From Polyangiales bacterium (lineage in GTDB: Bacteria > Myxococcota_A > Polyangia > Polyangiales > JADJQN01): a DNA stretch of 64,000 bases. The position numbers were made by a program, and so were the translations under genes. The notes beneath the pieces are model-generated. The model did no database searches, had not been told where the DNA came from, and saw only the letters and a list, made by a program, of their open reading frames with translations. The stretch lies in the NCBI GenBank assembly GCA_964202905.1, contig CAXNJO010000006.1:192001-256000 (forward strand). The letters run 5' to 3'. Numbering within the stretch: the first letter of the stretch is position 1; every line of letters starts with the position of its first letter. This document shows, piece after piece, positions 1 through 64,000 of this stretch.

Positions 1-237
1 TGCGAGCAAGCCGGCGCGGCGAGCGCGGCGAGCGCGGCGAGCGTGATGGCGCGGGCGCGCCGCGCGCGGAGGCGTGAGCTGTTGGACATCGGCGGAACGT
101 ACGGCGCGCGACCCTGCGGGCAAGGCGCGTGCGGCAGCGGGCGTCCGTGTCGTGTTCAGACTCTCGTAAGATGCGCGGCGCAGGTTCGACGTCGAAGGCG
201 CGTGGCACCCGTCGGTGCCCGCACGGAGGAACGAACC

Positions 238-825
238 ATGACCACGACCTCGATGAAGCACGCTGCCCGATTCCCGTTCGCGTCCGCGGCGCTCGCGTCC
301 GCGGTGCTCGCTCTCGGCCTCGCCGTCGGGGCGGGCGGGGCCGCCGCGCAGGACGCACCCGCGCCGCGCGAGCCGGGCCACGGCGACTGCGCCTGCGACC
401 ACGGCGGCGGGCCCGGTCACGGCGAGCGCGCGCACGGACGGCGCACCCCGGCCGAGCGGCTCGCGCATTGGCAGCAGAAGCTCGCGCGCGTCTCCGAGCG
501 CCTGCAGCTGAACGACGCGCAGCGCGGCGCGGCGCAGCGGCTCCTCGTGGAGTTGCACGCGCGCGCCGAGCAGGACCACGCCACGACCGGCCCGCGCACG
601 CCCGAGCGGCGCGAGGCGAGGCAGGCGCTGATGGCGCAGGCCGACGCGCGCTTCAGCGCGCTGCTCGACGCGCGGCAGCGCGCGGCGTGGGACCAGCTCA
701 AGGGTGAGCTCCGCGCGCGGCACGGCGGGGAGCGCGGCGGCTGGCACCGCGGCGGGCGTCGCGGCGGGCATGGCCCGCGGGGCGAGGGGCGTGGCCTCCG
801 CAGCGACGCGGCGCGGGGCATCTGA
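238..825 (+). CDS. Periplasmic Spy/CpxP-like helical protein
   Basis: GGAGG RBS before ATG 238; signal peptide ending AAA-Q; two L(N/L)DxxQ motifs (LQLNDAQR, LLDARQR); sits upstream of a two-component pair. Confidence 0.65.
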   Translation: MTTTSMKHAARFPFASAALASAVLALGLAVGAGGAAAQDAPAPREPGHGDCACDHGGGPGHGERAHGRRTPAERLAHWQQKLARVSERLQLNDAQRGAAQRLLVELHARAEQDHATTGPRTPERREARQALMAQADARFSALLDARQRAAWDQLKGELRARHGGERGGWHRGGRRGGHGPRGEGRGLRSDAARGI

Positions 826-1488
826 GTGGCGGAGCGCGTGCTCGTCATCGAGGACGACGCCGCGCTCGGCGGTCAGCTCGTCGCGCAGCTCGAGCGCGCG
901 GGGTTCGTCGTGCGCTGGCTGCGCGACGGCGACGCCGCGCGCGGGGCCGATCTCGACGGGCTCAGCCTCGTGGTGCTCGACCTGATGTTGCCGGGGGTGT
1001 ACGGCCTTGATCTCCTTCGGCTTTTTCGCGCGCGCTCGGATGTGCCGGTGTTGGTGCTCACCGCGCGCAACGAGACGGCCGACAAGGTGCGCGCGCTCGA
1101 GCTCGGCGCGGACGACTACGTCACCAAGCCCTTCTGGCCCGAGGAGCTCGTCGCGCGCGTGCAGGCGCGGCTGCGGCGCCCGACGATGACGCGCGGCGAC
1201 CGGCTGCGCGTCGGCGCGCTCGACCTCGACCTCGGCGCGCACCTCGCCTCGCACGCCGGTGTCCCGCTCGATCTCACGCCCACCGAGCTGCAGCTCCTCG
1301 TCGCGCTCGCGCGGCGGCCGGGCGCCGCCGTCACGCGCCGCGCGCTCGCGGACGCCGCGCTCGATCTCGGCGGGGAGCGGACCCTCGACGTCCACGTCTC
1401 CCGCCTGCGGCGCAAGCTCCCGGAGGGCGCGCCGCGCATCGTCACGGTGTGGGGGATCGGCTACCGCCTCGAGGCGGGGACGCCGTGA
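826..1488 (+). CDS. OmpR-family response regulator
   Basis: VLVIEDD, VLDLMLPG, GADDYVTKPF receiver motifs; wHTH tail DVHVSRLRRKL..TVWGIGYRL. Confidence 0.95.
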   Translation: MAERVLVIEDDAALGGQLVAQLERAGFVVRWLRDGDAARGADLDGLSLVVLDLMLPGVYGLDLLRLFRARSDVPVLVLTARNETADKVRALELGADDYVTKPFWPEELVARVQARLRRPTMTRGDRLRVGALDLDLGAHLASHAGVPLDLTPTELQLLVALARRPGAAVTRRALADAALDLGGERTLDVHVSRLRRKLPEGAPRIVTVWGIGYRLEAGTP

Positions 1489-2882
1489 AACTCCGTGCGC
1501 GCGCCGCGCTGACGCTCCTCGTCGGCATCGTTCCGCTCGTCGCGCTCCTCGTGTGGGGCCTCCGTGAGGTCCGCGTGCGCGCGGCGGTGGAGGCGACCTC
1601 GGAGGCGGTGCTCGAGTCGCTCGGTGAGCCCGAGCGCGCGCTCTGCGAGGCGGATCCCGCGGCGTTCGTCGCGCGCAGCGGGCGGGGCCCCGGGCCGAGG
1701 CTGCGTCGGCGCGTCGCGCGCCACGTGTCGCCGCTGCGGCTCGCGGTCTACGACGAGGCGCTGCGGCCGGTGACGCCGGACGCGCCGCGCCTCGACGCGG
1801 CGATGACGGCGGCGCTCCTCCGCGGGGAGGCGAGCGCGGCCCGGCGCGAGGAGCGTGCCCGCGGCGCGCGCCTCGTCGTCGCGACGCGCACACCCTGGGG
1901 CAGCGGCCGCTGCGCGTACGTCGTCGTGGAGCGCCCCGACGTGCGCAGGGGGCGCACGCTGCTCTGGCTGAACGCGTTCGGGGTCGCGCTCGCGACGGTG
2001 GCGATCGGCGGGCTCGCGGTCGGGCCGATCGTGCGCCGGATCCGCGCGCTGACGGCCGCGGTCGCGGCGGGCGCGCCGCTCCCGGAGGGCGGCCCGGACG
2101 AGATCGGCGAACTCACGCGCGCGTTCGCCGAGCGCCGCGACGAGCTCGGTCGGCGGCTCGCGGAGCTCGAGGCGCGCGACGCCGCGCTCAAGCGCTTCGT
2201 CGCGAACACCACGCACGACGTGATGTTGCCGCTCACCGTGCTGCACGGTCACCTCGCCGCGCTCGAGGAGGCGGCGCGTGGCGGCGACCCGCGGACGGCC
2301 GCCACGCTGCGCGCGGCGCAGGAGGAGGCGCACTACCTCGCCTCGCTCGTGCAGAACCTCGGCGTCGCCGCGAAGCTCGACGCGGGCGCGCCGCACGTCG
2401 TCTGGCACGACGTGGCGCTCGTCCCGCTGGTCGAGCGCGTCGTCGCGCGGCACGCGCGCCTCGCCGCGCAGCGCGGCCTCGAGCTCGCGCACGCCGTGCC
2501 GGAGGCGGGCGTCACCCTGCGCGGCGACGTCACGCTGCTCGAGCAGGCGGTGAGCAACCTCGTGCACAACGCGGTGCGCTACGCGGAGCCGGGCGGGCAC
2601 GTCGCCGTCGTGCTCGAGCACGCGGGCCCGGAGCGCTTCGAGCTGCGCGTGCTCGACGACGGACCGGGCGTGCCGGAGGCGCTCCTCGCGCGGCTCGGCG
2701 AGCGCGGCTTCCGCGGGGACGAGGCGCGCACGCGGCAGCCGCAGGGGCTCGGCCTCGGCCTTCACATCGCGCGCGACGTCGCAGCGCGCCTCGGGCTCAC
2801 GCTCGGCTTCGCGCGGGGCGACGAGCGCGGCCTCGTCGCGACGCTCTCGGGGCCCTGCCTGCCCGCGCGCGCGGCGGGGTGA
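1485..2882 (+). CDS. Membrane sensor histidine kinase (HAMP-HisKA-HATPase)
   Basis: GTGA overlap with the regulator; two TM segments; DEIGEL, HDVMLPL H-box, NLVHNAVRY, DDGPG, GLGLGL. Confidence 0.93.
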   Translation: MKLRARAALTLLVGIVPLVALLVWGLREVRVRAAVEATSEAVLESLGEPERALCEADPAAFVARSGRGPGPRLRRRVARHVSPLRLAVYDEALRPVTPDAPRLDAAMTAALLRGEASAARREERARGARLVVATRTPWGSGRCAYVVVERPDVRRGRTLLWLNAFGVALATVAIGGLAVGPIVRRIRALTAAVAAGAPLPEGGPDEIGELTRAFAERRDELGRRLAELEARDAALKRFVANTTHDVMLPLTVLHGHLAALEEAARGGDPRTAATLRAAQEEAHYLASLVQNLGVAAKLDAGAPHVVWHDVALVPLVERVVARHARLAAQRGLELAHAVPEAGVTLRGDVTLLEQAVSNLVHNAVRYAEPGGHVAVVLEHAGPERFELRVLDDGPGVPEALLARLGERGFRGDEARTRQPQGLGLGLHIARDVAARLGLTLGFARGDERGLVATLSGPCLPARAAG

Positions 2883-2897
2883 GCCCGCGCCTGCGCG

Positions 2898-4895
2898 TCA
2901 CCGCCCGTGCAGCGCCGGGACGAGCCGCTCCGCGAGGAAGGCCTCGAGCTCGGGGGCGCCTTGGCCCGGGAGCATCTCGTCGTCGATCGGCACGGCGTAG
3001 CGCGACGTGCGCGGCGCGAGCGTCGGCAGCCACGCCGCGTGCAGCGAGAAGCCGACGACGAGCGCGTCCGACGCGAGCCGGCACGGCGGCGCCGAGAGGT
3101 CCTTCGCGTCGAGGATCCAGAGCTCGGGCCGCGTCTCGGTGAACACCATGCAGAGCAGCCAGCCGTCGTCGCGCCCGGGCTGCGCGCCCGGTCTCTGCAC
3201 GAACTGGAGAGAGCTCACCATCGTACCTGATGGCAAGACGAGCGAGTCCGCGATCGTCATCGAGCGCGTGTCGAGGCGCACGATGCAGGCCGGGCGCCCG
3301 CCCTGCGCGGGGAGCGCCTCGATCTCCGCGAGCGGCGTGATCCGGTGCGGGTAATCGGCGTAGAGGTCGTGCACGTAGCGCGTGAGCAGGTCCGGAAACA
3401 CGCCCTCGGTGCCCCAGAAAATCGAGCGGATGCGCTCGGGGAGCGCGTCGGTGCTCCCGAGCCCCTCGCCCGCGTAGAGCGAGATCGCCCAGAGTTTTTC
3501 GTCGTCGACGAGCACCGCCGCGTCGCGCACGGCACCGCTCTTCGCGTCGATCACGTAGCGGCCGAGCCGGCCGACGTCCATCGCGCCGACGGCGAGGAAG
3601 CCGCCCGCGTACGCCGGCCCGGTCTGCCCGGTGTAGTGGTTCTGGTCGTAGGGGCGCACCCACTCGGCGAGGTCGGTCGCGGGCGCGTGCGCGAGGTGCA
3701 CGGTGAGCAGGTCGCCGTCTTCGTCGTAGTCGGCGACGAAGTGATCGGACTCCACCGGGATCACGACGCGCACGGCGGTCGCGACGCCGCCCGGCGAGAG
3801 CGCGGCGCGCGGCACGACGTAGAGCACGGTGTCGGACATCTGCGGCTCGTCGAGCAGCGTGCGGAGGACGGCGTCGAGCTGCTCCTCGCCGGGGAGCGGG
3901 TCGTTGAGGAGCTGCGCGGCGCCCAGCTTGAAGCCCGTGTCGAGCAGGATGACGTGCCCGTGCGTGACCGCGATCTGGTGCACCGACTGGCGGATGGTCA
4001 CGGGGCTGCCGTCCGCGAGCACGAGGTGCGTGCGCGCGAGCTTCCCTTCGCCGTCCCAGCGGACCACGGCGCAGCCCGTCTCCGGCTGCGGGGCGCGCTC
4101 GAGCACGTGCTCGCGGAGCGCGTCACCGAGCCCGAAGCCGCGGAGTCGGTCGACGATCGCGCGCAGCGCGTCCCCGTCCGCGAGGTCGGAGAGCCCCTCG
4201 AGCGCCGCGGCGAGCGGCTTCCGCACGACGGTCGGGAGCCCCGCGAGGAGGCCGGCCGCCGAGAGGCCGAGGAGGCTCGCCGGCGAGCGCACGTAGTTGG
4301 CGGTGAAGAGCTCGCCCGTCGCCGGATCGAAGGCGGGGTGCGCGGGCGAGAGGAAGAGCGGGAAGGGCAGCGGCCCGAGCGCCGAGGCCGTCCATTCGTC
4401 GCGCGCCCCGACGGGCGTGATCGCCTCCAGCGTCTGCGGATCGAGCTCCCAGGGGCGACCCGCGTCGTACGTGACGAGGAGCCGCGGCGTGCCGTCCGCG
4501 CCGAGAAAGGGCTGGAACGCCGTGTTCGCGAAGTTGCGCGCCCCGAGCAGACCGATTCGCGCGATGCCGGCGGTCGTGAAGCGGAGCGCGGCGAGGTCCG
4601 GGCTCTCGTGGGTGAGCGCGTCGGCCCGCTGATCCCAGGTGCGAACGAGCCGAGAGGTCACGCGCGCGCTGCCCGCCGCGAAGTCCACGCGGACGACCAT
4701 CCCGTCGCCGTTCATCACCGTCGTCGGGCGCGGATACGGCAGGCCCCCCGTCGCGACGGTGCCGACGGGCGCGACGACGAAGAAGTGCCCTTCGAGCCCC
4801 TCCGGGAGCGTCCCTTCGAGGATCTGCAGGGGCACCGCGTCGAGCTCGGTGCGGCGGGCGGTGAGGACGGATGCGGGGACGCGGGGGGATTGCAA
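2898..4895 (-). CDS. Carotenoid oxygenase (RPE65/lignostilbene dioxygenase) family protein
   Basis: 3' part of ORF 2898..8426; GTLPEGLEG, NGDGMV, ANTAF and four candidate Fe-ligand His (PAH, SVHQ, SDHF, SLHAAW); start uncertain (TTG 4895 after GGAG, or ATG 4970). Confidence 0.85.
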   Translation of the reverse strand: MQSPRVPASVLTARRTELDAVPLQILEGTLPEGLEGHFFVVAPVGTVATGGLPYPRPTTVMNGDGMVVRVDFAAGSARVTSRLVRTWDQRADALTHESPDLAALRFTTAGIARIGLLGARNFANTAFQPFLGADGTPRLLVTYDAGRPWELDPQTLEAITPVGARDEWTASALGPLPFPLFLSPAHPAFDPATGELFTANYVRSPASLLGLSAAGLLAGLPTVVRKPLAAALEGLSDLADGDALRAIVDRLRGFGLGDALREHVLERAPQPETGCAVVRWDGEGKLARTHLVLADGSPVTIRQSVHQIAVTHGHVILLDTGFKLGAAQLLNDPLPGEEQLDAVLRTLLDEPQMSDTVLYVVPRAALSPGGVATAVRVVIPVESDHFVADYDEDGDLLTVHLAHAPATDLAEWVRPYDQNHYTGQTGPAYAGGFLAVGAMDVGRLGRYVIDAKSGAVRDAAVLVDDEKLWAISLYAGEGLGSTDALPERIRSIFWGTEGVFPDLLTRYVHDLYADYPHRITPLAEIEALPAQGGRPACIVRLDTRSMTIADSLVLPSGTMVSSLQFVQRPGAQPGRDDGWLLCMVFTETRPELWILDAKDLSAPPCRLASDALVVGFSLHAAWLPTLAPRTSRYAVPIDDEMLPGQGAPELEAFLAERLVPALHGR

Positions 4896-5138
4896 GGGAC
4901 GCTCCGTGCGTGTGCGGCGAAGATGTTCGCTCGGGGTGTCGTGCGCGGGTGGTAGTCTCCGGCGCTGCATGGAGTCATCGTCAACCGCGTACGCCGGTTG
5001 GCGTGGCGGTCCGGCGGTCTCGAAAGATGGGGGCGCGGGCATCGGGCCCCGGCTCCGGGCAGAGCGTCGCGGCGCTCCGCCGGCGGCGACGGGCAGCGAC
5101 GTCACGCGGGCTGACGGTCGCGGTGAGGGGCGAGAGGC

Positions 5139-8100
5139 ATGGTGCGTCGGGCAACGAGCATCGGGGGAGAGGTCGCCGCGCCGGAGCGCTTCGAGGTCCG
5201 GCGACGGCTCGGCGAGGGCGCGTTCGGCGAGGTCTTCGAGGCCTGGGACACGGAGCGGCAGTCCGACGTCGCGCTCAAGCGCCTGCATCGCCTGCATCCC
5301 ACCGCGATCTACCGCTTCAAGCGGGAGTTCCGCGCGCTCGCGGACGTGACGCACCCCAACCTCGTGCAGCTCTACGAGCTGCTCAGCGAGGGCTCCGACT
5401 GGTTCTTCACGATGGAGCTCGTGCGCGGCACGCCGCTGCTCGAGTGGCTCCGCCCCGAGGCGTCGGATCTCGCCCGCACCCGCGACGTGTCGGGCGCCGT
5501 GACGATCGATCGCGCCCAGCCCGGCGGGCTCGAGGCCTTCGTCGACGAGGCCGTGACGCAGGCCGTCGAGGCCCCGGTCGCCCCGTTCAGCCTGGACGAG
5601 CCGCGCACGCGCTCCGCGTTCCTGCAGCTCGTGGACGGCGTCGCCGCGCTGCACGCGGCGGGCAAGCTGCACCGCGACCTCAAGTCGCAGAACGTCCTCG
5701 TCACGCCCGAGGGGCGCGTGGTGCTCCTCGACTTCGGGCTCGTGCACGAGCTGGCGCGCGACGGACGGCGGGACACGCACGACGCCGACATCGTCGGCAC
5801 GCCGCTCTACATGTCGCCCGAGCAGGCTTCGGGCTCGCCGCTCACGGAGGCCGCCGACTGGTACGCCGTCGGCGTCGCGCTCTACGTCGCGCTCACGGGG
5901 CAGTTTCCGTTCGAGGGCGGCTCGCTCGAGGTGCTCGTCGCCAAGCAGACGCGCGAGCCCATGGCGCCGAGCCTGTTCTTCCCCGAGGTCCCACCCGATC
6001 TCGAGGCGCTCTGCATGGCGCTGCTGCGGCGGCAGCCCGAGGAGCGCCCGAAGGGCCCGGAGATCCGCGCCCGCCTCGCCCGGCAGGCCCCGTCCGCGCC
6101 GCGGGTCACGCTGGCCCCGGGCGAGCGTCCCTTCGTCGGGCGTGAGCGGGAGCTCGGCCGGCTCTTCGACGCGGCGCGCACCGCGCGCGGCGGGCGCCCG
6201 CGGACGCTCTTCGTGCACGGGCGCTCCGGCATGGGCAAGAGCGCGCTCGTGCGGCACTTCCTCGACCGACTCATGGTCGAGGCGCCGACGACGCTCATCC
6301 TCGAGGGGCGCTGCTACGCGAGCGAGTCCTTGCCGTACAAGGCGCTCGACAGCGTGGTCGATCGGCTCGGTCGTCACCTCGCGGGCCTCGCCCCCGACGC
6401 GCTCGCGGACCTGCTGCCGCCGCACGTCGGCGATCTCGCGCTGCTCTTCCCGACGCTCCGTCGCGTGCGCGCGATCGACACCGCCAGCGTGAACGTCGTG
6501 CTGCCGCCCGATCCGCTCGAGCGTCGCCGCCGGGCGCTCGGCGCGCTGCGGGAGCTGCTGGCCCGGCTCGCGGCGCGGCGGCCCGTCGTGGTGTTCGTCG
6601 ACGACCTGCAGTGGGGCGACGCCGACAGCGCGCTCGCGCTCTCGCAGCTCGTGCAACCCCCGGACGCGCCGCCCTTCCTGCTGCTCGGGACGTACCGCAG
6701 CGAAGAGGCCGGCACGAGCCCCTTCCTCACGACGCTCGGCGCGCTCGCGGCGAGCGTGTGGGACGAGCCGGAGGAGCGCCTCGCGGTCGACGCCCTCACC
6801 GAGGCGGATGCGCGCGCGCTCGCCGCCGCGCTGCTCGCGCAGACCGGGCTCGAGGGCGATCCCCGCGCGGCGCGCATCGTCGCGGAGGCCGACGGCAGCC
6901 CGCTCTTCATCGACCAGCTCGCGACCGCGATGCACGAGCAGCGTGAGCGGGTCGCCGAGGGCGCGCAGCCCGAGGACGACGCGCAGCTCGCGCTCGCCGA
7001 CGTGATCGGACACCGCATCGCGCAGCTGCCGGAGCCCGCGCGGCGCCTGCTCGACGTGCTCGCGATCGCGGGCCGTCCCGTCACTGCGGACGTCCTCCGC
7101 GGCGCGAGCGGCCTCGCGAGCCTCGAGGGCTCCGGGCTGCGGCTGCTGCACGTGGCGCGGCTCGTCCGGACGCGCAGCACGGACGGCCGCGAGCAGGTCG
7201 AGATCTACCACGACCGCATCCGCGAGACGGCGGCTGCCTGCCTCTCGGCGGAGGCGGCGGTCGCGGTGCACCGCGGCCTCGCGACCGCGCTCGAGCACAG
7301 CCCCGAGGGCGACGACGAGACCCGCATGGCGCACTGGCGCGCGGCCGGCGAGCCCGCGCGCGCCTTCGTCTACGCGTCGCGCGCGGCCGAGCGGGCCTAC
7401 ACGGCGCTCGCTTTCGACCACGCCGCGCGGCTCTACCGCGACGCGCTCGCGCTGCGTTCCGCGGATGCCCCGCGTGACGGGCACCTCGAGTCGCGGCTCG
7501 GGGACGCGCTGCGTGACGCGGGTCGCGGCGCGGAGGCGGCGCGCGCGTATGCCGAGGCGGCGCGGCTCAGCGCGGACGCCGACGCGGCGCTCGAGCTGCG
7601 TCGCATGGCGGGCGAGCAGTACCTCGCGGGCGGACACCTCGACGACGCGCGGCGCGAGCTCAGCGAGGTCCTCGGCGCCGTGGGCATGACGTTCCCGCAG
7701 CACCCGGCGCGTGCGCTCGCCTCGTTCTTCGCGGGCCGGGCGCAGCTCCGCGCGCGTGGGCTCGCGTTCACCCCGCGGCCTGCGGGCAGCGTGCGCGGGC
7801 GCGAGCGTCTCAAGATGGACGTCTGCTGGACGATCGCGACGGGCTTCGCGATGATCGACCCCGTCCGCGCCGGCGCGTTCCAGTCGGTGCACATGCTCCT
7901 CGCGCTGCGCTCCGGCGACGTGGGTCGCGTCGCCCGTGCGCTCGCCGTCGAGGTGCCCTTCGCCGCGACGCCCGGCCCGGGTGCGCGCGCCCGCACGGCG
8001 ATGCTCACGCGGCGGGCGAAGACGCTCGCCGCCGAGATCGACGACCCCTTCCTCGACGGCTTGCTCACCTCGACCGTCGGCGGCGCGGCGTGGCTCGAGG

Positions 8101-8951
8101 GGCGCTGGCAGGATGGCTACGACCTCACGGCGCGCGCGGCGGACATCCTGCGCTCGCGCTGCACGGGCGTCGCGTGGCTGCGCGACACGAACGTCATCGT
8201 GGTGTTCGACTGCCTCTACCGTCTCGGCCGTTGGCGTGAGGTGAACGAGGGCGTGCCCGCGCTGCTCGCCGACGCGCGCATGCGCGGCGACCTCTACATG
8301 GAGCTCTACGTGCTCGTGAAGTTCGCGAGCATCGGCTGGCTGGCCTCCGGCGAGCTCGCGGGGCGGTCCGAGGAGCTCGCGGCGGCGCTCGCGCGCTGGT
8401 CGAACGAGCGCTTCTCGCTGCTGCACTACTGGGAGACCTACTCGCAGATCGAAGCGGCCCTCGCGGCCGGCCGGCCTGCGGAGGCGTTCGCGAAGGCGCG
8501 CGCGTCGGCCGCGGGGGTGCGTGATTCACTCCTGTTGCAACTGCAACTCTATCGCATCTCGTGGACAGACGTCCGCGGGCGCGCGGCGCTCGCCCTCGCG
8601 CGTGCGGAGGCGGGGCCGGGGCGCGAGGCGCTCCTGCGGGAGGCCGCCGGGTGCGTCGCGGCGCTCGGTCGCGAGGACGTCGCGTGGTCGCGCGGGCTCG
8701 GCGCCCTGCTCGACGCGGGCGTGAAGACGACGCGGGGCGATCGCGTCGCGGCGCTCGCGGCGCTGCACGAGGCGGAGGCGCGGCTCGCGCTCGCGGGGAT
8801 GGGCGTGCACCAGAGCGTCGCGCGGGCGCGGCGCGGCGAGCTCGAGGACGACACGGCGCTGCTCGAGGCGGCGCACGCGTCGCTCGCGGCGGAAGGGATC
8901 GCGGACCCGCGTCGCATCGTCGCGCTGCTCGCGCCTGGCCGCTGGGCGTGA
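5139..8951 (+). CDS. Ser/Thr protein kinase fused to AAA_16/STAND ATPase and helical-repeat C-terminus
   Basis: LGEGAFGEV, VALK, HRDLKSQN, DFG; Walker A GRSGMGKS; Walker B VFVDDLQWGD. Confidence 0.93.
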   Translation: MVRRATSIGGEVAAPERFEVRRRLGEGAFGEVFEAWDTERQSDVALKRLHRLHPTAIYRFKREFRALADVTHPNLVQLYELLSEGSDWFFTMELVRGTPLLEWLRPEASDLARTRDVSGAVTIDRAQPGGLEAFVDEAVTQAVEAPVAPFSLDEPRTRSAFLQLVDGVAALHAAGKLHRDLKSQNVLVTPEGRVVLLDFGLVHELARDGRRDTHDADIVGTPLYMSPEQASGSPLTEAADWYAVGVALYVALTGQFPFEGGSLEVLVAKQTREPMAPSLFFPEVPPDLEALCMALLRRQPEERPKGPEIRARLARQAPSAPRVTLAPGERPFVGRERELGRLFDAARTARGGRPRTLFVHGRSGMGKSALVRHFLDRLMVEAPTTLILEGRCYASESLPYKALDSVVDRLGRHLAGLAPDALADLLPPHVGDLALLFPTLRRVRAIDTASVNVVLPPDPLERRRRALGALRELLARLAARRPVVVFVDDLQWGDADSALALSQLVQPPDAPPFLLLGTYRSEEAGTSPFLTTLGALAASVWDEPEERLAVDALTEADARALAAALLAQTGLEGDPRAARIVAEADGSPLFIDQLATAMHEQRERVAEGAQPEDDAQLALADVIGHRIAQLPEPARRLLDVLAIAGRPVTADVLRGASGLASLEGSGLRLLHVARLVRTRSTDGREQVEIYHDRIRETAAACLSAEAAVAVHRGLATALEHSPEGDDETRMAHWRAAGEPARAFVYASRAAERAYTALAFDHAARLYRDALALRSADAPRDGHLESRLGDALRDAGRGAEAARAYAEAARLSADADAALELRRMAGEQYLAGGHLDDARRELSEVLGAVGMTFPQHPARALASFFAGRAQLRARGLAFTPRPAGSVRGRERLKMDVCWTIATGFAMIDPVRAGAFQSVHMLLALRSGDVGRVARALAVEVPFAATPGPGARARTAMLTRRAKTLAAEIDDPFLDGLLTSTVGGAAWLEGRWQDGYDLTARAADILRSRCTGVAWLRDTNVIVVFDCLYRLGRWREVNEGVPALLADARMRGDLYMELYVLVKFASIGWLASGELAGRSEELAAALARWSNERFSLLHYWETYSQIEAALAAGRPAEAFAKARASAAGVRDSLLLQLQLYRISWTDVRGRAALALARAEAGPGREALLREAAGCVAALGREDVAWSRGLGALLDAGVKTTRGDRVAALAALHEAEARLALAGMGVHQSVARARRGELEDDTALLEAAHASLAAEGIADPRRIVALLAPGRWA

Positions 8952-9059
8952 TCGGGGACCGCTCGGCGTGATCGGTCGCGGGGGGGCCGTCCGCGTCACC
9001 GGGGGCTGCGCCCGGGCCGCGCAGCGAGCGTCCCTTTGGCCGGGCACGCCGGCGCCGCG

Positions 9060-9804
9060 TCACAGCCGGCGGAACGGGCGCGGCGTGTCGAGGGTGATGG
9101 TCGCGAGGTACTCGGCGGTGCCGTCGCCGCCGTCGCCGACGACGACGCGCTCGGCGCGCGCGTCGAAGGTGAGGCGCGGATCGCCGTCCGTGGCGCTCAC
9201 GCCGTCGTCCGCGGCGAAGGTCGGGCCCGCGGGGCCGAGCTCGCACGCGACGTAACCGGCCGTCTGCGCGGGGTTCGGGTAGAGGAGCGCGCCGTCGCAG
9301 ATCACGCGCACGAGGCAGTTGAAGCCGCCGGCGGCGACGGGGAGCACGCGCACATCGCAGGTCGCGCCCGCGCGCACCGGCGCGTCGCCCTCGACCTGCG
9401 CGACGCGTCCGCGCCGCGTGACGGCGCCGAACGTGCCCGCGCCGCCGTCGAGCCCGCCGGTGGACGCGCGCGAGCGCACGAGCTGCGGGTCGACGGTCGA
9501 CGCCTCGGCCGCCGCGGCGGCTGCGAGCGCGGGGTCGAAGGGCGCGTCGCGTCGCGGGCGCGTGCGTCGCCGTTCGGGCGCGTGCGGCGGCGGGGGCGCA
9601 GGGCGCGGCCGCGCGCGGTGGTTCGCCGTCGGCGGACGCGGGCGCGGACGCGGGGCCGATCGCCGCGCCGCGCGGGTCGTGCGTGAAGAGCCGACCGACG
9701 CCGAGGAGCACGAGCGCCGCCGTGCCGATCGCCGCGAGCGCCGCGACGAGCAGCGGCCAGCGCGCGGGGGCGTCGTCGTCGGAGAGGGGCGGGGGTGGGG
9801 ACAT
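9060..9804 (-). CDS. Membrane-anchored Cys-containing protein (apparent frameshift near 9550-9600)
   Basis: N-terminal TM (WPLLVAALAAIGTAALVLLG) in frame of ORF 8194..10005; globular C-terminus (TCDVRV..FNCLVRVICDG..LYP) in frame of ORF 9060..9890. Confidence 0.6.
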
Positions 9805-9976
9805 CGCGGGGCCGGCGGTGCGCGGCGGTCTGTGCATCGTGGCCCGACGTTCGACGCCCGGCACGCCGCGAGGTTCCGTCGATTCGTCACGACCCTCCGG
9901 GTCGTGCGTCCCGCGTCGACCGCGCGCGTCCGGGACCCTCGCGCCGCGCGCGCGGACGTGAGACACCTCCCGGACG

Positions 9977-12344
9977 ATGACGGCGGACGCGCTGCTCGGC
10001 CGCACGCTCGGTGGGGTCTACCGGGTCGACAAGCGGCTCGGCGCCGGGGGCATCGGCGCCGTCTACCGCGCGACGCAGGTGCGGACGGGGCGCCGCTACG
10101 CCGTGAAGGTGCTGCTGCCCGAGGCGGCGCTGCACCCGGGCGCGATCGAGCGCTTCCGGCGCGAGGCGGCGGCGCTCGGGGCGCTCGGGCACGCGGGCAT
10201 CGTGCAACTGCACGACTTCGACACCGCCGAGGACGGCATGCAGTTCCTCGTCATGGAGCTGCTCGAGGGCGAGGACCTCGCCGCGCGGCTCGCGACGGGC
10301 GGCGCGCTGCCGTGGGCGACCGCCGTGCGTGTGCTCGAGGAGACGGCGTCCGCGCTCGCCGCGGCGCACGACCTCGGGCTGGTGCACCGCGACCTCAAGC
10401 CCGCCAACATCTTCCTCGCGCGGCGGCAGGGCGCGCTCGAGCGCGCGACGCTGCTCGACTTCGGCCTCGCGCGGAACGTCCGCGCCGACGCCGACGTGCG
10501 GCTCACGGCGACGGGCGCGGGGCTCGGCACGCCGCTCTACATGGCCCCCGAGCAGGCGCGCGGCGAGGACGTCGACCTGCGCTGCGACGTGTACGCGCTC
10601 GGCTGCGTCCTCTACGAGATGTTGACGGGCGCGCCGCCCTTCGACGGGCCGACGCTCACCGCCGTGCTCGCGCGGATCCTCCTCGAGCCGCCTCCGCGGA
10701 CGACGGACCACGCGCCGCGGCCGGTGCCGCCGGGCATCGACGAGGTCGTGCGGACGGCGCTCGCGAAGGACCCCGCGCAGCGCTACCCGAGCGCGCAGGC
10801 GCTCGTCGCCGCGGTGCACCGCGCGGCCGCGGGCTTCGTCGCTGGCGAGGCGGGCGCGGTGGGCGCGCCCCTCGCAGCGACGGCGCTCGCCGTGACGCCC
10901 GATTCGTTGCCGCCCGTGTCCGCGCGGCCCGCATCGAGCGCCTCGGGCGCCGTGCCGTCGGGCGCCGGGTCGTCGGGTGTCGGGCCGTCGGGTGTCGGGC
11001 GGGATGCGCCCTCCGGGCTCGAGGCGACGCAGGCGCGGGGCGACGGGCGCGGTGAGCCCACCCCCGTGACGCCCGCGCGGGGGCCGCACGTTCCCGGCGG
11101 CCTCGTCTTCGGTGCGCCCGCGGACTCGCGCGGCACGCCCGCCCCGCGGCCGCGCCGCCGTCGCGCGCTCGGCACGCTCGTGGGGATCGCCGCGCTGGCG
11201 GTGGCGGGGCTCGGCGTGTCGATCGTCGCGCTCGTGAGGCTGACGTCGCCCCCTGCGCCTCGGCCCTCCGTGGCGCGCGTCGTCGTGTCGGACGAGGTCC
11301 GCGCCGCCCCGACGCCGCCGCGCGCGGCCGCTGCTCCGGGCGTGCTCGACGTCGCCGCGGGATCGGACGAGGCCCGCCCCGACGAGGAGGGCGCCGATGG
11401 GCCCGCGCCCGCGCGGCCGCGTGTCGAGGGCCGCGTGCGACCCATCGGGGATGGCCCGCGCGCGCGCCAGGCGCGGGCACGGCGGAGGCGCTCGAGCGGG
11501 ACGCGGCGCGCCTCGAGCGCGAGGCCGAGGCGGCCGCCGGCGTCGCCGCCGCACAGGGCTCGCTGCGTCCACCGCCTCCGCGCCCGGGCCCGCGCTCCCG
11601 TCGCCCGGGGCCGAGCAGCAGCGCGCGGCCGCGCGGCAGATCGAGGTGCTCGTGCGGCAGCGCGAGTCGGAGATCGCGCAGCTCCGCGCCGCGTTCCCGC
11701 TGGTGCAGGCGCTGCGGGGGGACGCGCGCGCGCTCGCGCGGCTCGCCCGTCCGCCGTCGTGCGCCGACGACCGCCGCCGCGCGGCGCAGGAGATGGGGCG
11801 CGGAGAGCAGTCGACGGTCGCCGGATTCGCGCGCCGCGTCGACGATCTGCTCGAGCGCGTGTGCGGCTTCTACGACGGCTGGGACACGCCCTCGGGCGAG
11901 GGGCGCGACAAATTGCAGCGTTTCGTGACGGCGCTCGACCACGCCGAGCGCATGGCCGCGGAGGTCAGCGCGACGAACCAGCCGCGCGTCGACGCGGAGC
12001 GCGTGCTCGCCGCGATCGCCGACGTGCGCCGCGTGGTCGCGCGCGTGCCGCCGGATGGGGCGCGTTTCCCGTGCCGCGACCCCGTGTGGGGCGCGTTCCG
12101 CGATCTGCGCGCGCTCGAGAACCACTGGGCCGCGGCGGCCGCCGGGCAGGTCACGACGGCGCAGGGGCGCTTCTGCGCGAGCACCCGCATGGACGCGGCC
12201 GGCGTCGAGGGGAGCGTACGCCAGCTCGAAGACGCCGCGTCGAGTGGCGAGCAGACGCTGCGCGCCGTGATCGCGGCGCAGGAGGAGATCGTCGCGCGCT
12301 TCGGCGTGCAGCTCACGCAGTACCGCGCCGGGGCGGCGCCATGA
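9977..12344 (+). CDS. Transmembrane receptor Ser/Thr kinase with extracellular helical Cys domain (apparent frameshift near 11400-11570)
   Basis: LGAGGIGAV, HRDLKPAN, DFG, GTPLYMAPE; TM near 11170-11235; C-terminal domain in frame of ORF 11397..12344. Confidence 0.8.
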
Positions 12345-13492
12345 GCCGGCGCCCGCACCTCGGCGCGCGCGCCTTTGCGGCGCTCCTCGTCGCGGGCAGC
12401 GCCACGGCGTCCGCGGCCTGTGGCGCGTCCTCACGGACCTCCGGGCACGCGACCGCGCGGGCGTCGACGGACGGCGCGGTGCCCCCGTCGTCGTCGGTCG
12501 CAGCCTCCGCGCCGCCCTCGGCCGCCTCGGCTGCTCCCGAGGCCGCGCCGCCGTCCGACGCGCGCGCGGCGCCGGCATCGGACGTCGAGGCCGCCGCCCG
12601 CATCGCCGAGGCGCAGGCCCGCATCGCCGAGGCGCAGGCCCGCATCGCCGAGGCCCGCGACGCGCAGGCCCGCGCCCTCGAGGCGCAGGCCGCGCAGCAG
12701 CGCGCCGAGCGCGGCGACGTGCAGGCGGCATCGACGGCGCTCGCGGACGCGGCGCTGCACGGCGAGCTCGCGCGCCTCGCGCAGCGCGTCGGAGAGGCCG
12801 ACGCGGCCCTCGCGCAGATCGCGTCGCTCCGCGCCGGGAGCGTCGATGCGCCCGACCCGCACGCGCCGCCGATCTGCGCCGACGGTCGCGCGCTCGAGTC
12901 GCTGCGTCTCGCGCCCGCCTCCGCGCCGCTCACCGTCGGCGACGTGACCAGGCTCGCCCGGCAGATCGACGACCTCTGCGCGCGGCTCCGGCGCTGGCGC
13001 GAGCCTGACGAGCGCTCGGCCCCTGCGATCGCCGAGTACGCGCTGCGTCTCGCGCGCGTCGAGGGCTGGATGCGCGAGGTCCGCGGCTGCGTCGGCGCGA
13101 CCGGCCGCGACGCCGCGCGCTGCGAGAACGCCTACGGACGCACGGCGGACGCCGAAGCCCGCGAGGCCCGCGCGATCGAGGCGCTCCTCGCCGCGCACCG
13201 CCGCGAGCTCGACGGCGTCGAAGCGGGGCAGCGTCCGTTCCCGTGCGCGACGCCGACGCTCGCCCGCATCGCGTCCACGCGGTTCGAGGGCCCCGTCGCG
13301 CGCGCGCAGCTCCCCGCGTTCCCGCGGGCCGCGGAGTCCGTGTGCGCGGCGATCGGCGTCGATGCGCCCGGCCTCCGCGCGCTGCGCCGCGGGATCGCGC
13401 TGCAGCTCGATTCGCTCGAGAGCGGCGCCCGCACCGAGCGCGCCCGCTGGCTCCGCGAGGCCGAGCTCCTGCGCGCCCGGCTCGGCACGTAG
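12341..13492 (+). CDS. Putative lipoprotein with coiled coil and Cys domain paralogous to the upstream kinase ectodomain
   Basis: ATGA overlap; signal peptide ending ASAAC; ARIAEAQ heptad repeats; PPICAD and FPC motifs. Confidence 0.7.
   Translation: MSRRPHLGARAFAALLVAGSATASAACGASSRTSGHATARASTDGAVPPSSSVAASAPPSAASAAPEAAPPSDARAAPASDVEAAARIAEAQARIAEAQARIAEARDAQARALEAQAAQQRAERGDVQAASTALADAALHGELARLAQRVGEADAALAQIASLRAGSVDAPDPHAPPICADGRALESLRLAPASAPLTVGDVTRLARQIDDLCARLRRWREPDERSAPAIAEYALRLARVEGWMREVRGCVGATGRDAARCENAYGRTADAEAREARAIEALLAAHRRELDGVEAGQRPFPCATPTLARIASTRFEGPVARAQLPAFPRAAESVCAAIGVDAPGLRALRRGIALQLDSLESGARTERARWLREAELLRARLGT
12596..12653 (+). repeat. In-frame 21-bp tandem repeat (about 2.8 copies, ARIAEAQ)
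   Basis: gcccgcatcgccgaggcgcag repeated. Confidence 0.85.
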
Positions 13493-13497
13493 CGCCG

Positions 13498-13962
13498 CTA
13501 CGGCTCCTCGCCGCGCCCGAGCACGAGGAAATGCCCCGTCGCGCTCGCGACCTCGACGCGGCGGTCCTCCTGCCACGCGACCGCGTGCACGCTCGCGACG
13601 CGGCGTCCGAGCCGCGCGACCGTCGCCTTCGCCCAGGTGTCCACGGCGCGCCCCGAGCGCATGTAGTCGACCGTCACGTTGATGGTCTTCGGCAGCACGA
13701 CCGTCTCCATCTCCGCGAGCAGCTGGAAGATCGCCGCGCACTCGAGGAGGGCCGCGAGCGTGCCGCCGTGGAGCGCGGGGATCGAGGTGTTCCCCACCAG
13801 CGGTGGCGAGAAGCGCAGGCGCGTCCGCAACTCGCCCTCGTACAGGCCCGCGTCGAGCCCGAGGAAGCGCGCGTAGGGGAGGGCGCCGGTCACGGGGCTC
13901 CAGTCCCCGTCGCGCCGGGCCTGCTCGACGCGCGCGACCAGCTCGGGGTGCGAGACCGTCAC
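13498..13962 (-). CDS. PaaI-family thioesterase
   Basis: LVGN..ALHGG, TINVTVDYMR hot-dog motifs. Confidence 0.9.
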   Translation of the reverse strand: MTVSHPELVARVEQARRDGDWSPVTGALPYARFLGLDAGLYEGELRTRLRFSPPLVGNTSIPALHGGTLAALLECAAIFQLLAEMETVVLPKTINVTVDYMRSGRAVDTWAKATVARLGRRVASVHAVAWQEDRRVEVASATGHFLVLGRGEEP

Positions 13963-14489
13963 GTCGCGCCTCCGCCCTGCCCGCCGTGCTCGGTCTCCGC
14001 GCTGCGCGGGGGCGTCGCGCGCTGCGCGACCGAGGTGCCGCGGGTGCCGATCATGAACGTCGCGGCGGCGGCCGCGATCGGGTCGGCGGGGTCCTCGTGG
14101 TAGGCGAGGGCGCGCACGAAACCCACGTTGCGCGTGAGTTTGATGGTCTCCGCGCGCGCGAGCACCGCGAGGCCCGGCGTGGCGGGCTTGAGGTAGTCGA
14201 TGCGCAGATCGAGGGTCGCGATCGCGAGCGGGCGCGCGAGCTTCATGAACACCGCCGCGCCGCAGGTCGCGTCGATGAGCGACGAGATCGCGCCGCCGTG
14301 CAGCACGCCCGTCGCCGGGTCACCGACGAGCGCCTCCGCGTACGGCAGGCGCATGGTCGCGTGGCCCTCCCCGGGCCCGACGTCGACGAGCTCGAGCCCG
14401 AGCGCCGCGTTGTGCGGCACGCCGTCGCGGAAGGCGTGCGTCATCACGGCGAGCACCTGCGACTTCGAAGGGGGCGTCGGCGTACTCAT
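13959..14489 (-). CDS. PaaI-family thioesterase
   Basis: LVGDPATGVLHGG, ATLDLRIDYLKPA. Confidence 0.92.
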   Translation of the reverse strand: MSTPTPPSKSQVLAVMTHAFRDGVPHNAALGLELVDVGPGEGHATMRLPYAEALVGDPATGVLHGGAISSLIDATCGAAVFMKLARPLAIATLDLRIDYLKPATPGLAVLARAETIKLTRNVGFVRALAYHEDPADPIAAAAATFMIGTRGTSVAQRATPPRSAETEHGGQGGGAT

Positions 14490-14527
14490 GCCGTCGCGTC
14501 TCTACCACGAACGTCGCGCACCGCGCG

Positions 14528-14671
14528 CCGCGTCACGCTGCATCACGGGGCCTCGACGCCGCCGCGTCTCGCCGCTTCACGGAGACTCAACGCCACCGCG
14601 TCACGCTGCATCACGGGGCCTCGACGCCGCCGCGTCTCGCCGCTTCACGGAGACTCGACGCCACCGCGTCA
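14528..14671. repeat. Intergenic tandem repeat, 68-bp period made of alternating 34-bp A/B units
   Basis: A=ccgcgtcacgctgcatcacggggcctcgacgccg, B=ccgcgtctcgccgcttcacggagactc(a/g)acgcca; order ABAB plus a partial unit. Confidence 0.9.
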
Positions 14672-14860
14672 TCGCGGTGTGGCCAACCGCGTTCGCCCGT
14701 GGGGGCCGACTCAGGGACGCGACGAGGGGGTGACAGCGACGGTGTCGGCCATCCCCCTCATGGTGTCAGCGTCGGAGTCGAGGTGGGTTTGTCCGCGGGA
14801 CGTGAAGGGGATTCACCCAGGGCGTCCAACACCCCTTCACGCCGCGGACTGGCCACCCGA

Positions 14861-15418
14861 TCAGCCCTTCTTGCCGCGGGGAGCCTTCGCCGCGGCCGCC
14901 TTGCCGGGCGGGCGGCCCTTGCGCTTGGCCTTGCCGCCCGAGTCGCCGCCCGTCGCGGCCACGGCCGCCTCGGCGCCCGCGCTGCCGCCGGTCGCGAAGT
15001 AGCGCGAGGCGCGCTTCACGCCCTCACGGCGAATCGCGCCGGTGTCGAGCAGCTTCTGCAGGGGGCGCGAGAGGTCCTTCGTCGGCGTCGAGAGCGCGAC
15101 GCTGATCTCCTCCATGCGCTGACCGGGCTTGGCGCTGACGTAATCGATCAGCTCCTTCACGGTGCGATCGAGCTCGACGGCCGTGCGCTTGGCGCCCTTC
15201 TTGCGGGTGCGCGGGGTCTTCGCCGCCTTCGCCGCCTTCGCTGCCGTGGCGGGCGCCGCGATCGCGGCCTTCTCAGCGCGCGCGGGCTTCACGCTCCCGC
15301 CGAAGCGACCGAGCGCCGCCTCGACGTGCTCGCGGACGGCGGCGCCGATGAGCTGCTGGAGCTCCTCGGTGAAGTTGCGAATGGTCGTCTCGATACGTGC
15401 GTTGGTGTCCGCCATCAT
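14861..15418 (-). CDS. Basic nucleoid-type DNA-binding protein (N-terminal helix, Ala/Lys linker, winged helix)
   Basis: KGAKRT..PGQRMEEI..LSRPLQKL..GVKRASRYF; AK-rich tails; AGAGGG before the ATG. Confidence 0.75.
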   Translation of the reverse strand: MMADTNARIETTIRNFTEELQQLIGAAVREHVEAALGRFGGSVKPARAEKAAIAAPATAAKAAKAAKTPRTRKKGAKRTAVELDRTVKELIDYVSAKPGQRMEEISVALSTPTKDLSRPLQKLLDTGAIRREGVKRASRYFATGGSAGAEAAVAATGGDSGGKAKRKGRPPGKAAAAKAPRGKKG

Positions 15419-15762
15419 CCCTCTTCGATCGCGCCCGGTCGGGCGCACAAGCCACGAAACCTGGTCACTGCGCGATTGCAGCCAAGGCCGTGTTGGTGGC
15501 GAGAATGACACGTTTGGCGAGATGTCGAGTGGGAGAATCGTATTTTTCTCACCGTAGTCGGGATTCGGTCGGCCACGTCAGCCGCCAATCGCGTACCCTC
15601 CGCGCCGTGTCGCACCGCGAACGAGCCACCGAGACGACAGCGCGCAAACGCGCTGCAGGCCCGCTTTTTCGGCCTGTCGCGGGGCCCGTGAGGGCGTGCG
15701 TCGCCGGCGCGCCTCTCGCGTGCATGCGAGTCACGACCACGTCGTCGCGGGGCGTTTCGCGC

Positions 15763-18043
15763 ATGGACGCACCGTCCACACGGGCGCCGTTCAGGCAGTC
15801 CGCATGGGTGTTCGCGCACCTCGTCTGCGTGGCATTCGCATGCTCGCTCGCCACGCCCGTCGCCGCCCAAGAGGCCACCTCGCCCCGCGCTCCGAGGGCC
15901 CCAGAACGTGCCGTGTCTGCGCCGTTTGCCGCGCGGGCCCGCACCGGAGCGCGCGCGCCGGGCGCGTCTCTGCGTGGGCGCAGCGTCACCGTCGTCACGC
16001 GGCGGGAGCGCGAAGAGCGCATCGCGCGCTCGGCCCCCGACGCGCTGCGCTACGAGCCGGGCGTCAGCGTGCAGCAGACGGCGCACGGCCAGGCGAGCCC
16101 CTATGTGCGCGGGCTGACCGGTCAACAGGTGTTGCTCGTCTTCGACGGAGTCCGTCTCAACAACGGCGTCTATCGACAGGGGCCCAATCAGTACTTCTTC
16201 ACCGTCGACGAGCGCACGCTCGAGCGCATCGAGGTGCTGCGCGGGAGCGCGTCCACGCATTTCGGCTCCGATGCGCTCGGGGGCGTGCTGCTCGCGACAC
16301 CGATCGAGCCGCGCCTCGACGCGCACGGCGACGCGCTGCGCGTGCGTCCGCGGGGCTTTTCGCGCTTCGCGAGCGCCGATGGCGAGTGGGGCGGTCGCGC
16401 GCAGGTCGAGGCGTCCCTCGGCGACAGCGTCGGCCTGGTCGCCGGCGTCGGTTACCGTGATCTCGGACTGCTCGAGTCGGGCGGACTCGTCGCGAATCCG
16501 GGGCGCCTGCCGCCCGTCGTGCCGCGCTTCGACACCGATGGGCGCACGCAGCTCGGCACGGGGTTTCGCGAAGGGACGTTCGACGCCCGCGTCGTCGCGC
16601 GCGTCGCGCCGCGCCTGCGCGCCGTCGCCGCCGTGTATGGGTATCGGCAATACGACGCGCCGCGCACGGACAAATGTCCTCCCCCCGAGCAGCGCGTCGG
16701 TGCGTGCCTGACCATCGCCGAGCAGTTTCGGACGCTCGCCTACGCCGCGCTCCGCGGCGACGCGGGCCGCGCGGTCCGCGACCTCTCGCTCACGCTCTCC
16801 TACCAGCGGACGCACGAGCTGCGGACCAACGACTTCCCCGTCGCGTTCACGCGGACCTCGGGGCGCGACGACGTCGACACGCTCGGCCTCGCGCTGCGGG
16901 CCGCGACGCCGCGCCTCGCGCTCGGTGCAGTCCGACGCGGACGGCTTCGCGGCGGGGCTCACGCTCCGCTACGGGTTCGACGCGTACCGCGACGGCGTGG
17001 CGTCGCGCGCCTGGTACACGTTCACCGATGTGGGGGTGACGCGCGCGGAGCCGCGCGGGCAGTACGTCGATGGCGCGACCTTCGCGCAGGCGGGGATCTT
17101 CGCGGAGCTCGAGGCCGAGCCGCTCACGTGGCTGCGCGTGCGGGCGGGCGCGCGCTACGGCGGCGCGGCTGCGAGCGCGGCGGGCGAGGGGCGTTCGGGC
17201 ACGCGCCCCGTCGATCTGCGCGCGGACGCGCTCGTCGGTCGGGGGGGGCTCGAGGTCGCGCTCGGCCCCTCGCTCACGCTGCTCGCCAACGTCGATCAGG
17301 GCTTCCGCGCGCCGAACCTCGACGACCTCACCGCGCGCTCGATCACGGGCCCGGGCTACCAGTTCGAGAATCCCGCGCTCGTCGCCGAACGCTCCCTCAG
17401 CACCGAGCTCGGCGCGCGGCTCTCGCACGGCGCGCTCCTCGTCGAGGCGTGGGGCTACGCGACGCGCATCGAGGACGCGATCACGCGCGTCGCGCGCACG
17501 ACGTGTCCCCCGGGCGATGCGGCGTGCACCGGCTCGCGCATCCGCTTCCAGCTCGTGAACGCGGCGCGCCCGGCGCGGATCGCGGGCGCCGAGGCGCTCG
17601 TCCGCGCCGCCCTGCCGCTCGGCTTCTCGCTGCGCGCGGGGATCGCGTGGACGGTCGGCGATCAACCCAACCCCGAGCCGCGACCCGTCGCGGCCGCCGC
17701 GCCGTACCGCGAGCGCGTGCCGCTCTCGCGCGTGCCGCCCCTCAACGGCACGGCGGAGCTGCGCTGGCGCCACCGACCGACCGGGCTCTACCTCGGCAGC
17801 GGGATGCGCTGGGCGCTTGCCCAGACGCGCCTCGCTCCGCAAGACTTCGCCGATGCGCGCATCCCGGAGGGCGGTACGCCCGGATACGCGGTGTTCGATC
17901 TCCGCGCCGGTTGGCGTTGGGATGAACGGCTGACTGCCTCGCTCGTCGTCGAGAACCTGCTCGACGCGGCCTGGCGGGTCCATGGCTCGAGCGTCAATGG
18001 TCCTGCGCGCGGCGTGGTCTTTTCGCTGAGCGGCGGTCTCTGA
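15763..18043 (+). CDS. TonB-dependent outer-membrane receptor (apparent frameshift near 16925)
   Basis: Plug DALRYEPGV..SPYVRGL..DGVRLNN..RIEVLRG..GSDALGG; barrel in next frame GFRAPNLDDL..ENLLD. Confidence 0.9.
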
Positions 18044-18051
18044 GGTCTGTC

Positions 18052-19306
18052 ATGCGTTCACGAAATCCCCTCTCGAATCGGCTCTTCGTGGTCGTCCTCG
18101 CCGTCTGCGCCCTCGCCGGGTGCGAGTCGGCGGACCCGCCGCTCACGCCCACGGACGCAGGGCGTCCCGACGCCGCCCTGCCCGACGCGAGCGCCGATCT
18201 CGGCGCGGATCTCGGCGTCGACCTCGACGCCTCGGCCACCGACGCGGGCGAGGGCAGCGATCTCGGCGCGGACGTCGACGGCGTGCGCGCCGGACGCGGG
18301 CGCGCGCGACGCCGGGTCGCGTGTCTGCGAGCGCGCTGCGGGGGACTACTTCCCCGACACGGCGACGCGCGACACCGCGGCGTGGCCCGCGTGCATCTCC
18401 GACGACGGCACGTATCAACCCTTCTCGGCGGGCCCCGTCGGCGGCGTGACGCGCGCAGATCAATACCGGCAGATCATCGCGCTCCTCTTCGACCCGACGC
18501 GCGATCCGAGCACCGACGACTTCCTCGCGGCGCGCACGCTCTACGTCAACACCGCCGATCCGACGGCGGGCATCGCCCTCCGCCTCGGCCGGCGCGCGGA
18601 CTTCCACTACGAGGTGACGGCGCCCGCGGGGACCGTCTGCACGGACCCCGGCGCCGCGACGATGTACCCCGACTTGTGTGCGGGGCCGGCGCGCCTCGAG
18701 CCGCTCATCAACGCGGCCTTCACGCTCGGCTCGACGCCGGGCCTCGCGGACGCGCGCGTGCCCGCGGCCCTCATCGAGGCCGGCCTCCTCTGGTTCCACT
18801 ACCTGTCGGCGTTGTCCGAGGTCCGGGGTTGCACCACCACCAAGTCGAATTGCGACTCGGCCTGGGCCTACTACACGGGGGGCGCGGACCCGCGCGGCGG
18901 CATCGGCTTCGGCGCGTACGTGCAGGCGGCCGACCCGCTCGCGCACGACCGCGCGTGGGACGCCGTGCTCGCGGTGCGCTGCTGGCGCGACCTCGACACC
19001 GCGGTGCCCGCGGCGGATCTCGCGCGCCGCGACGCAGCCTACGACCAGCTCGACCGCGCGACGCTCGCGGGCGTCGTCTCGGTCGTGCGTGCGCGGGCGG
19101 CGCGGCTCGGCGAGACGGCCGGCAGCGAGCGCTCGGCCCACTGGGCGTTCGTGCGGACGCTCATCGCCTTCCTCGATCGCGGTGCGCGGCTCGTCGATCC
19201 CGCGGCCGCCGACGTCCTCGTGGCGGCGGCCATGCGGACGGACGCTGCGACGGTGAACGTCCCCGCCGTCCTCGCCGCGCTCGACGCCGTCCGCGCCTGC
19301 CCCTGA
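18052..19306 (+). CDS. Putative lipoprotein with helical Cys-rich domain (apparent frameshift(s) near 18290-18400)
   Basis: Lipobox LAGC, DAG/DLG linker; C-terminal domain in frame of ORF 18446..19306 (CDSAWAYYTGG). Confidence 0.6.
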
Positions 19307-19428
19307 CCCCGCACGTTGGAGGAGGAGGGCGGCGTGTGCGCGACCTGGCGCGTGCGCCGCCCTCGCCGCGCGGTCGGTCACGCAGCGTTGCGCCCCGAAC
19401 CGCGCGCCGCGTTCAGCGCACGCCGTGC

Positions 19429-20439
19429 TCAGCGCTCGCCGAACGCCGCCGCGCGCTCGATGAGCGCGGCGTCGGCGATGCGTGAGGCGACGCGCGCGCG
19501 CACCTCGCGGCCGACGCGCCGCCACTCGTCGTGGTTCGCGGGCGTCGTGCCGACCAGCTCGATGCCGCGCGCGATGAGCGTCTCGGTGGCCTGACGCTCG
19601 GCGGCCCGCGAGTTGCGGCGCCCGAGCGCGTGGAACTGCGTGCCCGTCTCGCTGAGCACCGCGCGCTCCTGCTCGGTGAGCGTCTGCCACGCGCGATCGC
19701 TGAGGACGGTGCCGCCGATGACGATGGCCATCGGGACATCCGTCATCGTGCGCGCGTGCCCCGCCCACTGGAGCATCCCGGCGACGACGGGCGGCGCGAG
19801 GAAGGTGTCGATGCGCCGCGTCTGCAGGCCGCCGAGCACCTCGGGCAGCGCGAGCGTCACGGGCGTCGTCCGAACGACCTCGAAGAACGACGGGATGATC
19901 AGGTCGTCGGCGCGCTTCCAGAAGCGCTTGCCGACGAGGTCGCGCGGCGAGCGGATCGGCGTCGACGAGAAGATGTGCGCCTGCCCGACGTCGGCCCAGC
20001 CGAGCATGTGGAAACCGGCCCGGACGATGCCCTCGTCGAGCGTCGGCGCGAGCGCGGTGCGCGCGGCGTCGAGCTGCTCGTAGCGCAGAAACGTGCCGGG
20101 GAGCTGGAGCACGAGCGCGGGGCGGTAGATCTGCGAGAGCCCGAGCGAGGTCACCGTGCAGCCGTCGAGGCGCCCGCCGCGGATCTTGCGGAGGAGCTCC
20201 GGCTCGTCGCCCTGCACGCCGCCCGCGTAGAAGCGGAACTGCACCGAGCGGTTCGTGCGGCGGCGCAGCTCGCGGTTCCACGCCTCGAAGCCGCGCATCA
20301 GCGGCGACCCGGGCGGCGCGACGGTGGCGATCGAGATCGTCTTGGTCGCGGGCTCCTGCGCCGTGATGCGGCCCTCGAGCGGGAGCGTGGCGAGGGAGAG
20401 CGCGAGGACGAGCCAGGCGAGCGGGGCGAGTCGCTTCAT
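19429..20439 (-). CDS. dctP: TRAP transporter solute-binding protein (DctP/TatP-like)
   Basis: Signal peptide; IATVAPPGS, FYAGGVQGDE, KIRGGRLDG. Confidence 0.88.
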   Translation of the reverse strand: MKRLAPLAWLVLALSLATLPLEGRITAQEPATKTISIATVAPPGSPLMRGFEAWNRELRRRTNRSVQFRFYAGGVQGDEPELLRKIRGGRLDGCTVTSLGLSQIYRPALVLQLPGTFLRYEQLDAARTALAPTLDEGIVRAGFHMLGWADVGQAHIFSSTPIRSPRDLVGKRFWKRADDLIIPSFFEVVRTTPVTLALPEVLGGLQTRRIDTFLAPPVVAGMLQWAGHARTMTDVPMAIVIGGTVLSDRAWQTLTEQERAVLSETGTQFHALGRRNSRAAERQATETLIARGIELVGTTPANHDEWRRVGREVRARVASRIADAALIERAAAFGER

Positions 20440-20629
20440 GCAGCGACCGTAACAGAACGTCATGCGTGTCGTGCGCGCGGGGCAGAAGGCGCACCGTCGA
20501 GCCGCGCGACTGAATCGCGGTTCAGCGTGGCGCGGCCGGACGTCGGCACTCCGCGCGGCGGTCTTCACGACGCGGCGTTGCTCGCGATGGGGCGGTGTTC
20601 GCGGCGCGGCGAAGTGGGCGGTGCGCGCG

Positions 20630-22015
20630 TCAGCGCAGGCGCACCGCGCCGTGGTGCAGCGTCGAGCTGTCGAGGGACGGGACGTCGGGCAACGGGCCCT
20701 CGAGGCAGCGCTTGAAACGCGCCGTCCCGCTCGAGGCGCCGGGGCGCGCGCGCGCGACGATGCGCGCGGTGCCCCGCAGCCGACGGACCATCACGTCGAG
20801 CTCGCCGGTGACGGGCTGATCGCTCGCGCTGAGCGCGTCGCCGTGGCAGCGCGTGGCCTGTCGCGTGAGCCACTGCGCGACCGATTCGGGGCGCCCGGCG
20901 GGCTGCGCCGCGAGAGCCGCGCGGCGGCCCGCGGCCTCCGTCGCGGCAGGCGTGCCCGGTGCGCGCTCGGTGATCGCCTTCCACGCGGCGTCGGCCCAGG
21001 CCGACTCGCCCGCCGCGACCGCGGCCTCGGCGGCGGCGGCGAGCACGCGCGCCGCGCGCTCCGCGGGGATCTCGGCGGGCAGCGAGGCCCCGGCGGGATC
21101 GCCCGTGCGCACGAGCAGCTCGCCGACGAGCGGCGCCGCGAGCGCGGCCGCGGTGTCGTCGGGCTCCGCGAGGATCGCGAGCCCCGTGGCGCGCGCCCCG
21201 GCCGGATCGCTGAATCGCTCCGCGACGAAGGAGGCGACGCGGATCTGGGCGCGGAGCGGCGCGTCCGCCCCCTCGGCGAGGGCACGGGCGTAGAGGCGCG
21301 CGGCCGTCGCCCCGCTCGAGAGCGCGGCCTGCTCGGCGAGGGCCGCCGCGCGGACCGGCCCGACGGGCGCGTTGGCGACGACCACCGCGAGGCCGCTGCG
21401 TGCGCTCGCCGCGTCCCCGAGCTCCGCGGCGAGCGTGCTCTCGCGGAGACGCGCCCAGAGGCCGGGCGGGGTCGAGCCGCCCGTGGCCGCGGCCTGGGCA
21501 TACGCGGTGCGCGCCGCGGCGAACGACGGCGCGGGATCGCCGTCGCCGCGCGCGCGCAGCCCGAAGCCCTCCGCGCGGCGCAGCTCCGCGAGCAGCAGCC
21601 AGCCCCCCGGCGTGAGCGCGGCGCCCATCCGCTCGAGCGTGCGGAGCAGGCGCGCCTGCGCCGCTCGTTCGCGCTCGATCACCGCGCGGTGCGTCGGCCC
21701 CTGCGTCGTGGTCGTGAGTCCCCGCTCGCGGATCGCGCGCTCGATGCCCGCGCGCTCCACGCCGGCGCGGGCGCGCTCCTGCCAGGCCTCGCGCGCGCGA
21801 CGGGGGAGGGCGGCGAGCGTGTCCGCGTCGGGCGGGGACGGCGCCGCGAGGTCCGCCGCCTCCGTCGCGCCCGTGCCGGGGCTGCGCGTGCCGCGGATGT
21901 CGAGGGTCCCGAAGGACGCGGGGGGCCCGGCGTGCGCGAGGGAGGGCGCGGCGAGCGGGGCGGCGGCGAGCACGAGCGCGGGCAGGAGCCGGCGGAGACG
22001 GGAGGGCGCGGTCAT
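20630..22015 (-). CDS. Secreted Ala-rich helical/TPR-like hypothetical protein
   Basis: Signal peptide ending AHA-G; host-like codon usage. Confidence 0.6.
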   Translation of the reverse strand: MTAPSRLRRLLPALVLAAAPLAAPSLAHAGPPASFGTLDIRGTRSPGTGATEAADLAAPSPPDADTLAALPRRAREAWQERARAGVERAGIERAIRERGLTTTTQGPTHRAVIERERAAQARLLRTLERMGAALTPGGWLLLAELRRAEGFGLRARGDGDPAPSFAAARTAYAQAAATGGSTPPGLWARLRESTLAAELGDAASARSGLAVVVANAPVGPVRAAALAEQAALSSGATAARLYARALAEGADAPLRAQIRVASFVAERFSDPAGARATGLAILAEPDDTAAALAAPLVGELLVRTGDPAGASLPAEIPAERAARVLAAAAEAAVAAGESAWADAAWKAITERAPGTPAATEAAGRRAALAAQPAGRPESVAQWLTRQATRCHGDALSASDQPVTGELDVMVRRLRGTARIVARARPGASSGTARFKRCLEGPLPDVPSLDSSTLHHGAVRLR

Positions 22016-22667
22016 CGCTCGGAGCGTACGACGGTGCGCGGCGCGGCGTGAAGGCTCGCGGCGCACGCGCTCGGACCCGATCTCCTTAGATTCCCGTCGT
22101 TGCAGGGTTTCCGCGTTCGCGCGCGCCCGGCCGCGCAGTGGCGCGTCAGGGCGGAGCGAGCCAGGCCGCGGGCGGCGGCGCGCCCGTCCCAGAAGAAGGC
22201 CGTCTCGAGGCGGGCGAGGTCGAGCGGCGTCGGCGTGTTCCGCGCGCCGGGCACCACCCCGGGCACCACGACGCCGTCCTGCAAGGCGAGCGCGGGCGCG
22301 CAGCACGTCGCGCAGCGCAGGCCCGGGACGCGCGCGAAGCCCGCGTCGACGACGATCGCGCGGAAGGGCTCCGCTGCGCGCGGGTCGCCCGCGTGGCGGT
22401 TGCCGCCCACAAAAATGCAGAGGCGGCAGGACGGGGCGCGCGGCATCGGACCGCCGCCGAACGTCGCACCGCCGTCCGTGTCGCGGGGGGCGGTGCGAAG
22501 TCCGCCATGCCCATGGCGAACGCCCATCACGCGGCGCCACCACGCCCTGGGGCGCCAGGGGCACGCGGCGCGCTCCCCGATCGTGGGACGCCCCACCGCG
22601 CATGCCTCCGCGGGAGCGGTTGGCGTCGTTGTCATCGCGCGGGCGGCCCGATGCCCGCGGCGATGGT

Positions 22668-22679
22668 TGGCGTCCCCAG
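22668..22679 (-). other. Left att site: displaced 3' end of tRNA-Glu including CCA
   Basis: tggcgtccccag (reverse complement ctggggacgcca) matches the tRNA-Glu 3' end at 61149-61158 over 10 bp and adds the CCA. Confidence 0.85.
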
Positions 22680-22762
22680 TAGGAACCGAGACGTTCGTGA
22701 CCAGGAAGCTCGCGCTGGTCGTGTAGGCGCAGCCGCCCGGCTTCCCACGTCTCCCGCAGACG

Positions 22763-25282
22763 TCAGATCACCACGGTCGTCGGGACGGCCACGCCCACCT
22801 GGGCGGCGACCGGCGTCCAGAGGTCGACGTCCGTCTCCGGGGTGGTGATCGACACGATGAGCGCGTACCGCACCCCGAGCTCGCTGCGGTCGTGCTTCGG
22901 CTGGTCCTTCCACCATCCGGAGACCGGGAAGACGCCGACCGCGCCACGCAGCGCGAGATCGGCAGCGCTGCCGTCCCAGAAGTCGCCGTGCAACGACCCG
23001 TGGTGCCGAAGGTCAGGGCCGAGGAACCAGTTCGCGGCATCACTCTCGGAGCTGACATCGCCGCCGTCCTCTTCGTTGACCGCGAGCTCGTTCAGTCGTT
23101 GCCGGAACAGGTCGACGGTCTCGGTCGGCTTCATCACGTCGAAGCGGAGTCCGTGGGAGGCGTAGCGGTACCGCGTTCGCCAGCCTCGGCGGGCCGGGTT
23201 CGGCTCAATGAAGTACGAGAGCGTGACGCGCATCGTCACGGGCGCCGCGGCCAGCGCCAGGAGGGCGTCGGTCGGCCACGGGAGCTCGTGGACCTTCATC
23301 TCGCGCAGCTTCGTGTTCTCGAACGGCTTGATGGTGTCCTGCACGATCAGGGTCAGGGCGTTCTTCGCGCTCTTCGCCGCACGGAGCTCGCTCGGCTCGC
23401 CGAAGCCAAAACGCCTCAGCAGGAACCGCTCCCGCTGACTCCGCTTCCGCGCCGCCACGGCGTGCTGCTTCATCGCCTTGGTCCACTCCGCAGAGTGAAC
23501 GACGAGAGCGCGTACCGTCTCGGGCCAGAGGTCGGGGTAGTCGGACATGACCGTCGCGGCGATGCGCGCGACCTGGGCGGTTGCTGCGCTCGTGCCCCAC
23601 GTCGACTCCAGCAGGCTCTCACTCGGCTTCCAGTAGGTGGACGCGAGCGAGAGCTCTTCGAGCTGCATCGCGGCGTGGCCGTCGTGCGCCTTGTTGCCAC
23701 CCTCGAAGACCACGTCGGGCTTGATCGGCCATGCGCCGCTGAACCCAACTGAGGTGGAGCTGTAGGGGGACAGGTCTCCGGCCGCAGCCACGGGTCGGTA
23801 GCCGCGAAGTTTTGGGTCGGTCTCATCCAGATCGACGAGGTGCGTGCTCGCTCCGACGGTCAACGCGTTCCACGCCTGGCCGGGGTCACGGATAGTCTCG
23901 AGGTCGCTCCGCGTGATGTGATCGACCTCGGTCGTGTCGACGTTGCCCGCGCACACGACGAGCAGCCGCGCTGGGCCAGTGCCTGCGCGGTCGAGGAACT
24001 CGATCTCGCCGTCACGACTGATGAGCGCGCGGCCCGCCGCAAGGCCATCGACGGCCGCGGACCAAGATGTCGGCCGTCCACGGTCGCTGCCGTCCAAGGT
24101 CGCGACCGACATCGAGAAGACGCGTTGCCTCGCTGGCGCAGTGACCTCCGGTCGCGCGACGCCTTCGGCGGTCACGGTGCCCCAGAGGTCGGGCGGGTTC
24201 GTGCCCGTCGGGGGCAGGATCTTCACAGACTCGAGGCGGTGGCGGAGCACGACGCGATCCGTCGTGAGCAGGTGCGTGCGGAGATCGCCAAGCAGCGCGA
24301 GCCCGGCCATCTCGGAGCCGTGTCCATCGTGGTCGGTCCGTTGCCAGGACGGGTCGACTGCGTGCGTGTCGGCCTCGACCAACGAAGCAGACAGCAGCGG
24401 GTGCCCTCGGTTCACGCCGGTGTCGAGGACGCACACGGCGGGAGCGCCGTCCGGCGCTGGATCGAGTCGGTCGCTCAGATCGCGCACCCAGTCGGCCTGC
24501 TCGGTGATCGGCATCTTCACGAAGTCCGATGGCGCGTCACGAGCTCGGCGCAGCTCGGCGATGTCGCCCAGCACGTCGATCGACGACCCGAGCTGCAAGG
24601 GCGTCGCGCGCAAGGTCCGCACGACGCGGTCCGGGAACGTGAGCCGCCTCGCCCCGAGGTCGAGGTTGAGCGCTCTCGCGAAATCGTGGAGGCGCTCCTC
24701 CTCCTTGCCGTCCGTTCGGCGGAGCCACACCTCCCACCACATGCTCTGGTCATCTGGGGGGAACGCCTCTGCCTCGTCGGTCCAGAACGCCGTCAGGGTT
24801 GCGAGCTGGATCGAGGCCAGGGTCTCCACGAGGGCGCGGTGTTTCCGCGCTCCCTTCGGGGTCGTCTCCGACACGTACTCGTCGAACCGCTTCAGGAAGT
24901 ACGCGACCTTACCGTCAGGAACGAACACGGTCGCCATCTCCTCGATCGCTCCGTCCTCCTTCGTTCGGGTGCGGACGCCGAGGAGCTCGACCTTGGATCC
25001 GCGGAGGTCGAGCCCGTCGAGCTTCAGCGGGATGCCCGGCGGGCTCGTGAAGACCACCCCGATGCCGGGCTTCGCGCCGGGGACGGCGACCGACACGGCG
25101 GCTGCGGTCCGACGCTCCTTCGCCTCTGTGCTGGCGTGCTCGAACGCTGCCCGCAGCGTGCGCCCGTGGAGCGCTGGATCGGCCGGCGTGAACGTCTTCG
25201 ACTTGCCGCCTCGGGCGTGCGGGCGGTAGCGCTCGGGAGGGGACGTTCCCGGCACCAAGATGTGCGGTAGGTCTCGCGCCAC
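22763..25282 (-). CDS. S8 subtilisin-like serine protease (IetS-like)
   Basis: VCVLDTGV, GHGSEMAG, WGTSAA catalytic triad; IKPDVVFEGGN; no signal peptide. Confidence 0.9.
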   Translation of the reverse strand: MARDLPHILVPGTSPPERYRPHARGGKSKTFTPADPALHGRTLRAAFEHASTEAKERRTAAAVSVAVPGAKPGIGVVFTSPPGIPLKLDGLDLRGSKVELLGVRTRTKEDGAIEEMATVFVPDGKVAYFLKRFDEYVSETTPKGARKHRALVETLASIQLATLTAFWTDEAEAFPPDDQSMWWEVWLRRTDGKEEERLHDFARALNLDLGARRLTFPDRVVRTLRATPLQLGSSIDVLGDIAELRRARDAPSDFVKMPITEQADWVRDLSDRLDPAPDGAPAVCVLDTGVNRGHPLLSASLVEADTHAVDPSWQRTDHDGHGSEMAGLALLGDLRTHLLTTDRVVLRHRLESVKILPPTGTNPPDLWGTVTAEGVARPEVTAPARQRVFSMSVATLDGSDRGRPTSWSAAVDGLAAGRALISRDGEIEFLDRAGTGPARLLVVCAGNVDTTEVDHITRSDLETIRDPGQAWNALTVGASTHLVDLDETDPKLRGYRPVAAAGDLSPYSSTSVGFSGAWPIKPDVVFEGGNKAHDGHAAMQLEELSLASTYWKPSESLLESTWGTSAATAQVARIAATVMSDYPDLWPETVRALVVHSAEWTKAMKQHAVAARKRSQRERFLLRRFGFGEPSELRAAKSAKNALTLIVQDTIKPFENTKLREMKVHELPWPTDALLALAAAPVTMRVTLSYFIEPNPARRGWRTRYRYASHGLRFDVMKPTETVDLFRQRLNELAVNEEDGGDVSSESDAANWFLGPDLRHHGSLHGDFWDGSAADLALRGAVGVFPVSGWWKDQPKHDRSELGVRYALIVSITTPETDVDLWTPVAAQVGVAVPTTVVI

Positions 25283-25294
25283 GGCCCGCTCCGA

Positions 25295-26272
25295 TCAGTC
25301 AGTGCGGCGGTTGCGTAGCGCCGTTACGACGTCCGCGGTCGTGACCGCCAACCGCATCGAGAGAATGGCGGATTTCGCGGCGTCTTCACACGCCCGGGTC
25401 ACGTCCGCGTGGCTTAGCGTAGCGCCGGCCTCTCGCACCGAGGCCCACGCGACGTCGGACGTGTCGAGCATGGCGAGCCGTGCGCGAGCAACCGCCTCGA
25501 TGTCCTCGGCCGTGGGTAGCGTGTATTCGATGACGGCGTCGAAGCGACGGAAGAGCGCACGGTCCAGTAGCGCCGGGTGGTTCGTCGCAGCGACGACGAC
25601 GCTCTCCGACTGATCCTGCTCGAGCATCACGAGGAAGGAGTTGAGCACGCGCCGGATCTCTCCCACGTCGTTGCCGGCGGCGCGGTCTCCGCCCAGCGCA
25701 TCGAACTCGTCGAAGAGGTAGACGGCTCGGGTCTGGGCCATCGCCTCGAACACCAGTCGGAGCTTGGCGGCGGTCTCGCCCATGAACTTGGTGATGATGC
25801 CGTCCAGCTGGATGGCGAAGAGTGCGAGCGCCAGCTCGCCAGCGAGGGCACCGGCGGTCAGCGTCTTGCCAGTCCCCGGGGGACCAACGAGGAGGAGTCG
25901 CTTGATGGGCGCGAGGCCGTGAGCTCTGAGCTCCTCGCGCTGCCGTTGCTCTACGACGACGCGCTCAAGCCGATCGCGAACGTTGGGGGCGACGACGAGA
26001 TCACGGAGGCGGGTCTGCGGGTAGCTCGCAGCCAGCACGCCGGCGAGGTCGCCTCGGGGCTGAACGAGCGGCACCGTCTTCGCGCGAGGGAGCGTCGGCT
26101 CTGCGGCCCGTGCCTTCGCGCGGTCGATGAGGTCCTTGAGCTCCTGGGCGAACCGCGAATGACCCGTGCGGGCCGCCTGCGCCGCGACCTGGAGCGCGAC
26201 CGCGTAGAAGCGAGCGTCGTCTCCGTCCGCGTGGCTGCGGATCAATGCCTTGATCTGGTCAGCCGAGGCCAT
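25295..26272 (-). CDS. AAA+ ATPase (IetA-like)
   Basis: GPPGTGKT, YLFDEFDA, ATNHPALLDRALFRRFD; directly upstream of the S8 protease. Confidence 0.92.
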   Translation of the reverse strand: MASADQIKALIRSHADGDDARFYAVALQVAAQAARTGHSRFAQELKDLIDRAKARAAEPTLPRAKTVPLVQPRGDLAGVLAASYPQTRLRDLVVAPNVRDRLERVVVEQRQREELRAHGLAPIKRLLLVGPPGTGKTLTAGALAGELALALFAIQLDGIITKFMGETAAKLRLVFEAMAQTRAVYLFDEFDALGGDRAAGNDVGEIRRVLNSFLVMLEQDQSESVVVAATNHPALLDRALFRRFDAVIEYTLPTAEDIEAVARARLAMLDTSDVAWASVREAGATLSHADVTRACEDAAKSAILSMRLAVTTADVVTALRNRRTD

Positions 26273-26491
26273 CCGTATTCATACCGCGCCCGGTGTCCCG
26301 TCCGCCAGAGTTCCGCTAGAAATAAGGCAAAACGCGGCGCTCAGGCCACCGGCGTTCCTGTGGGCCAAGGGCCTGCCCAGCGCTTCCAGAGCCTCATCAG
26401 CAGTGTCGCCCCCCGAAAGCTCGACGATCGCCGGTGGGGCGATCGCCAAGGACGATCTTCGCCGCAGATCCGGGCTACGCGCCCGTTGCCA

Positions 26492-26932
26492 TCAGCGATC
26501 GACCTCCGACGGCTCGGGGGCTCCCTCTGGCGCTTCGCGCTCCAGCAGCCAGCGCGCTCGGCGCGCGTTTCTGTAGAGACCGACGACTGCGAAGCCGGCG
26601 GCGATCAGTACTGCGACCGCGGGGCCGACCAAGAGCAGCAACGTCAGCCGCGCGTCTACGCGAGCCGAGATGTAGTGCTCCCGCGCGTGTTCGCTCGCGT
26701 TCCACGCGACGAGCTCCCACAGGCACGTCACCGCGAAAAGAGTCGCCGCGACGATGAACATCGGCTTTGCGCGCGCTGGCTCCGGCATCGAGTTCGGGGG
26801 CAACGATGTGGAGGTGGGCTCTGCTTGTGAGCGAGGCCCGGACGCCACCGGGCACCCGCACGACGGGCATGCCGCCGCCTTGTCAGACACCTGGCGCCCG
26901 CACTCCGCGCAATCGATCAACGCCATGGCCAC
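26492..26932 (-). CDS. Zinc-ribbon membrane protein
   Basis: MALIDCAECGRQVSDKAAACPSCG plus two TM segments. Confidence 0.8.
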   Translation of the reverse strand: MAMALIDCAECGRQVSDKAAACPSCGCPVASGPRSQAEPTSTSLPPNSMPEPARAKPMFIVAATLFAVTCLWELVAWNASEHAREHYISARVDARLTLLLLVGPAVAVLIAAGFAVVGLYRNARRARWLLEREAPEGAPEPSEVDR

Positions 26933-27060
26933 TCCTTGCTCGCCAGGCCGAGAGGCCCCGTGGCCTGCGGGTGCGACTCGTCCGTGTTCGCCTTCTTCGT
27001 GTCGGTCCCGGTGGTCATGCTCATCTCCGGCAAAGGAAACGGCCGAAGCCGTCTCCAGGG

Positions 27061-27612
27061 TCAGTGCGTCGCCGGGCCGAGCGACCAGTTGCCGGCGTCG
27101 TCGCGGCGCGCGGTGCGGTCTCGGGTTCCACTGCCGGCTTCGGGCAGCTCGAAGTCGCAGAGCCTCGCCGCCTCTGCCACTCCCGCGTTCACCGCGAGCT
27201 CGCGCTCGTAGTGGAAGTCAGCGGCGTTCCCGCTCGTAGCGATGCCGCTGATCGTCCCGACGTGAAGCGTGGCGCAAGGGAGCTGCAGGTAGCTCCCCTC
27301 TGGCCTCGGCGGCCCCGCCAAGACGAGCTGGCACTGCCCCGCGATGTTGCAGGGCCCGACGCCCGTCACCATGTGGGCTCGTTCGAGCGCCCTCGCGCAG
27401 TCGTCACTCCCCACGAGGTACGGCACCACCTCGTTTGGGTCGATGTCGAACCTGTCGTCGAACGGGACGAGGGCCGGCACCCGGCATGTCACGCCGCCGA
27501 CGTACTCCGGCAGGCCCTCGATCAACCGGCGGGCCTCGGCCTCGGTGAGGTTGTTGCTGCACCCCGCTGCCACGATCCCGAGCACGACCATCGCCACCGT
27601 GTCGATCTTCAT
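27061..27612 (-). CDS. Putative lipoprotein
   Basis: AAAGGAGG RBS; lipobox AAGC; several Cys. Confidence 0.75.
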   Translation of the reverse strand: MKIDTVAMVVLGIVAAGCSNNLTEAEARRLIEGLPEYVGGVTCRVPALVPFDDRFDIDPNEVVPYLVGSDDCARALERAHMVTGVGPCNIAGQCQLVLAGPPRPEGSYLQLPCATLHVGTISGIATSGNAADFHYERELAVNAGVAEAARLCDFELPEAGSGTRDRTARRDDAGNWSLGPATH

Positions 27613-27685
27613 GTCGTCCTCCTTTCGTCGGGAAGTCGTTCGGGTGATGAGCCGCAGCCGGACCGCCGTCGGCGCCTCGCTAGGC

Positions 27686-27703
27686 TACGTCAGGCCTGAC
27701 GTA
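27686..27703. promoter_or_regulatory. Perfect 18-bp palindrome, candidate operator
   Basis: TACGTCAGGCCTGACGTA between the divergent lipoprotein and XRE genes. Confidence 0.6.
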
Positions 27704-27738
27704 TGCCGCAATGACGCCCCTCTCTACGGTCCGGGGCG

Positions 27739-27960
27739 ATGGCCTCCGACACCGACCTCAAGGTCCGGTTGGGAAAGCGCTGCCGGGCGGTCCGGCAGCG
27801 CAAGAAGCTGTCGTTGATGGACGTCGTGAAGAACCACGAGGTCTCGCTATCGCACTTGCAGAAGATCGAGAGGGGCGCCCTGGACCCGCGGCTGAGCACC
27901 TTGAAGAAGCTCGCCGTGGCGTACGGGGTCACCCTCTCGACCTTGCTGCGCGACGTGTAG
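27739..27960 (+). CDS. XRE-family HTH regulator
   Basis: LGKRCRAVRQ..SLSHLQKIERGALDPRLSTLKKLA. Confidence 0.9.
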   Translation: MASDTDLKVRLGKRCRAVRQRKKLSLMDVVKNHEVSLSHLQKIERGALDPRLSTLKKLAVAYGVTLSTLLRDV

Positions 27961-27973
27961 GTCAGCGGCGGGG

Positions 27974-28171
27974 TCACCCCCAGCCGCCGAGGATGCGGGA
28001 CTCCATCTCGACCTCGTTCTCCGCGACCATGCGGACCACGAGCTCGAGGTCGCGGCCGGTGAGCCGCACGGCGACGACTTGTTCTTCGTCCCGCTCGCTG
28101 ACGAGGTAGACGTCGCCGTCGAGGACGAAGAACTTCGACTTCGGCTTCGAGCGCCTACGCCGCCTCGGCAT
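27974..28171 (-). CDS. Small hypothetical protein
   Basis: GGAGG RBS; overlaps the 3' end of the nuclease gene. Confidence 0.55.
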   Translation of the reverse strand: MPRRRRRSKPKSKFFVLDGDVYLVSERDEEQVVAVRLTGRDLELVVRMVAENEVEMESRILGGWG

Positions 28172-28954
28172 CGCCGACCTCCACCTGCCCCATGCCCGCG
28201 CCGATGCAGGTCCGTCGGTACTCGCAGCTCGAGCACATCATCCCGGGCGCCGGCGGGAAGTGGCCGGCGAGAATGGCGCGCTCGATCTGTGCCGCGGCCG
28301 TCATGAACCAGAGGCTCACGTCGCGGCTGTGCGGGAGCACGACGTGCTGCACCTTCGGCACCTTCGTCTTCACCAAGTTGAAGACCTCGACGTCGACCCC
28401 GGCGTAGCGGGCCGCCGACCTGTACGCGGCGAACTGCAAGTTGGTGGCGAGGGCCACCTGGCTGTAGGCGGCCTTCGCCGTCTTCAGCTCGATGACGTTC
28501 CCGTTGCGGAGCTCGAAGTCGAAGTAGCCGACGAGCCGTCGCGGCAGGTGCTCGCCGGTGATGGGATCGATGACCGCCAGCTCGAACGGGATCTCGGTCG
28601 CGACGACCTCGAGCTCTCCGCAGTGCGTGACGAAGGTGCGGACGAGGCGCTCGCCCTCCGTGCGAAGATCGTCGACCGTCGCGCCGCGCCAGTCGATGTC
28701 GTCACGGGCGAGCTCGGCCCCGAGGTCGGCGTTGAGGATGCGGAGCGCGTCCTCGACGGTCGGCTGCTTGCGAGCCACTCGCTCCTCGAACCACCACGCG
28801 CTGCGCCGCGCACCGCGGAGCCCAGCGCGAGGCCGGTCCCGCGGTGCTCCGGCGCGAGGTGCAGCACATACCTCAGCTCGTAGCGGCGGGGGCACGCCGC
28901 GTACGTCGACAACTGCGAGGCCGACGTGTGCTGCGGGAGCTCACTCCGCGGCAT
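28155..28954 (-). CDS. PD-(D/E)XK exonuclease, RecB/AddB/Cas4-like (apparent frameshift near 28805)
   Basis: SASQLSTYAACPRRY..LGSAV in one frame; GYFD..IELKT, QFAAY, CSSCEYRRTC in the other. Confidence 0.85.
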
Positions 28955-29597
28955 GGCCACCGGCCCCGTTGGCTGCGGCGCGCCTCTCCTCATCGGAGAG
29001 CATGTCGAGGAGTCGGCTCGCCTGCGCCCTCGTCGCGTTCGCCGGGTCGACCCCGAGTCGGTCCGTGAGGAAGGCGAGAGCCCGCGGGCCTTCGTACCCG
29101 AGGGCCAACGCCTTGCGCCAGAGCGCCCGCTTCTGCGCATCGCTGATGCCGGCGTCTCGGCGGTCGTCGATGCGCGTCACCGGCGCCCGCTCCTGCGGCC
29201 GCTCGAAGTCGATGTCGTCGTCGCCGCCGAGTTCTTCCAGCGCTACCGCGTGAACGTTCGCCATTAGACGCAGCGCACGCCCCACGGCGCGAGATTCGGC
29301 CACGCGCAGGATGTGGGGCGCGACCTTCCTGTTGACGTTCTTCGGGTTCGCGTCCCCAAGCCCAGTGAAGATGCCCGGCTTGCCTTTCGCGACTGCGCGG
29401 ACGACGGCGGTCTGGCCGTTGGCGTCGGTCGGCAACTGGATCAGCGTCGTGTCGATCGACTCGAGCCCGACGGCGTGCGCGGCGGCCACCAGGCCGGGCA
29501 GCGTGACGAAATCCTTGTGACCGACGACAGCGCCGGACTCGTTCTTGACGGCGATGCGGACGACGAACTGCGAGGGAATCTTCTTGTCATTGCTCAT
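28941..29597 (-). CDS. Putative Rad52/Sak-like ssDNA-annealing protein
   Basis: AVVRAVA..FTGLGDA..RVAESRAVGRALR pattern; C-terminal SDAQ..TRAQASRLLD motif; adjacent to the exonuclease. Confidence 0.55.
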   Translation of the reverse strand: MSNDKKIPSQFVVRIAVKNESGAVVGHKDFVTLPGLVAAAHAVGLESIDTTLIQLPTDANGQTAVVRAVAKGKPGIFTGLGDANPKNVNRKVAPHILRVAESRAVGRALRLMANVHAVALEELGGDDDIDFERPQERAPVTRIDDRRDAGISDAQKRALWRKALALGYEGPRALAFLTDRLGVDPANATRAQASRLLDMLSDEERRAAANGAGGHAAE

Positions 29598-29635
29598 GGC
29601 GTTCTCCTAGTTGATGTTGGCGATGCAGACGTGAA

Positions 29636-29679
29636 GAAGCCGAAGCCCGAGCACCCGATGGGGCCCGAGCTCCGGCTTC
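29636..29679 (-). terminator. GC-rich hairpin between radC and the Rad52-like gene
   Basis: gaagccg...cggcttc stem with inner pairing; mismatches become G-U on the minus strand. Confidence 0.5.
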
Positions 29680-29688
29680 GGTGAGCGC

Positions 29689-30261
29689 TCAGCGGCGCGT
29701 AAGTAGACCGGCGTCAAGGAAGCTGAAGTGCGCCTCCGAGCCGATGACGACGTGGTCCAGCAGTCGGATGCCGAGCAGCTCCGCGCCGCGAGCGATGCGC
29801 TCGGTGAGGGCGATGTCCTCGGGGCTCGGTGACGGGTCGCCCGAGGGGTGGTTGTGCACGACGATCCCCGCCACGCATGCGTTGAGCACGAGCGGCCTGA
29901 GGATATCGCGCGGCATCACGGCGCAGCTCGTGACCCCGCCGCGGCAGACGCACTGCATCAGCCGCACGGCGTTGCGGGCATCGAGCCCCACGATGTGCAG
30001 CGACTCCATCGTGTCGCCCCGGAGCAGCGGGAGGTAGTGCGCGGCGATGTCCTTGCTCGAGGCGATCTTAGAGCCGACGAGGTCCTCGTGACGCCCGCCT
30101 CGCCGCACGAGCTCACGCAGCGCGAGGACCTTGGCGGCCACCTTCGCAGGCGGCACGACATCCTCATCGAGGAGCTGCGACGGCCTCAGGTGCGACGGCA
30201 GCGGCGCCTTCGGGAGGATGGCGGCGACGAGCTCGTCGATGCGGGTTGGCCCGTTCCTCAT
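29689..30261 (-). CDS. radC: RadC-family JAB domain protein
   Basis: VHNHPSGDPSPSPEDI..GIRLLDHVVIG..FSF. Confidence 0.92.
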   Translation of the reverse strand: MRNGPTRIDELVAAILPKAPLPSHLRPSQLLDEDVVPPAKVAAKVLALRELVRRGGRHEDLVGSKIASSKDIAAHYLPLLRGDTMESLHIVGLDARNAVRLMQCVCRGGVTSCAVMPRDILRPLVLNACVAGIVVHNHPSGDPSPSPEDIALTERIARGAELLGIRLLDHVVIGSEAHFSFLDAGLLTRR

Positions 30262-31130
30262 GACGGCCCCATCGCAGCCGCGATGGCCTCGATGAAGCGG
30301 ACCGCCAAGCCACGTCGTGGAGGCCGATGCGTGGTGAACCGCCTGGGCGCCTCCACGACGGAGACCGGGGTCTCCCGTGGCCTCGACGCCACTTCGCCGC
30401 CCTCCGCCGCGTCGTGGGGCCGGCATGAGCCGTCGGCGGTCGACGAAGGTCCAGCCTCGGCGGCCGGGCTCACGAAGACGGCCTCTGGAGACACGTCTCC
30501 GCGGATGGCTCGCAGAGGCATGGCCTCAGCCACGATGTCGACGTGCGAGGTGGGCACCGCCGCGAGCGGCACCATCAAGTTGTCGGCGTCGATCGCCGCC
30601 GGCCGCAGCCACAACTTGAAGTACCCGCGTGAACGCGGGGTCGCCCACTTGATGTTGAGCGACGTCGTCGTGAGCAACATCGAGATCGGGAGCCGGCGGC
30701 ACTCCTTGAGGAGCGAGCGCAGGCGCCGAACGTCGATGCCGCCGCGCTCGCTGAAGACGATGTCGCCGCCCGTGGGCCATGCAGCACAGGCAGCAGTGAC
30801 GAGCGCGGGGTCGATCTCGATGTCGCCGTCGAGGCGCACCTGGGCCGACTCCGCGGCCGCCGCCGCGAGCTCCCTCGCCGACGCCCGCTGCGCCTGTCCA
30901 CGAGCCTCGCGGGCTACCCGCTGCGCTCCCTCGATCGTGTCGACGAGCACGCCGACGGGGTCGTCGTTCCGATGGAGGCGCTCGAGGTTGGCGCGAGGGA
31001 AGCCGAGGATGTCCGGCAGCTCGGAGCCCGAGACCGCGATGACGTCGGCGAGCTGGTCACGCACGCCGTCGACGCCGTCGCGGTAGAGCCGGGCGAGCCC
31101 GCGGAGCTCCGCGAGCATCACCGCCGCCAT
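30258..31130 (-). CDS. Hypothetical protein
   Basis: ATGA overlap with radC; GAGGA RBS. Confidence 0.6.
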   Translation of the reverse strand: MAAVMLAELRGLARLYRDGVDGVRDQLADVIAVSGSELPDILGFPRANLERLHRNDDPVGVLVDTIEGAQRVAREARGQAQRASARELAAAAAESAQVRLDGDIEIDPALVTAACAAWPTGGDIVFSERGGIDVRRLRSLLKECRRLPISMLLTTTSLNIKWATPRSRGYFKLWLRPAAIDADNLMVPLAAVPTSHVDIVAEAMPLRAIRGDVSPEAVFVSPAAEAGPSSTADGSCRPHDAAEGGEVASRPRETPVSVVEAPRRFTTHRPPRRGLAVRFIEAIAAAMGPS

Positions 31131-31513
31131 CGACCGTCCTCGTCGAACATGTCTGCGGAGCGCGGGTCCTCCCCCCACCCAGGGAGCCGACTCTCGCGGT
31201 CGTCTCGTCGCTCGAAACGTCCGCGGTCGTCGAACCTCGAAGGCGGCGTCACGAGTGGCTCACGCGCCGGGGCGCTCGAGGTGGTGCGTCCGACCTCGAT
31301 CACGATGCCGGCGATGACGGCGTTGCGCTCGATGACAACGACGCCGTTGTAGAGGACGCCCATGGAGCCGGTGACCCGGAGGTCTTCCGGCGGCTCGACC
31401 AAAGGTCGAAGCTGCTCGAGCACGTTGCGGGTGCCGTCGAGCGCGATGTAGAAGATGGCGACCAACACGGCGCCCATGGCGCGGATGGTCTCCTTGGGGA
31501 GGTCGTCGTTCAT
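31118..31513 (-). CDS. Hypothetical protein
   Basis: In the same operon, plausible composition. Confidence 0.6.
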   Translation of the reverse strand: MNDDLPKETIRAMGAVLVAIFYIALDGTRNVLEQLRPLVEPPEDLRVTGSMGVLYNGVVVIERNAVIAGIVIEVGRTTSSAPAREPLVTPPSRFDDRGRFERRDDRESRLPGWGEDPRSADMFDEDGRWRR

Positions 31514-31530
31514 GTTCTTGTTCCCCGAAA

Positions 31531-31580
31531 GACGAAGCCCCGGCCCCCTCCTCGCGTGAGGAGAGAACCGGGGCCTCGTC
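31531..31580 (-). terminator. Long hairpin followed by TTT on the minus strand
   Basis: gacgaagccccgg..ctcctc gcgt gaggag..ccggggcctcgtc. Confidence 0.55.
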
Positions 31581-31600
31581 CAGCTCGGTGATGTGGTGGG

Positions 31601-31747
31601 TCAGCCCGCCTTTCCGAAGATGACGTTCTTCGCGATGGCGACGACCACGGCGACGACGACCCCCGCCGCGGCGCGCTGCACTCCGTCGTCCTTGACCAGG
31701 CCGGTGAAGAAGTTGCCGTTGTTCTCGGTGCTCTCGTTCGCGTTCAT
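31601..31747 (-). CDS. 48-aa hydrophobic peptide (below ORF-track cutoff)
   Basis: AAGGAG RBS; MNANESTENNGNFFTGLVKDDGVQRAAAGVVVAVVVAIAKNVIFGKAG*. Confidence 0.7.
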   Translation of the reverse strand: MNANESTENNGNFFTGLVKDDGVQRAAAGVVVAVVVAIAKNVIFGKAG

Positions 31748-31825
31748 GATGGAGTTCTCCTTGAGGTTGAACGCCGGCCAACACGGCTCGGGTTCATGTT
31801 CCTGATAGGAGAATCCGCCCCGTTT

Positions 31826-32551
31826 CTACATCGGCCCGAGATCGCCCGGCTGAAACCCAGCGAGACCGCCGATGATCTGCTCGAGGCTCCACGAGGGGTC
31901 GAACATGCGCGGCGCGGGCCACCCGTTCTGGGTGAAGAGCAGCGCCATCTCCGCGAAGTCCGCTTCAGGGCAGAGGACGAGGTACGGGCTTGGCAGCCCG
32001 AAGTTTCCGACATGCCGCCACTCGCGTTCCCACCAGAACTCCTTTCGGTAGCCACCTCCGCCCGTCGACGCCCCGGAACCCATCTGCTCGATGAAGGGCG
32101 TCAGCTCGAGAATGCCCTGCGCTTGCGCGTTTCTCGGGGCCGCGATCGCGGCGCTGACCAAACCATCGACGGCCTGCGTCAGCCATGTGTGGCCGGGGGT
32201 GATGTCCAGATACCAGACGGGATTGACGGCCCGGCGGCGCGCCTGCTTTCTGGTGATCGCGACGCCGTACGGCTCGAACTGGCAGCGCCGCCCGGTGATC
32301 TGCTCGGTCAGCAGGCTGACGTATTCGAGCGGGGTCTCCGTGAAACAGACCGCGTTCTGCGATGTCGTCGCGGCCTGCGCGTTCTTCAGCGCTGGCACGG
32401 CCTGGCCAAAGGCGCTCGTCGCGTTGATGGTCTGGGCAGTGAGGATGGACTTCAGCTGGTCCTTGGCGGACGTCGCGCCGTCCGCGCGAGTCAGATGAAC
32501 GAGGAAGGTGCTGAGGTCGGACCTGCGATGGAGGAGCTCTTCGATCTTCAT
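31826..32551 (-). CDS. AbiGi-like (ART-fold) putative anti-phage protein
   Basis: LSTFLVHLTR, VCFTETPL, YGVAI, NPVWY, WEREWRH motifs. Confidence 0.7.
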   Translation of the reverse strand: MKIEELLHRRSDLSTFLVHLTRADGATSAKDQLKSILTAQTINATSAFGQAVPALKNAQAATTSQNAVCFTETPLEYVSLLTEQITGRRCQFEPYGVAITRKQARRRAVNPVWYLDITPGHTWLTQAVDGLVSAAIAAPRNAQAQGILELTPFIEQMGSGASTGGGGYRKEFWWEREWRHVGNFGLPSPYLVLCPEADFAEMALLFTQNGWPAPRMFDPSWSLEQIIGGLAGFQPGDLGPM

Positions 32552-32611
32552 GTTGTCGCGCCGAGCCTATCGCAAAGAAGCGGCGGTTCGCCGCACGCTT
32601 CAGTGCGTCGC

Positions 32612-33752
32612 TCAGCCCGCCCGACGCGAGAGGTAGCGGTGGCCCGCCTCCTCAATCGTGAGCCGAGCCGCGACCTCCCCGCGGTCCCGCGCCACCGCCG
32701 TGATCGCGTTCGCGATGTCGTACGCCGTCGTCGGCACCTTCAGCGCCTCCGTGATCGTCTGCGTCGACGAGCTCGACGGCAGCAGCCCGTTCGAGCGCGA
32801 GCTCTCGGCCGACCGCCTGGACCTCGCTCTGGCCAAGGCCGAGCGCGCGGAGACCCTCGATCTCCTCGAGCGCCTCGTCGATGAGGAACTCGCTCGCGCG
32901 GCGCCAACGATCGATGTCGCCGCGGGCCTCGGCGAAGGCGACGGGCACGACGTCCCGGAGTTGCTCGTGGAGCCGCTTCGGATCGCCGACGTGACGCATG
33001 CGCATCGCAGCCTCGGACCGCCAAGCCCGCATGCCGTTGGTGCACACGAGGCGGTACGTGATTGGCGTGACCTGCACCGAGCGGACGCCGACCTCGGAGT
33101 TGCCGATGTCGAGGCCCCACTCGATGATGTCGTCCTTCCTCACTGCCATGCTCTCCGCCGGCAGCGTGATGCGGAGCAGCGTGCTCGCGCCGACCGCCGA
33201 CGCCCGCACCCGGCACTCCGCGAGGTAGCCGGCGCGGTCGAGCACATCGCCCACGACCTCGAGCACGAGCTCGTCGTCGAGAGCGGCGTAGCGATCGCTG
33301 ACGACCGCACGGACCTCACCACCGGCGAGGCGAAGGAGCGCGGACTGCCGCTCCTTCGTCATGCCGAAGTTCATGTTCGCCATCTGCAACTTCGCGGGGA
33401 GGTCGCGGATGTACGACGGCGGCGCACCGATGCGGGTGCAGAGCTGCGAGAACGCGAGCTCCCGCAGCGGCATCGGCTGCATCGGCTCGCGCCCGGGGAG
33501 CGGGACCGGCGCGATGGCCATCGAGCCATCGGCGTGGCCGAAGGCCCAGGTCCTGACGTCGTGGGCGACGACGTCGTCACGCACGCCGTCCTCCGCGTGA
33601 GCGTCGAGCACGAGCTGGGCGGCCTCCTCGAACGAGACCGGGTGGGTGTGCGCGATCCAGCGCTCATGCTGGTCGCGGCGGGGGCGAAGCGGGGACGACG
33701 GGGTGACGATGGACGGAGCGGTGCGCTCCGCTGCCTGGGCTGCTGCGGTCAT
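32612..33752 (-). CDS. DUF932-family mobile-element protein (apparent frameshift near 32790)
   Basis: VRAVVSDRY, IGNSEVG, YRLVCTNGM; C-terminus TAYDIANAITAVA in frame of ORF 32612..32836. Confidence 0.85.
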
Positions 33753-34076
33753 GGGGATCCTCCTTTGGGTGAACGAGGCGGGTCCGCCTCACCCTCCTGA
33801 TAGGAAGAACGTCGTTCGCTTTGCGCCGTCGGACCGGCCTCGGGCCTCCACGGAGATCGCCATCGGCCCCGCGTCCGTTCAGGGCCTCCAGGCGCCCCGA
33901 GTCCACCCAGCCGGGCGCCCCCCGTCAGTCGGGGCCCGCCCGCTGCGTCATCACGACATCCCCGGCGAAACGGGCCTGCCGGCGTAGACGTCCGACCGCG
34001 CCCGCCATACCCTCGCGACGCCGAACTTGAACATCAACATGGAGCCCGGGCCTCGCCGGCCAGCACGCACCCCAAG

Positions 34077-37586
<3,510 letters not shown>

Positions 37587-37611
37587 GACGAGACCGGCCC
37601 AGGACAGATCC

Positions 37612-40536
<2,925 letters not shown>

Positions 40537-40585
40537 GGAGCGCCTCGATGACCACCCGCCTCGTCTCGATCGATAGGGGGACCCT

Positions 40586-43346
40586 GTGACTCTCAAGCCT
40601 TGGCGTGACGTCATCCTGCCGCACGAGGACGTGCTCGACGGGAAGTTCGACGAGTCAGAGTTCGCTGCCGACCTCACGAAGGTCGTGCGCGGCATCGCGA
40701 AGCCCGAGTACCAGGACCCCGAGCGGTTCTTCGAGCGCACGGTGATCACCGAGGGGATGAGCTTGCTCCTCCAGTCGGTGGTGAAGCGCCTCGCCGGCAA
40801 GGGAGGCGATCCCGTCGTGCAGCTCCAGACCGCCTTCGGCGGCGGCAAGACGCACACGATGTTGGCCGTGATGCACGTCGCATCCGGCGCGACCCCGGCC
40901 AAGAAGATGCTCGGCGTCGCGGAGCTCCTCGACAAGGCGAAGGTGAAGGAGCTCGTTCGCGCACGCATCGCCGTGCTCGACGGGAACGCGCTCGCGCCGG
41001 CGCAGCCGCAGGAGCACGGGAAGATCTCGGCGAACACGCTGTGGGGCGAGCTCGCGTGGCAGCTCGGCAAGGAAGAGGGCTACGCCCTCGTCGCGGAGTC
41101 GGACCGCAGCGGCACATCCCCCGGGAAGGACGTGCTCGCGACCCTGCTCGAGAAGTTCGCGCCCGCCGTGATCCTCATGGACGAGACCGTCGCCTACATC
41201 CGCCAGCTCGAGCCCGGCAAGAGCTACAAGGGCGGCACCTTCAGCTCGAACCTCTCGTTCCTTCAGGCGCTCACCGAGGCCGTCTCGCGCGTGCCGAACG
41301 CCATGCTCCTGGCCTCGTTGCCTGAGAGCATGATGGAGGTCGGTGACGCGCAGGGGCAGTCGACCCTCGACTCCTGCCAGAAGATCTTCGGCCGCATCGA
41401 GGCGGTGTGGAAGCCGGTCGGCACCGACGAGGCATTCGAGATCGTGCGCCGCCGCCTCTTCAAGGGCGTGCAGAGCGACACCGCCCGTGACGAGGCGTGC
41501 CGTGCCTTCGCCGACCTCTACACGCAGAACGCCGACAAGTTCCCCGCCGAGACGCGCGACGCCGTGTACCTTCGTCGCCTGAAGGCGAGCTACCCGATCC
41601 ATCCCGAGGTCTTCGAGCGGCTCTACGAGGACTGGTCGACGCTGCCGAAGTTCCAGCGCACCCGCGGCGTGCTCCGTCTCGTAGCCCGCATGGTCCACTC
41701 GCTCTGGCGCAGCGACAACCGCGACTACCTCATCCTGCCGGGCTCGATCCCGCTCGACGACCACACCGTCCGCAACGAGCTCGTGAAGTACCTGCCCTCT
41801 GGGTGGGATCCCATCGTCGACAAGGACATCGACGGCGCCCACGCCGAGCCCCGCCGCATCGACGACGACGTCGCCGCGCTCGGCGCGATGCAGGCGTGCC
41901 GCCGGGTCGCCCGAGCCATCTTCCTGGGCTCCGCGCCGTCCGTCGGCGGTCAGAAGGTCCGCGGCATCGGCGTCGAGCGTGTCCGTCTCGGGTGTGTTCA
42001 GCCTGGCCAGTCGCCGGGCAAGTACGACGACGCGCTCAAGCGTCTCGCCGACCGGCTCCACTACCTCTACAGCGGCAACGACCGCTTCTGGTTCGACCAG
42101 CGCCCGAACCTCCGGCGCGAGATGGAAGACCGCCTCCAGCGCTTCGACCGGAAGCTCCACCTCTATCCCGAGATCCAGGAGCGCCTCCAGAAGCTCGTGA
42201 AGAGCAGCGCGGTGCAGGCCGTGCACATCTTCGCCGGGAGCAAGGACATCCCAGACAAGCCCGACCTGCGACTCGTGGTCCTCGACCCCGACCACAGCCA
42301 CAAGCGCAAGGACGACACCAGCAAGGCCGTGCGAGGCGCCGAGGACATCCTCAAGAGCCACGGCGACAAGCCGCGCGAGCACCAGAACCGGCTGCTCTTC
42401 CTCGTGCCCGACGTCAACGCGGTACAGCCGCTCCGCGACAACGTGCAGCGCTACCTCGCGTGGCAGTCGATCGTCGAGGATGCCGAGCAGCTCAACCTCG
42501 ACAAGCATCACGAGAAGGAAGCCGGCAAGAGCCTCGCCGAGGCGGCGGCCCGCGTGGATGCGAGCATCCGCGAGGCATACCGGATCCTGCTCGCCCCGAT
42601 GGCGGAGGCCGATGCCGTCGGCACCGTCCTCTGGGAAGACGAAGCGCTCAACCTCGCCGGGAGCACCTACGACAAGGCGATCACCACGACGACCCGCGAG
42701 AAGGAGTGGGTGATCTCCGCGTGGGCACCGACCCACCTCGCCACGTTGCTCGCCAAGTGGTTCTGGAAAGACGGCAAGTCCGACGTCGGCGCCAAGAAGG
42801 TCTGGCTGGACACCTGTCGCTACCTCTACCTCCCGCGCTTGGCCTCCGAGGACGTCTTCGTGAGCACCGTGCGCGACGGCGTCGCCCATCGTGACTGGTT
42901 CGGCTACGCCTCAGCGCGTGAAGGACGGCGCCTACCAGGGCGTCCTCTTCGGCAGCTCCGGCAGCGTCTACCTCGACGACAGCGCCGTGCTGATCCGACC
43001 GGACGCCATCACCATCACCACCGGCGGGACCCGTACGGGCTCCCAGCCTCCGACCACGCCGATACCCCCGAAGCGGCCGAGCGGTCATCCCCCGAAGGTC
43101 CCAACCGGCCCCGTGTATCGGCGGTTCCACGCGACCGTCGACATCGGCGCCGATCCCATCGGCTCCTTCACCGAGATCGTGGAGAACGTGATCGAGCGCC
43201 TCGCTACGGAGTACGGCACCCACGTCTCCATCACGATCGACATCGAGGCCGAGCGCCCGAGCGGCTTCGACGACAAGACCGTCCGCGTGGTGAAGGAGAA
43301 CGCCACCACGCTGAAGTTCAAGACCGCCGAGTTCGAGACCGAGTAG
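40586..43346 (+). CDS. DUF499 AAA+ ATPase (apparent frameshift near 42915)
   Basis: [37 protein letters not shown]; tail [11 protein letters not shown] in frame of ORF 42891..43346. Confidence 0.9.
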
Positions 43347-43529
43347 CGATGATGCGAGGTGACATCACGGTCTTCGCGTCGCCCGGTGCTGCCGCGGTGC
43401 TGCACGGCCGGGCCCGCCGACCGTCCGGCGCCGGTGACTCGTCCTGCGCGGGGTGGCGCGTGGTCGTTCACCGCTGGAACTCGCGGTGGGCCGACCCGGC
43501 CGTCGGGCGCTCGGCTGGAGCATCCGCCC

Positions 43530-44975
43530 GTGCCGACTGAAAGCGCGACGTTCCTCACCGAGTACCTCCGCGCGATCGAGGCGGGGACAGCTGCCGTCTT
43601 CGCCGGCGCCGGGCTCTCGATGGCGGCGGGGTACGTCGACTGGAAGAGGCTGCTCGCAGATGTCGTTGCCGAGCTGAAGCTCGACCCGGACACGGAAAAT
43701 CTGGTTGCCGCGGCGCAGTACCACGTCAACGAGCGCCGCACTCGCGGACGCCTGAACCAGCTCCTGATCGACGAGTTCACGAAGGACGCCGAACCGAACC
43801 CCAACCACAAGCTCCTTGCCCGGCTCCCGATCGAGACGATCTGGACCACGAACTACGACATCTTGCTCGAGACCGCGCTCGCGGCCGAGCACAAGCGTGT
43901 CGACGTGAAGCATCGACAGCCCCAGCTCGCGATCAGCAAGCCGGGTCGCCACGTCACGCTCTACAAGATGCACGGGGACATCTCGTCGCCAGACGAGGCT
44001 GTGCTCGTGAAGGAGGACTACGAGACGTACGACGAGAAGCGAAAGCTCTTCTCGTACCAGCTTCAGGGCGACCTGGTGGCGAAGACCTTCATGTTCATCG
44101 GGTTCAGCTTCACCGATCCCAACATCGACTACCTCCTCGGGCGCATCCGCGGCCTGATGAGCCAGCACGTTCGCACGCACTACTGCTTCATGCGGCGTGT
44201 ATCGAAGCCGGCGAGCAACGCCGGCAAGATCCTCGCGGACTACCAGTACGACCTGCGGCGGCAGCAGCTACTCATCGGCGACCTCAAGCGGTACGGCATT
44301 CAGACTGTGCTCGTTGAGGAGTACAGCGAGATCACGTCGATCCTCGAGCAACTCGATCGTCTGGTCTACCGGAGCAACGTGTTCGTGTCGGGCAGCGCGG
44401 AGGAGTACGCACCGTTCGACCAGCCTCGACTCGACGCCCTCTGCCGCACCCTGGGCCGAACGCTCATGGAGCGTGGACGGAAGCTCACGTCGGGCTTGGG
44501 CACAGGCGTCGGAGGCGTGGTCATCCTCGGCGCGATGGAGGCAATCTACCGGAGGGCGGCCGGCCGCGTGGACGACAGGTTGACGCTGCGACCGTTCCCG
44601 CAGGAACTCGCGGCCGGACCCACGCGCGATGCGATGTGGACTCGCTACCGAGAGGAGATGATCGGGCGTGCGGGCGCCGCTGTCTTTATCGCGGGCAACA
44701 AGCGGGTCGGTGGAACCGTCGTCGTGGCCGACGGCTGCCTGGAGGAGTTCGAGATCGCGAAGGCGCTCGGGCGGACACCGATACCGATCGGCTGTACCGG
44801 GCACGCCGCAGCTCAGATCTGGAACGAGGTGCACACCAACGTCGACACGTTCTACCCAGGGAAGGCGAGCGAGGCGCGAACCGCCCTCGGCGTCCTCAAC
44901 GACCCAGCCTCGGCGGACGTGCAGTTGGTGGAAGCGGTGATGGCGCTTCTCGAACTCGCCGGGGGCAAGAGGTGA
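43530..44975 (+). CDS. thsA: Thoeris ThsA (SIR2 NADase + SLOG domain)
   Basis: [72 protein letters not shown]. Confidence 0.9.
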
Positions 44976-45568
44976 GGCGTTGCGAGGCGGCCACCAAGAG
45001 CGGGAAGAGGTGCCTGAACCGGCCGAGCGATGGAGTTCGGTTCTGTCCGAAGCACATGGGCCGGCTCGACCCGAAGCAGGCGACGTGGGTCGTGGGCGGT
45101 GCTGCTGTGGGGCACGCCATCGTGCCCGTGGTCGGCGGCATGATCGGCGCCGGCGTGGGATGGATCGCTGACAAGTTGACGATGGAGGCGAGAATGGCGC
45201 GCAAGAGAGTGTTCGTGAGCTTCGACTTCGACAACGACCGAGCCCTGAAGGAGTTCATCGTCGGTCAGGCGAAGCTCGCCGACTCGCCGTTCGAGATCGT
45301 CGACTGCTCGCTCAAGGAGGCCGCGCCGATGAAGACGTGGGAGGAGAAAGCGCGGCGGGCCATCGAGGGTTCGGACATCGTGCTTGTCATGGTGGGTGCC
45401 AGCACCCACAAGGCGAGCGGCGTGCTCAAGGAGGTCGCGATGGCCCGAGCGGCGGGCATCCCGCTCGTTCAGATCATCGGATACAAGGACGGCACCTACA
45501 CGGCGGTGAAGGACGCGGGTCGGCTCTACGCGTGGAACTGGGACAACCTGAAGAAGCTGCTCGGCTAG
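44972..45568 (+). CDS. thsB: Thoeris ThsB-like TIR protein with N-terminal CCCH finger and glycine-zipper segment
   Basis: GTGA overlap with thsA; TIR RVFVSFDFDND..DCSLKEA..GVLKEVAMA; internal ATG at 45194 with GGAGG RBS. Confidence 0.8.
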   Translation: MRRCEAATKSGKRCLNRPSDGVRFCPKHMGRLDPKQATWVVGGAAVGHAIVPVVGGMIGAGVGWIADKLTMEARMARKRVFVSFDFDNDRALKEFIVGQAKLADSPFEIVDCSLKEAAPMKTWEEKARRAIEGSDIVLVMVGASTHKASGVLKEVAMARAAGIPLVQIIGYKDGTYTAVKDAGRLYAWNWDNLKKLLG

Positions 45569-45604
45569 CCGCAAGTGCGGTCCTGCCACCGAGGCGGCCG
45601 GCGT

Positions 45605-46021
45605 CTACGGGAGGGCGCCGACGACGATCTCCTCGAGCCGCTCCGCGGTGTCGGCGACGAGGTCGAAGAGGGCGGCGCTCTGGGTGACCCCGGGCGCGAT
45701 GATCGCGATCGCCATCTTGGTGATGCCGCGCCCGATGAGGACCTGCTGCGTCACGGCGTGCTCACGCTCGCCGCCGATCAACGTGACGCCGTCGTGCGCA
45801 GGGACCGAGCTCTCCAGGGACGGCAGCGGGTGGGGAACGGCGGCGATATCGCCGGCGTAGGCGACCACCTCCTCGTGCCCGAGGATCCAGAGCACGACGA
45901 GCCGGGCGTCGGCCTCGCGCTCGAGGCGACGCAGTTCCTTCCGCAGACGGTGCTCCGTGCGGACGTCGATACGCCGCAGCAACCAGATGGCGGTGCCGGG
46001 GACGTCGTAGCTCGAGGTCAC
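45605..46021 (-). CDS. Putative Roadblock/LC7 (MglB-like) fold protein
   Basis: Helix-beta-beta pattern RLEREADARLVVLWIL..VVAYAG, C-terminal amphipathic helix; start uncertain. Confidence 0.45.
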   Translation of the reverse strand: MTSSYDVPGTAIWLLRRIDVRTEHRLRKELRRLEREADARLVVLWILGHEEVVAYAGDIAAVPHPLPSLESSVPAHDGVTLIGGEREHAVTQQVLIGRGITKMAIAIIAPGVTQSAALFDLVADTAERLEEIVVGALP

Positions 46022-46204
46022 GCCGGCCCCGGGTGCGATGCCGGCCGGGCGTGCGGTGCCGGCAGCAGCTGCATCGCGAGAGGATGTGCCGCTGGCTGGG
46101 TGCGAGCTGCGTCGTCGGTCCGGCGTTCTCCGAGACGGGGCGGGCGAGAATGGTACGTCCGCAGCCGCCCGTCCCCGCAACTGCCTTCCAGAGGGCCGCA
46201 TGCC

Positions 46205-46590
46205 GCGTCGGAGGCCCACTTTGGTGCTGAGCCGAGATCGCTCGTACCAATGTATCGAGGGGGTTGTGAGGGCTTCTGCTCTGGAGCCCCTGGAAAGACG
46301 GCCTCAAGAGGGCTCGTGCATGAGGCATGGCCCTGGGGATCGGCTCCAGGCATGCGCGACGTGGATGATGCCGACGGCACATGGCCATCGGCGCCCAGCG
46401 AGACTTCGGTCGGCGGGGTGGCTCCGGCGAGGATTCCCCGCCGGAGCCCATCGACAGGTCGTTCCCCATCGAGCCCGCGACTTGCCAAATCGCGGGAACC
46501 CCTCGCCACCTCACTGACAGCAGCAACCGCCACACAAGGCGCCAAGGACGCCTCAAGTACGGCCGCCACCGGACCGCCAGCCTCCGACGC
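46205..46590 (-). ncRNA. Candidate structured ncRNA downstream of the RT
   Basis: 11-bp closing inverted repeat (46205-46215 / 46580-46590) enclosing at least five hairpins; strand inferred, not certain. Confidence 0.4.
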
Positions 46591-46721
46591 CGCCCGACGG
46601 TCCAGCCAGGAGGGGCCTTTGGCCCCGCCCATATGGACCGCCCTACGGCGCATGAAGAGCGTGCGGGTGATCGCGACCGACTTGGCACTGACGGCCGCGA
46701 AACTCTGGTCCAGGAAGGCCA

Positions 46722-48041
46722 TCACAGCGCCCCCCGAACGATAGGATCCGCGAAGGCCTGGAACTTCGAGATCCAGGTCGTTCGCAGGTTCAACTTCACA
46801 TGGACAGCCGCCTCATCCACTGCGTGGAGGTGGCCCCGGCTGATCGCGCCGGCGGCCTCGCGAAGATCGTCGAGGCGAGACGCTGGATCCAGGGACAGCC
46901 GGAGCACGGCGTCTACGAAGCGGCTCCACAGCCGGCGGTTGCACGGGTCGGTGTCCCGCAGTCGCTCGATGACGGTGTCGAAGTTCTCGCCCGATAGACG
47001 GACGCCGCCGTGCCCGATGTCGTAGCCGAGGAAGTTGATGTTCGCGCCGCGAAGGTCGATCGGCTCCGGGCTCGTCTTAGCCGGGTCCGGGTGCAGGGCG
47101 AGGCCAGTGCGGCTCGCGAGGTCGTGAAGAAGTTGAAGTCCCTCGGCGGCACCAGCGCGCTCGCGGGCAAGGACGAGCAGGTCGTCGGCGTAGCGAAGGA
47201 GGATTGCCCGAGTGCCCATGGCGAGAGCGAAGGGGGCGTCGAAGATCACGTAGCCGACGATGTTGCTGAGCACTGGGGCGATCGACGAGCCCTGGTACAA
47301 GGCGAGCAGAGGCTCAGCGCGCACACCAACCTCGCCGGACACAACGCGCCGATGGTCTGGCCGTCGCACAATCGGCGCAGACATCCGCGCCGCGATGATC
47401 GTCATCATGGCGTCGTCGACCGGGAGCACCACGGGCAGCGAGGCGGCGACGTGGTTGATGGTGATGGACGGGAAGTAGTTGCGGACGTCTGCCCGTGCAG
47501 CCCACACGAATCCGCGGCGCAGCAGCGCCTTCGCCATGAAGAGCCCGGCATGAACGCCGTCGACGCAGCGGTAGGCCAGGATGGTGTGCGGCAGGATCTG
47601 CTCGGCGTGGAGGCTGAGTACCAACAGGATCAAGGTCTGCACGAACCGCTCGAGGAACGGGTGCAGGAAGACCTCGCGCTTCTCGTCGACCATCACGCCC
47701 AGGACGGGCGAAGGACAGGCGCGGCTCTTGGTCGCTGCGTAGGTGTGGTCATGCGCAGCGTCGAAGAACTTCGAGCCTGCCGCCCGCCGGACTGAGCCGG
47801 GTGCGAGACGAGCTCCGGGCGGGATCACGATCCTCCGGCCGTCGCGCCCCTTGCGCGTGGTCTCGACCACCGGCAGGTCACAGCTCGAGGCGAACGCCTC
47901 GTCACCGACGAGCGTGACGACGACGTTCCCGTCGGCGTCACGGAGGCTGCTCGGCACAAGGACGTCGCGGTTCACACGGGCGACGGCGTCGGGGAAGCGC
48001 TCTCGGCGGAAGAGCCCCTTGCTCGATGCAAGCTGGCTCAC
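46722..48041 (-). CDS. Stand-alone reverse transcriptase (group II intron-like core, about 439 aa)
   Basis: GGAGG + GTG 48041; ERFVQ, LAYR, ADVRNYFPSI, LYQGSSIAPVLSNI, LRYADDLLV, INFLGYDI. Confidence 0.9.
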   Translation of the reverse strand: MSQLASSKGLFRRERFPDAVARVNRDVLVPSSLRDADGNVVVTLVGDEAFASSCDLPVVETTRKGRDGRRIVIPPGARLAPGSVRRAAGSKFFDAAHDHTYAATKSRACPSPVLGVMVDEKREVFLHPFLERFVQTLILLVLSLHAEQILPHTILAYRCVDGVHAGLFMAKALLRRGFVWAARADVRNYFPSITINHVAASLPVVLPVDDAMMTIIAARMSAPIVRRPDHRRVVSGEVGVRAEPLLALYQGSSIAPVLSNIVGYVIFDAPFALAMGTRAILLRYADDLLVLARERAGAAEGLQLLHDLASRTGLALHPDPAKTSPEPIDLRGANINFLGYDIGHGGVRLSGENFDTVIERLRDTDPCNRRLWSRFVDAVLRLSLDPASRLDDLREAAGAISRGHLHAVDEAAVHVKLNLRTTWISKFQAFADPIVRGAL

Positions 48042-48205
48042 GGGCGCCTCCGTGCGCGCTGCTGGTCTCGCGCACCAGCGACGAGCAGGCGGACAATCGC
48101 GGCGGACCGCGAGCGCAGCGTCGGGTCCGCACGGAGCATCCGGCGCAGCAGTCGGTCGAGCTCGACCGGGATGCAGACCGACACCTTGACGTACGAGCGG
48201 GTCAC
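48038..48205 (-). CDS. Ribbon-helix-helix protein (55 aa) coupled to the RT
   Basis: YVKVSVCIPVELDRLL..SRSAAIVRLL; its stop overlaps the RT start (GTGA). Confidence 0.75.
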   Translation of the reverse strand: MTRSYVKVSVCIPVELDRLLRRMLRADPTLRSRSAAIVRLLVAGARDQQRARRRP

Positions 48206-48212
48206 GGACGTC

Positions 48213-48241
48213 TCTATGACGCTCGTCCGAAAGACTGTCAA
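48213..48241 (-). promoter_or_regulatory. Sigma70-like promoter for the RHH-RT operon
   Basis: Perfect TTGACA (48241-48236), 17-bp spacer, weak -10 CATAGA; -35 overlapped by inverted repeat GACTG-N7-CAGTC. Confidence 0.5.
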
Positions 48242-48302
48242 TCCCAGTCCGACTTCTTCGGAGGGATTCCGCTCGCACCGCGTTTGCGCTAGGCTCCGCG
48301 TC

Positions 48303-49037
48303 GTGAGCTGGGTGAAGCAGGAACTCGTGCATGTACGAGAGCTCGTGGATGGCGGGCTCTTTAGGAGCCAGTCGGAGGCGATCCGGGAGCTGCGAAAAGC
48401 GGGGGTTCCGCTGGTCGGACCCGTCTTCGCGAGGGAGGAACTGCACCGAGTCCTGCGCGCGGCGAAGCCCACAGAAAGTGTTTCGGACGAGCATGACCCC
48501 GTCGCGGTAGTCGCTCGTCGCTTGGAGAACTTTCAGATCGGCATCACCGACGTCACGCGCGGCAAGGCCCCGCTGGTTCGGCTCACCGCCGACCCGCCCC
48601 GCTTCGTGATCGACATCCTGAACGTGCCGGGGAAGCCGCTCCGCATCGGCCTCGGCGATGCCCGGCCATGGGCCCGTGTGTACGCCGCCAAGACGAGGCG
48701 ACGCGGCGTCGCGCAGTTCAGCGCGAACGGGTTCCTCGAACCGAACGCCGCCGCCGTCTTCTTCTTTGTACTCGTGGACGAGGGGCAGGTGTGGATGCTT
48801 CGTCGCGAGGATCTCGTGCAGCTCGATCACGAGGTGCGCTCCGTCCCGAAGGGGCAACGAGCGATCAAGGCGGCTGAGACCGGGATGGCCAAACACGGAG
48901 ACGAGCCGGGTTCCATGCGGCTGTGGTTTCCGCGAGGCGAGTCTCGGGATCTCTTTCATCCGGCGGAGCGGATCGCCAACGAGCACATGTGCCTCCAACA
49001 CGACGGTGTCTGGGTGGTTGCGAGGGAATCCACATGA
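48303..49037 (+). CDS. Hypothetical protein with N-terminal DNA-binding-like motif
   Basis: VRELVDGGLFRSQSEAIRE resembles RHH helices; ATGA overlap with the next gene; start uncertain. Confidence 0.6.
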   Translation: MSWVKQELVHVRELVDGGLFRSQSEAIRELRKAGVPLVGPVFAREELHRVLRAAKPTESVSDEHDPVAVVARRLENFQIGITDVTRGKAPLVRLTADPPRFVIDILNVPGKPLRIGLGDARPWARVYAAKTRRRGVAQFSANGFLEPNAAAVFFFVLVDEGQVWMLRREDLVQLDHEVRSVPKGQRAIKAAETGMAKHGDEPGSMRLWFPRGESRDLFHPAERIANEHMCLQHDGVWVVAREST

Positions 49038-49417
49038 CGGAGGCCGAGCGAATCACCTCGGCGCATCGCGGGGGGACGCTGTTCCTCTCCCGTGGCGGCG
49101 TGACGCTCAGCAAGTCGATCTCCGCGGACGACCCGGCCGGCGCGATCGTAGACGCCGCCCGCATGCTCGACGTCCTCTCGCCCACGCGGCACCTGACGCC
49201 GGTCCGGCTCATCGTCGGCATGGGCAACGCCTCGGCGCAGTTCGATGCGACGTGGCGGGCTGACGAGACCCTCGGGACGCTCGACGTCGTGCGTCGTGGC
49301 TACTTCGCTCCGAAGCTCGTGCGGACGGAGAACGGCGAGCTGACGCCTCCGATCCGCAACCTCATCGAGCGCATCGCTGACCTCATCCTCGGCGCCTCAC
49401 CTTCGCGTACGATCTGA
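49034..49417 (+). CDS. Hypothetical protein coupled to the integrase
   Basis: GAGGG RBS; TGATG overlap with the integrase start. Confidence 0.6.
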   Translation: MTEAERITSAHRGGTLFLSRGGVTLSKSISADDPAGAIVDAARMLDVLSPTRHLTPVRLIVGMGNASAQFDATWRADETLGTLDVVRRGYFAPKLVRTENGELTPPIRNLIERIADLILGASPSRTI

Positions 49418-51084
49418 TGGCGGTGCGTAAGAACCAGAGCGAGCCCCGGCGGTGGGCGATCTACGCACGCAAGAGTACCGACGAGCAGCTGGCGTCGACC
49501 GAGACACAGATCCGCGAAGCTCGTGCGGCGATCGAACGACGCGGTGGGGTCGTCGCGGACGAGCACATCTTCATCGACGACGCGAAGTCCCGCGCCGAGT
49601 TCAAGAACCGGCCTGCGCTCTGGAAGATGATGGCCGGCGCCTCGGCGTCGGAGTTCGAGGCGCTGATGGTGCGCGACGAGACGCGGCTCGGCGGGGACAT
49701 GCATCGCACCGGCCTCTTGATGCAGGACCTGCTCGAGGCCGGCGTCAGGTTGTTCTTCTACAGCACCGGCGAGGAGGTGCTGCTCGACAACCCGACGCAG
49801 AAGCTCATCGCCACCATCAAGAACTACGGCAGCGAGATCGAGAGGGAGCGCGTGTCCTCGCGCGTGTACGAGCACCTCAAGGGCAAGGCGGAGCGACGCT
49901 GCAATCCCGGTGGCGCCGTGTTCGGCTACACGAACCGGCAGGTTCATGGTGTCGGCGCAGACGGGCGACCGGTGAAGGTGCGCACGGAGTACGAGGTGAA
50001 CGTCGTCGAGGCCGCCGTCGTCGTGCGCATGTTCACGCTGTACGCCGAGGGGAGAGGCCTTCGGTCGATCGCGAGGACGCTCAACGCGGACGGAGTGCCG
50101 TCGCCGCGAGCAGGCCGGCGCGGAACGGGGTCGTGGAGCCCTTCGACGGTGCGCTCGATGCTCACGAACCAGCGGTACCGCGGCTTCGTCCCGTGGAACA
50201 AGACCCAGAAGACGTACAAGGGCGGCACGAAGGTGCGCATCGAGCGCGACCCGGACGAGTGGATGCTCGTGCCCGCACCTGAGCTGCGGATCGTGAGCGA
50301 CGAGCTCTTCGTCGCAGCGGCAGCCCGCCGGCCTGGTCGTGCCCTGGCCAGCGGTGGCAAGCGTGTCGGACGCCCGCCTCAGTTCCTGCTGAGCGGGATC
50401 GCTCGCTGCGGGCAGTGCTCCGGCTCCATCCAGATCGTGCACACCAAGGACGGGCACGAGACCGTGCGCGCTTACGCGTGCAGCTACCACCGCAACCGAG
50501 GGCCCGAGGCGTGCTCGAACGGCCGCCGCCGTCCGATGACCACCGTCGACAGCGCCGTGACCAACTTCCTGATGAACGAGATCACCCACCACGGGCTGCT
50601 CGAGGAGATCATGGACGTGATCAAGCGTCGCCTCGTCGCCCGCCACGAGAAGCCCGGGCGTCGCGACCGGGCCACGCTGGAGGCCGACGGCGAGCAGCTC
50701 CGAGCGGAGATCGCCCGCCTGACCGATGTGCTCACGGTTGCGGGGTCGGCGGCGGAGCCGGTGCTCGAGGGGATCCGTCAGCGGCAAGTGCGCTTGGCGG
50801 CTGTCACGGTCGAGCTCGCTGCGTTGCCCGTGGTGAAGGGCGCGGACGTGATCTCCCTTGAGCTCAAGCGCGCCGAGCGGGAGGCGAAGCAGAACCTCGC
50901 CTCGATGGCGGAGCACATGAAGGCCGACACCGCCGCCGCACGGGCCGTCGTCGCCGGGCTCTTCCCGGATGGCATCCGGGCCTCACCGACCGAAGACGAC
51001 GACGGGCGCCCCCGCTGGCGCCTGGCGGCGCGCGGGCCGTCTTCGGGCCGGCGTCTTTCACGGACGCCGGAGTCACAAATGTAG
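49417..51084 (+). CDS. Large serine recombinase/integrase of island 1 (probable 1-nt indel near 51035)
   Basis: AIYARKSTD, RDETRLG, recombinase domain, LLSGIARCGQC..YAC..C zinc ribbon, coiled coil; ends at the att core. Confidence 0.93.
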   Translation: MAVRKNQSEPRRWAIYARKSTDEQLASTETQIREARAAIERRGGVVADEHIFIDDAKSRAEFKNRPALWKMMAGASASEFEALMVRDETRLGGDMHRTGLLMQDLLEAGVRLFFYSTGEEVLLDNPTQKLIATIKNYGSEIERERVSSRVYEHLKGKAERRCNPGGAVFGYTNRQVHGVGADGRPVKVRTEYEVNVVEAAVVVRMFTLYAEGRGLRSIARTLNADGVPSPRAGRRGTGSWSPSTVRSMLTNQRYRGFVPWNKTQKTYKGGTKVRIERDPDEWMLVPAPELRIVSDELFVAAAARRPGRALASGGKRVGRPPQFLLSGIARCGQCSGSIQIVHTKDGHETVRAYACSYHRNRGPEACSNGRRRPMTTVDSAVTNFLMNEITHHGLLEEIMDVIKRRLVARHEKPGRRDRATLEADGEQLRAEIARLTDVLTVAGSAAEPVLEGIRQRQVRLAAVTVELAALPVVKGADVISLELKRAEREAKQNLASMAEHMKADTAAARAVVAGLFPDGIRASPTEDDDGRPRWRLAARGPSSGRRLSRTPESQM

Positions 51085-51090
51085 CGTCCC
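51079..51090. other. Internal att junction between islands 1 and 2
   Basis: atgtagcgtccc identical to 61144-61155. Confidence 0.85.
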
Positions 51091-51328
51091 TAAGCTCTCC
51101 GAGTTGGAACCAAATCGCCGCCTGGGTGGGCGAACTCGAACAGCTGCGGCAGATCGTGAATGCGGCCGCGTAGCGCCGGATCGTGTTGCTCTCGGTAGCG
51201 CCGTGGGCTCCATCCCCAAGGGATTGGAACCAGGGGGGAGAGACAGAAGCGAAGGGGCAAAGGACACGAGAACAAAGGTCCGCCGAACAACTCCAACCAC
51301 GGCGCGCGTCAGGGCGTAGGCTGAGTGC

Positions 51329-51582
51329 GTGGCGAACCGCTCAACAGAGATCGGACGGATCATGCGCGCCGGCGACACCATCCTCGCCCGCCAGATGATC
51401 CGCCGCGCGATCGAAGCGAGCCGCGGGAACTACGTGCGACCGCGCGCCTCCTCGGCGTCAGCAACGACACGGTCGAGCGACTCGTGCTCCGGCTCGCGCT
51501 TGAGAACGATCTCGATGCGGCTCGCCGCGAGGCTGCTTGGTGGCGGTACTCGCCGCGGAGCCAGGCGCGTCTACTCGAGTAG
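51329..51582 (+). CDS. Fis-like HTH protein (apparent frameshift near 51437)
   Basis: MIRRAIEASRGNYV in one frame continues as ATARLLGVSNDTVERLV in another. Confidence 0.6.
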
Positions 51583-51584
51583 AC
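51569..51584. promoter_or_regulatory. Perfect palindrome GTCTACTCGAGTAGAC, copy 1
   Basis: Identical copy at 54967-54982. Confidence 0.7.
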
Positions 51585-51710
51585 ACACTCCGCATGCACG
51601 CGCCCGAGATTCCCGCCGCGGCAATCTACGAAGCGCCGCATAGCCGAGCCAGGGTTCCCTTCGCGCCCGGCGCGGCCCACCTCGAAACCACTTCGCGGTA
51701 CCCTACGGCG

Positions 51711-52520
51711 ATGCGATCTCGTACGAAGTCACCCGCTCCACGTCGCTCCACCGGCGCTCCCAAAGTGTTCTCCACGGACGAGTACGAGATCGCGCGGCGC
51801 GCCTACTTGGAGCACGGCACGATCGAGGCGGTCGCCCGCGCTCTTGCCTGTGACCGTCGCGGCGCCGCGCGACTTGTCGATGCTGGGGAGCCTGCGCTCC
51901 ACCTCCCGTCCCTGAGGGACGCGGCGCGCATCTACGCGTCCACCGTGACCGCGGTCGTTGGCAGGGCCGAGAGTGCGACGAGGACCGAGGAGAGCGCTCA
52001 GCTCGTCCTCACCCTCGAAGCGCGAGCCAAGGCGGCAAAGCAGGCGAGGAAGCACGAGGAGCAAGTTCTCGGCGACGCGACCAAATCGAGAGCGGACGAG
52101 GTGCGCCTCGTGAGGGCGAATCGGATCTCCGCCCTCGTGCTCGCCCAGGTGAACGCGGACCTCCTCAAGCTAAGCACGGGGCTGGCTCGTTCTCTGCTCG
52201 CCGACGAGGAGACGCTGACGAAGCTCAGCGCGGAGAAGCGGCTGGGGATCCTCCGGACCGTAGCGGGCATCGTTCAGCGAACGGCGGACGCGTCGAGGAT
52301 CTCGGTCAACATGGAGCGCCTACTCCTGGGTGAGCCTACCGCCATCCTCGGGAGGGACGGGCCGTCGACGGCCGAGATGAGCGTCGACGAGGCGGAGCAG
52401 TGGCTTGGGATCGCGAACCGCGCCTTCCAACGCAGAGCCGCGCGCCAGGCGCCGATCGAGACCGACAGCGCGCCCGTTCAATCCGACGAGGATGCGGACC
52501 TCACGGAGGCGCTGGGCTGA
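51711..52520 (+). CDS. HTH-containing helical protein, possibly phage small-terminase-like
   Basis: N-terminal HTH (YLEHGTIEAVARALAC); ERLLLGEPT motif; acidic tail. Confidence 0.55.
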   Translation: MRSRTKSPAPRRSTGAPKVFSTDEYEIARRAYLEHGTIEAVARALACDRRGAARLVDAGEPALHLPSLRDAARIYASTVTAVVGRAESATRTEESAQLVLTLEARAKAAKQARKHEEQVLGDATKSRADEVRLVRANRISALVLAQVNADLLKLSTGLARSLLADEETLTKLSAEKRLGILRTVAGIVQRTADASRISVNMERLLLGEPTAILGRDGPSTAEMSVDEAEQWLGIANRAFQRRAARQAPIETDSAPVQSDEDADLTEALG

Positions 52521-52557
52521 GCTGCCTCGAACCCGACCGCAGCGTAGGATGGCGCCC

Positions 52558-53178
52558 ATGGCCAAGGCTCGCACCGACGTGCCGCGCGCGACGAGCGACA
52601 ACCTGCTCCATGCGAGCCGTCACACATGTTGCCGCTGTCACGAGCCGCGGCTCCCGGTCGAGATCCACCACATCAACGGTGATCCCAGCGACCATCGTCC
52701 GCCGAACCTCGCGGTCCTTTGCCGGAACTGCCACGGGCTCGTCACGGCGAAGGGCTCGCTCGGCCGCTCGATCTCGCCCGGCGAGGTGAAACGCAGCAAG
52801 GCCGAGTGGGAGGCAGCGTGCGCGGCGGACGCCGACGAGATCGACGAGCCCGAAGAAGAAGCCCACGACATCGTGCGCGTACCGTCCGGCGGCTGGCACG
52901 AGTGGATCTACCAGCTGCCGGAGGGATACCGGCTCGTCGTCGGTTTCGATTCGGACGTGGCGCTGAACGCGCGCATCGCGCGGCAGAGCGACTACCGCCG
53001 GTGGTGCGCGGACGACCCGGATGCGGTGTGCGAGGTGTTCGAAGAGGAAATCTACGCGGGCGAGTTGGAGCACGCGGCAGACCGCGACAACCGCTACGTC
53101 TTCTGGCTGGAGAACGACGACGACGAGGACGCGATCGTCGAGGTAGACATCGCGGTGTGGGCACCGGCAGGCGAGTGA
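52558..53178 (+). CDS. HNH endonuclease with acidic beta-rich C-terminal domain
   Basis: CCRC..EIHHINGD..NLAVLCRNCH. Confidence 0.85.
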   Translation: MAKARTDVPRATSDNLLHASRHTCCRCHEPRLPVEIHHINGDPSDHRPPNLAVLCRNCHGLVTAKGSLGRSISPGEVKRSKAEWEAACAADADEIDEPEEEAHDIVRVPSGGWHEWIYQLPEGYRLVVGFDSDVALNARIARQSDYRRWCADDPDAVCEVFEEEIYAGELEHAADRDNRYVFWLENDDDEDAIVEVDIAVWAPAGE

Positions 53179-53212
53179 ACGCCATGCGCAGCGGTGGGAC
53201 GCCGAGCCCTCT

Positions 53213-53835
53213 TCAGCGCGTGACTCGGCTCGCCCGGTCGTAGTCCCGCAGGGTCGCCGCCGCGCGGTCGCATGCGCCGACGTTCTCAGCGCACGTCACG
53301 CAGAGCGCTACGTCGCCGCCCGCGCCGCGAAGGAGCAGCGTGTGGAACTGCCGGACGTCCGCGAGTTCCTCTGCGCGCGCCTCCGCGGCGTGAACCCGCG
53401 TGAGCAGTTCGCGCATCCGGTCGCCGCATGCGCGGAGCCGTTCGAGGTCGTCTGTGCGCCGCAGGCTCTCCAGGGCCCGTCCCGCGCGCACGAGCTCGCC
53501 GAACTCGCGCCGAAGTTCAGCGCGGCTAACCACGGCGTTGCGCTCGCGCGCGGCGCTGCGCTGCAGCATCCTCGGGCGGGCTGTTATCGAGCGCTCCGGA
53601 GTTCGCGCCGCTGATGGTGGACGGTGTGGTTGGCTTCGATGCGGTCGCAGGCGCCAGCTTCGGGGCCGAGCGAGTCGAGGACGACGCGCCGCGGTCGAAG
53701 ATACTCGCGAGCATCTCGAGCCCGCAGCACGCCTCCGAACGCGACTACGAAGAGCAGCGCGCAGCCACCCCAGACGATCACTCCGAAGCGCCCGACGCGG
53801 CGCCCGCTTCGCTGAACCTCGTTGAAGTACGACAC
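53213..53835 (-). CDS. Membrane-anchored hypothetical protein (possible frameshift)
   Basis: TM segment in frame of ORF 53584..53943; Cys-containing helical C-terminus in frame of ORF 53213..53875. Confidence 0.4.
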
Positions 53836-53837
53836 GA

Positions 53838-54603
53838 CTAGGCCGGCGTGAGGCGGACACCGATCGCGTGTCCACACGTCGTGCGCGTTAGCGCGCGGAT
53901 GGCTCCGACGCGCACGGAGACGGTGGCCGGGCTCGTCATGCATCCCACATCAACGCTGACGGCGAACACGTGTCTGCCGATGCACGTGGCGCCGCTCCGC
54001 GTCACGCCGCCGCCAGAGCCTCCCGTGCAGGACACGAGTCCACCGCTGCAGGTCACGCGGACCTCGACGACGCTGTCCGCGTCGCTCTCCCAGGCGAAGA
54101 CGCGGACGCCTCCGGCGAATCCGACTGTGCCGGGTCCTGCCGAGATCCAGTCCGCCGTGTCGGCGTCGCTCCACGTCATCGGGTAGGACGTCTCCGGCCA
54201 GCCCGCGCCGATCGCTGCGACCGCCGCAGTCTCGGGCGTGTCGTTGCTCTCGAAGACGTCAGCGACGCAGCCCGCGTCGGCCAGAGGGCCGAGGTCAGGC
54301 GGCGACGATGGACCGGCGTCCGTAGCGGAGAAGCCAGCATCGACGAGCGTAGGGCCCGCGTCGGTCCAGGAACCGGCGTCTATGGTCGAACCAGCGTCGT
54401 CGAAGAATCCGCCGTCGCGATCACGGCCGATGTCGGTCCGATCGCCGGCGTCGACGATGCTCGCCGCGTCCGCGCTGGCGTCGAGCGCCGGTCCCGCGTC
54501 GTCCGACGGGGTGGCGTCCGCGGGGGTCGAGCAGCCGAGCGTTTGAACCAAGAGACTGGTGACGAGCGCGAGCACGACCAAGCGGGGAGTGTGTCGGTCC
54601 ATG
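53838..54603 (-). CDS. Putative lipoprotein with DAG repeats and D.FE.ND motif
   Basis: Lipobox TLGC; DAG linker; DVFESNDT; Cys-rich domain. Confidence 0.75.
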
Positions 54604-54666
54604 CGTCGGAGCATACCCGGCCTATAAGGCGTGTTACCAGCCGACGCAGGTGCCTAGGGTCTCGGC

Positions 54667-54897
54667 GTGCCACGCCGCCCGCCGCCCCGCCTTCGAGACC
54701 GCCTCGCGGCCGCGGTGAAGCGCCTCCGCGCCGCGCGCAGCCTGACGCAGGAAGGGCTCGCCGAGGCTGCCGATCTCAACGCGCGACACCTCCAGAAGAT
54801 CGAAGTCGGAGCGATGAACGTGACGCTCGACACCCTGGAGAAGCTCGGCGGCGCTCTCGATGTCGACCCCGCCACGTTGATCGCCCGCGATCCGTAG
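54667..54897 (+). CDS. XRE-family HTH regulator
   Basis: RLRAARSLTQEGLAE..HLQKIEVG..NVTLDTLEKL. Confidence 0.9.
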   Translation: MPRRPPPRLRDRLAAAVKRLRAARSLTQEGLAEAADLNARHLQKIEVGAMNVTLDTLEKLGGALDVDPATLIARDP

Positions 54898-54965
54898 CCC
54901 TCCGGCGAACCCGGTTGGCCGTGAAGCGTCCCCGCACTGACTGACACCAGCCGCCGAGATCGGAA

Positions 54966-54983
54966 TGTCTACTCGAGTAGACA
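54966..54983. promoter_or_regulatory. Perfect 18-bp palindrome TGTCTACTCGAGTAGACA, copy 2
   Basis: Core identical to 51569-51584. Confidence 0.7.
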
Positions 54984-55219
54984 GTGTCCTCGGGACGGTT
55001 TCGAGAGCCCCGTCGTACACAGCGGGAGCCCGCCGTGTACGAGCCCCGTTCTCTGGGAGCGGGAACGCGATCGCTTCGCGATGTCGAGCGCGGCGTTTCG
55101 ACCGTGCCCGCTTCCAGGGACAGCACGGGCGATGTTGCCCCGGACGCGAGCGGCATGGCGGGGCGCGATGCCCCCGCCGCGTCTGGTCGCGTGTGCTCGT
55201 GGAGGCGTGATCGCCAGAG

Positions 55220-58069
55220 CTACGGCACCTTGCGACCCTTCGGCTTCTTGCTCTTCTTGGCGGAAGGAGCGCCGCCTCCGAGAACAAGCTGCGCGCTCGT
55301 CAGGGTTCTGTAGAGCGCGAACAAGTACTCGACGCGCTCGCGGTCACTCGTGAACTTCGCCCCGCGGTAACACTTCTCGACGGCCTTATCGAGCGCCGCG
55401 TGTGCTTTCACGAGACGCGCGGGCATCGCGAGCGGGTCATAGAGTTCAGCGAGTGTGCTGCTCGGAAAGGCCGCTCGCGCGTCGAGAACCTCCTGCGAGC
55501 AGGCTCCGACCTTGGCGCGCTTCGCGGCGTCGACCTCGGTTGGCCACGGGAAGTTGTTGTAGACGATCCCCACGGAGTACCGATAGCGCGATTCGAGGCG
55601 CCCGCAGACGGTACGCACCCACGCCATGTGCATCGTCGACGTGAGAACGCCGAACTCGTAGAGCGAAGCGTTTGCCAGGACGTACACTTGGTTGGAGGGA
55701 ACGACGGAGGGAGGGAGATACGCGATCGGGATGAACCGCCGCAGCTCCAGCGATGTCGTCGGTATTGCGAGGAAACTGCTGGTCGGCTGCCGGATCTCCG
55801 CGAATCGAGCGGGGGTCTTCGCGAGTTCTTGAGTCGTCTCTCGACCGCGCTTCGCACGCCAGTCACGCACCGCTTTCACGCGCTTGTTGACCGCCGTGAG
55901 CTTGGCCAGATCGCCCGGCGGGGCGTCGACGAGCCAAAGACACCAGCGGTCAATGTTGTGAAGCAGCTCATTGCCTCCGATGAAGCGCCGAATGTACTTA
56001 GCCGCGGCTGGGCTCTCCGCGAGGATGCTGGCGCGATCCTCGGCGTCGAGTGTGTAGTGCCCACCGTCCAGCGCGAAGGAGCCGTACTTGAGTGTCGGCG
56101 CGCGCCCGATCGGTGTCCCTCGGTCGTGTAAGAGGACCGGAGGGCCCTCAACGAGATACTCGTTGATCTCCTTCACGCGGACGTGCCGCGACGCCTCCTC
56201 CTTCGGATCGTCGTAGTCGTAGAGCGTCGGCTTGTCCGCGGGCTCGAACCGTCCGAAGCCGATGATCACGCAGTGTACGTGCGCCTTGCCCCGAGCTTCG
56301 CTCGCCCAGGTGAATGACCTATGCGCGAACTGGATGCGAAGCCCGTCGCCGAACAGCTTCTCGAAGAGGACGCCGGGCTGTTCGCCTTGGGTGATGCTGC
56401 TCGTCGACACGAACGCCACCCGAATCTGCGAACCTCGGATGTAGTCCAGCGCCTTCGCGTACCAGGCGGACACGTAGTCAAGGATGCCGGAGCCCTTCAA
56501 CGGCTTGCCTTTCACGTCAGCGAAGATCGCCGTCAGCTCGGCCTTCTGCTCCTTCGTTTGTTCCTTCTTCCCGACGAAGGGTGGGTTGCCCAGGACAAAC
56601 ACCGAGTTGGATGGCGGCAGGACGGTGCGCCAGTCCGTTCGAAGTGCGTTGGCGTTTCGGATCGTGGGCGTCGCCCTCAAGGGCAGCCGCTTTCCAGGCA
56701 GACCGAATGCCTCGCCCAGCAGACGATTGGCCTGGTGATCGGCGAGCCAGAGGCCGACCTCGGCGATCCGGCAAGGCCACTCGTTGAGTTCGATGCCGTA
56801 GAACTGATCGACGTCCACCTTGCTCAGCTCGCGGACGTCCAAGAACAACGTCTGCGGTTCGTCCTGACGAAGCGCCACGAGCATCTCCTGCTCGATTCGA
56901 CGGAGTTCTCGATACGCGAGGATGAGGAAGTTGCCGCAGCCGCACGCGGGATCGAAGACGCGAATCTGTCGCAGCTTCGCGTGGAACTCCTTCAGGCGCG
57001 CGGCGCGTCGCGTCGATCGATCCTCTTTCAGAGCCGCCAGCTCCTTCTCCAGGTCGTCCAGGAACAGACTGCGGAGCACCTTCAACACGTCCCGTTCGGA
57101 CGTGTAGTGCGCGCCGATTTGTCGTCGCTCCGGCCCGTCGAGGATGTCTTGGAAGAGGCTGCCGAAGACCGCCGGCGAAATACGCGCCCAGTGGAAGTAC
57201 GCACACTGGAGCAGCTTCTCGCGCTGGGCTGACGTGAACGCCGCGGTTGGGAGGGAGCCCTTGAACAGCGCACCGTTCACGTACTCGAACGCGGCGAGGT
57301 CCTCGTCGAGGTTGCGCTGACGGTCTTGGTGGTCCTGGTCGAGTACCTCGAACAACTGCCCGAGGTACATGCCGAGGTCGCTGCCGTCGGGGTTAGTCCG
57401 TTCGAGAAGCTCAGTGAACTGTCGAGGCTCGAAGATGAACGTGTCTTCGGCGAACAGGCAGAATAGGACCCGGACGAGGAAGCGCTCCAAGGCGGCGCCC
57501 GCGTAGCCCGCGTCCTTGAGTGAATCGTGAAGCTCGCAGAGCAGCGCCGTCGCTTCGAAGTTCGCTGGATCTTCCGGGTCGACCTTTTTCGGCTTGTCGC
57601 CTTTGATGAACGCGAACTGCCGGATTTCCTCGTGGAGCTTCCCGAGTGGGATCTCGCTGTACCGGTACTCCTCGTTCGGCCTTGGGTCGTCCGGCTCGAG
57701 GTCGTAGATGCCGAACCGCGTGAAGTCGGAAACGACGACGTAGCGCGGCATTTCCGCCTGCCGGCCCTCGCGCAGCAAGTCACGTAGGTAGTCGAACGCC
57801 TGAAGCTCTGCCTTGTCGAGCGACTGCCCAGCCGATTTGTGCTCGACGAGAAGCACAGACGGCCAGAACAGATCCAGGCGGCCGTACTTGCCGCGGACGT
57901 TCTTGAGAGGGTGCTCGAACGACGCGACTGTCCTCCGCCTCATTCCAAAGATCAGGAAGAACTCGTTCCAGAAGGTCTGCTTGTCCGCATCCTCCTTCTT
58001 CGCGTCTGCCCACTCATGTGAGAATTCCAGCGCGCGGTGTCGGATCTCGTTCCAGTTGATGGTGGTCAT
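55220..58069 (-). CDS. MmeI-family Type IIL restriction-modification enzyme
   Basis: TFWNEFF, RLDLFW..VEHKS, FGSLFQ, GAHYTS, DPACGCGNFL, GNPPF, RYRYS..YNNFPWP, TLAELYDPLAMP. Confidence 0.93.
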   Translation of the reverse strand: MTTINWNEIRHRALEFSHEWADAKKEDADKQTFWNEFFLIFGMRRRTVASFEHPLKNVRGKYGRLDLFWPSVLLVEHKSAGQSLDKAELQAFDYLRDLLREGRQAEMPRYVVVSDFTRFGIYDLEPDDPRPNEEYRYSEIPLGKLHEEIRQFAFIKGDKPKKVDPEDPANFEATALLCELHDSLKDAGYAGAALERFLVRVLFCLFAEDTFIFEPRQFTELLERTNPDGSDLGMYLGQLFEVLDQDHQDRQRNLDEDLAAFEYVNGALFKGSLPTAAFTSAQREKLLQCAYFHWARISPAVFGSLFQDILDGPERRQIGAHYTSERDVLKVLRSLFLDDLEKELAALKEDRSTRRAARLKEFHAKLRQIRVFDPACGCGNFLILAYRELRRIEQEMLVALRQDEPQTLFLDVRELSKVDVDQFYGIELNEWPCRIAEVGLWLADHQANRLLGEAFGLPGKRLPLRATPTIRNANALRTDWRTVLPPSNSVFVLGNPPFVGKKEQTKEQKAELTAIFADVKGKPLKGSGILDYVSAWYAKALDYIRGSQIRVAFVSTSSITQGEQPGVLFEKLFGDGLRIQFAHRSFTWASEARGKAHVHCVIIGFGRFEPADKPTLYDYDDPKEEASRHVRVKEINEYLVEGPPVLLHDRGTPIGRAPTLKYGSFALDGGHYTLDAEDRASILAESPAAAKYIRRFIGGNELLHNIDRWCLWLVDAPPGDLAKLTAVNKRVKAVRDWRAKRGRETTQELAKTPARFAEIRQPTSSFLAIPTTSLELRRFIPIAYLPPSVVPSNQVYVLANASLYEFGVLTSTMHMAWVRTVCGRLESRYRYSVGIVYNNFPWPTEVDAAKRAKVGACSQEVLDARAAFPSSTLAELYDPLAMPARLVKAHAALDKAVEKCYRGAKFTSDRERVEYLFALYRTLTSAQLVLGGGAPSAKKSKKPKGRKVP

Positions 58070-58282
58070 GGTGCGGGGGCGCCAGGCTACCACGGTCGTT
58101 CCGCGTGGAGCGCCGTCGCACGCCCGGTCATTCGAGGCCCGGAGAGTCAGCATGTGCGGCGTATCGGACGGGACGGCCGACGGTTGTGCTCGGGTAGGGG
58201 GGTGGGCGAAAGCTCCGTGCGTGAGCACGGTTCGCGGCCGCTTCTCCCCCCGCGCGACTTTCGGGTGGCCCCCACAGTTCAT

Positions 58283-58302
58283 ATGGTATACACGTATACC
58301 AT
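58283..58302. promoter_or_regulatory. AT-rich inverted repeat overlapping the resolvase start (res/operator candidate)
   Basis: ATGGTATAC-AC-GTATACCAT. Confidence 0.6.
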
Positions 58303-59041
58303 GCGACGCACTGCGACGACTCCTGCGAACGAACGATCGGTGGCCGGCTACGTGCGCGTCAGCACGGACAAGCAGGCAGACGGTGGCGGAAGCCTCGAAG
58401 CGCAGCGTGAGAAGCTTGAGCTGTTCGCCCGCCTTCACGACCTCGTGCTCGTCGAGGTCTTCGTCGACGCGGGCGCGAGCGCGAAGAGCCTGGACCGTCC
58501 AGCGCTTGACCAGGCGCGGGCGGCGCTTCGCTCCGGACGCGCGAGCGGGCTGTTGGTGACCAAGCTCGATCGCCTCACCCGGAGCGTCCGCGATCTCGAC
58601 GCGCTGGTGACCGAGCACTTCGCGAGCGGTCGATCGTCGCTCATCTCTATCGGTGAGAACGTCGACACGCGTTCCGCCGCGGGCCGGCTCGTCTTGAATG
58701 TGCTCACGTCAGTCGCGCAGTGGGAGCGCGAGGCCATCGGCGAGCGCACGTCATTCGTGATGCGGTCGAAGCAGGCGCGGGGCGAGTTCATTGGTGGGCA
58801 ACCGCCGTTCGGATTCCGCCTCGACGCTCAGGGGGACCTCGTGCCCAACCCCGAGGAGCAGCGGACGATCGACCGCGTGATTCAGCTGCGCGCCTCGGGG
58901 CTCTCGCTCGCAGCCGTCGCACTCACTGCGAACGCAGAGGGGCACGTCGGACGGAGCGGACGCCACCTCGCCAAGACGCAGATCGCGCGCATCGTTCGGA
59001 GCGCGGGGCACGGGAGCCGAGCCCTCGCGGAGGCAGCATGA
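58301..59041 (+). CDS. Small serine recombinase (resolvase/invertase)
   Basis: GYVRVSTDKQ, VTKLDRLTRS, QWEREAIGERT, PPFGF. Confidence 0.92.
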   Translation: MRRTATTPANERSVAGYVRVSTDKQADGGGSLEAQREKLELFARLHDLVLVEVFVDAGASAKSLDRPALDQARAALRSGRASGLLVTKLDRLTRSVRDLDALVTEHFASGRSSLISIGENVDTRSAAGRLVLNVLTSVAQWEREAIGERTSFVMRSKQARGEFIGGQPPFGFRLDAQGDLVPNPEEQRTIDRVIQLRASGLSLAAVALTANAEGHVGRSGRHLAKTQIARIVRSAGHGSRALAEAA

Positions 59042-59232
59042 GCGACAGCACGAAGCAGGTGGCCTTTCGACTTCCGACGGACCTACTCGATCGCGTGGAG
59101 GCGTACCGAGCAAGGCGAATCGAGGCAGCGCCGGACCTCGACCTCTCGCTGACGAAGACGGTGCGAATGCTGCTTGAGGCCGGGCTCGGGGCCGTCGAGA
59201 AGCCGGCCGGGAAACGCCCGCGCGGCCGTTGA
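59038..59232 (+). CDS. Ribbon-helix-helix protein
   Basis: GGAGG RBS; KQVAFRLPTDLLDRVEAY..TVRMLLEAGL; ATGA overlap. Confidence 0.8.
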   Translation: MSDSTKQVAFRLPTDLLDRVEAYRARRIEAAPDLDLSLTKTVRMLLEAGLGAVEKPAGKRPRGR

Positions 59233-59316
59233 CCGCCCACTCCGCGCGCTCCCGTTCAACTCGGTGAGTGCGGGCTCAACGCAGGTGCGCGGCATGATGA
59301 GTTCAGGAGCGACCCC

Positions 59317-59643
59317 ATGAACCCGAACGACCCCCGACCTCTCCCCTCCGAGCACGACGAAGTGCCCGAGGACGCTCTCGCGGCCAGCCAACAAACCCTC
59401 GAAGCTCTCGGCGACGTGGCGATCACGCTCTTCCTTCGCGAGCGCGGAATCAAGGCGCGCAAGCGCCGAAGAACGTTACCGACGCAGCCGCGGTCCGACG
59501 CCGCCGACATCCTTCCGGAACGGTCGCCGCTCGCTGCCCCGCCGGTCGACTCCTCGGCGACTTCCGGCAGGGGCTCGGCGGGCATTCGCGCACGGGTTCG
59601 GCGCCGGACCGTCGAAGGCAGCGACGCGGACGGTGCCCCGTGA
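59317..59643 (+). CDS. Hypothetical protein coupled to the integrase
   Basis: AGGAG RBS; GTGA overlap with the integrase. Confidence 0.5.
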   Translation: MNPNDPRPLPSEHDEVPEDALAASQQTLEALGDVAITLFLRERGIKARKRRRTLPTQPRSDAADILPERSPLAAPPVDSSATSGRGSAGIRARVRRRTVEGSDADGAP

Positions 59644-61187
59644 AGACGCTGCCAGGGAACGACGGCACCAGGCTCCGCGCTCTGATCTACGCCAGAGTTT
59701 CGACGAAGGAGCAGGTCGAAAACCAGAGCCTCGACACCCAGGAACGGCTCTGCCACCAACTCTGCGAGAGGGAAGGATTCGAGGTCTTCGAGGTCTTCCG
59801 TGAGGAAGGGGAGTCCGCGAAGACTGCGAAGCGCACGCAGTTCCAGCGCTTGTTGTCCGTCGCGGCGAAGCGCTCGAACAGAATCCGCTTCGTCGTCTTC
59901 TACGCCCTGGATCGATTCATGCGGAACGCTGCGGAGTTTCACGCCATCCGTGGTCTCCTGACGACCTATGGCGTGAACGTCCGCTACGTCATGCAGCCGA
60001 CGGACGACAGTCCAACAGGACGGTTCACCGAGGGGATCTCCGCGCTCGTCGCGCAGCTCGACAACGAGGTCAAGGGAGCTCGCACCCGCGATGGACTCCG
60101 CGAAACCGCTCGGTTGGGACGGTGGGTTTCTAAGCCGCCGATCGGCTATCTCGGCGGTGCTCGACGGGGAGCAGGGCCGAGCCTCGTGCTGGATCCTGTC
60201 CGCGCGCCTTTCATCCGCCGTGCGTTCGAGCTGCTCGCTGCGGGCCGACACGAGAAGGCCGAGATCCTCGCGAAGGTCACGGCGGAGGGTTTCTGCGATA
60301 CGAAGGGCCGTGCGGTCGCGAAGCAGGCATTCGACAAGCTGCTCCGGAATCCTGTCTATTCGGGGCGCGTCGTGTCGAGGAAGCTCGACGTGGACGTGAC
60401 GGCGGACTTCGAGCCGATCGTTACAGCCGCCGTGTTCGAGACAGCTCAGGGCGTGCTGCAAGGGCGGCGGGTTTCGCCCGACGCGAGGACGCTCGACGAT
60501 CCGCGTCTCCCCCTCCGCCGGTTCGTTCGCTGCGCACACTGCGGAACCCCCGTCACGGGGAGCTTCTCCACGGGACGCGGTGGCACGTACGGCTACTACC
60601 GGTGCCGGCTCTCGGGCTGCGCAGGCTTCAATGCCAGCGCGCCGATCGTTGAGGAGAAGTTCGTTGACCTTCTCCGGTCGCTCGAACCCCGTCGTGAGTA
60701 CCTGCGTGCGTTTGGGAAGGTCGTGCTGGCAGCGTGGCGGCTCCGCCGCGACAGCGCCGCCGACGAGGCGCGGCAACTCGCGGCGACGATTGAACGGCTC
60801 CACGTGAAGAAGCGGCAGATCGTGGACGCCCTGATCGACGGCCGGATCGCGAAGCCCGAGTACGATGAGGCGTTGGCGGAGTCGCAGCGCCAGATCGGCG
60901 CGGCACGAGTCGCGGAGCAGAACGCGCGTAGTCGCGAAGTGAACGTCGACGACTTGCTCGCCTTCGCAGAACGCATCCTCACGGACGTCGCCGCGCTCTG
61001 GCTACGCCTAGACGCTAGGGGACAGCGCGCGCTTCAGCTCGCGGTCTTCCCTCGGGGTGTCAGTTTCGATGGCGAAGTCTTTAGAACCCCTGAAATCGCA
61101 AGCGTTTTCACTCACTTGCGGGTGCTCGCGGGCAGCGCTGAAGATGTAGCGTCCCCAGGGGGATTCGAACCCCCGTTAGCGGCGTGA
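59640..61187 (+). CDS. Large serine recombinase/integrase of island 2
   Basis: IYARVSTKEQ, LDRFMRN, LRNPVYSG, CAHC..YYRC..C; last codons are antisense to tRNA-Glu. Confidence 0.94.
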   Translation: MKTLPGNDGTRLRALIYARVSTKEQVENQSLDTQERLCHQLCEREGFEVFEVFREEGESAKTAKRTQFQRLLSVAAKRSNRIRFVVFYALDRFMRNAAEFHAIRGLLTTYGVNVRYVMQPTDDSPTGRFTEGISALVAQLDNEVKGARTRDGLRETARLGRWVSKPPIGYLGGARRGAGPSLVLDPVRAPFIRRAFELLAAGRHEKAEILAKVTAEGFCDTKGRAVAKQAFDKLLRNPVYSGRVVSRKLDVDVTADFEPIVTAAVFETAQGVLQGRRVSPDARTLDDPRLPLRRFVRCAHCGTPVTGSFSTGRGGTYGYYRCRLSGCAGFNASAPIVEEKFVDLLRSLEPRREYLRAFGKVVLAAWRLRRDSAADEARQLAATIERLHVKKRQIVDALIDGRIAKPEYDEALAESQRQIGAARVAEQNARSREVNVDDLLAFAERILTDVAALWLRLDARGQRALQLAVFPRGVSFDGEVFRTPEIASVFTHLRVLAGSAEDVASPGGFEPPLAA

Positions 61188-61222
61188 AAAGCCGCGGTCC
61201 TGGGCCTCTAGACGATGGGGAC
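61147..61222 (-). tRNA. tRNA-Glu(TTC), integration target; encoded end is CTA rather than CCA
   Basis: gtccccatcgtctagaggcccaggaccgcggcttttcacgccgctaacgggggttcgaatccccctggggacgcta. Confidence 0.95.
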
Positions 61223-61230
61223 AGGGAGCG

Positions 61231-61305
61231 TGGTGAGCCGTGCCGGGATTGAACCGGCGACCGTCGGGTTAAAAGCCCGCTGCTCTGCCACTGAGCTAAC
61301 GGCTC
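61231..61305 (-). tRNA. tRNA-Lys(TTT)
   Basis: gagccgttagctcagtggcagagcagcgggcttttaacccgacggtcgccggttcaatcccggcacggctcacca. Confidence 0.95.
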
Positions 61306-61567
61306 GCCGGCGAGGTCGCGGGCGGGCGAGCCTTAGCGCCCGAGCGGGGAGGGGTCAAGACGCTCGGGGCGGGGAGGCCGCGAGATCCCGTCTCGCGGGG
61401 CTGAACGCCGCGGTGGATCGGGGGCCGCGCCGGCACGTCGCGCGCGAACGCGGCGCCGCGCGGAGGCGGGGCCGCAGGCCCATCGGTGACGCGCGACGAC
61501 ATGCCCGCGCGACGACGCACCCGCGCGAACGACCCGGCGAGCCCTTCAACCTGCATGATCGGCGCGG

Positions 61568-62644
61568 TCAGCGCGCGCCGGTGTCGCGGCGGCCGCCCGG
61601 ACGCTTCTGACGCCGCTCGGCCGTCTCGCGGGCCTCACCGCGCAGCGCGAGGAAGCTCCGCACGCGCGCGGGGTCGGCCGTCCCCGCGGCGATCGCGGCG
61701 CGCACCGCGCAGCCCGGCTCGCGGTCGTGCGCACAGTCGGAGAAGCGGCACGCGGCGGCAAACGCGACGAGCTCGGGGAAGGTCTCGTCGAGCGCGGTCT
61801 CGTCCTCGTCGAGCCAGAGCCCGACCTCGCGCACGCCGGGCGTGTCGAGCACGAGCCCGCCCCGCGGGCGGACGACCAACTCGCGGCGCGTGGTGGTGTG
61901 CTTGCCGCGCCCGTCCCCGCGGAGCGCGCCGACCGCGTGCGCGTCGGCCGGGTCGAGCCAGGCGTTGAGGAGCGTGGACTTGCCGACGCCCGAGGAGCCG
62001 AGCAGCGCGACCGTGCGGCCCCCCTCGAAGTACGCCTCGAGCGCCTCGAGCCCGCACCCCGAGGTGGCGCTCGTCGCGTGCACGGGCACGCCCGCCCCGA
62101 GCACCGCGGCGACCTGCACCGCCGTCGCCTCGGCGCTCTCGGGCGGGACGAGGTCGGCCTTCGTGAGCACGACGACCGGGCGCGCGCCGCTCTCGGCGAC
62201 GAGCGCGAGGAAGCGCTCGAGCCGCCGCACGCGGAGGTCGAAGACGAGCGAGGTCGCGAGCATCACGACGTCGACGTTCGCGCCGATCTGCTGCGCGCCG
62301 GCGGCCCGCCCCGCGGCCTTGCGCACGAGCGCGGTGCGCCGCGGCAGCACGTGCAGCACCTCGCGCAGCCCCCGCGCGCCGCGCCCGCCGACGCGCACGA
62401 AGTCGCCGACCACCGGCGTCGCGACGTGCCGCAGCGCGGGCGAGAGCGCGACCCGCTCGGTGCGCGCGCCGATCGCGACGTCCACCTCGCCGCGGTGCCC
62501 GACGACGACGCGGGCGACCTCGCTGCCGGGCGGCGCCGGCGGGGCCTCGGCGAGCCGCGCCTCCCAACCCGCGTCCCAGCCCCAGCGCGCGAGCGGGCCT
62601 CCCTCCGCGTCCGCCCCGCTCCGCTCGTCCCGTGGCTCGTTCAC
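61568..62644 (-). CDS. rsgA: Ribosome small subunit-dependent GTPase A
   Basis: VVGDFV, ANVD, LTKADL, GSSGVGKSTL, GKHTTT, DTPG, CRFSDCAHDREPGC. Confidence 0.95.
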   Translation of the reverse strand: MNEPRDERSGADAEGGPLARWGWDAGWEARLAEAPPAPPGSEVARVVVGHRGEVDVAIGARTERVALSPALRHVATPVVGDFVRVGGRGARGLREVLHVLPRRTALVRKAAGRAAGAQQIGANVDVVMLATSLVFDLRVRRLERFLALVAESGARPVVVLTKADLVPPESAEATAVQVAAVLGAGVPVHATSATSGCGLEALEAYFEGGRTVALLGSSGVGKSTLLNAWLDPADAHAVGALRGDGRGKHTTTRRELVVRPRGGLVLDTPGVREVGLWLDEDETALDETFPELVAFAAACRFSDCAHDREPGCAVRAAIAAGTADPARVRSFLALRGEARETAERRQKRPGGRRDTGAR

Positions 62645-63315
62645 CGCCCGCCCGGATAGCACGTGCGCACGACGCGGGCCGTGAAGGACGCGCGCAGGTA
62701 GAAACCGCGCGGCATCGTCGAGGTCGGCACCTCGTCCTCGCCGGGGGCCCGCACCCGCGCGCGCCCGCTCCGCGCCTTGGGGCGCACCTGCAGGGCGGCC
62801 CCGCGCCGCGCGTCGAGCGCGTCGATCCCCCCGCGCGCGACGAGGCCCTGCGCGGCCTCCCAATCGGCGCGCAGCGTGGCCTCTTCGTCGACGTCCGGCG
62901 ACCACAGCCACGCCGTCCCCACGCGCCGCGCCGCCCACGCCACCCGCGGACCGTGCTCGATCGGCACCCAGAGCACGCGGGCGAGCTTCGCGCGGACGGC
63001 GCTCGTGTCCCAGCGCTCGCGCTCGATGCGGCCGAGCGGCAGCGTGCACACGAACGTGCTCTCGCGCGGGCGCCCATCGGCCGTCAGCGGGATCGTCTTC
63101 ACCTCGACGCCGAGCCGCGGCAGGTCCGGTCCCGCCACGCCCGGCCGCGGTCGCACGTCGAGCGCGCGCTCGACCAGCTCGCCGACGAAGCCCTTCGCGC
63201 GCCGGGGCTCGTCCGGGAGCGGCAGCGCGTGCAACCCGGCGAGCTCCGCGATCGTCCGACCGGCGAGCGCCCGCGCGCGCAGGAGCAGCTCGGCCTCGCT
63301 CGCGGGCTCGTGCAT
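62641..63315 (-). CDS. mutH: MutH-like endonuclease
   Basis: KGFVGELVE, PDL..LGVEVKTIP, ESTFVC, KLARVLWVP, LQVRPKA, PRGFYLRASFT. Confidence 0.85.
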   Translation of the reverse strand: MHEPASEAELLLRARALAGRTIAELAGLHALPLPDEPRRAKGFVGELVERALDVRPRPGVAGPDLPRLGVEVKTIPLTADGRPRESTFVCTLPLGRIERERWDTSAVRAKLARVLWVPIEHGPRVAWAARRVGTAWLWSPDVDEEATLRADWEAAQGLVARGGIDALDARRGAALQVRPKARSGRARVRAPGEDEVPTSTMPRGFYLRASFTARVVRTCYPGGR

Positions 63316-63402
63316 GCCGCGCAGCGTGCGCCCCGCGGCGCGCTGCGGGCAAGGCGCCCCGCGTGATCGCGCCGGCTCCGCGAGGGCCGCTGCGCCCGCG
63401 GC

Positions 63403-64000
63403 TCAGCGCAGCTCGGTGACCTTCTCGCCGAAGATCCGCTCGAGCTGCGAGAGCAGCGCCTCGCTCGGCTCGACGCTCACGCCCGTCGTCGGGAACGTCA
63501 CGGCCCAGCGCTCGCTCGAGGTGAGCTCGAGCGTCACCGCGCACGGCCCCGGGTGCTTCGCGAGCGTCTCGCGCAGCAGCGTCAGCTTCCGCGCGTCGAA
63601 GCGCTCGACCGCGAGGCGCACGCGCACCGCTTTCGTGCGGGCGCGGAGGGCCTGGGCGAGCGGCGCGACCTCTTCGAGCAGCAGCTTGGCCTCGGTCGGC
63701 GTGTCGCCGCTCGTGTCCTCTTCCTCGCCGCCGCGTCCACCGCGCTCGCGCTCGTACTGCACGTCTCCGGTGACGACGACGGGCTCGCCCGCCGCGAGCG
63801 TGTCGGCGATGCCCGGCTGGTCGAGGATCTTCGGCCGCACCACCACCTCGACGCGGCCGAGCGAGTCCTCGAGCGTGAAGAACGCGATCTTCCCGCCCGA
63901 CTTCGTGGGCCGGACGCGGTAGCCCTCCACGGAGCCGCCGATCGTCACGCGCGCGCCCTCGGGCAGCGTCGAGAGCGACTCCGTCGTCGCGTTGCAGAAG
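63403..64000 (-). CDS. dnaE: DNA polymerase III alpha subunit, C-terminal part (runs off the window)
   Basis: OB fold TKSGGKIAFFTLEDSLGRVEVVV; C-terminal domain LAKHPGPCAV..LERIFG. Confidence 0.85.
   Translation of the reverse strand, partial: FCNATTESLSTLPEGARVTIGGSVEGYRVRPTKSGGKIAFFTLEDSLGRVEVVVRPKILDQPGIADTLAAGEPVVVTGDVQYERERGGRGGEEEDTSGDTPTEAKLLLEEVAPLAQALRARTKAVRVRLAVERFDARKLTLLRETLAKHPGPCAVTLELTSSERWAVTFPTTGVSVEPSEALLSQLERIFGEKVTELR

Follow-up and report, generated by a model that had tools for sequence, protein, structure and literature searches.

Large serine integrases of phages, such as those of Bxb1, phiC31 and LI/A118, have att sites outside the int gene. Other arrangements are described in the literature. 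DsiB, the ssrA-specific serine integrase of Dehalococcoides islands, always has its 3′-end over att, and its islands are stacked and carry a small companion serine recombinase; its authors proposed that DsiB is fully functional only on the circle or with the 3′-fragment of a neighbor (McMurdie 2011, PMC3146451). In streptococcal ICEs at rumA, attR lies inside the serine integrase gene, the excised and integrated forms differ in their C-termini, and a functional difference was proposed (PMC4701971). IntP of the myxobacterial phage Mx8 has attP inside int and acquires a new C-terminus on integration (PMC4701971, PMC6070905, PMC4383910), and in mycobacteriophage BPs integration removes a C-terminal proteolysis tag from the product of the gene that holds attP, and host proteases, ClpXP among them, set the integrase level (PMC3694055). 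An att site inside a serine integrase gene and the borrowing of tails are already published for DsiB and the rumA ICEs. According to the 2014 Islander paper, no serine integrase was known to target a tRNA gene.

The window analyzed here, 64,000 nucleotides from a Polyangiales bacterium, holds two large serine integrase genes, int1 and int2, with the DsiB-type feature of a 3′-end over att and a stop codon that lies beyond the island.

Two tandem islands at tRNA-Glu and their integrase ends

GCGTCCC occurs 15 times on the + strand of the window but continues into a common tRNA-end sequence at just three places, 22670, 51084 and 61149; GCGTCCCCAG is common to the 22670 and 61149 copies and ATGTAGCGTCCC to the 51084 and 61149 copies. 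This core delimits two tandem islands at tRNA-Glu. The GC content, 0.74-0.82 outside and mostly 0.62-0.71 from 23 to 61 kb, agrees with these bounds. The features are as follows.

22668..22679, +: left junction of host flank and island 1, where the 3′-end of the original tRNA-Glu, encoded CCA included, is copied in antisense; core at 22670-22676; GC step
22670..51083: island 1, 28.4 kb, defence island
22670..22726, +: stranded circle (attP) tail of int1, read as ASPVGTETFVTRKLALVV, stop at 22724-22726
49417..51084, +: int1, large serine integrase (PF00239, PF07508, PF13408), which in the assembly loses its reading frame some 55 nt ahead of the core
51025..51035, +: zone of the int1 frameshift, two bases longer than in two orthologues
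51079..51090, +: middle junction of int1 end and island 2, ATGTAGCGTCCC
51084..61148: island 2, 10.1 kb
51084..51173, +: stranded circle (attP) tail of int2, read as ASLSSPSWNQIAAWVGELEQLRQIVNAAA, stop at 51171-51173
51102..51111, +: att-arm motif AGTTGGAACC of the attP arm, conserved at the DNA level
58301..59041, +: small serine recombinase, catalytic domain only (PF00239), start estimated, C-terminus EAA
59038..59232, +: 64-aa ORF, RHH-like by eye, coupled to the stop of the resolvase
59640..61187, +: int2, large serine integrase, intact; C-terminus of the integrated form PGGFEPPLAA, antisense to tRNA-Glu
61149..61222, -: tRNA-Glu(TTC), the integration target, 3′-end now CTA instead of the encoded CCA
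61162-61171: att-arm motif GATTCGAACC of the tRNA arm, counterpart of AGTTGGAACC
61231..61305, -: tRNA-Lys(TTT), upstream neighbor of tRNA-Glu

Island 1 contains IetAS, HmaABC, ThsA, a TIR-domain ORF, RT, RadC and DUF932, and has Hma, DUF932, RadC and the integrase in common with a related island in G024. Island 2 contains an HNH-domain ORF, an HTH, an MmeI-like type IIG restriction-modification gene, the small resolvase, the RHH-like ORF and int2. A Pfam search with the 59038-59232 ORF gave no match, and its product is a candidate repressor or directionality factor. An empty site, with the left flank joined to the tRNA, was found in none of the five relatives searched, a symmetry scan did not settle the crossover dinucleotide, and no sigma-70 promoter was found at 50900-51600.

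Both integrases carry PF00239, the catalytic domain with the YxRxS serine, followed by the recombinase domain and zinc ribbon (PF07508 and PF13408). Y17, R19 and S21 are invariant across 45 int2-family rows, and a predicted homologue structure (recombinase domain, zinc ribbon, coiled coil) matched serine integrase structures at E 3e-20 in a fold search. As read from the frames, the core falls within the last codons of each integrase gene, past all folded domains. The enzyme made from the circle would finish with a tail coded by the element. After integration, the last 10 or so residues come from the antisense reading of the tRNA, and an inner integrase, once displaced, would finish with the tail of the more recent neighbor. 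Thus, integrated int2 ends in EDVASPGGFEPPLAA, antisense to tRNA-Glu(TTC) at 61149-61222, and its circle tail is in frame with the int1 family, so that it is also the tail that int1 would borrow. A sequence-only reading of this DNA had placed the core within both integrase genes and proposed a tail swap on integration; the three core copies and all three tails agree with it, and natural cases of borrowed tails in stacks, as it had expected, are L346, L350 and P0385.

That reading also supposed one missing base near 51035 in int1. The effect on the frame stands, but the lesion consists of two extra bases. The stop at 51084 is not conserved: P0122, an orthologue 82% identical to int1, stays open through the core. 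The frameshift with its stop probably arose in the assembly, for rpoB and rpoC have frameshifts there too, each being spread over three frames; contrary to these two genes, a frameshift count in 29 non-island genes gave 0, by a method that also misses the int1 shift. The int1 circle tail ends LVV, not AA. Its homologue at the far end of the G024 island, TSPGGSETFVERKLRFIA, which ends FIA, puts the 22670 tail beyond chance and bears out its predicted conservation. The 51084 tail is likewise beyond chance, as the sole match in the whole genome to the att-arm pattern of its family. The contig of G001, which carries an int1 orthologue, stops short of the far end of its island.

The int2 arm motif lies 18 from the core in the attP arm (51102) and 13 in the tRNA arm (61162), that is, 5 bp nearer in the latter; no such shift was seen for the int1 arm. 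A 5-bp displacement between attP and attB is described for serine integrases in the available part of PMC3783163, and AGTTGGAACC is probably the zinc-ribbon binding site.

Circle tails and their Ala-Ala ends

The int2 circle tail belongs to a large family of the form WN-x4-WL..LR-x-AA before the stop. The att-arm pattern, of which AA is not part, matched 123 times, in 39 of 50 genomes, whereas a reversed control matched 12 times. Among 103 distinct matches fetched, from regions partly picked by eye, 100 close; the end is AA in 49 and A in 67, and the length is exactly 26 aa in 65. The other frames gave AA in 2 of 153. In 58 non-redundant tails, limited to the 26-aa length, pN/pS over codons 16-26 is 0.51 in frame versus 1.4-1.5 off frame and 1.0 past the stop; all four Ala codons are used at both terminal positions, and codons 8-10 (S8-W9-N10) are invariant at the DNA level. 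W9, N10, W15, L16, R17, L22 and R23 are conserved, with third positions free from codon 12 on. By these codon comparisons the circle tails are under coding selection, and the int2 tail is conserved over a large family. A tail-profile search gave 2861 library matches, nearly all of the best 150 being shorter than 200 aa, and stranded tails account for many short hypothetical ORFs; 101 of these best 150 end AA, a count that is circular for AA and hence is not taken as evidence.

Among homologues of both families, 28 of 72 non-tRNA tails end AA versus 1 of 122 GxEP-type tRNA-read tails (24/48 versus 1/42 in the int1 family, 4/24 versus 0/80 in the int2 family), with Fisher values (5e-9, 0.007) that are overstated because the homologues are related. 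The host background is 26 in 1276 likely genes. Judged from these counts, an AA end is far more frequent on circle tails than among host genes or on tRNA tails, and this holds for two families with otherwise unrelated tails. Int1-family tails vary in length, sequence and frame yet share an AA or VA end, and tRNA-read tails vary freely and use all three frames. In viral contigs, five integrases without an overlapping tRNA end AA (L179, L180, L185, L188, L191) and 3/8 do not (L178, L181, L194); a viral scan with int2 as the sole query gave no matches, and a third homologue search for further tailed integrases yielded 6 proteins.

A putative tag on the circular form and its alternatives

We lean, with modest confidence, to the reading that a tag on the excised form marks it for ClpXP-type turnover, that integration strips this tag and that stacking passes it to the displaced integrase. 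The AA end would act as an ssrA-like signal. A circle-encoded integrase would then be short-lived, giving a brief window for integration and little re-integration after excision; the integrated copy would be stable and on hand for excision, and stacking would tag, and thereby damp, the inner integrase. The host genome has clpX, its ssrA tag ends LAA, and the tmRNA gene lies on another contig. The family end LRxAA fits 4/5 positions of a ClpXP consensus, which is that of Escherichia coli (PMC10862746). AlphaFold models of two natural tailed homologues also fit such a tag, the tail being predicted outside the folded core at pLDDT < 50, although so low a value may stem from the thin alignment of tails. 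Against this tag stand the findings of the same study that terminal AA is necessary but not sufficient and that 39% of AA-ended tags are weak. AA occurs on only about half of the family circle tails and is missing from the three viral integrases above, and in the int2 family conservation of the whole W..WL..LR helix is more than a degron needs. Moreover, neither local enzyme offers an AA-on/AA-off contrast: AA is present on both the circle tail and the tRNA tail of int2 and absent from the int1 circle tail, as from its G024 counterpart. Since the tRNA allele of this host also yields LAA, the contrast between forms may be weak here.

The helix raises a second explanation, possible but rather doubtful in our estimate, in which the tail acts on activity or directionality. 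The circle tail of the int2 family, as an amphipathic helix, would dock on the coiled coil or elsewhere on the integrase and be needed for efficient integration, the integrated form would be less active or excision-biased, as in Mx8, and AA would be secondary. The conserved residues with free third positions, a helix predicted at residues 500-516 of P0055, the Mx8 precedent (as summarized in PMC4701971 and PMC6070905) and the DsiB proposal (PMC3146451) point this way. However, int1-family tails have no common fold or motif except their end, the same helix tail occurs on both integrase families (L346, P0385), no folded domain is lost in the swap, and S8-W9-N10 is explained as the att-arm binding sequence.

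A third view, which we hold improbable, dispenses with any switch: att would have moved into the gene end by drift, the circle tail would be the normal C-terminus of the enzyme, untagged or constitutively tagged, and the tRNA tail would be junk that is tolerated. The free variation of tRNA tails and the AA end of both int2 forms in this host fit such drift, as does the predicted position of both kinds of tail outside the folded core. Yet the overlap of gene and att is kept in two families at tRNA targets for Glu, Ala, Lys, Met and Arg, and the loss of a degron with each integration changes the state whether or not it is selected for.

The version of the sequence-only reading, a selected, tRNA-read LAA degron that destroys the integrated integrase and stabilizes the island, can be set aside as very improbable: int2 and the G001 orthologue of int1 do end PPLAA, like the host ssrA tag in LAA, but these codons coincide with the anticodon-stem strand and differ from one host allele to another, and LAA is given by 3/16 tRNA-Glu antisense readings in this genome and relatives, including L014, whose 3-kb locus has no integrase match. 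The rarity of AA among GxEP-type tRNA tails against non-tRNA tails makes the LAA of int2 an accident of the tRNA allele; the degron had apparently been assigned to the wrong tail, the conserved AA end being that of the circle tail.

More tentatively, every newcomer at the tRNA, among them toxin-antitoxin cassettes that lack an integrase but keep the 26-codon tail, might tag the integrase it displaces, so that stacking order would become protein stability, the newest island would lock older ones, and the array would be integron-like but run by a serine integrase. Selection of inner integrases to break was considered and rejected: inner copies are mostly remnants, but age explains this, and tRNA-adjacent copies are also frameshifted in these assemblies.

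If the tag on the circular form is real, it would be a one-gene switch in which recombination state sets recombinase half-life, present throughout a large clade of serine integrases that target tRNA genes (in Myxococcota, Acidobacteriota and others, to judge by record titles), and the 2011 DsiB speculation becomes concretely testable. An integrase mined from a chromosome comes with the tRNA-read tail in place of its natural circle tail, a difference that may alter activity or level in genome-engineering screens.

Comparison with known systems

In the literature searched, no paper on an AA tail on such integrases was found. The present islands resemble those of DsiB in the overlap, the stacking and the small companion recombinase; among the ORFs scanned, ParB and Mom of the six-gene DsiB module (DsiA, ParB, Mom) had no match, and island 2 has the small resolvase. 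DsiB targets tmRNA (ssrA), whereas the target here is tRNA-Glu, and DsiB tails are divergent, the accessible text of PMC3146451 mentioning neither a conserved tail nor a degron. The rumA ICEs share the state-dependent C-termini, but their target is protein-coding with reciprocal 3′ exchange, and no tag is mentioned in the accessible part of PMC4701971. Archaeal suicidal integrases of the SSV family likewise have the site inside the integrase ORF but, according to PMC7253208, integration splits the gene, whereas the enzyme core stays whole here. Bxb1, phiC31 and LI/A118 integrases share domain order, fold and, in the available text of PMC3783163, the 5-bp arm-motif offset. Mx8, also of a myxobacterial host, uses a tyrosine recombinase instead of a serine integrase, and 112 residues are reportedly replaced there by 13 with a change of activity, compared with 10-30 residues past the folded core here. 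Finally, BPs shares the removal of a C-terminal tag by integration, but its attP lies, in the accessible account (PMC3694055), in the repressor gene and its integrase tag is kept in both states, whereas here attP lies in the integrase, and one protein is both recombinase and putative tagged target.

Islands and junctions at tRNA-Glu

The core GCGTCCC lies at 22670, 51084 and 61149, and the translations of all three tails agree with the sequence-only reading in text and coordinates. The left core copy (22670) continues into the antisense of the tRNA-Glu end including CCA, the middle (51084) and right (61149) copies have ATGTAGCGTCCC in common, and GC content drops near 23 kb and rises again near 61 kb. 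The three-junction feature is real.

Islands in the window
22670-51083, island 1 (integrase int1); cargo IetAS, Hma, ThsA, RT
51084-61148, island 2 (integrase int2); cargo type IIG restriction gene, small resolvase

Both int1 and int2 are large serine recombinases, and tblastn of int1 against int2 gave no mutual match. Defence cargo is dense at 22763-48999 (IetAS, HmaABC, ThsA with a TIR-domain ORF, an AbiGi-like ORF and an unclassified RT). Upon integration of island 2 the encoded CCA of tRNA-Glu becomes CTA (61146-61149 vs 22668-22670); CCA is retained at the int1 junction of a relative's genome, G001. Island 2 also has a small serine recombinase (58301-59041) that ends in AA (ALAEAA and stop) and to which a small RHH-like ORF is translationally coupled. 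To the left of both islands, in host DNA, a tandem 34/68-bp repeat occupies 14494-14697.

An int1 orthologue of 82% identity, from a same-genus genome, is inserted directly at tRNA-Glu, its frame running through VTNVAS and on into the tRNA; named int1 homologues come from Sandaracinaceae and Polyangium, which makes a myxobacterial host probable. The int1 stop at 51084, which the sequence-only reading had allowed might be real and conserved, is not conserved, because at 51025-51035 int1 is two bases longer than both this and a second orthologue. This stop is probably an assembly error, since rpoB and rpoC lie in three frames each in this assembly (G000, the window's own genome, C10:24721-32949) and since two genes of the island, HmaB and a DUF932 gene, are likewise split; a frameshift count in 29 non-island genes revealed no shift, which counts against such an error. 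Given the state of rpoB and rpoC, split genes here should not be taken for pseudogenes without resequencing. The split genes are HmaB (near 39527), DUF932 (near 32790) and probably HmaC. As judged from sequence, the circle tail of int1 (the C-terminus of the excised form, across attP) is real, because a related island, from a different family within the same order and with Hma, DUF932 and RadC genes in common, ends in TSPGGSETFVERKLRFIA and a stop at its far junction.

Tails read from the tRNA and across attP

The GxEP type of C-terminus, read antisense off a tRNA, is found in 81 of 120 int2 homologues, and where the loci were fetched, the tRNA overlapped by these ends is tRNA-Glu, -Ala, -Lys, -Met or -Arg. 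Among homologues of at least 480 aa, self excluded (110/120 in the int1 family, 114/120 in the int2 family), AA ends 1/42 and 0/80 GxEP tails, respectively, the sole case being the same-genus orthologue of int1, and 1/20 and 1/10 of the other-frame tRNA tails, both rows misfiled by the pattern (P0197, P0055). The last codons of the tRNA tail are the anticodon-stem strand and its stop is the anticodon loop; LAA is given by 3 of 16 tRNA-Glu readings. The tRNA tail is family-wide; its LAA end, proposed earlier as a degron, is not.

AA ends 24/48 (int1 family) and 4/24 (int2 family) tails of the residual non-tRNA class, which contains junk ends too, against a background of 26/1276 likely host genes; among non-tRNA integrases in viral contigs it ends 5 of 8. 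At independent loci, upstream core copies open into in-frame W-N-x4-W-L tails, several finishing in AA. A DNA pattern spanning codons 1-15 only gave 123 matches in 39 of 50 genomes (picked from 79 loci that hold a relative of int2), vs 12 for the control. When 103 distinct matches were fetched (30 loci automatically, the rest by eye, one viral), the frame closed in 100, the tail was exactly 26 residues long in 65 and AA ended 49 (other frames, 2/153); 97 had no in-frame upstream integrase, in line with stranded att arms. Across 58 non-redundant 26-residue tails, codons 8-10 (AGT TGG AAC) are invariant as DNA, whereas in codons 16-26 it is the protein sequence that is conserved (pN/pS 0.51; 1.4-1.5 off frame, 1.0 past the stop). 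The invariant motif lies 5 bp farther out than its tRNA T-arm counterpart, the same offset that PMC3783163 gives for zinc-ribbon sites. Among int1-family tails, length, sequence and frame all differ, and an AA/VA end is the sole common trait. In the survey of homologues that had been proposed, it is the circle tail, not the tRNA tail, that is conserved.

Stacked elements and cassettes

At three loci (L350, L339, L316) the tail of the next element lies in the frame of the inner integrase, and a fourth, L346, has two full-length int1-type enzymes bearing int2-type tails, as also found in the homologue P0385; borrowed or exchanged tails, as in the suggested cross-talk between stacked islands, do occur. 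Most inner integrases are remnants, because of age. Integrase-less cassettes of 0.8-1.5 kb lie between tails, the 26-codon frame being kept in 8/10 and the AA end in 2/10. Their arrays, between successive att tails (oriented coordinates: L354:3856-6543, L358, L359, L341:8619-11295, L356, L387), are integron-like, at tRNA ends in Acidobacteria-labelled genomes, and most cassettes carry a toxin-antitoxin-like pair (PIN-, PemK- or HigA-like by eye). Four integrases (P0247, P0272, P0288, P0368) have an internal deletion and are fused in frame to the tail, which suggests one route to such cassettes. The stretch L300:6620-6700 (G327) holds a pair of att cores, 72 bp from each other and flanked by tRNA-like arms, which is possibly a minimal excision scar or an empty cassette.

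Predicted function and published relatives

At the sequence level, the C-terminus is set by recombination state and stacking order. The circle tail would act as an ssrA-like tag, making the circle integrase short-lived and the integrated one stable, a reading that we infer with modest confidence and that moves the predicted degron from the tRNA tail to the circle tail. The host has clpX and its ssrA tag ends in LAA; the family end LRxAA agrees with the E. coli consensus of PMC10862746. According to that paper, AA alone is insufficient for an E. coli degradation tag. Locally this reading is weak: both int2 forms end in AA and the int1 circle tail in LVV, so that the window illustrates the family rule poorly. 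A role in activity for a helix of the circle tail is possible but doubtful; in models of two natural homologues that bear tails, confidence is high as far as the junction and falls to pLDDT <50 beyond, so the swap is predicted to take away no folded domain. That there is no switch at all seems unlikely. A degron coded by the tRNA, as integrated int2 would have it, is very improbable given the near absence of AA from GxEP tails.

In the BPs repressor, integration is established to remove a tag (PMC3694055); the accessible portion of PMC12884075 has no mention of it. Searches of open-access full texts brought up no paper on attP tails that end in AA in serine integrases targeting tRNA genes. Mx8 is the tyrosine-integrase precedent (PMC6070905, PMC4383910). 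DsiB, with a circle-or-neighbour hypothesis (PMC3146451), and the rumA ICEs (PMC4701971) resemble this window in that att lies inside the serine integrase gene.
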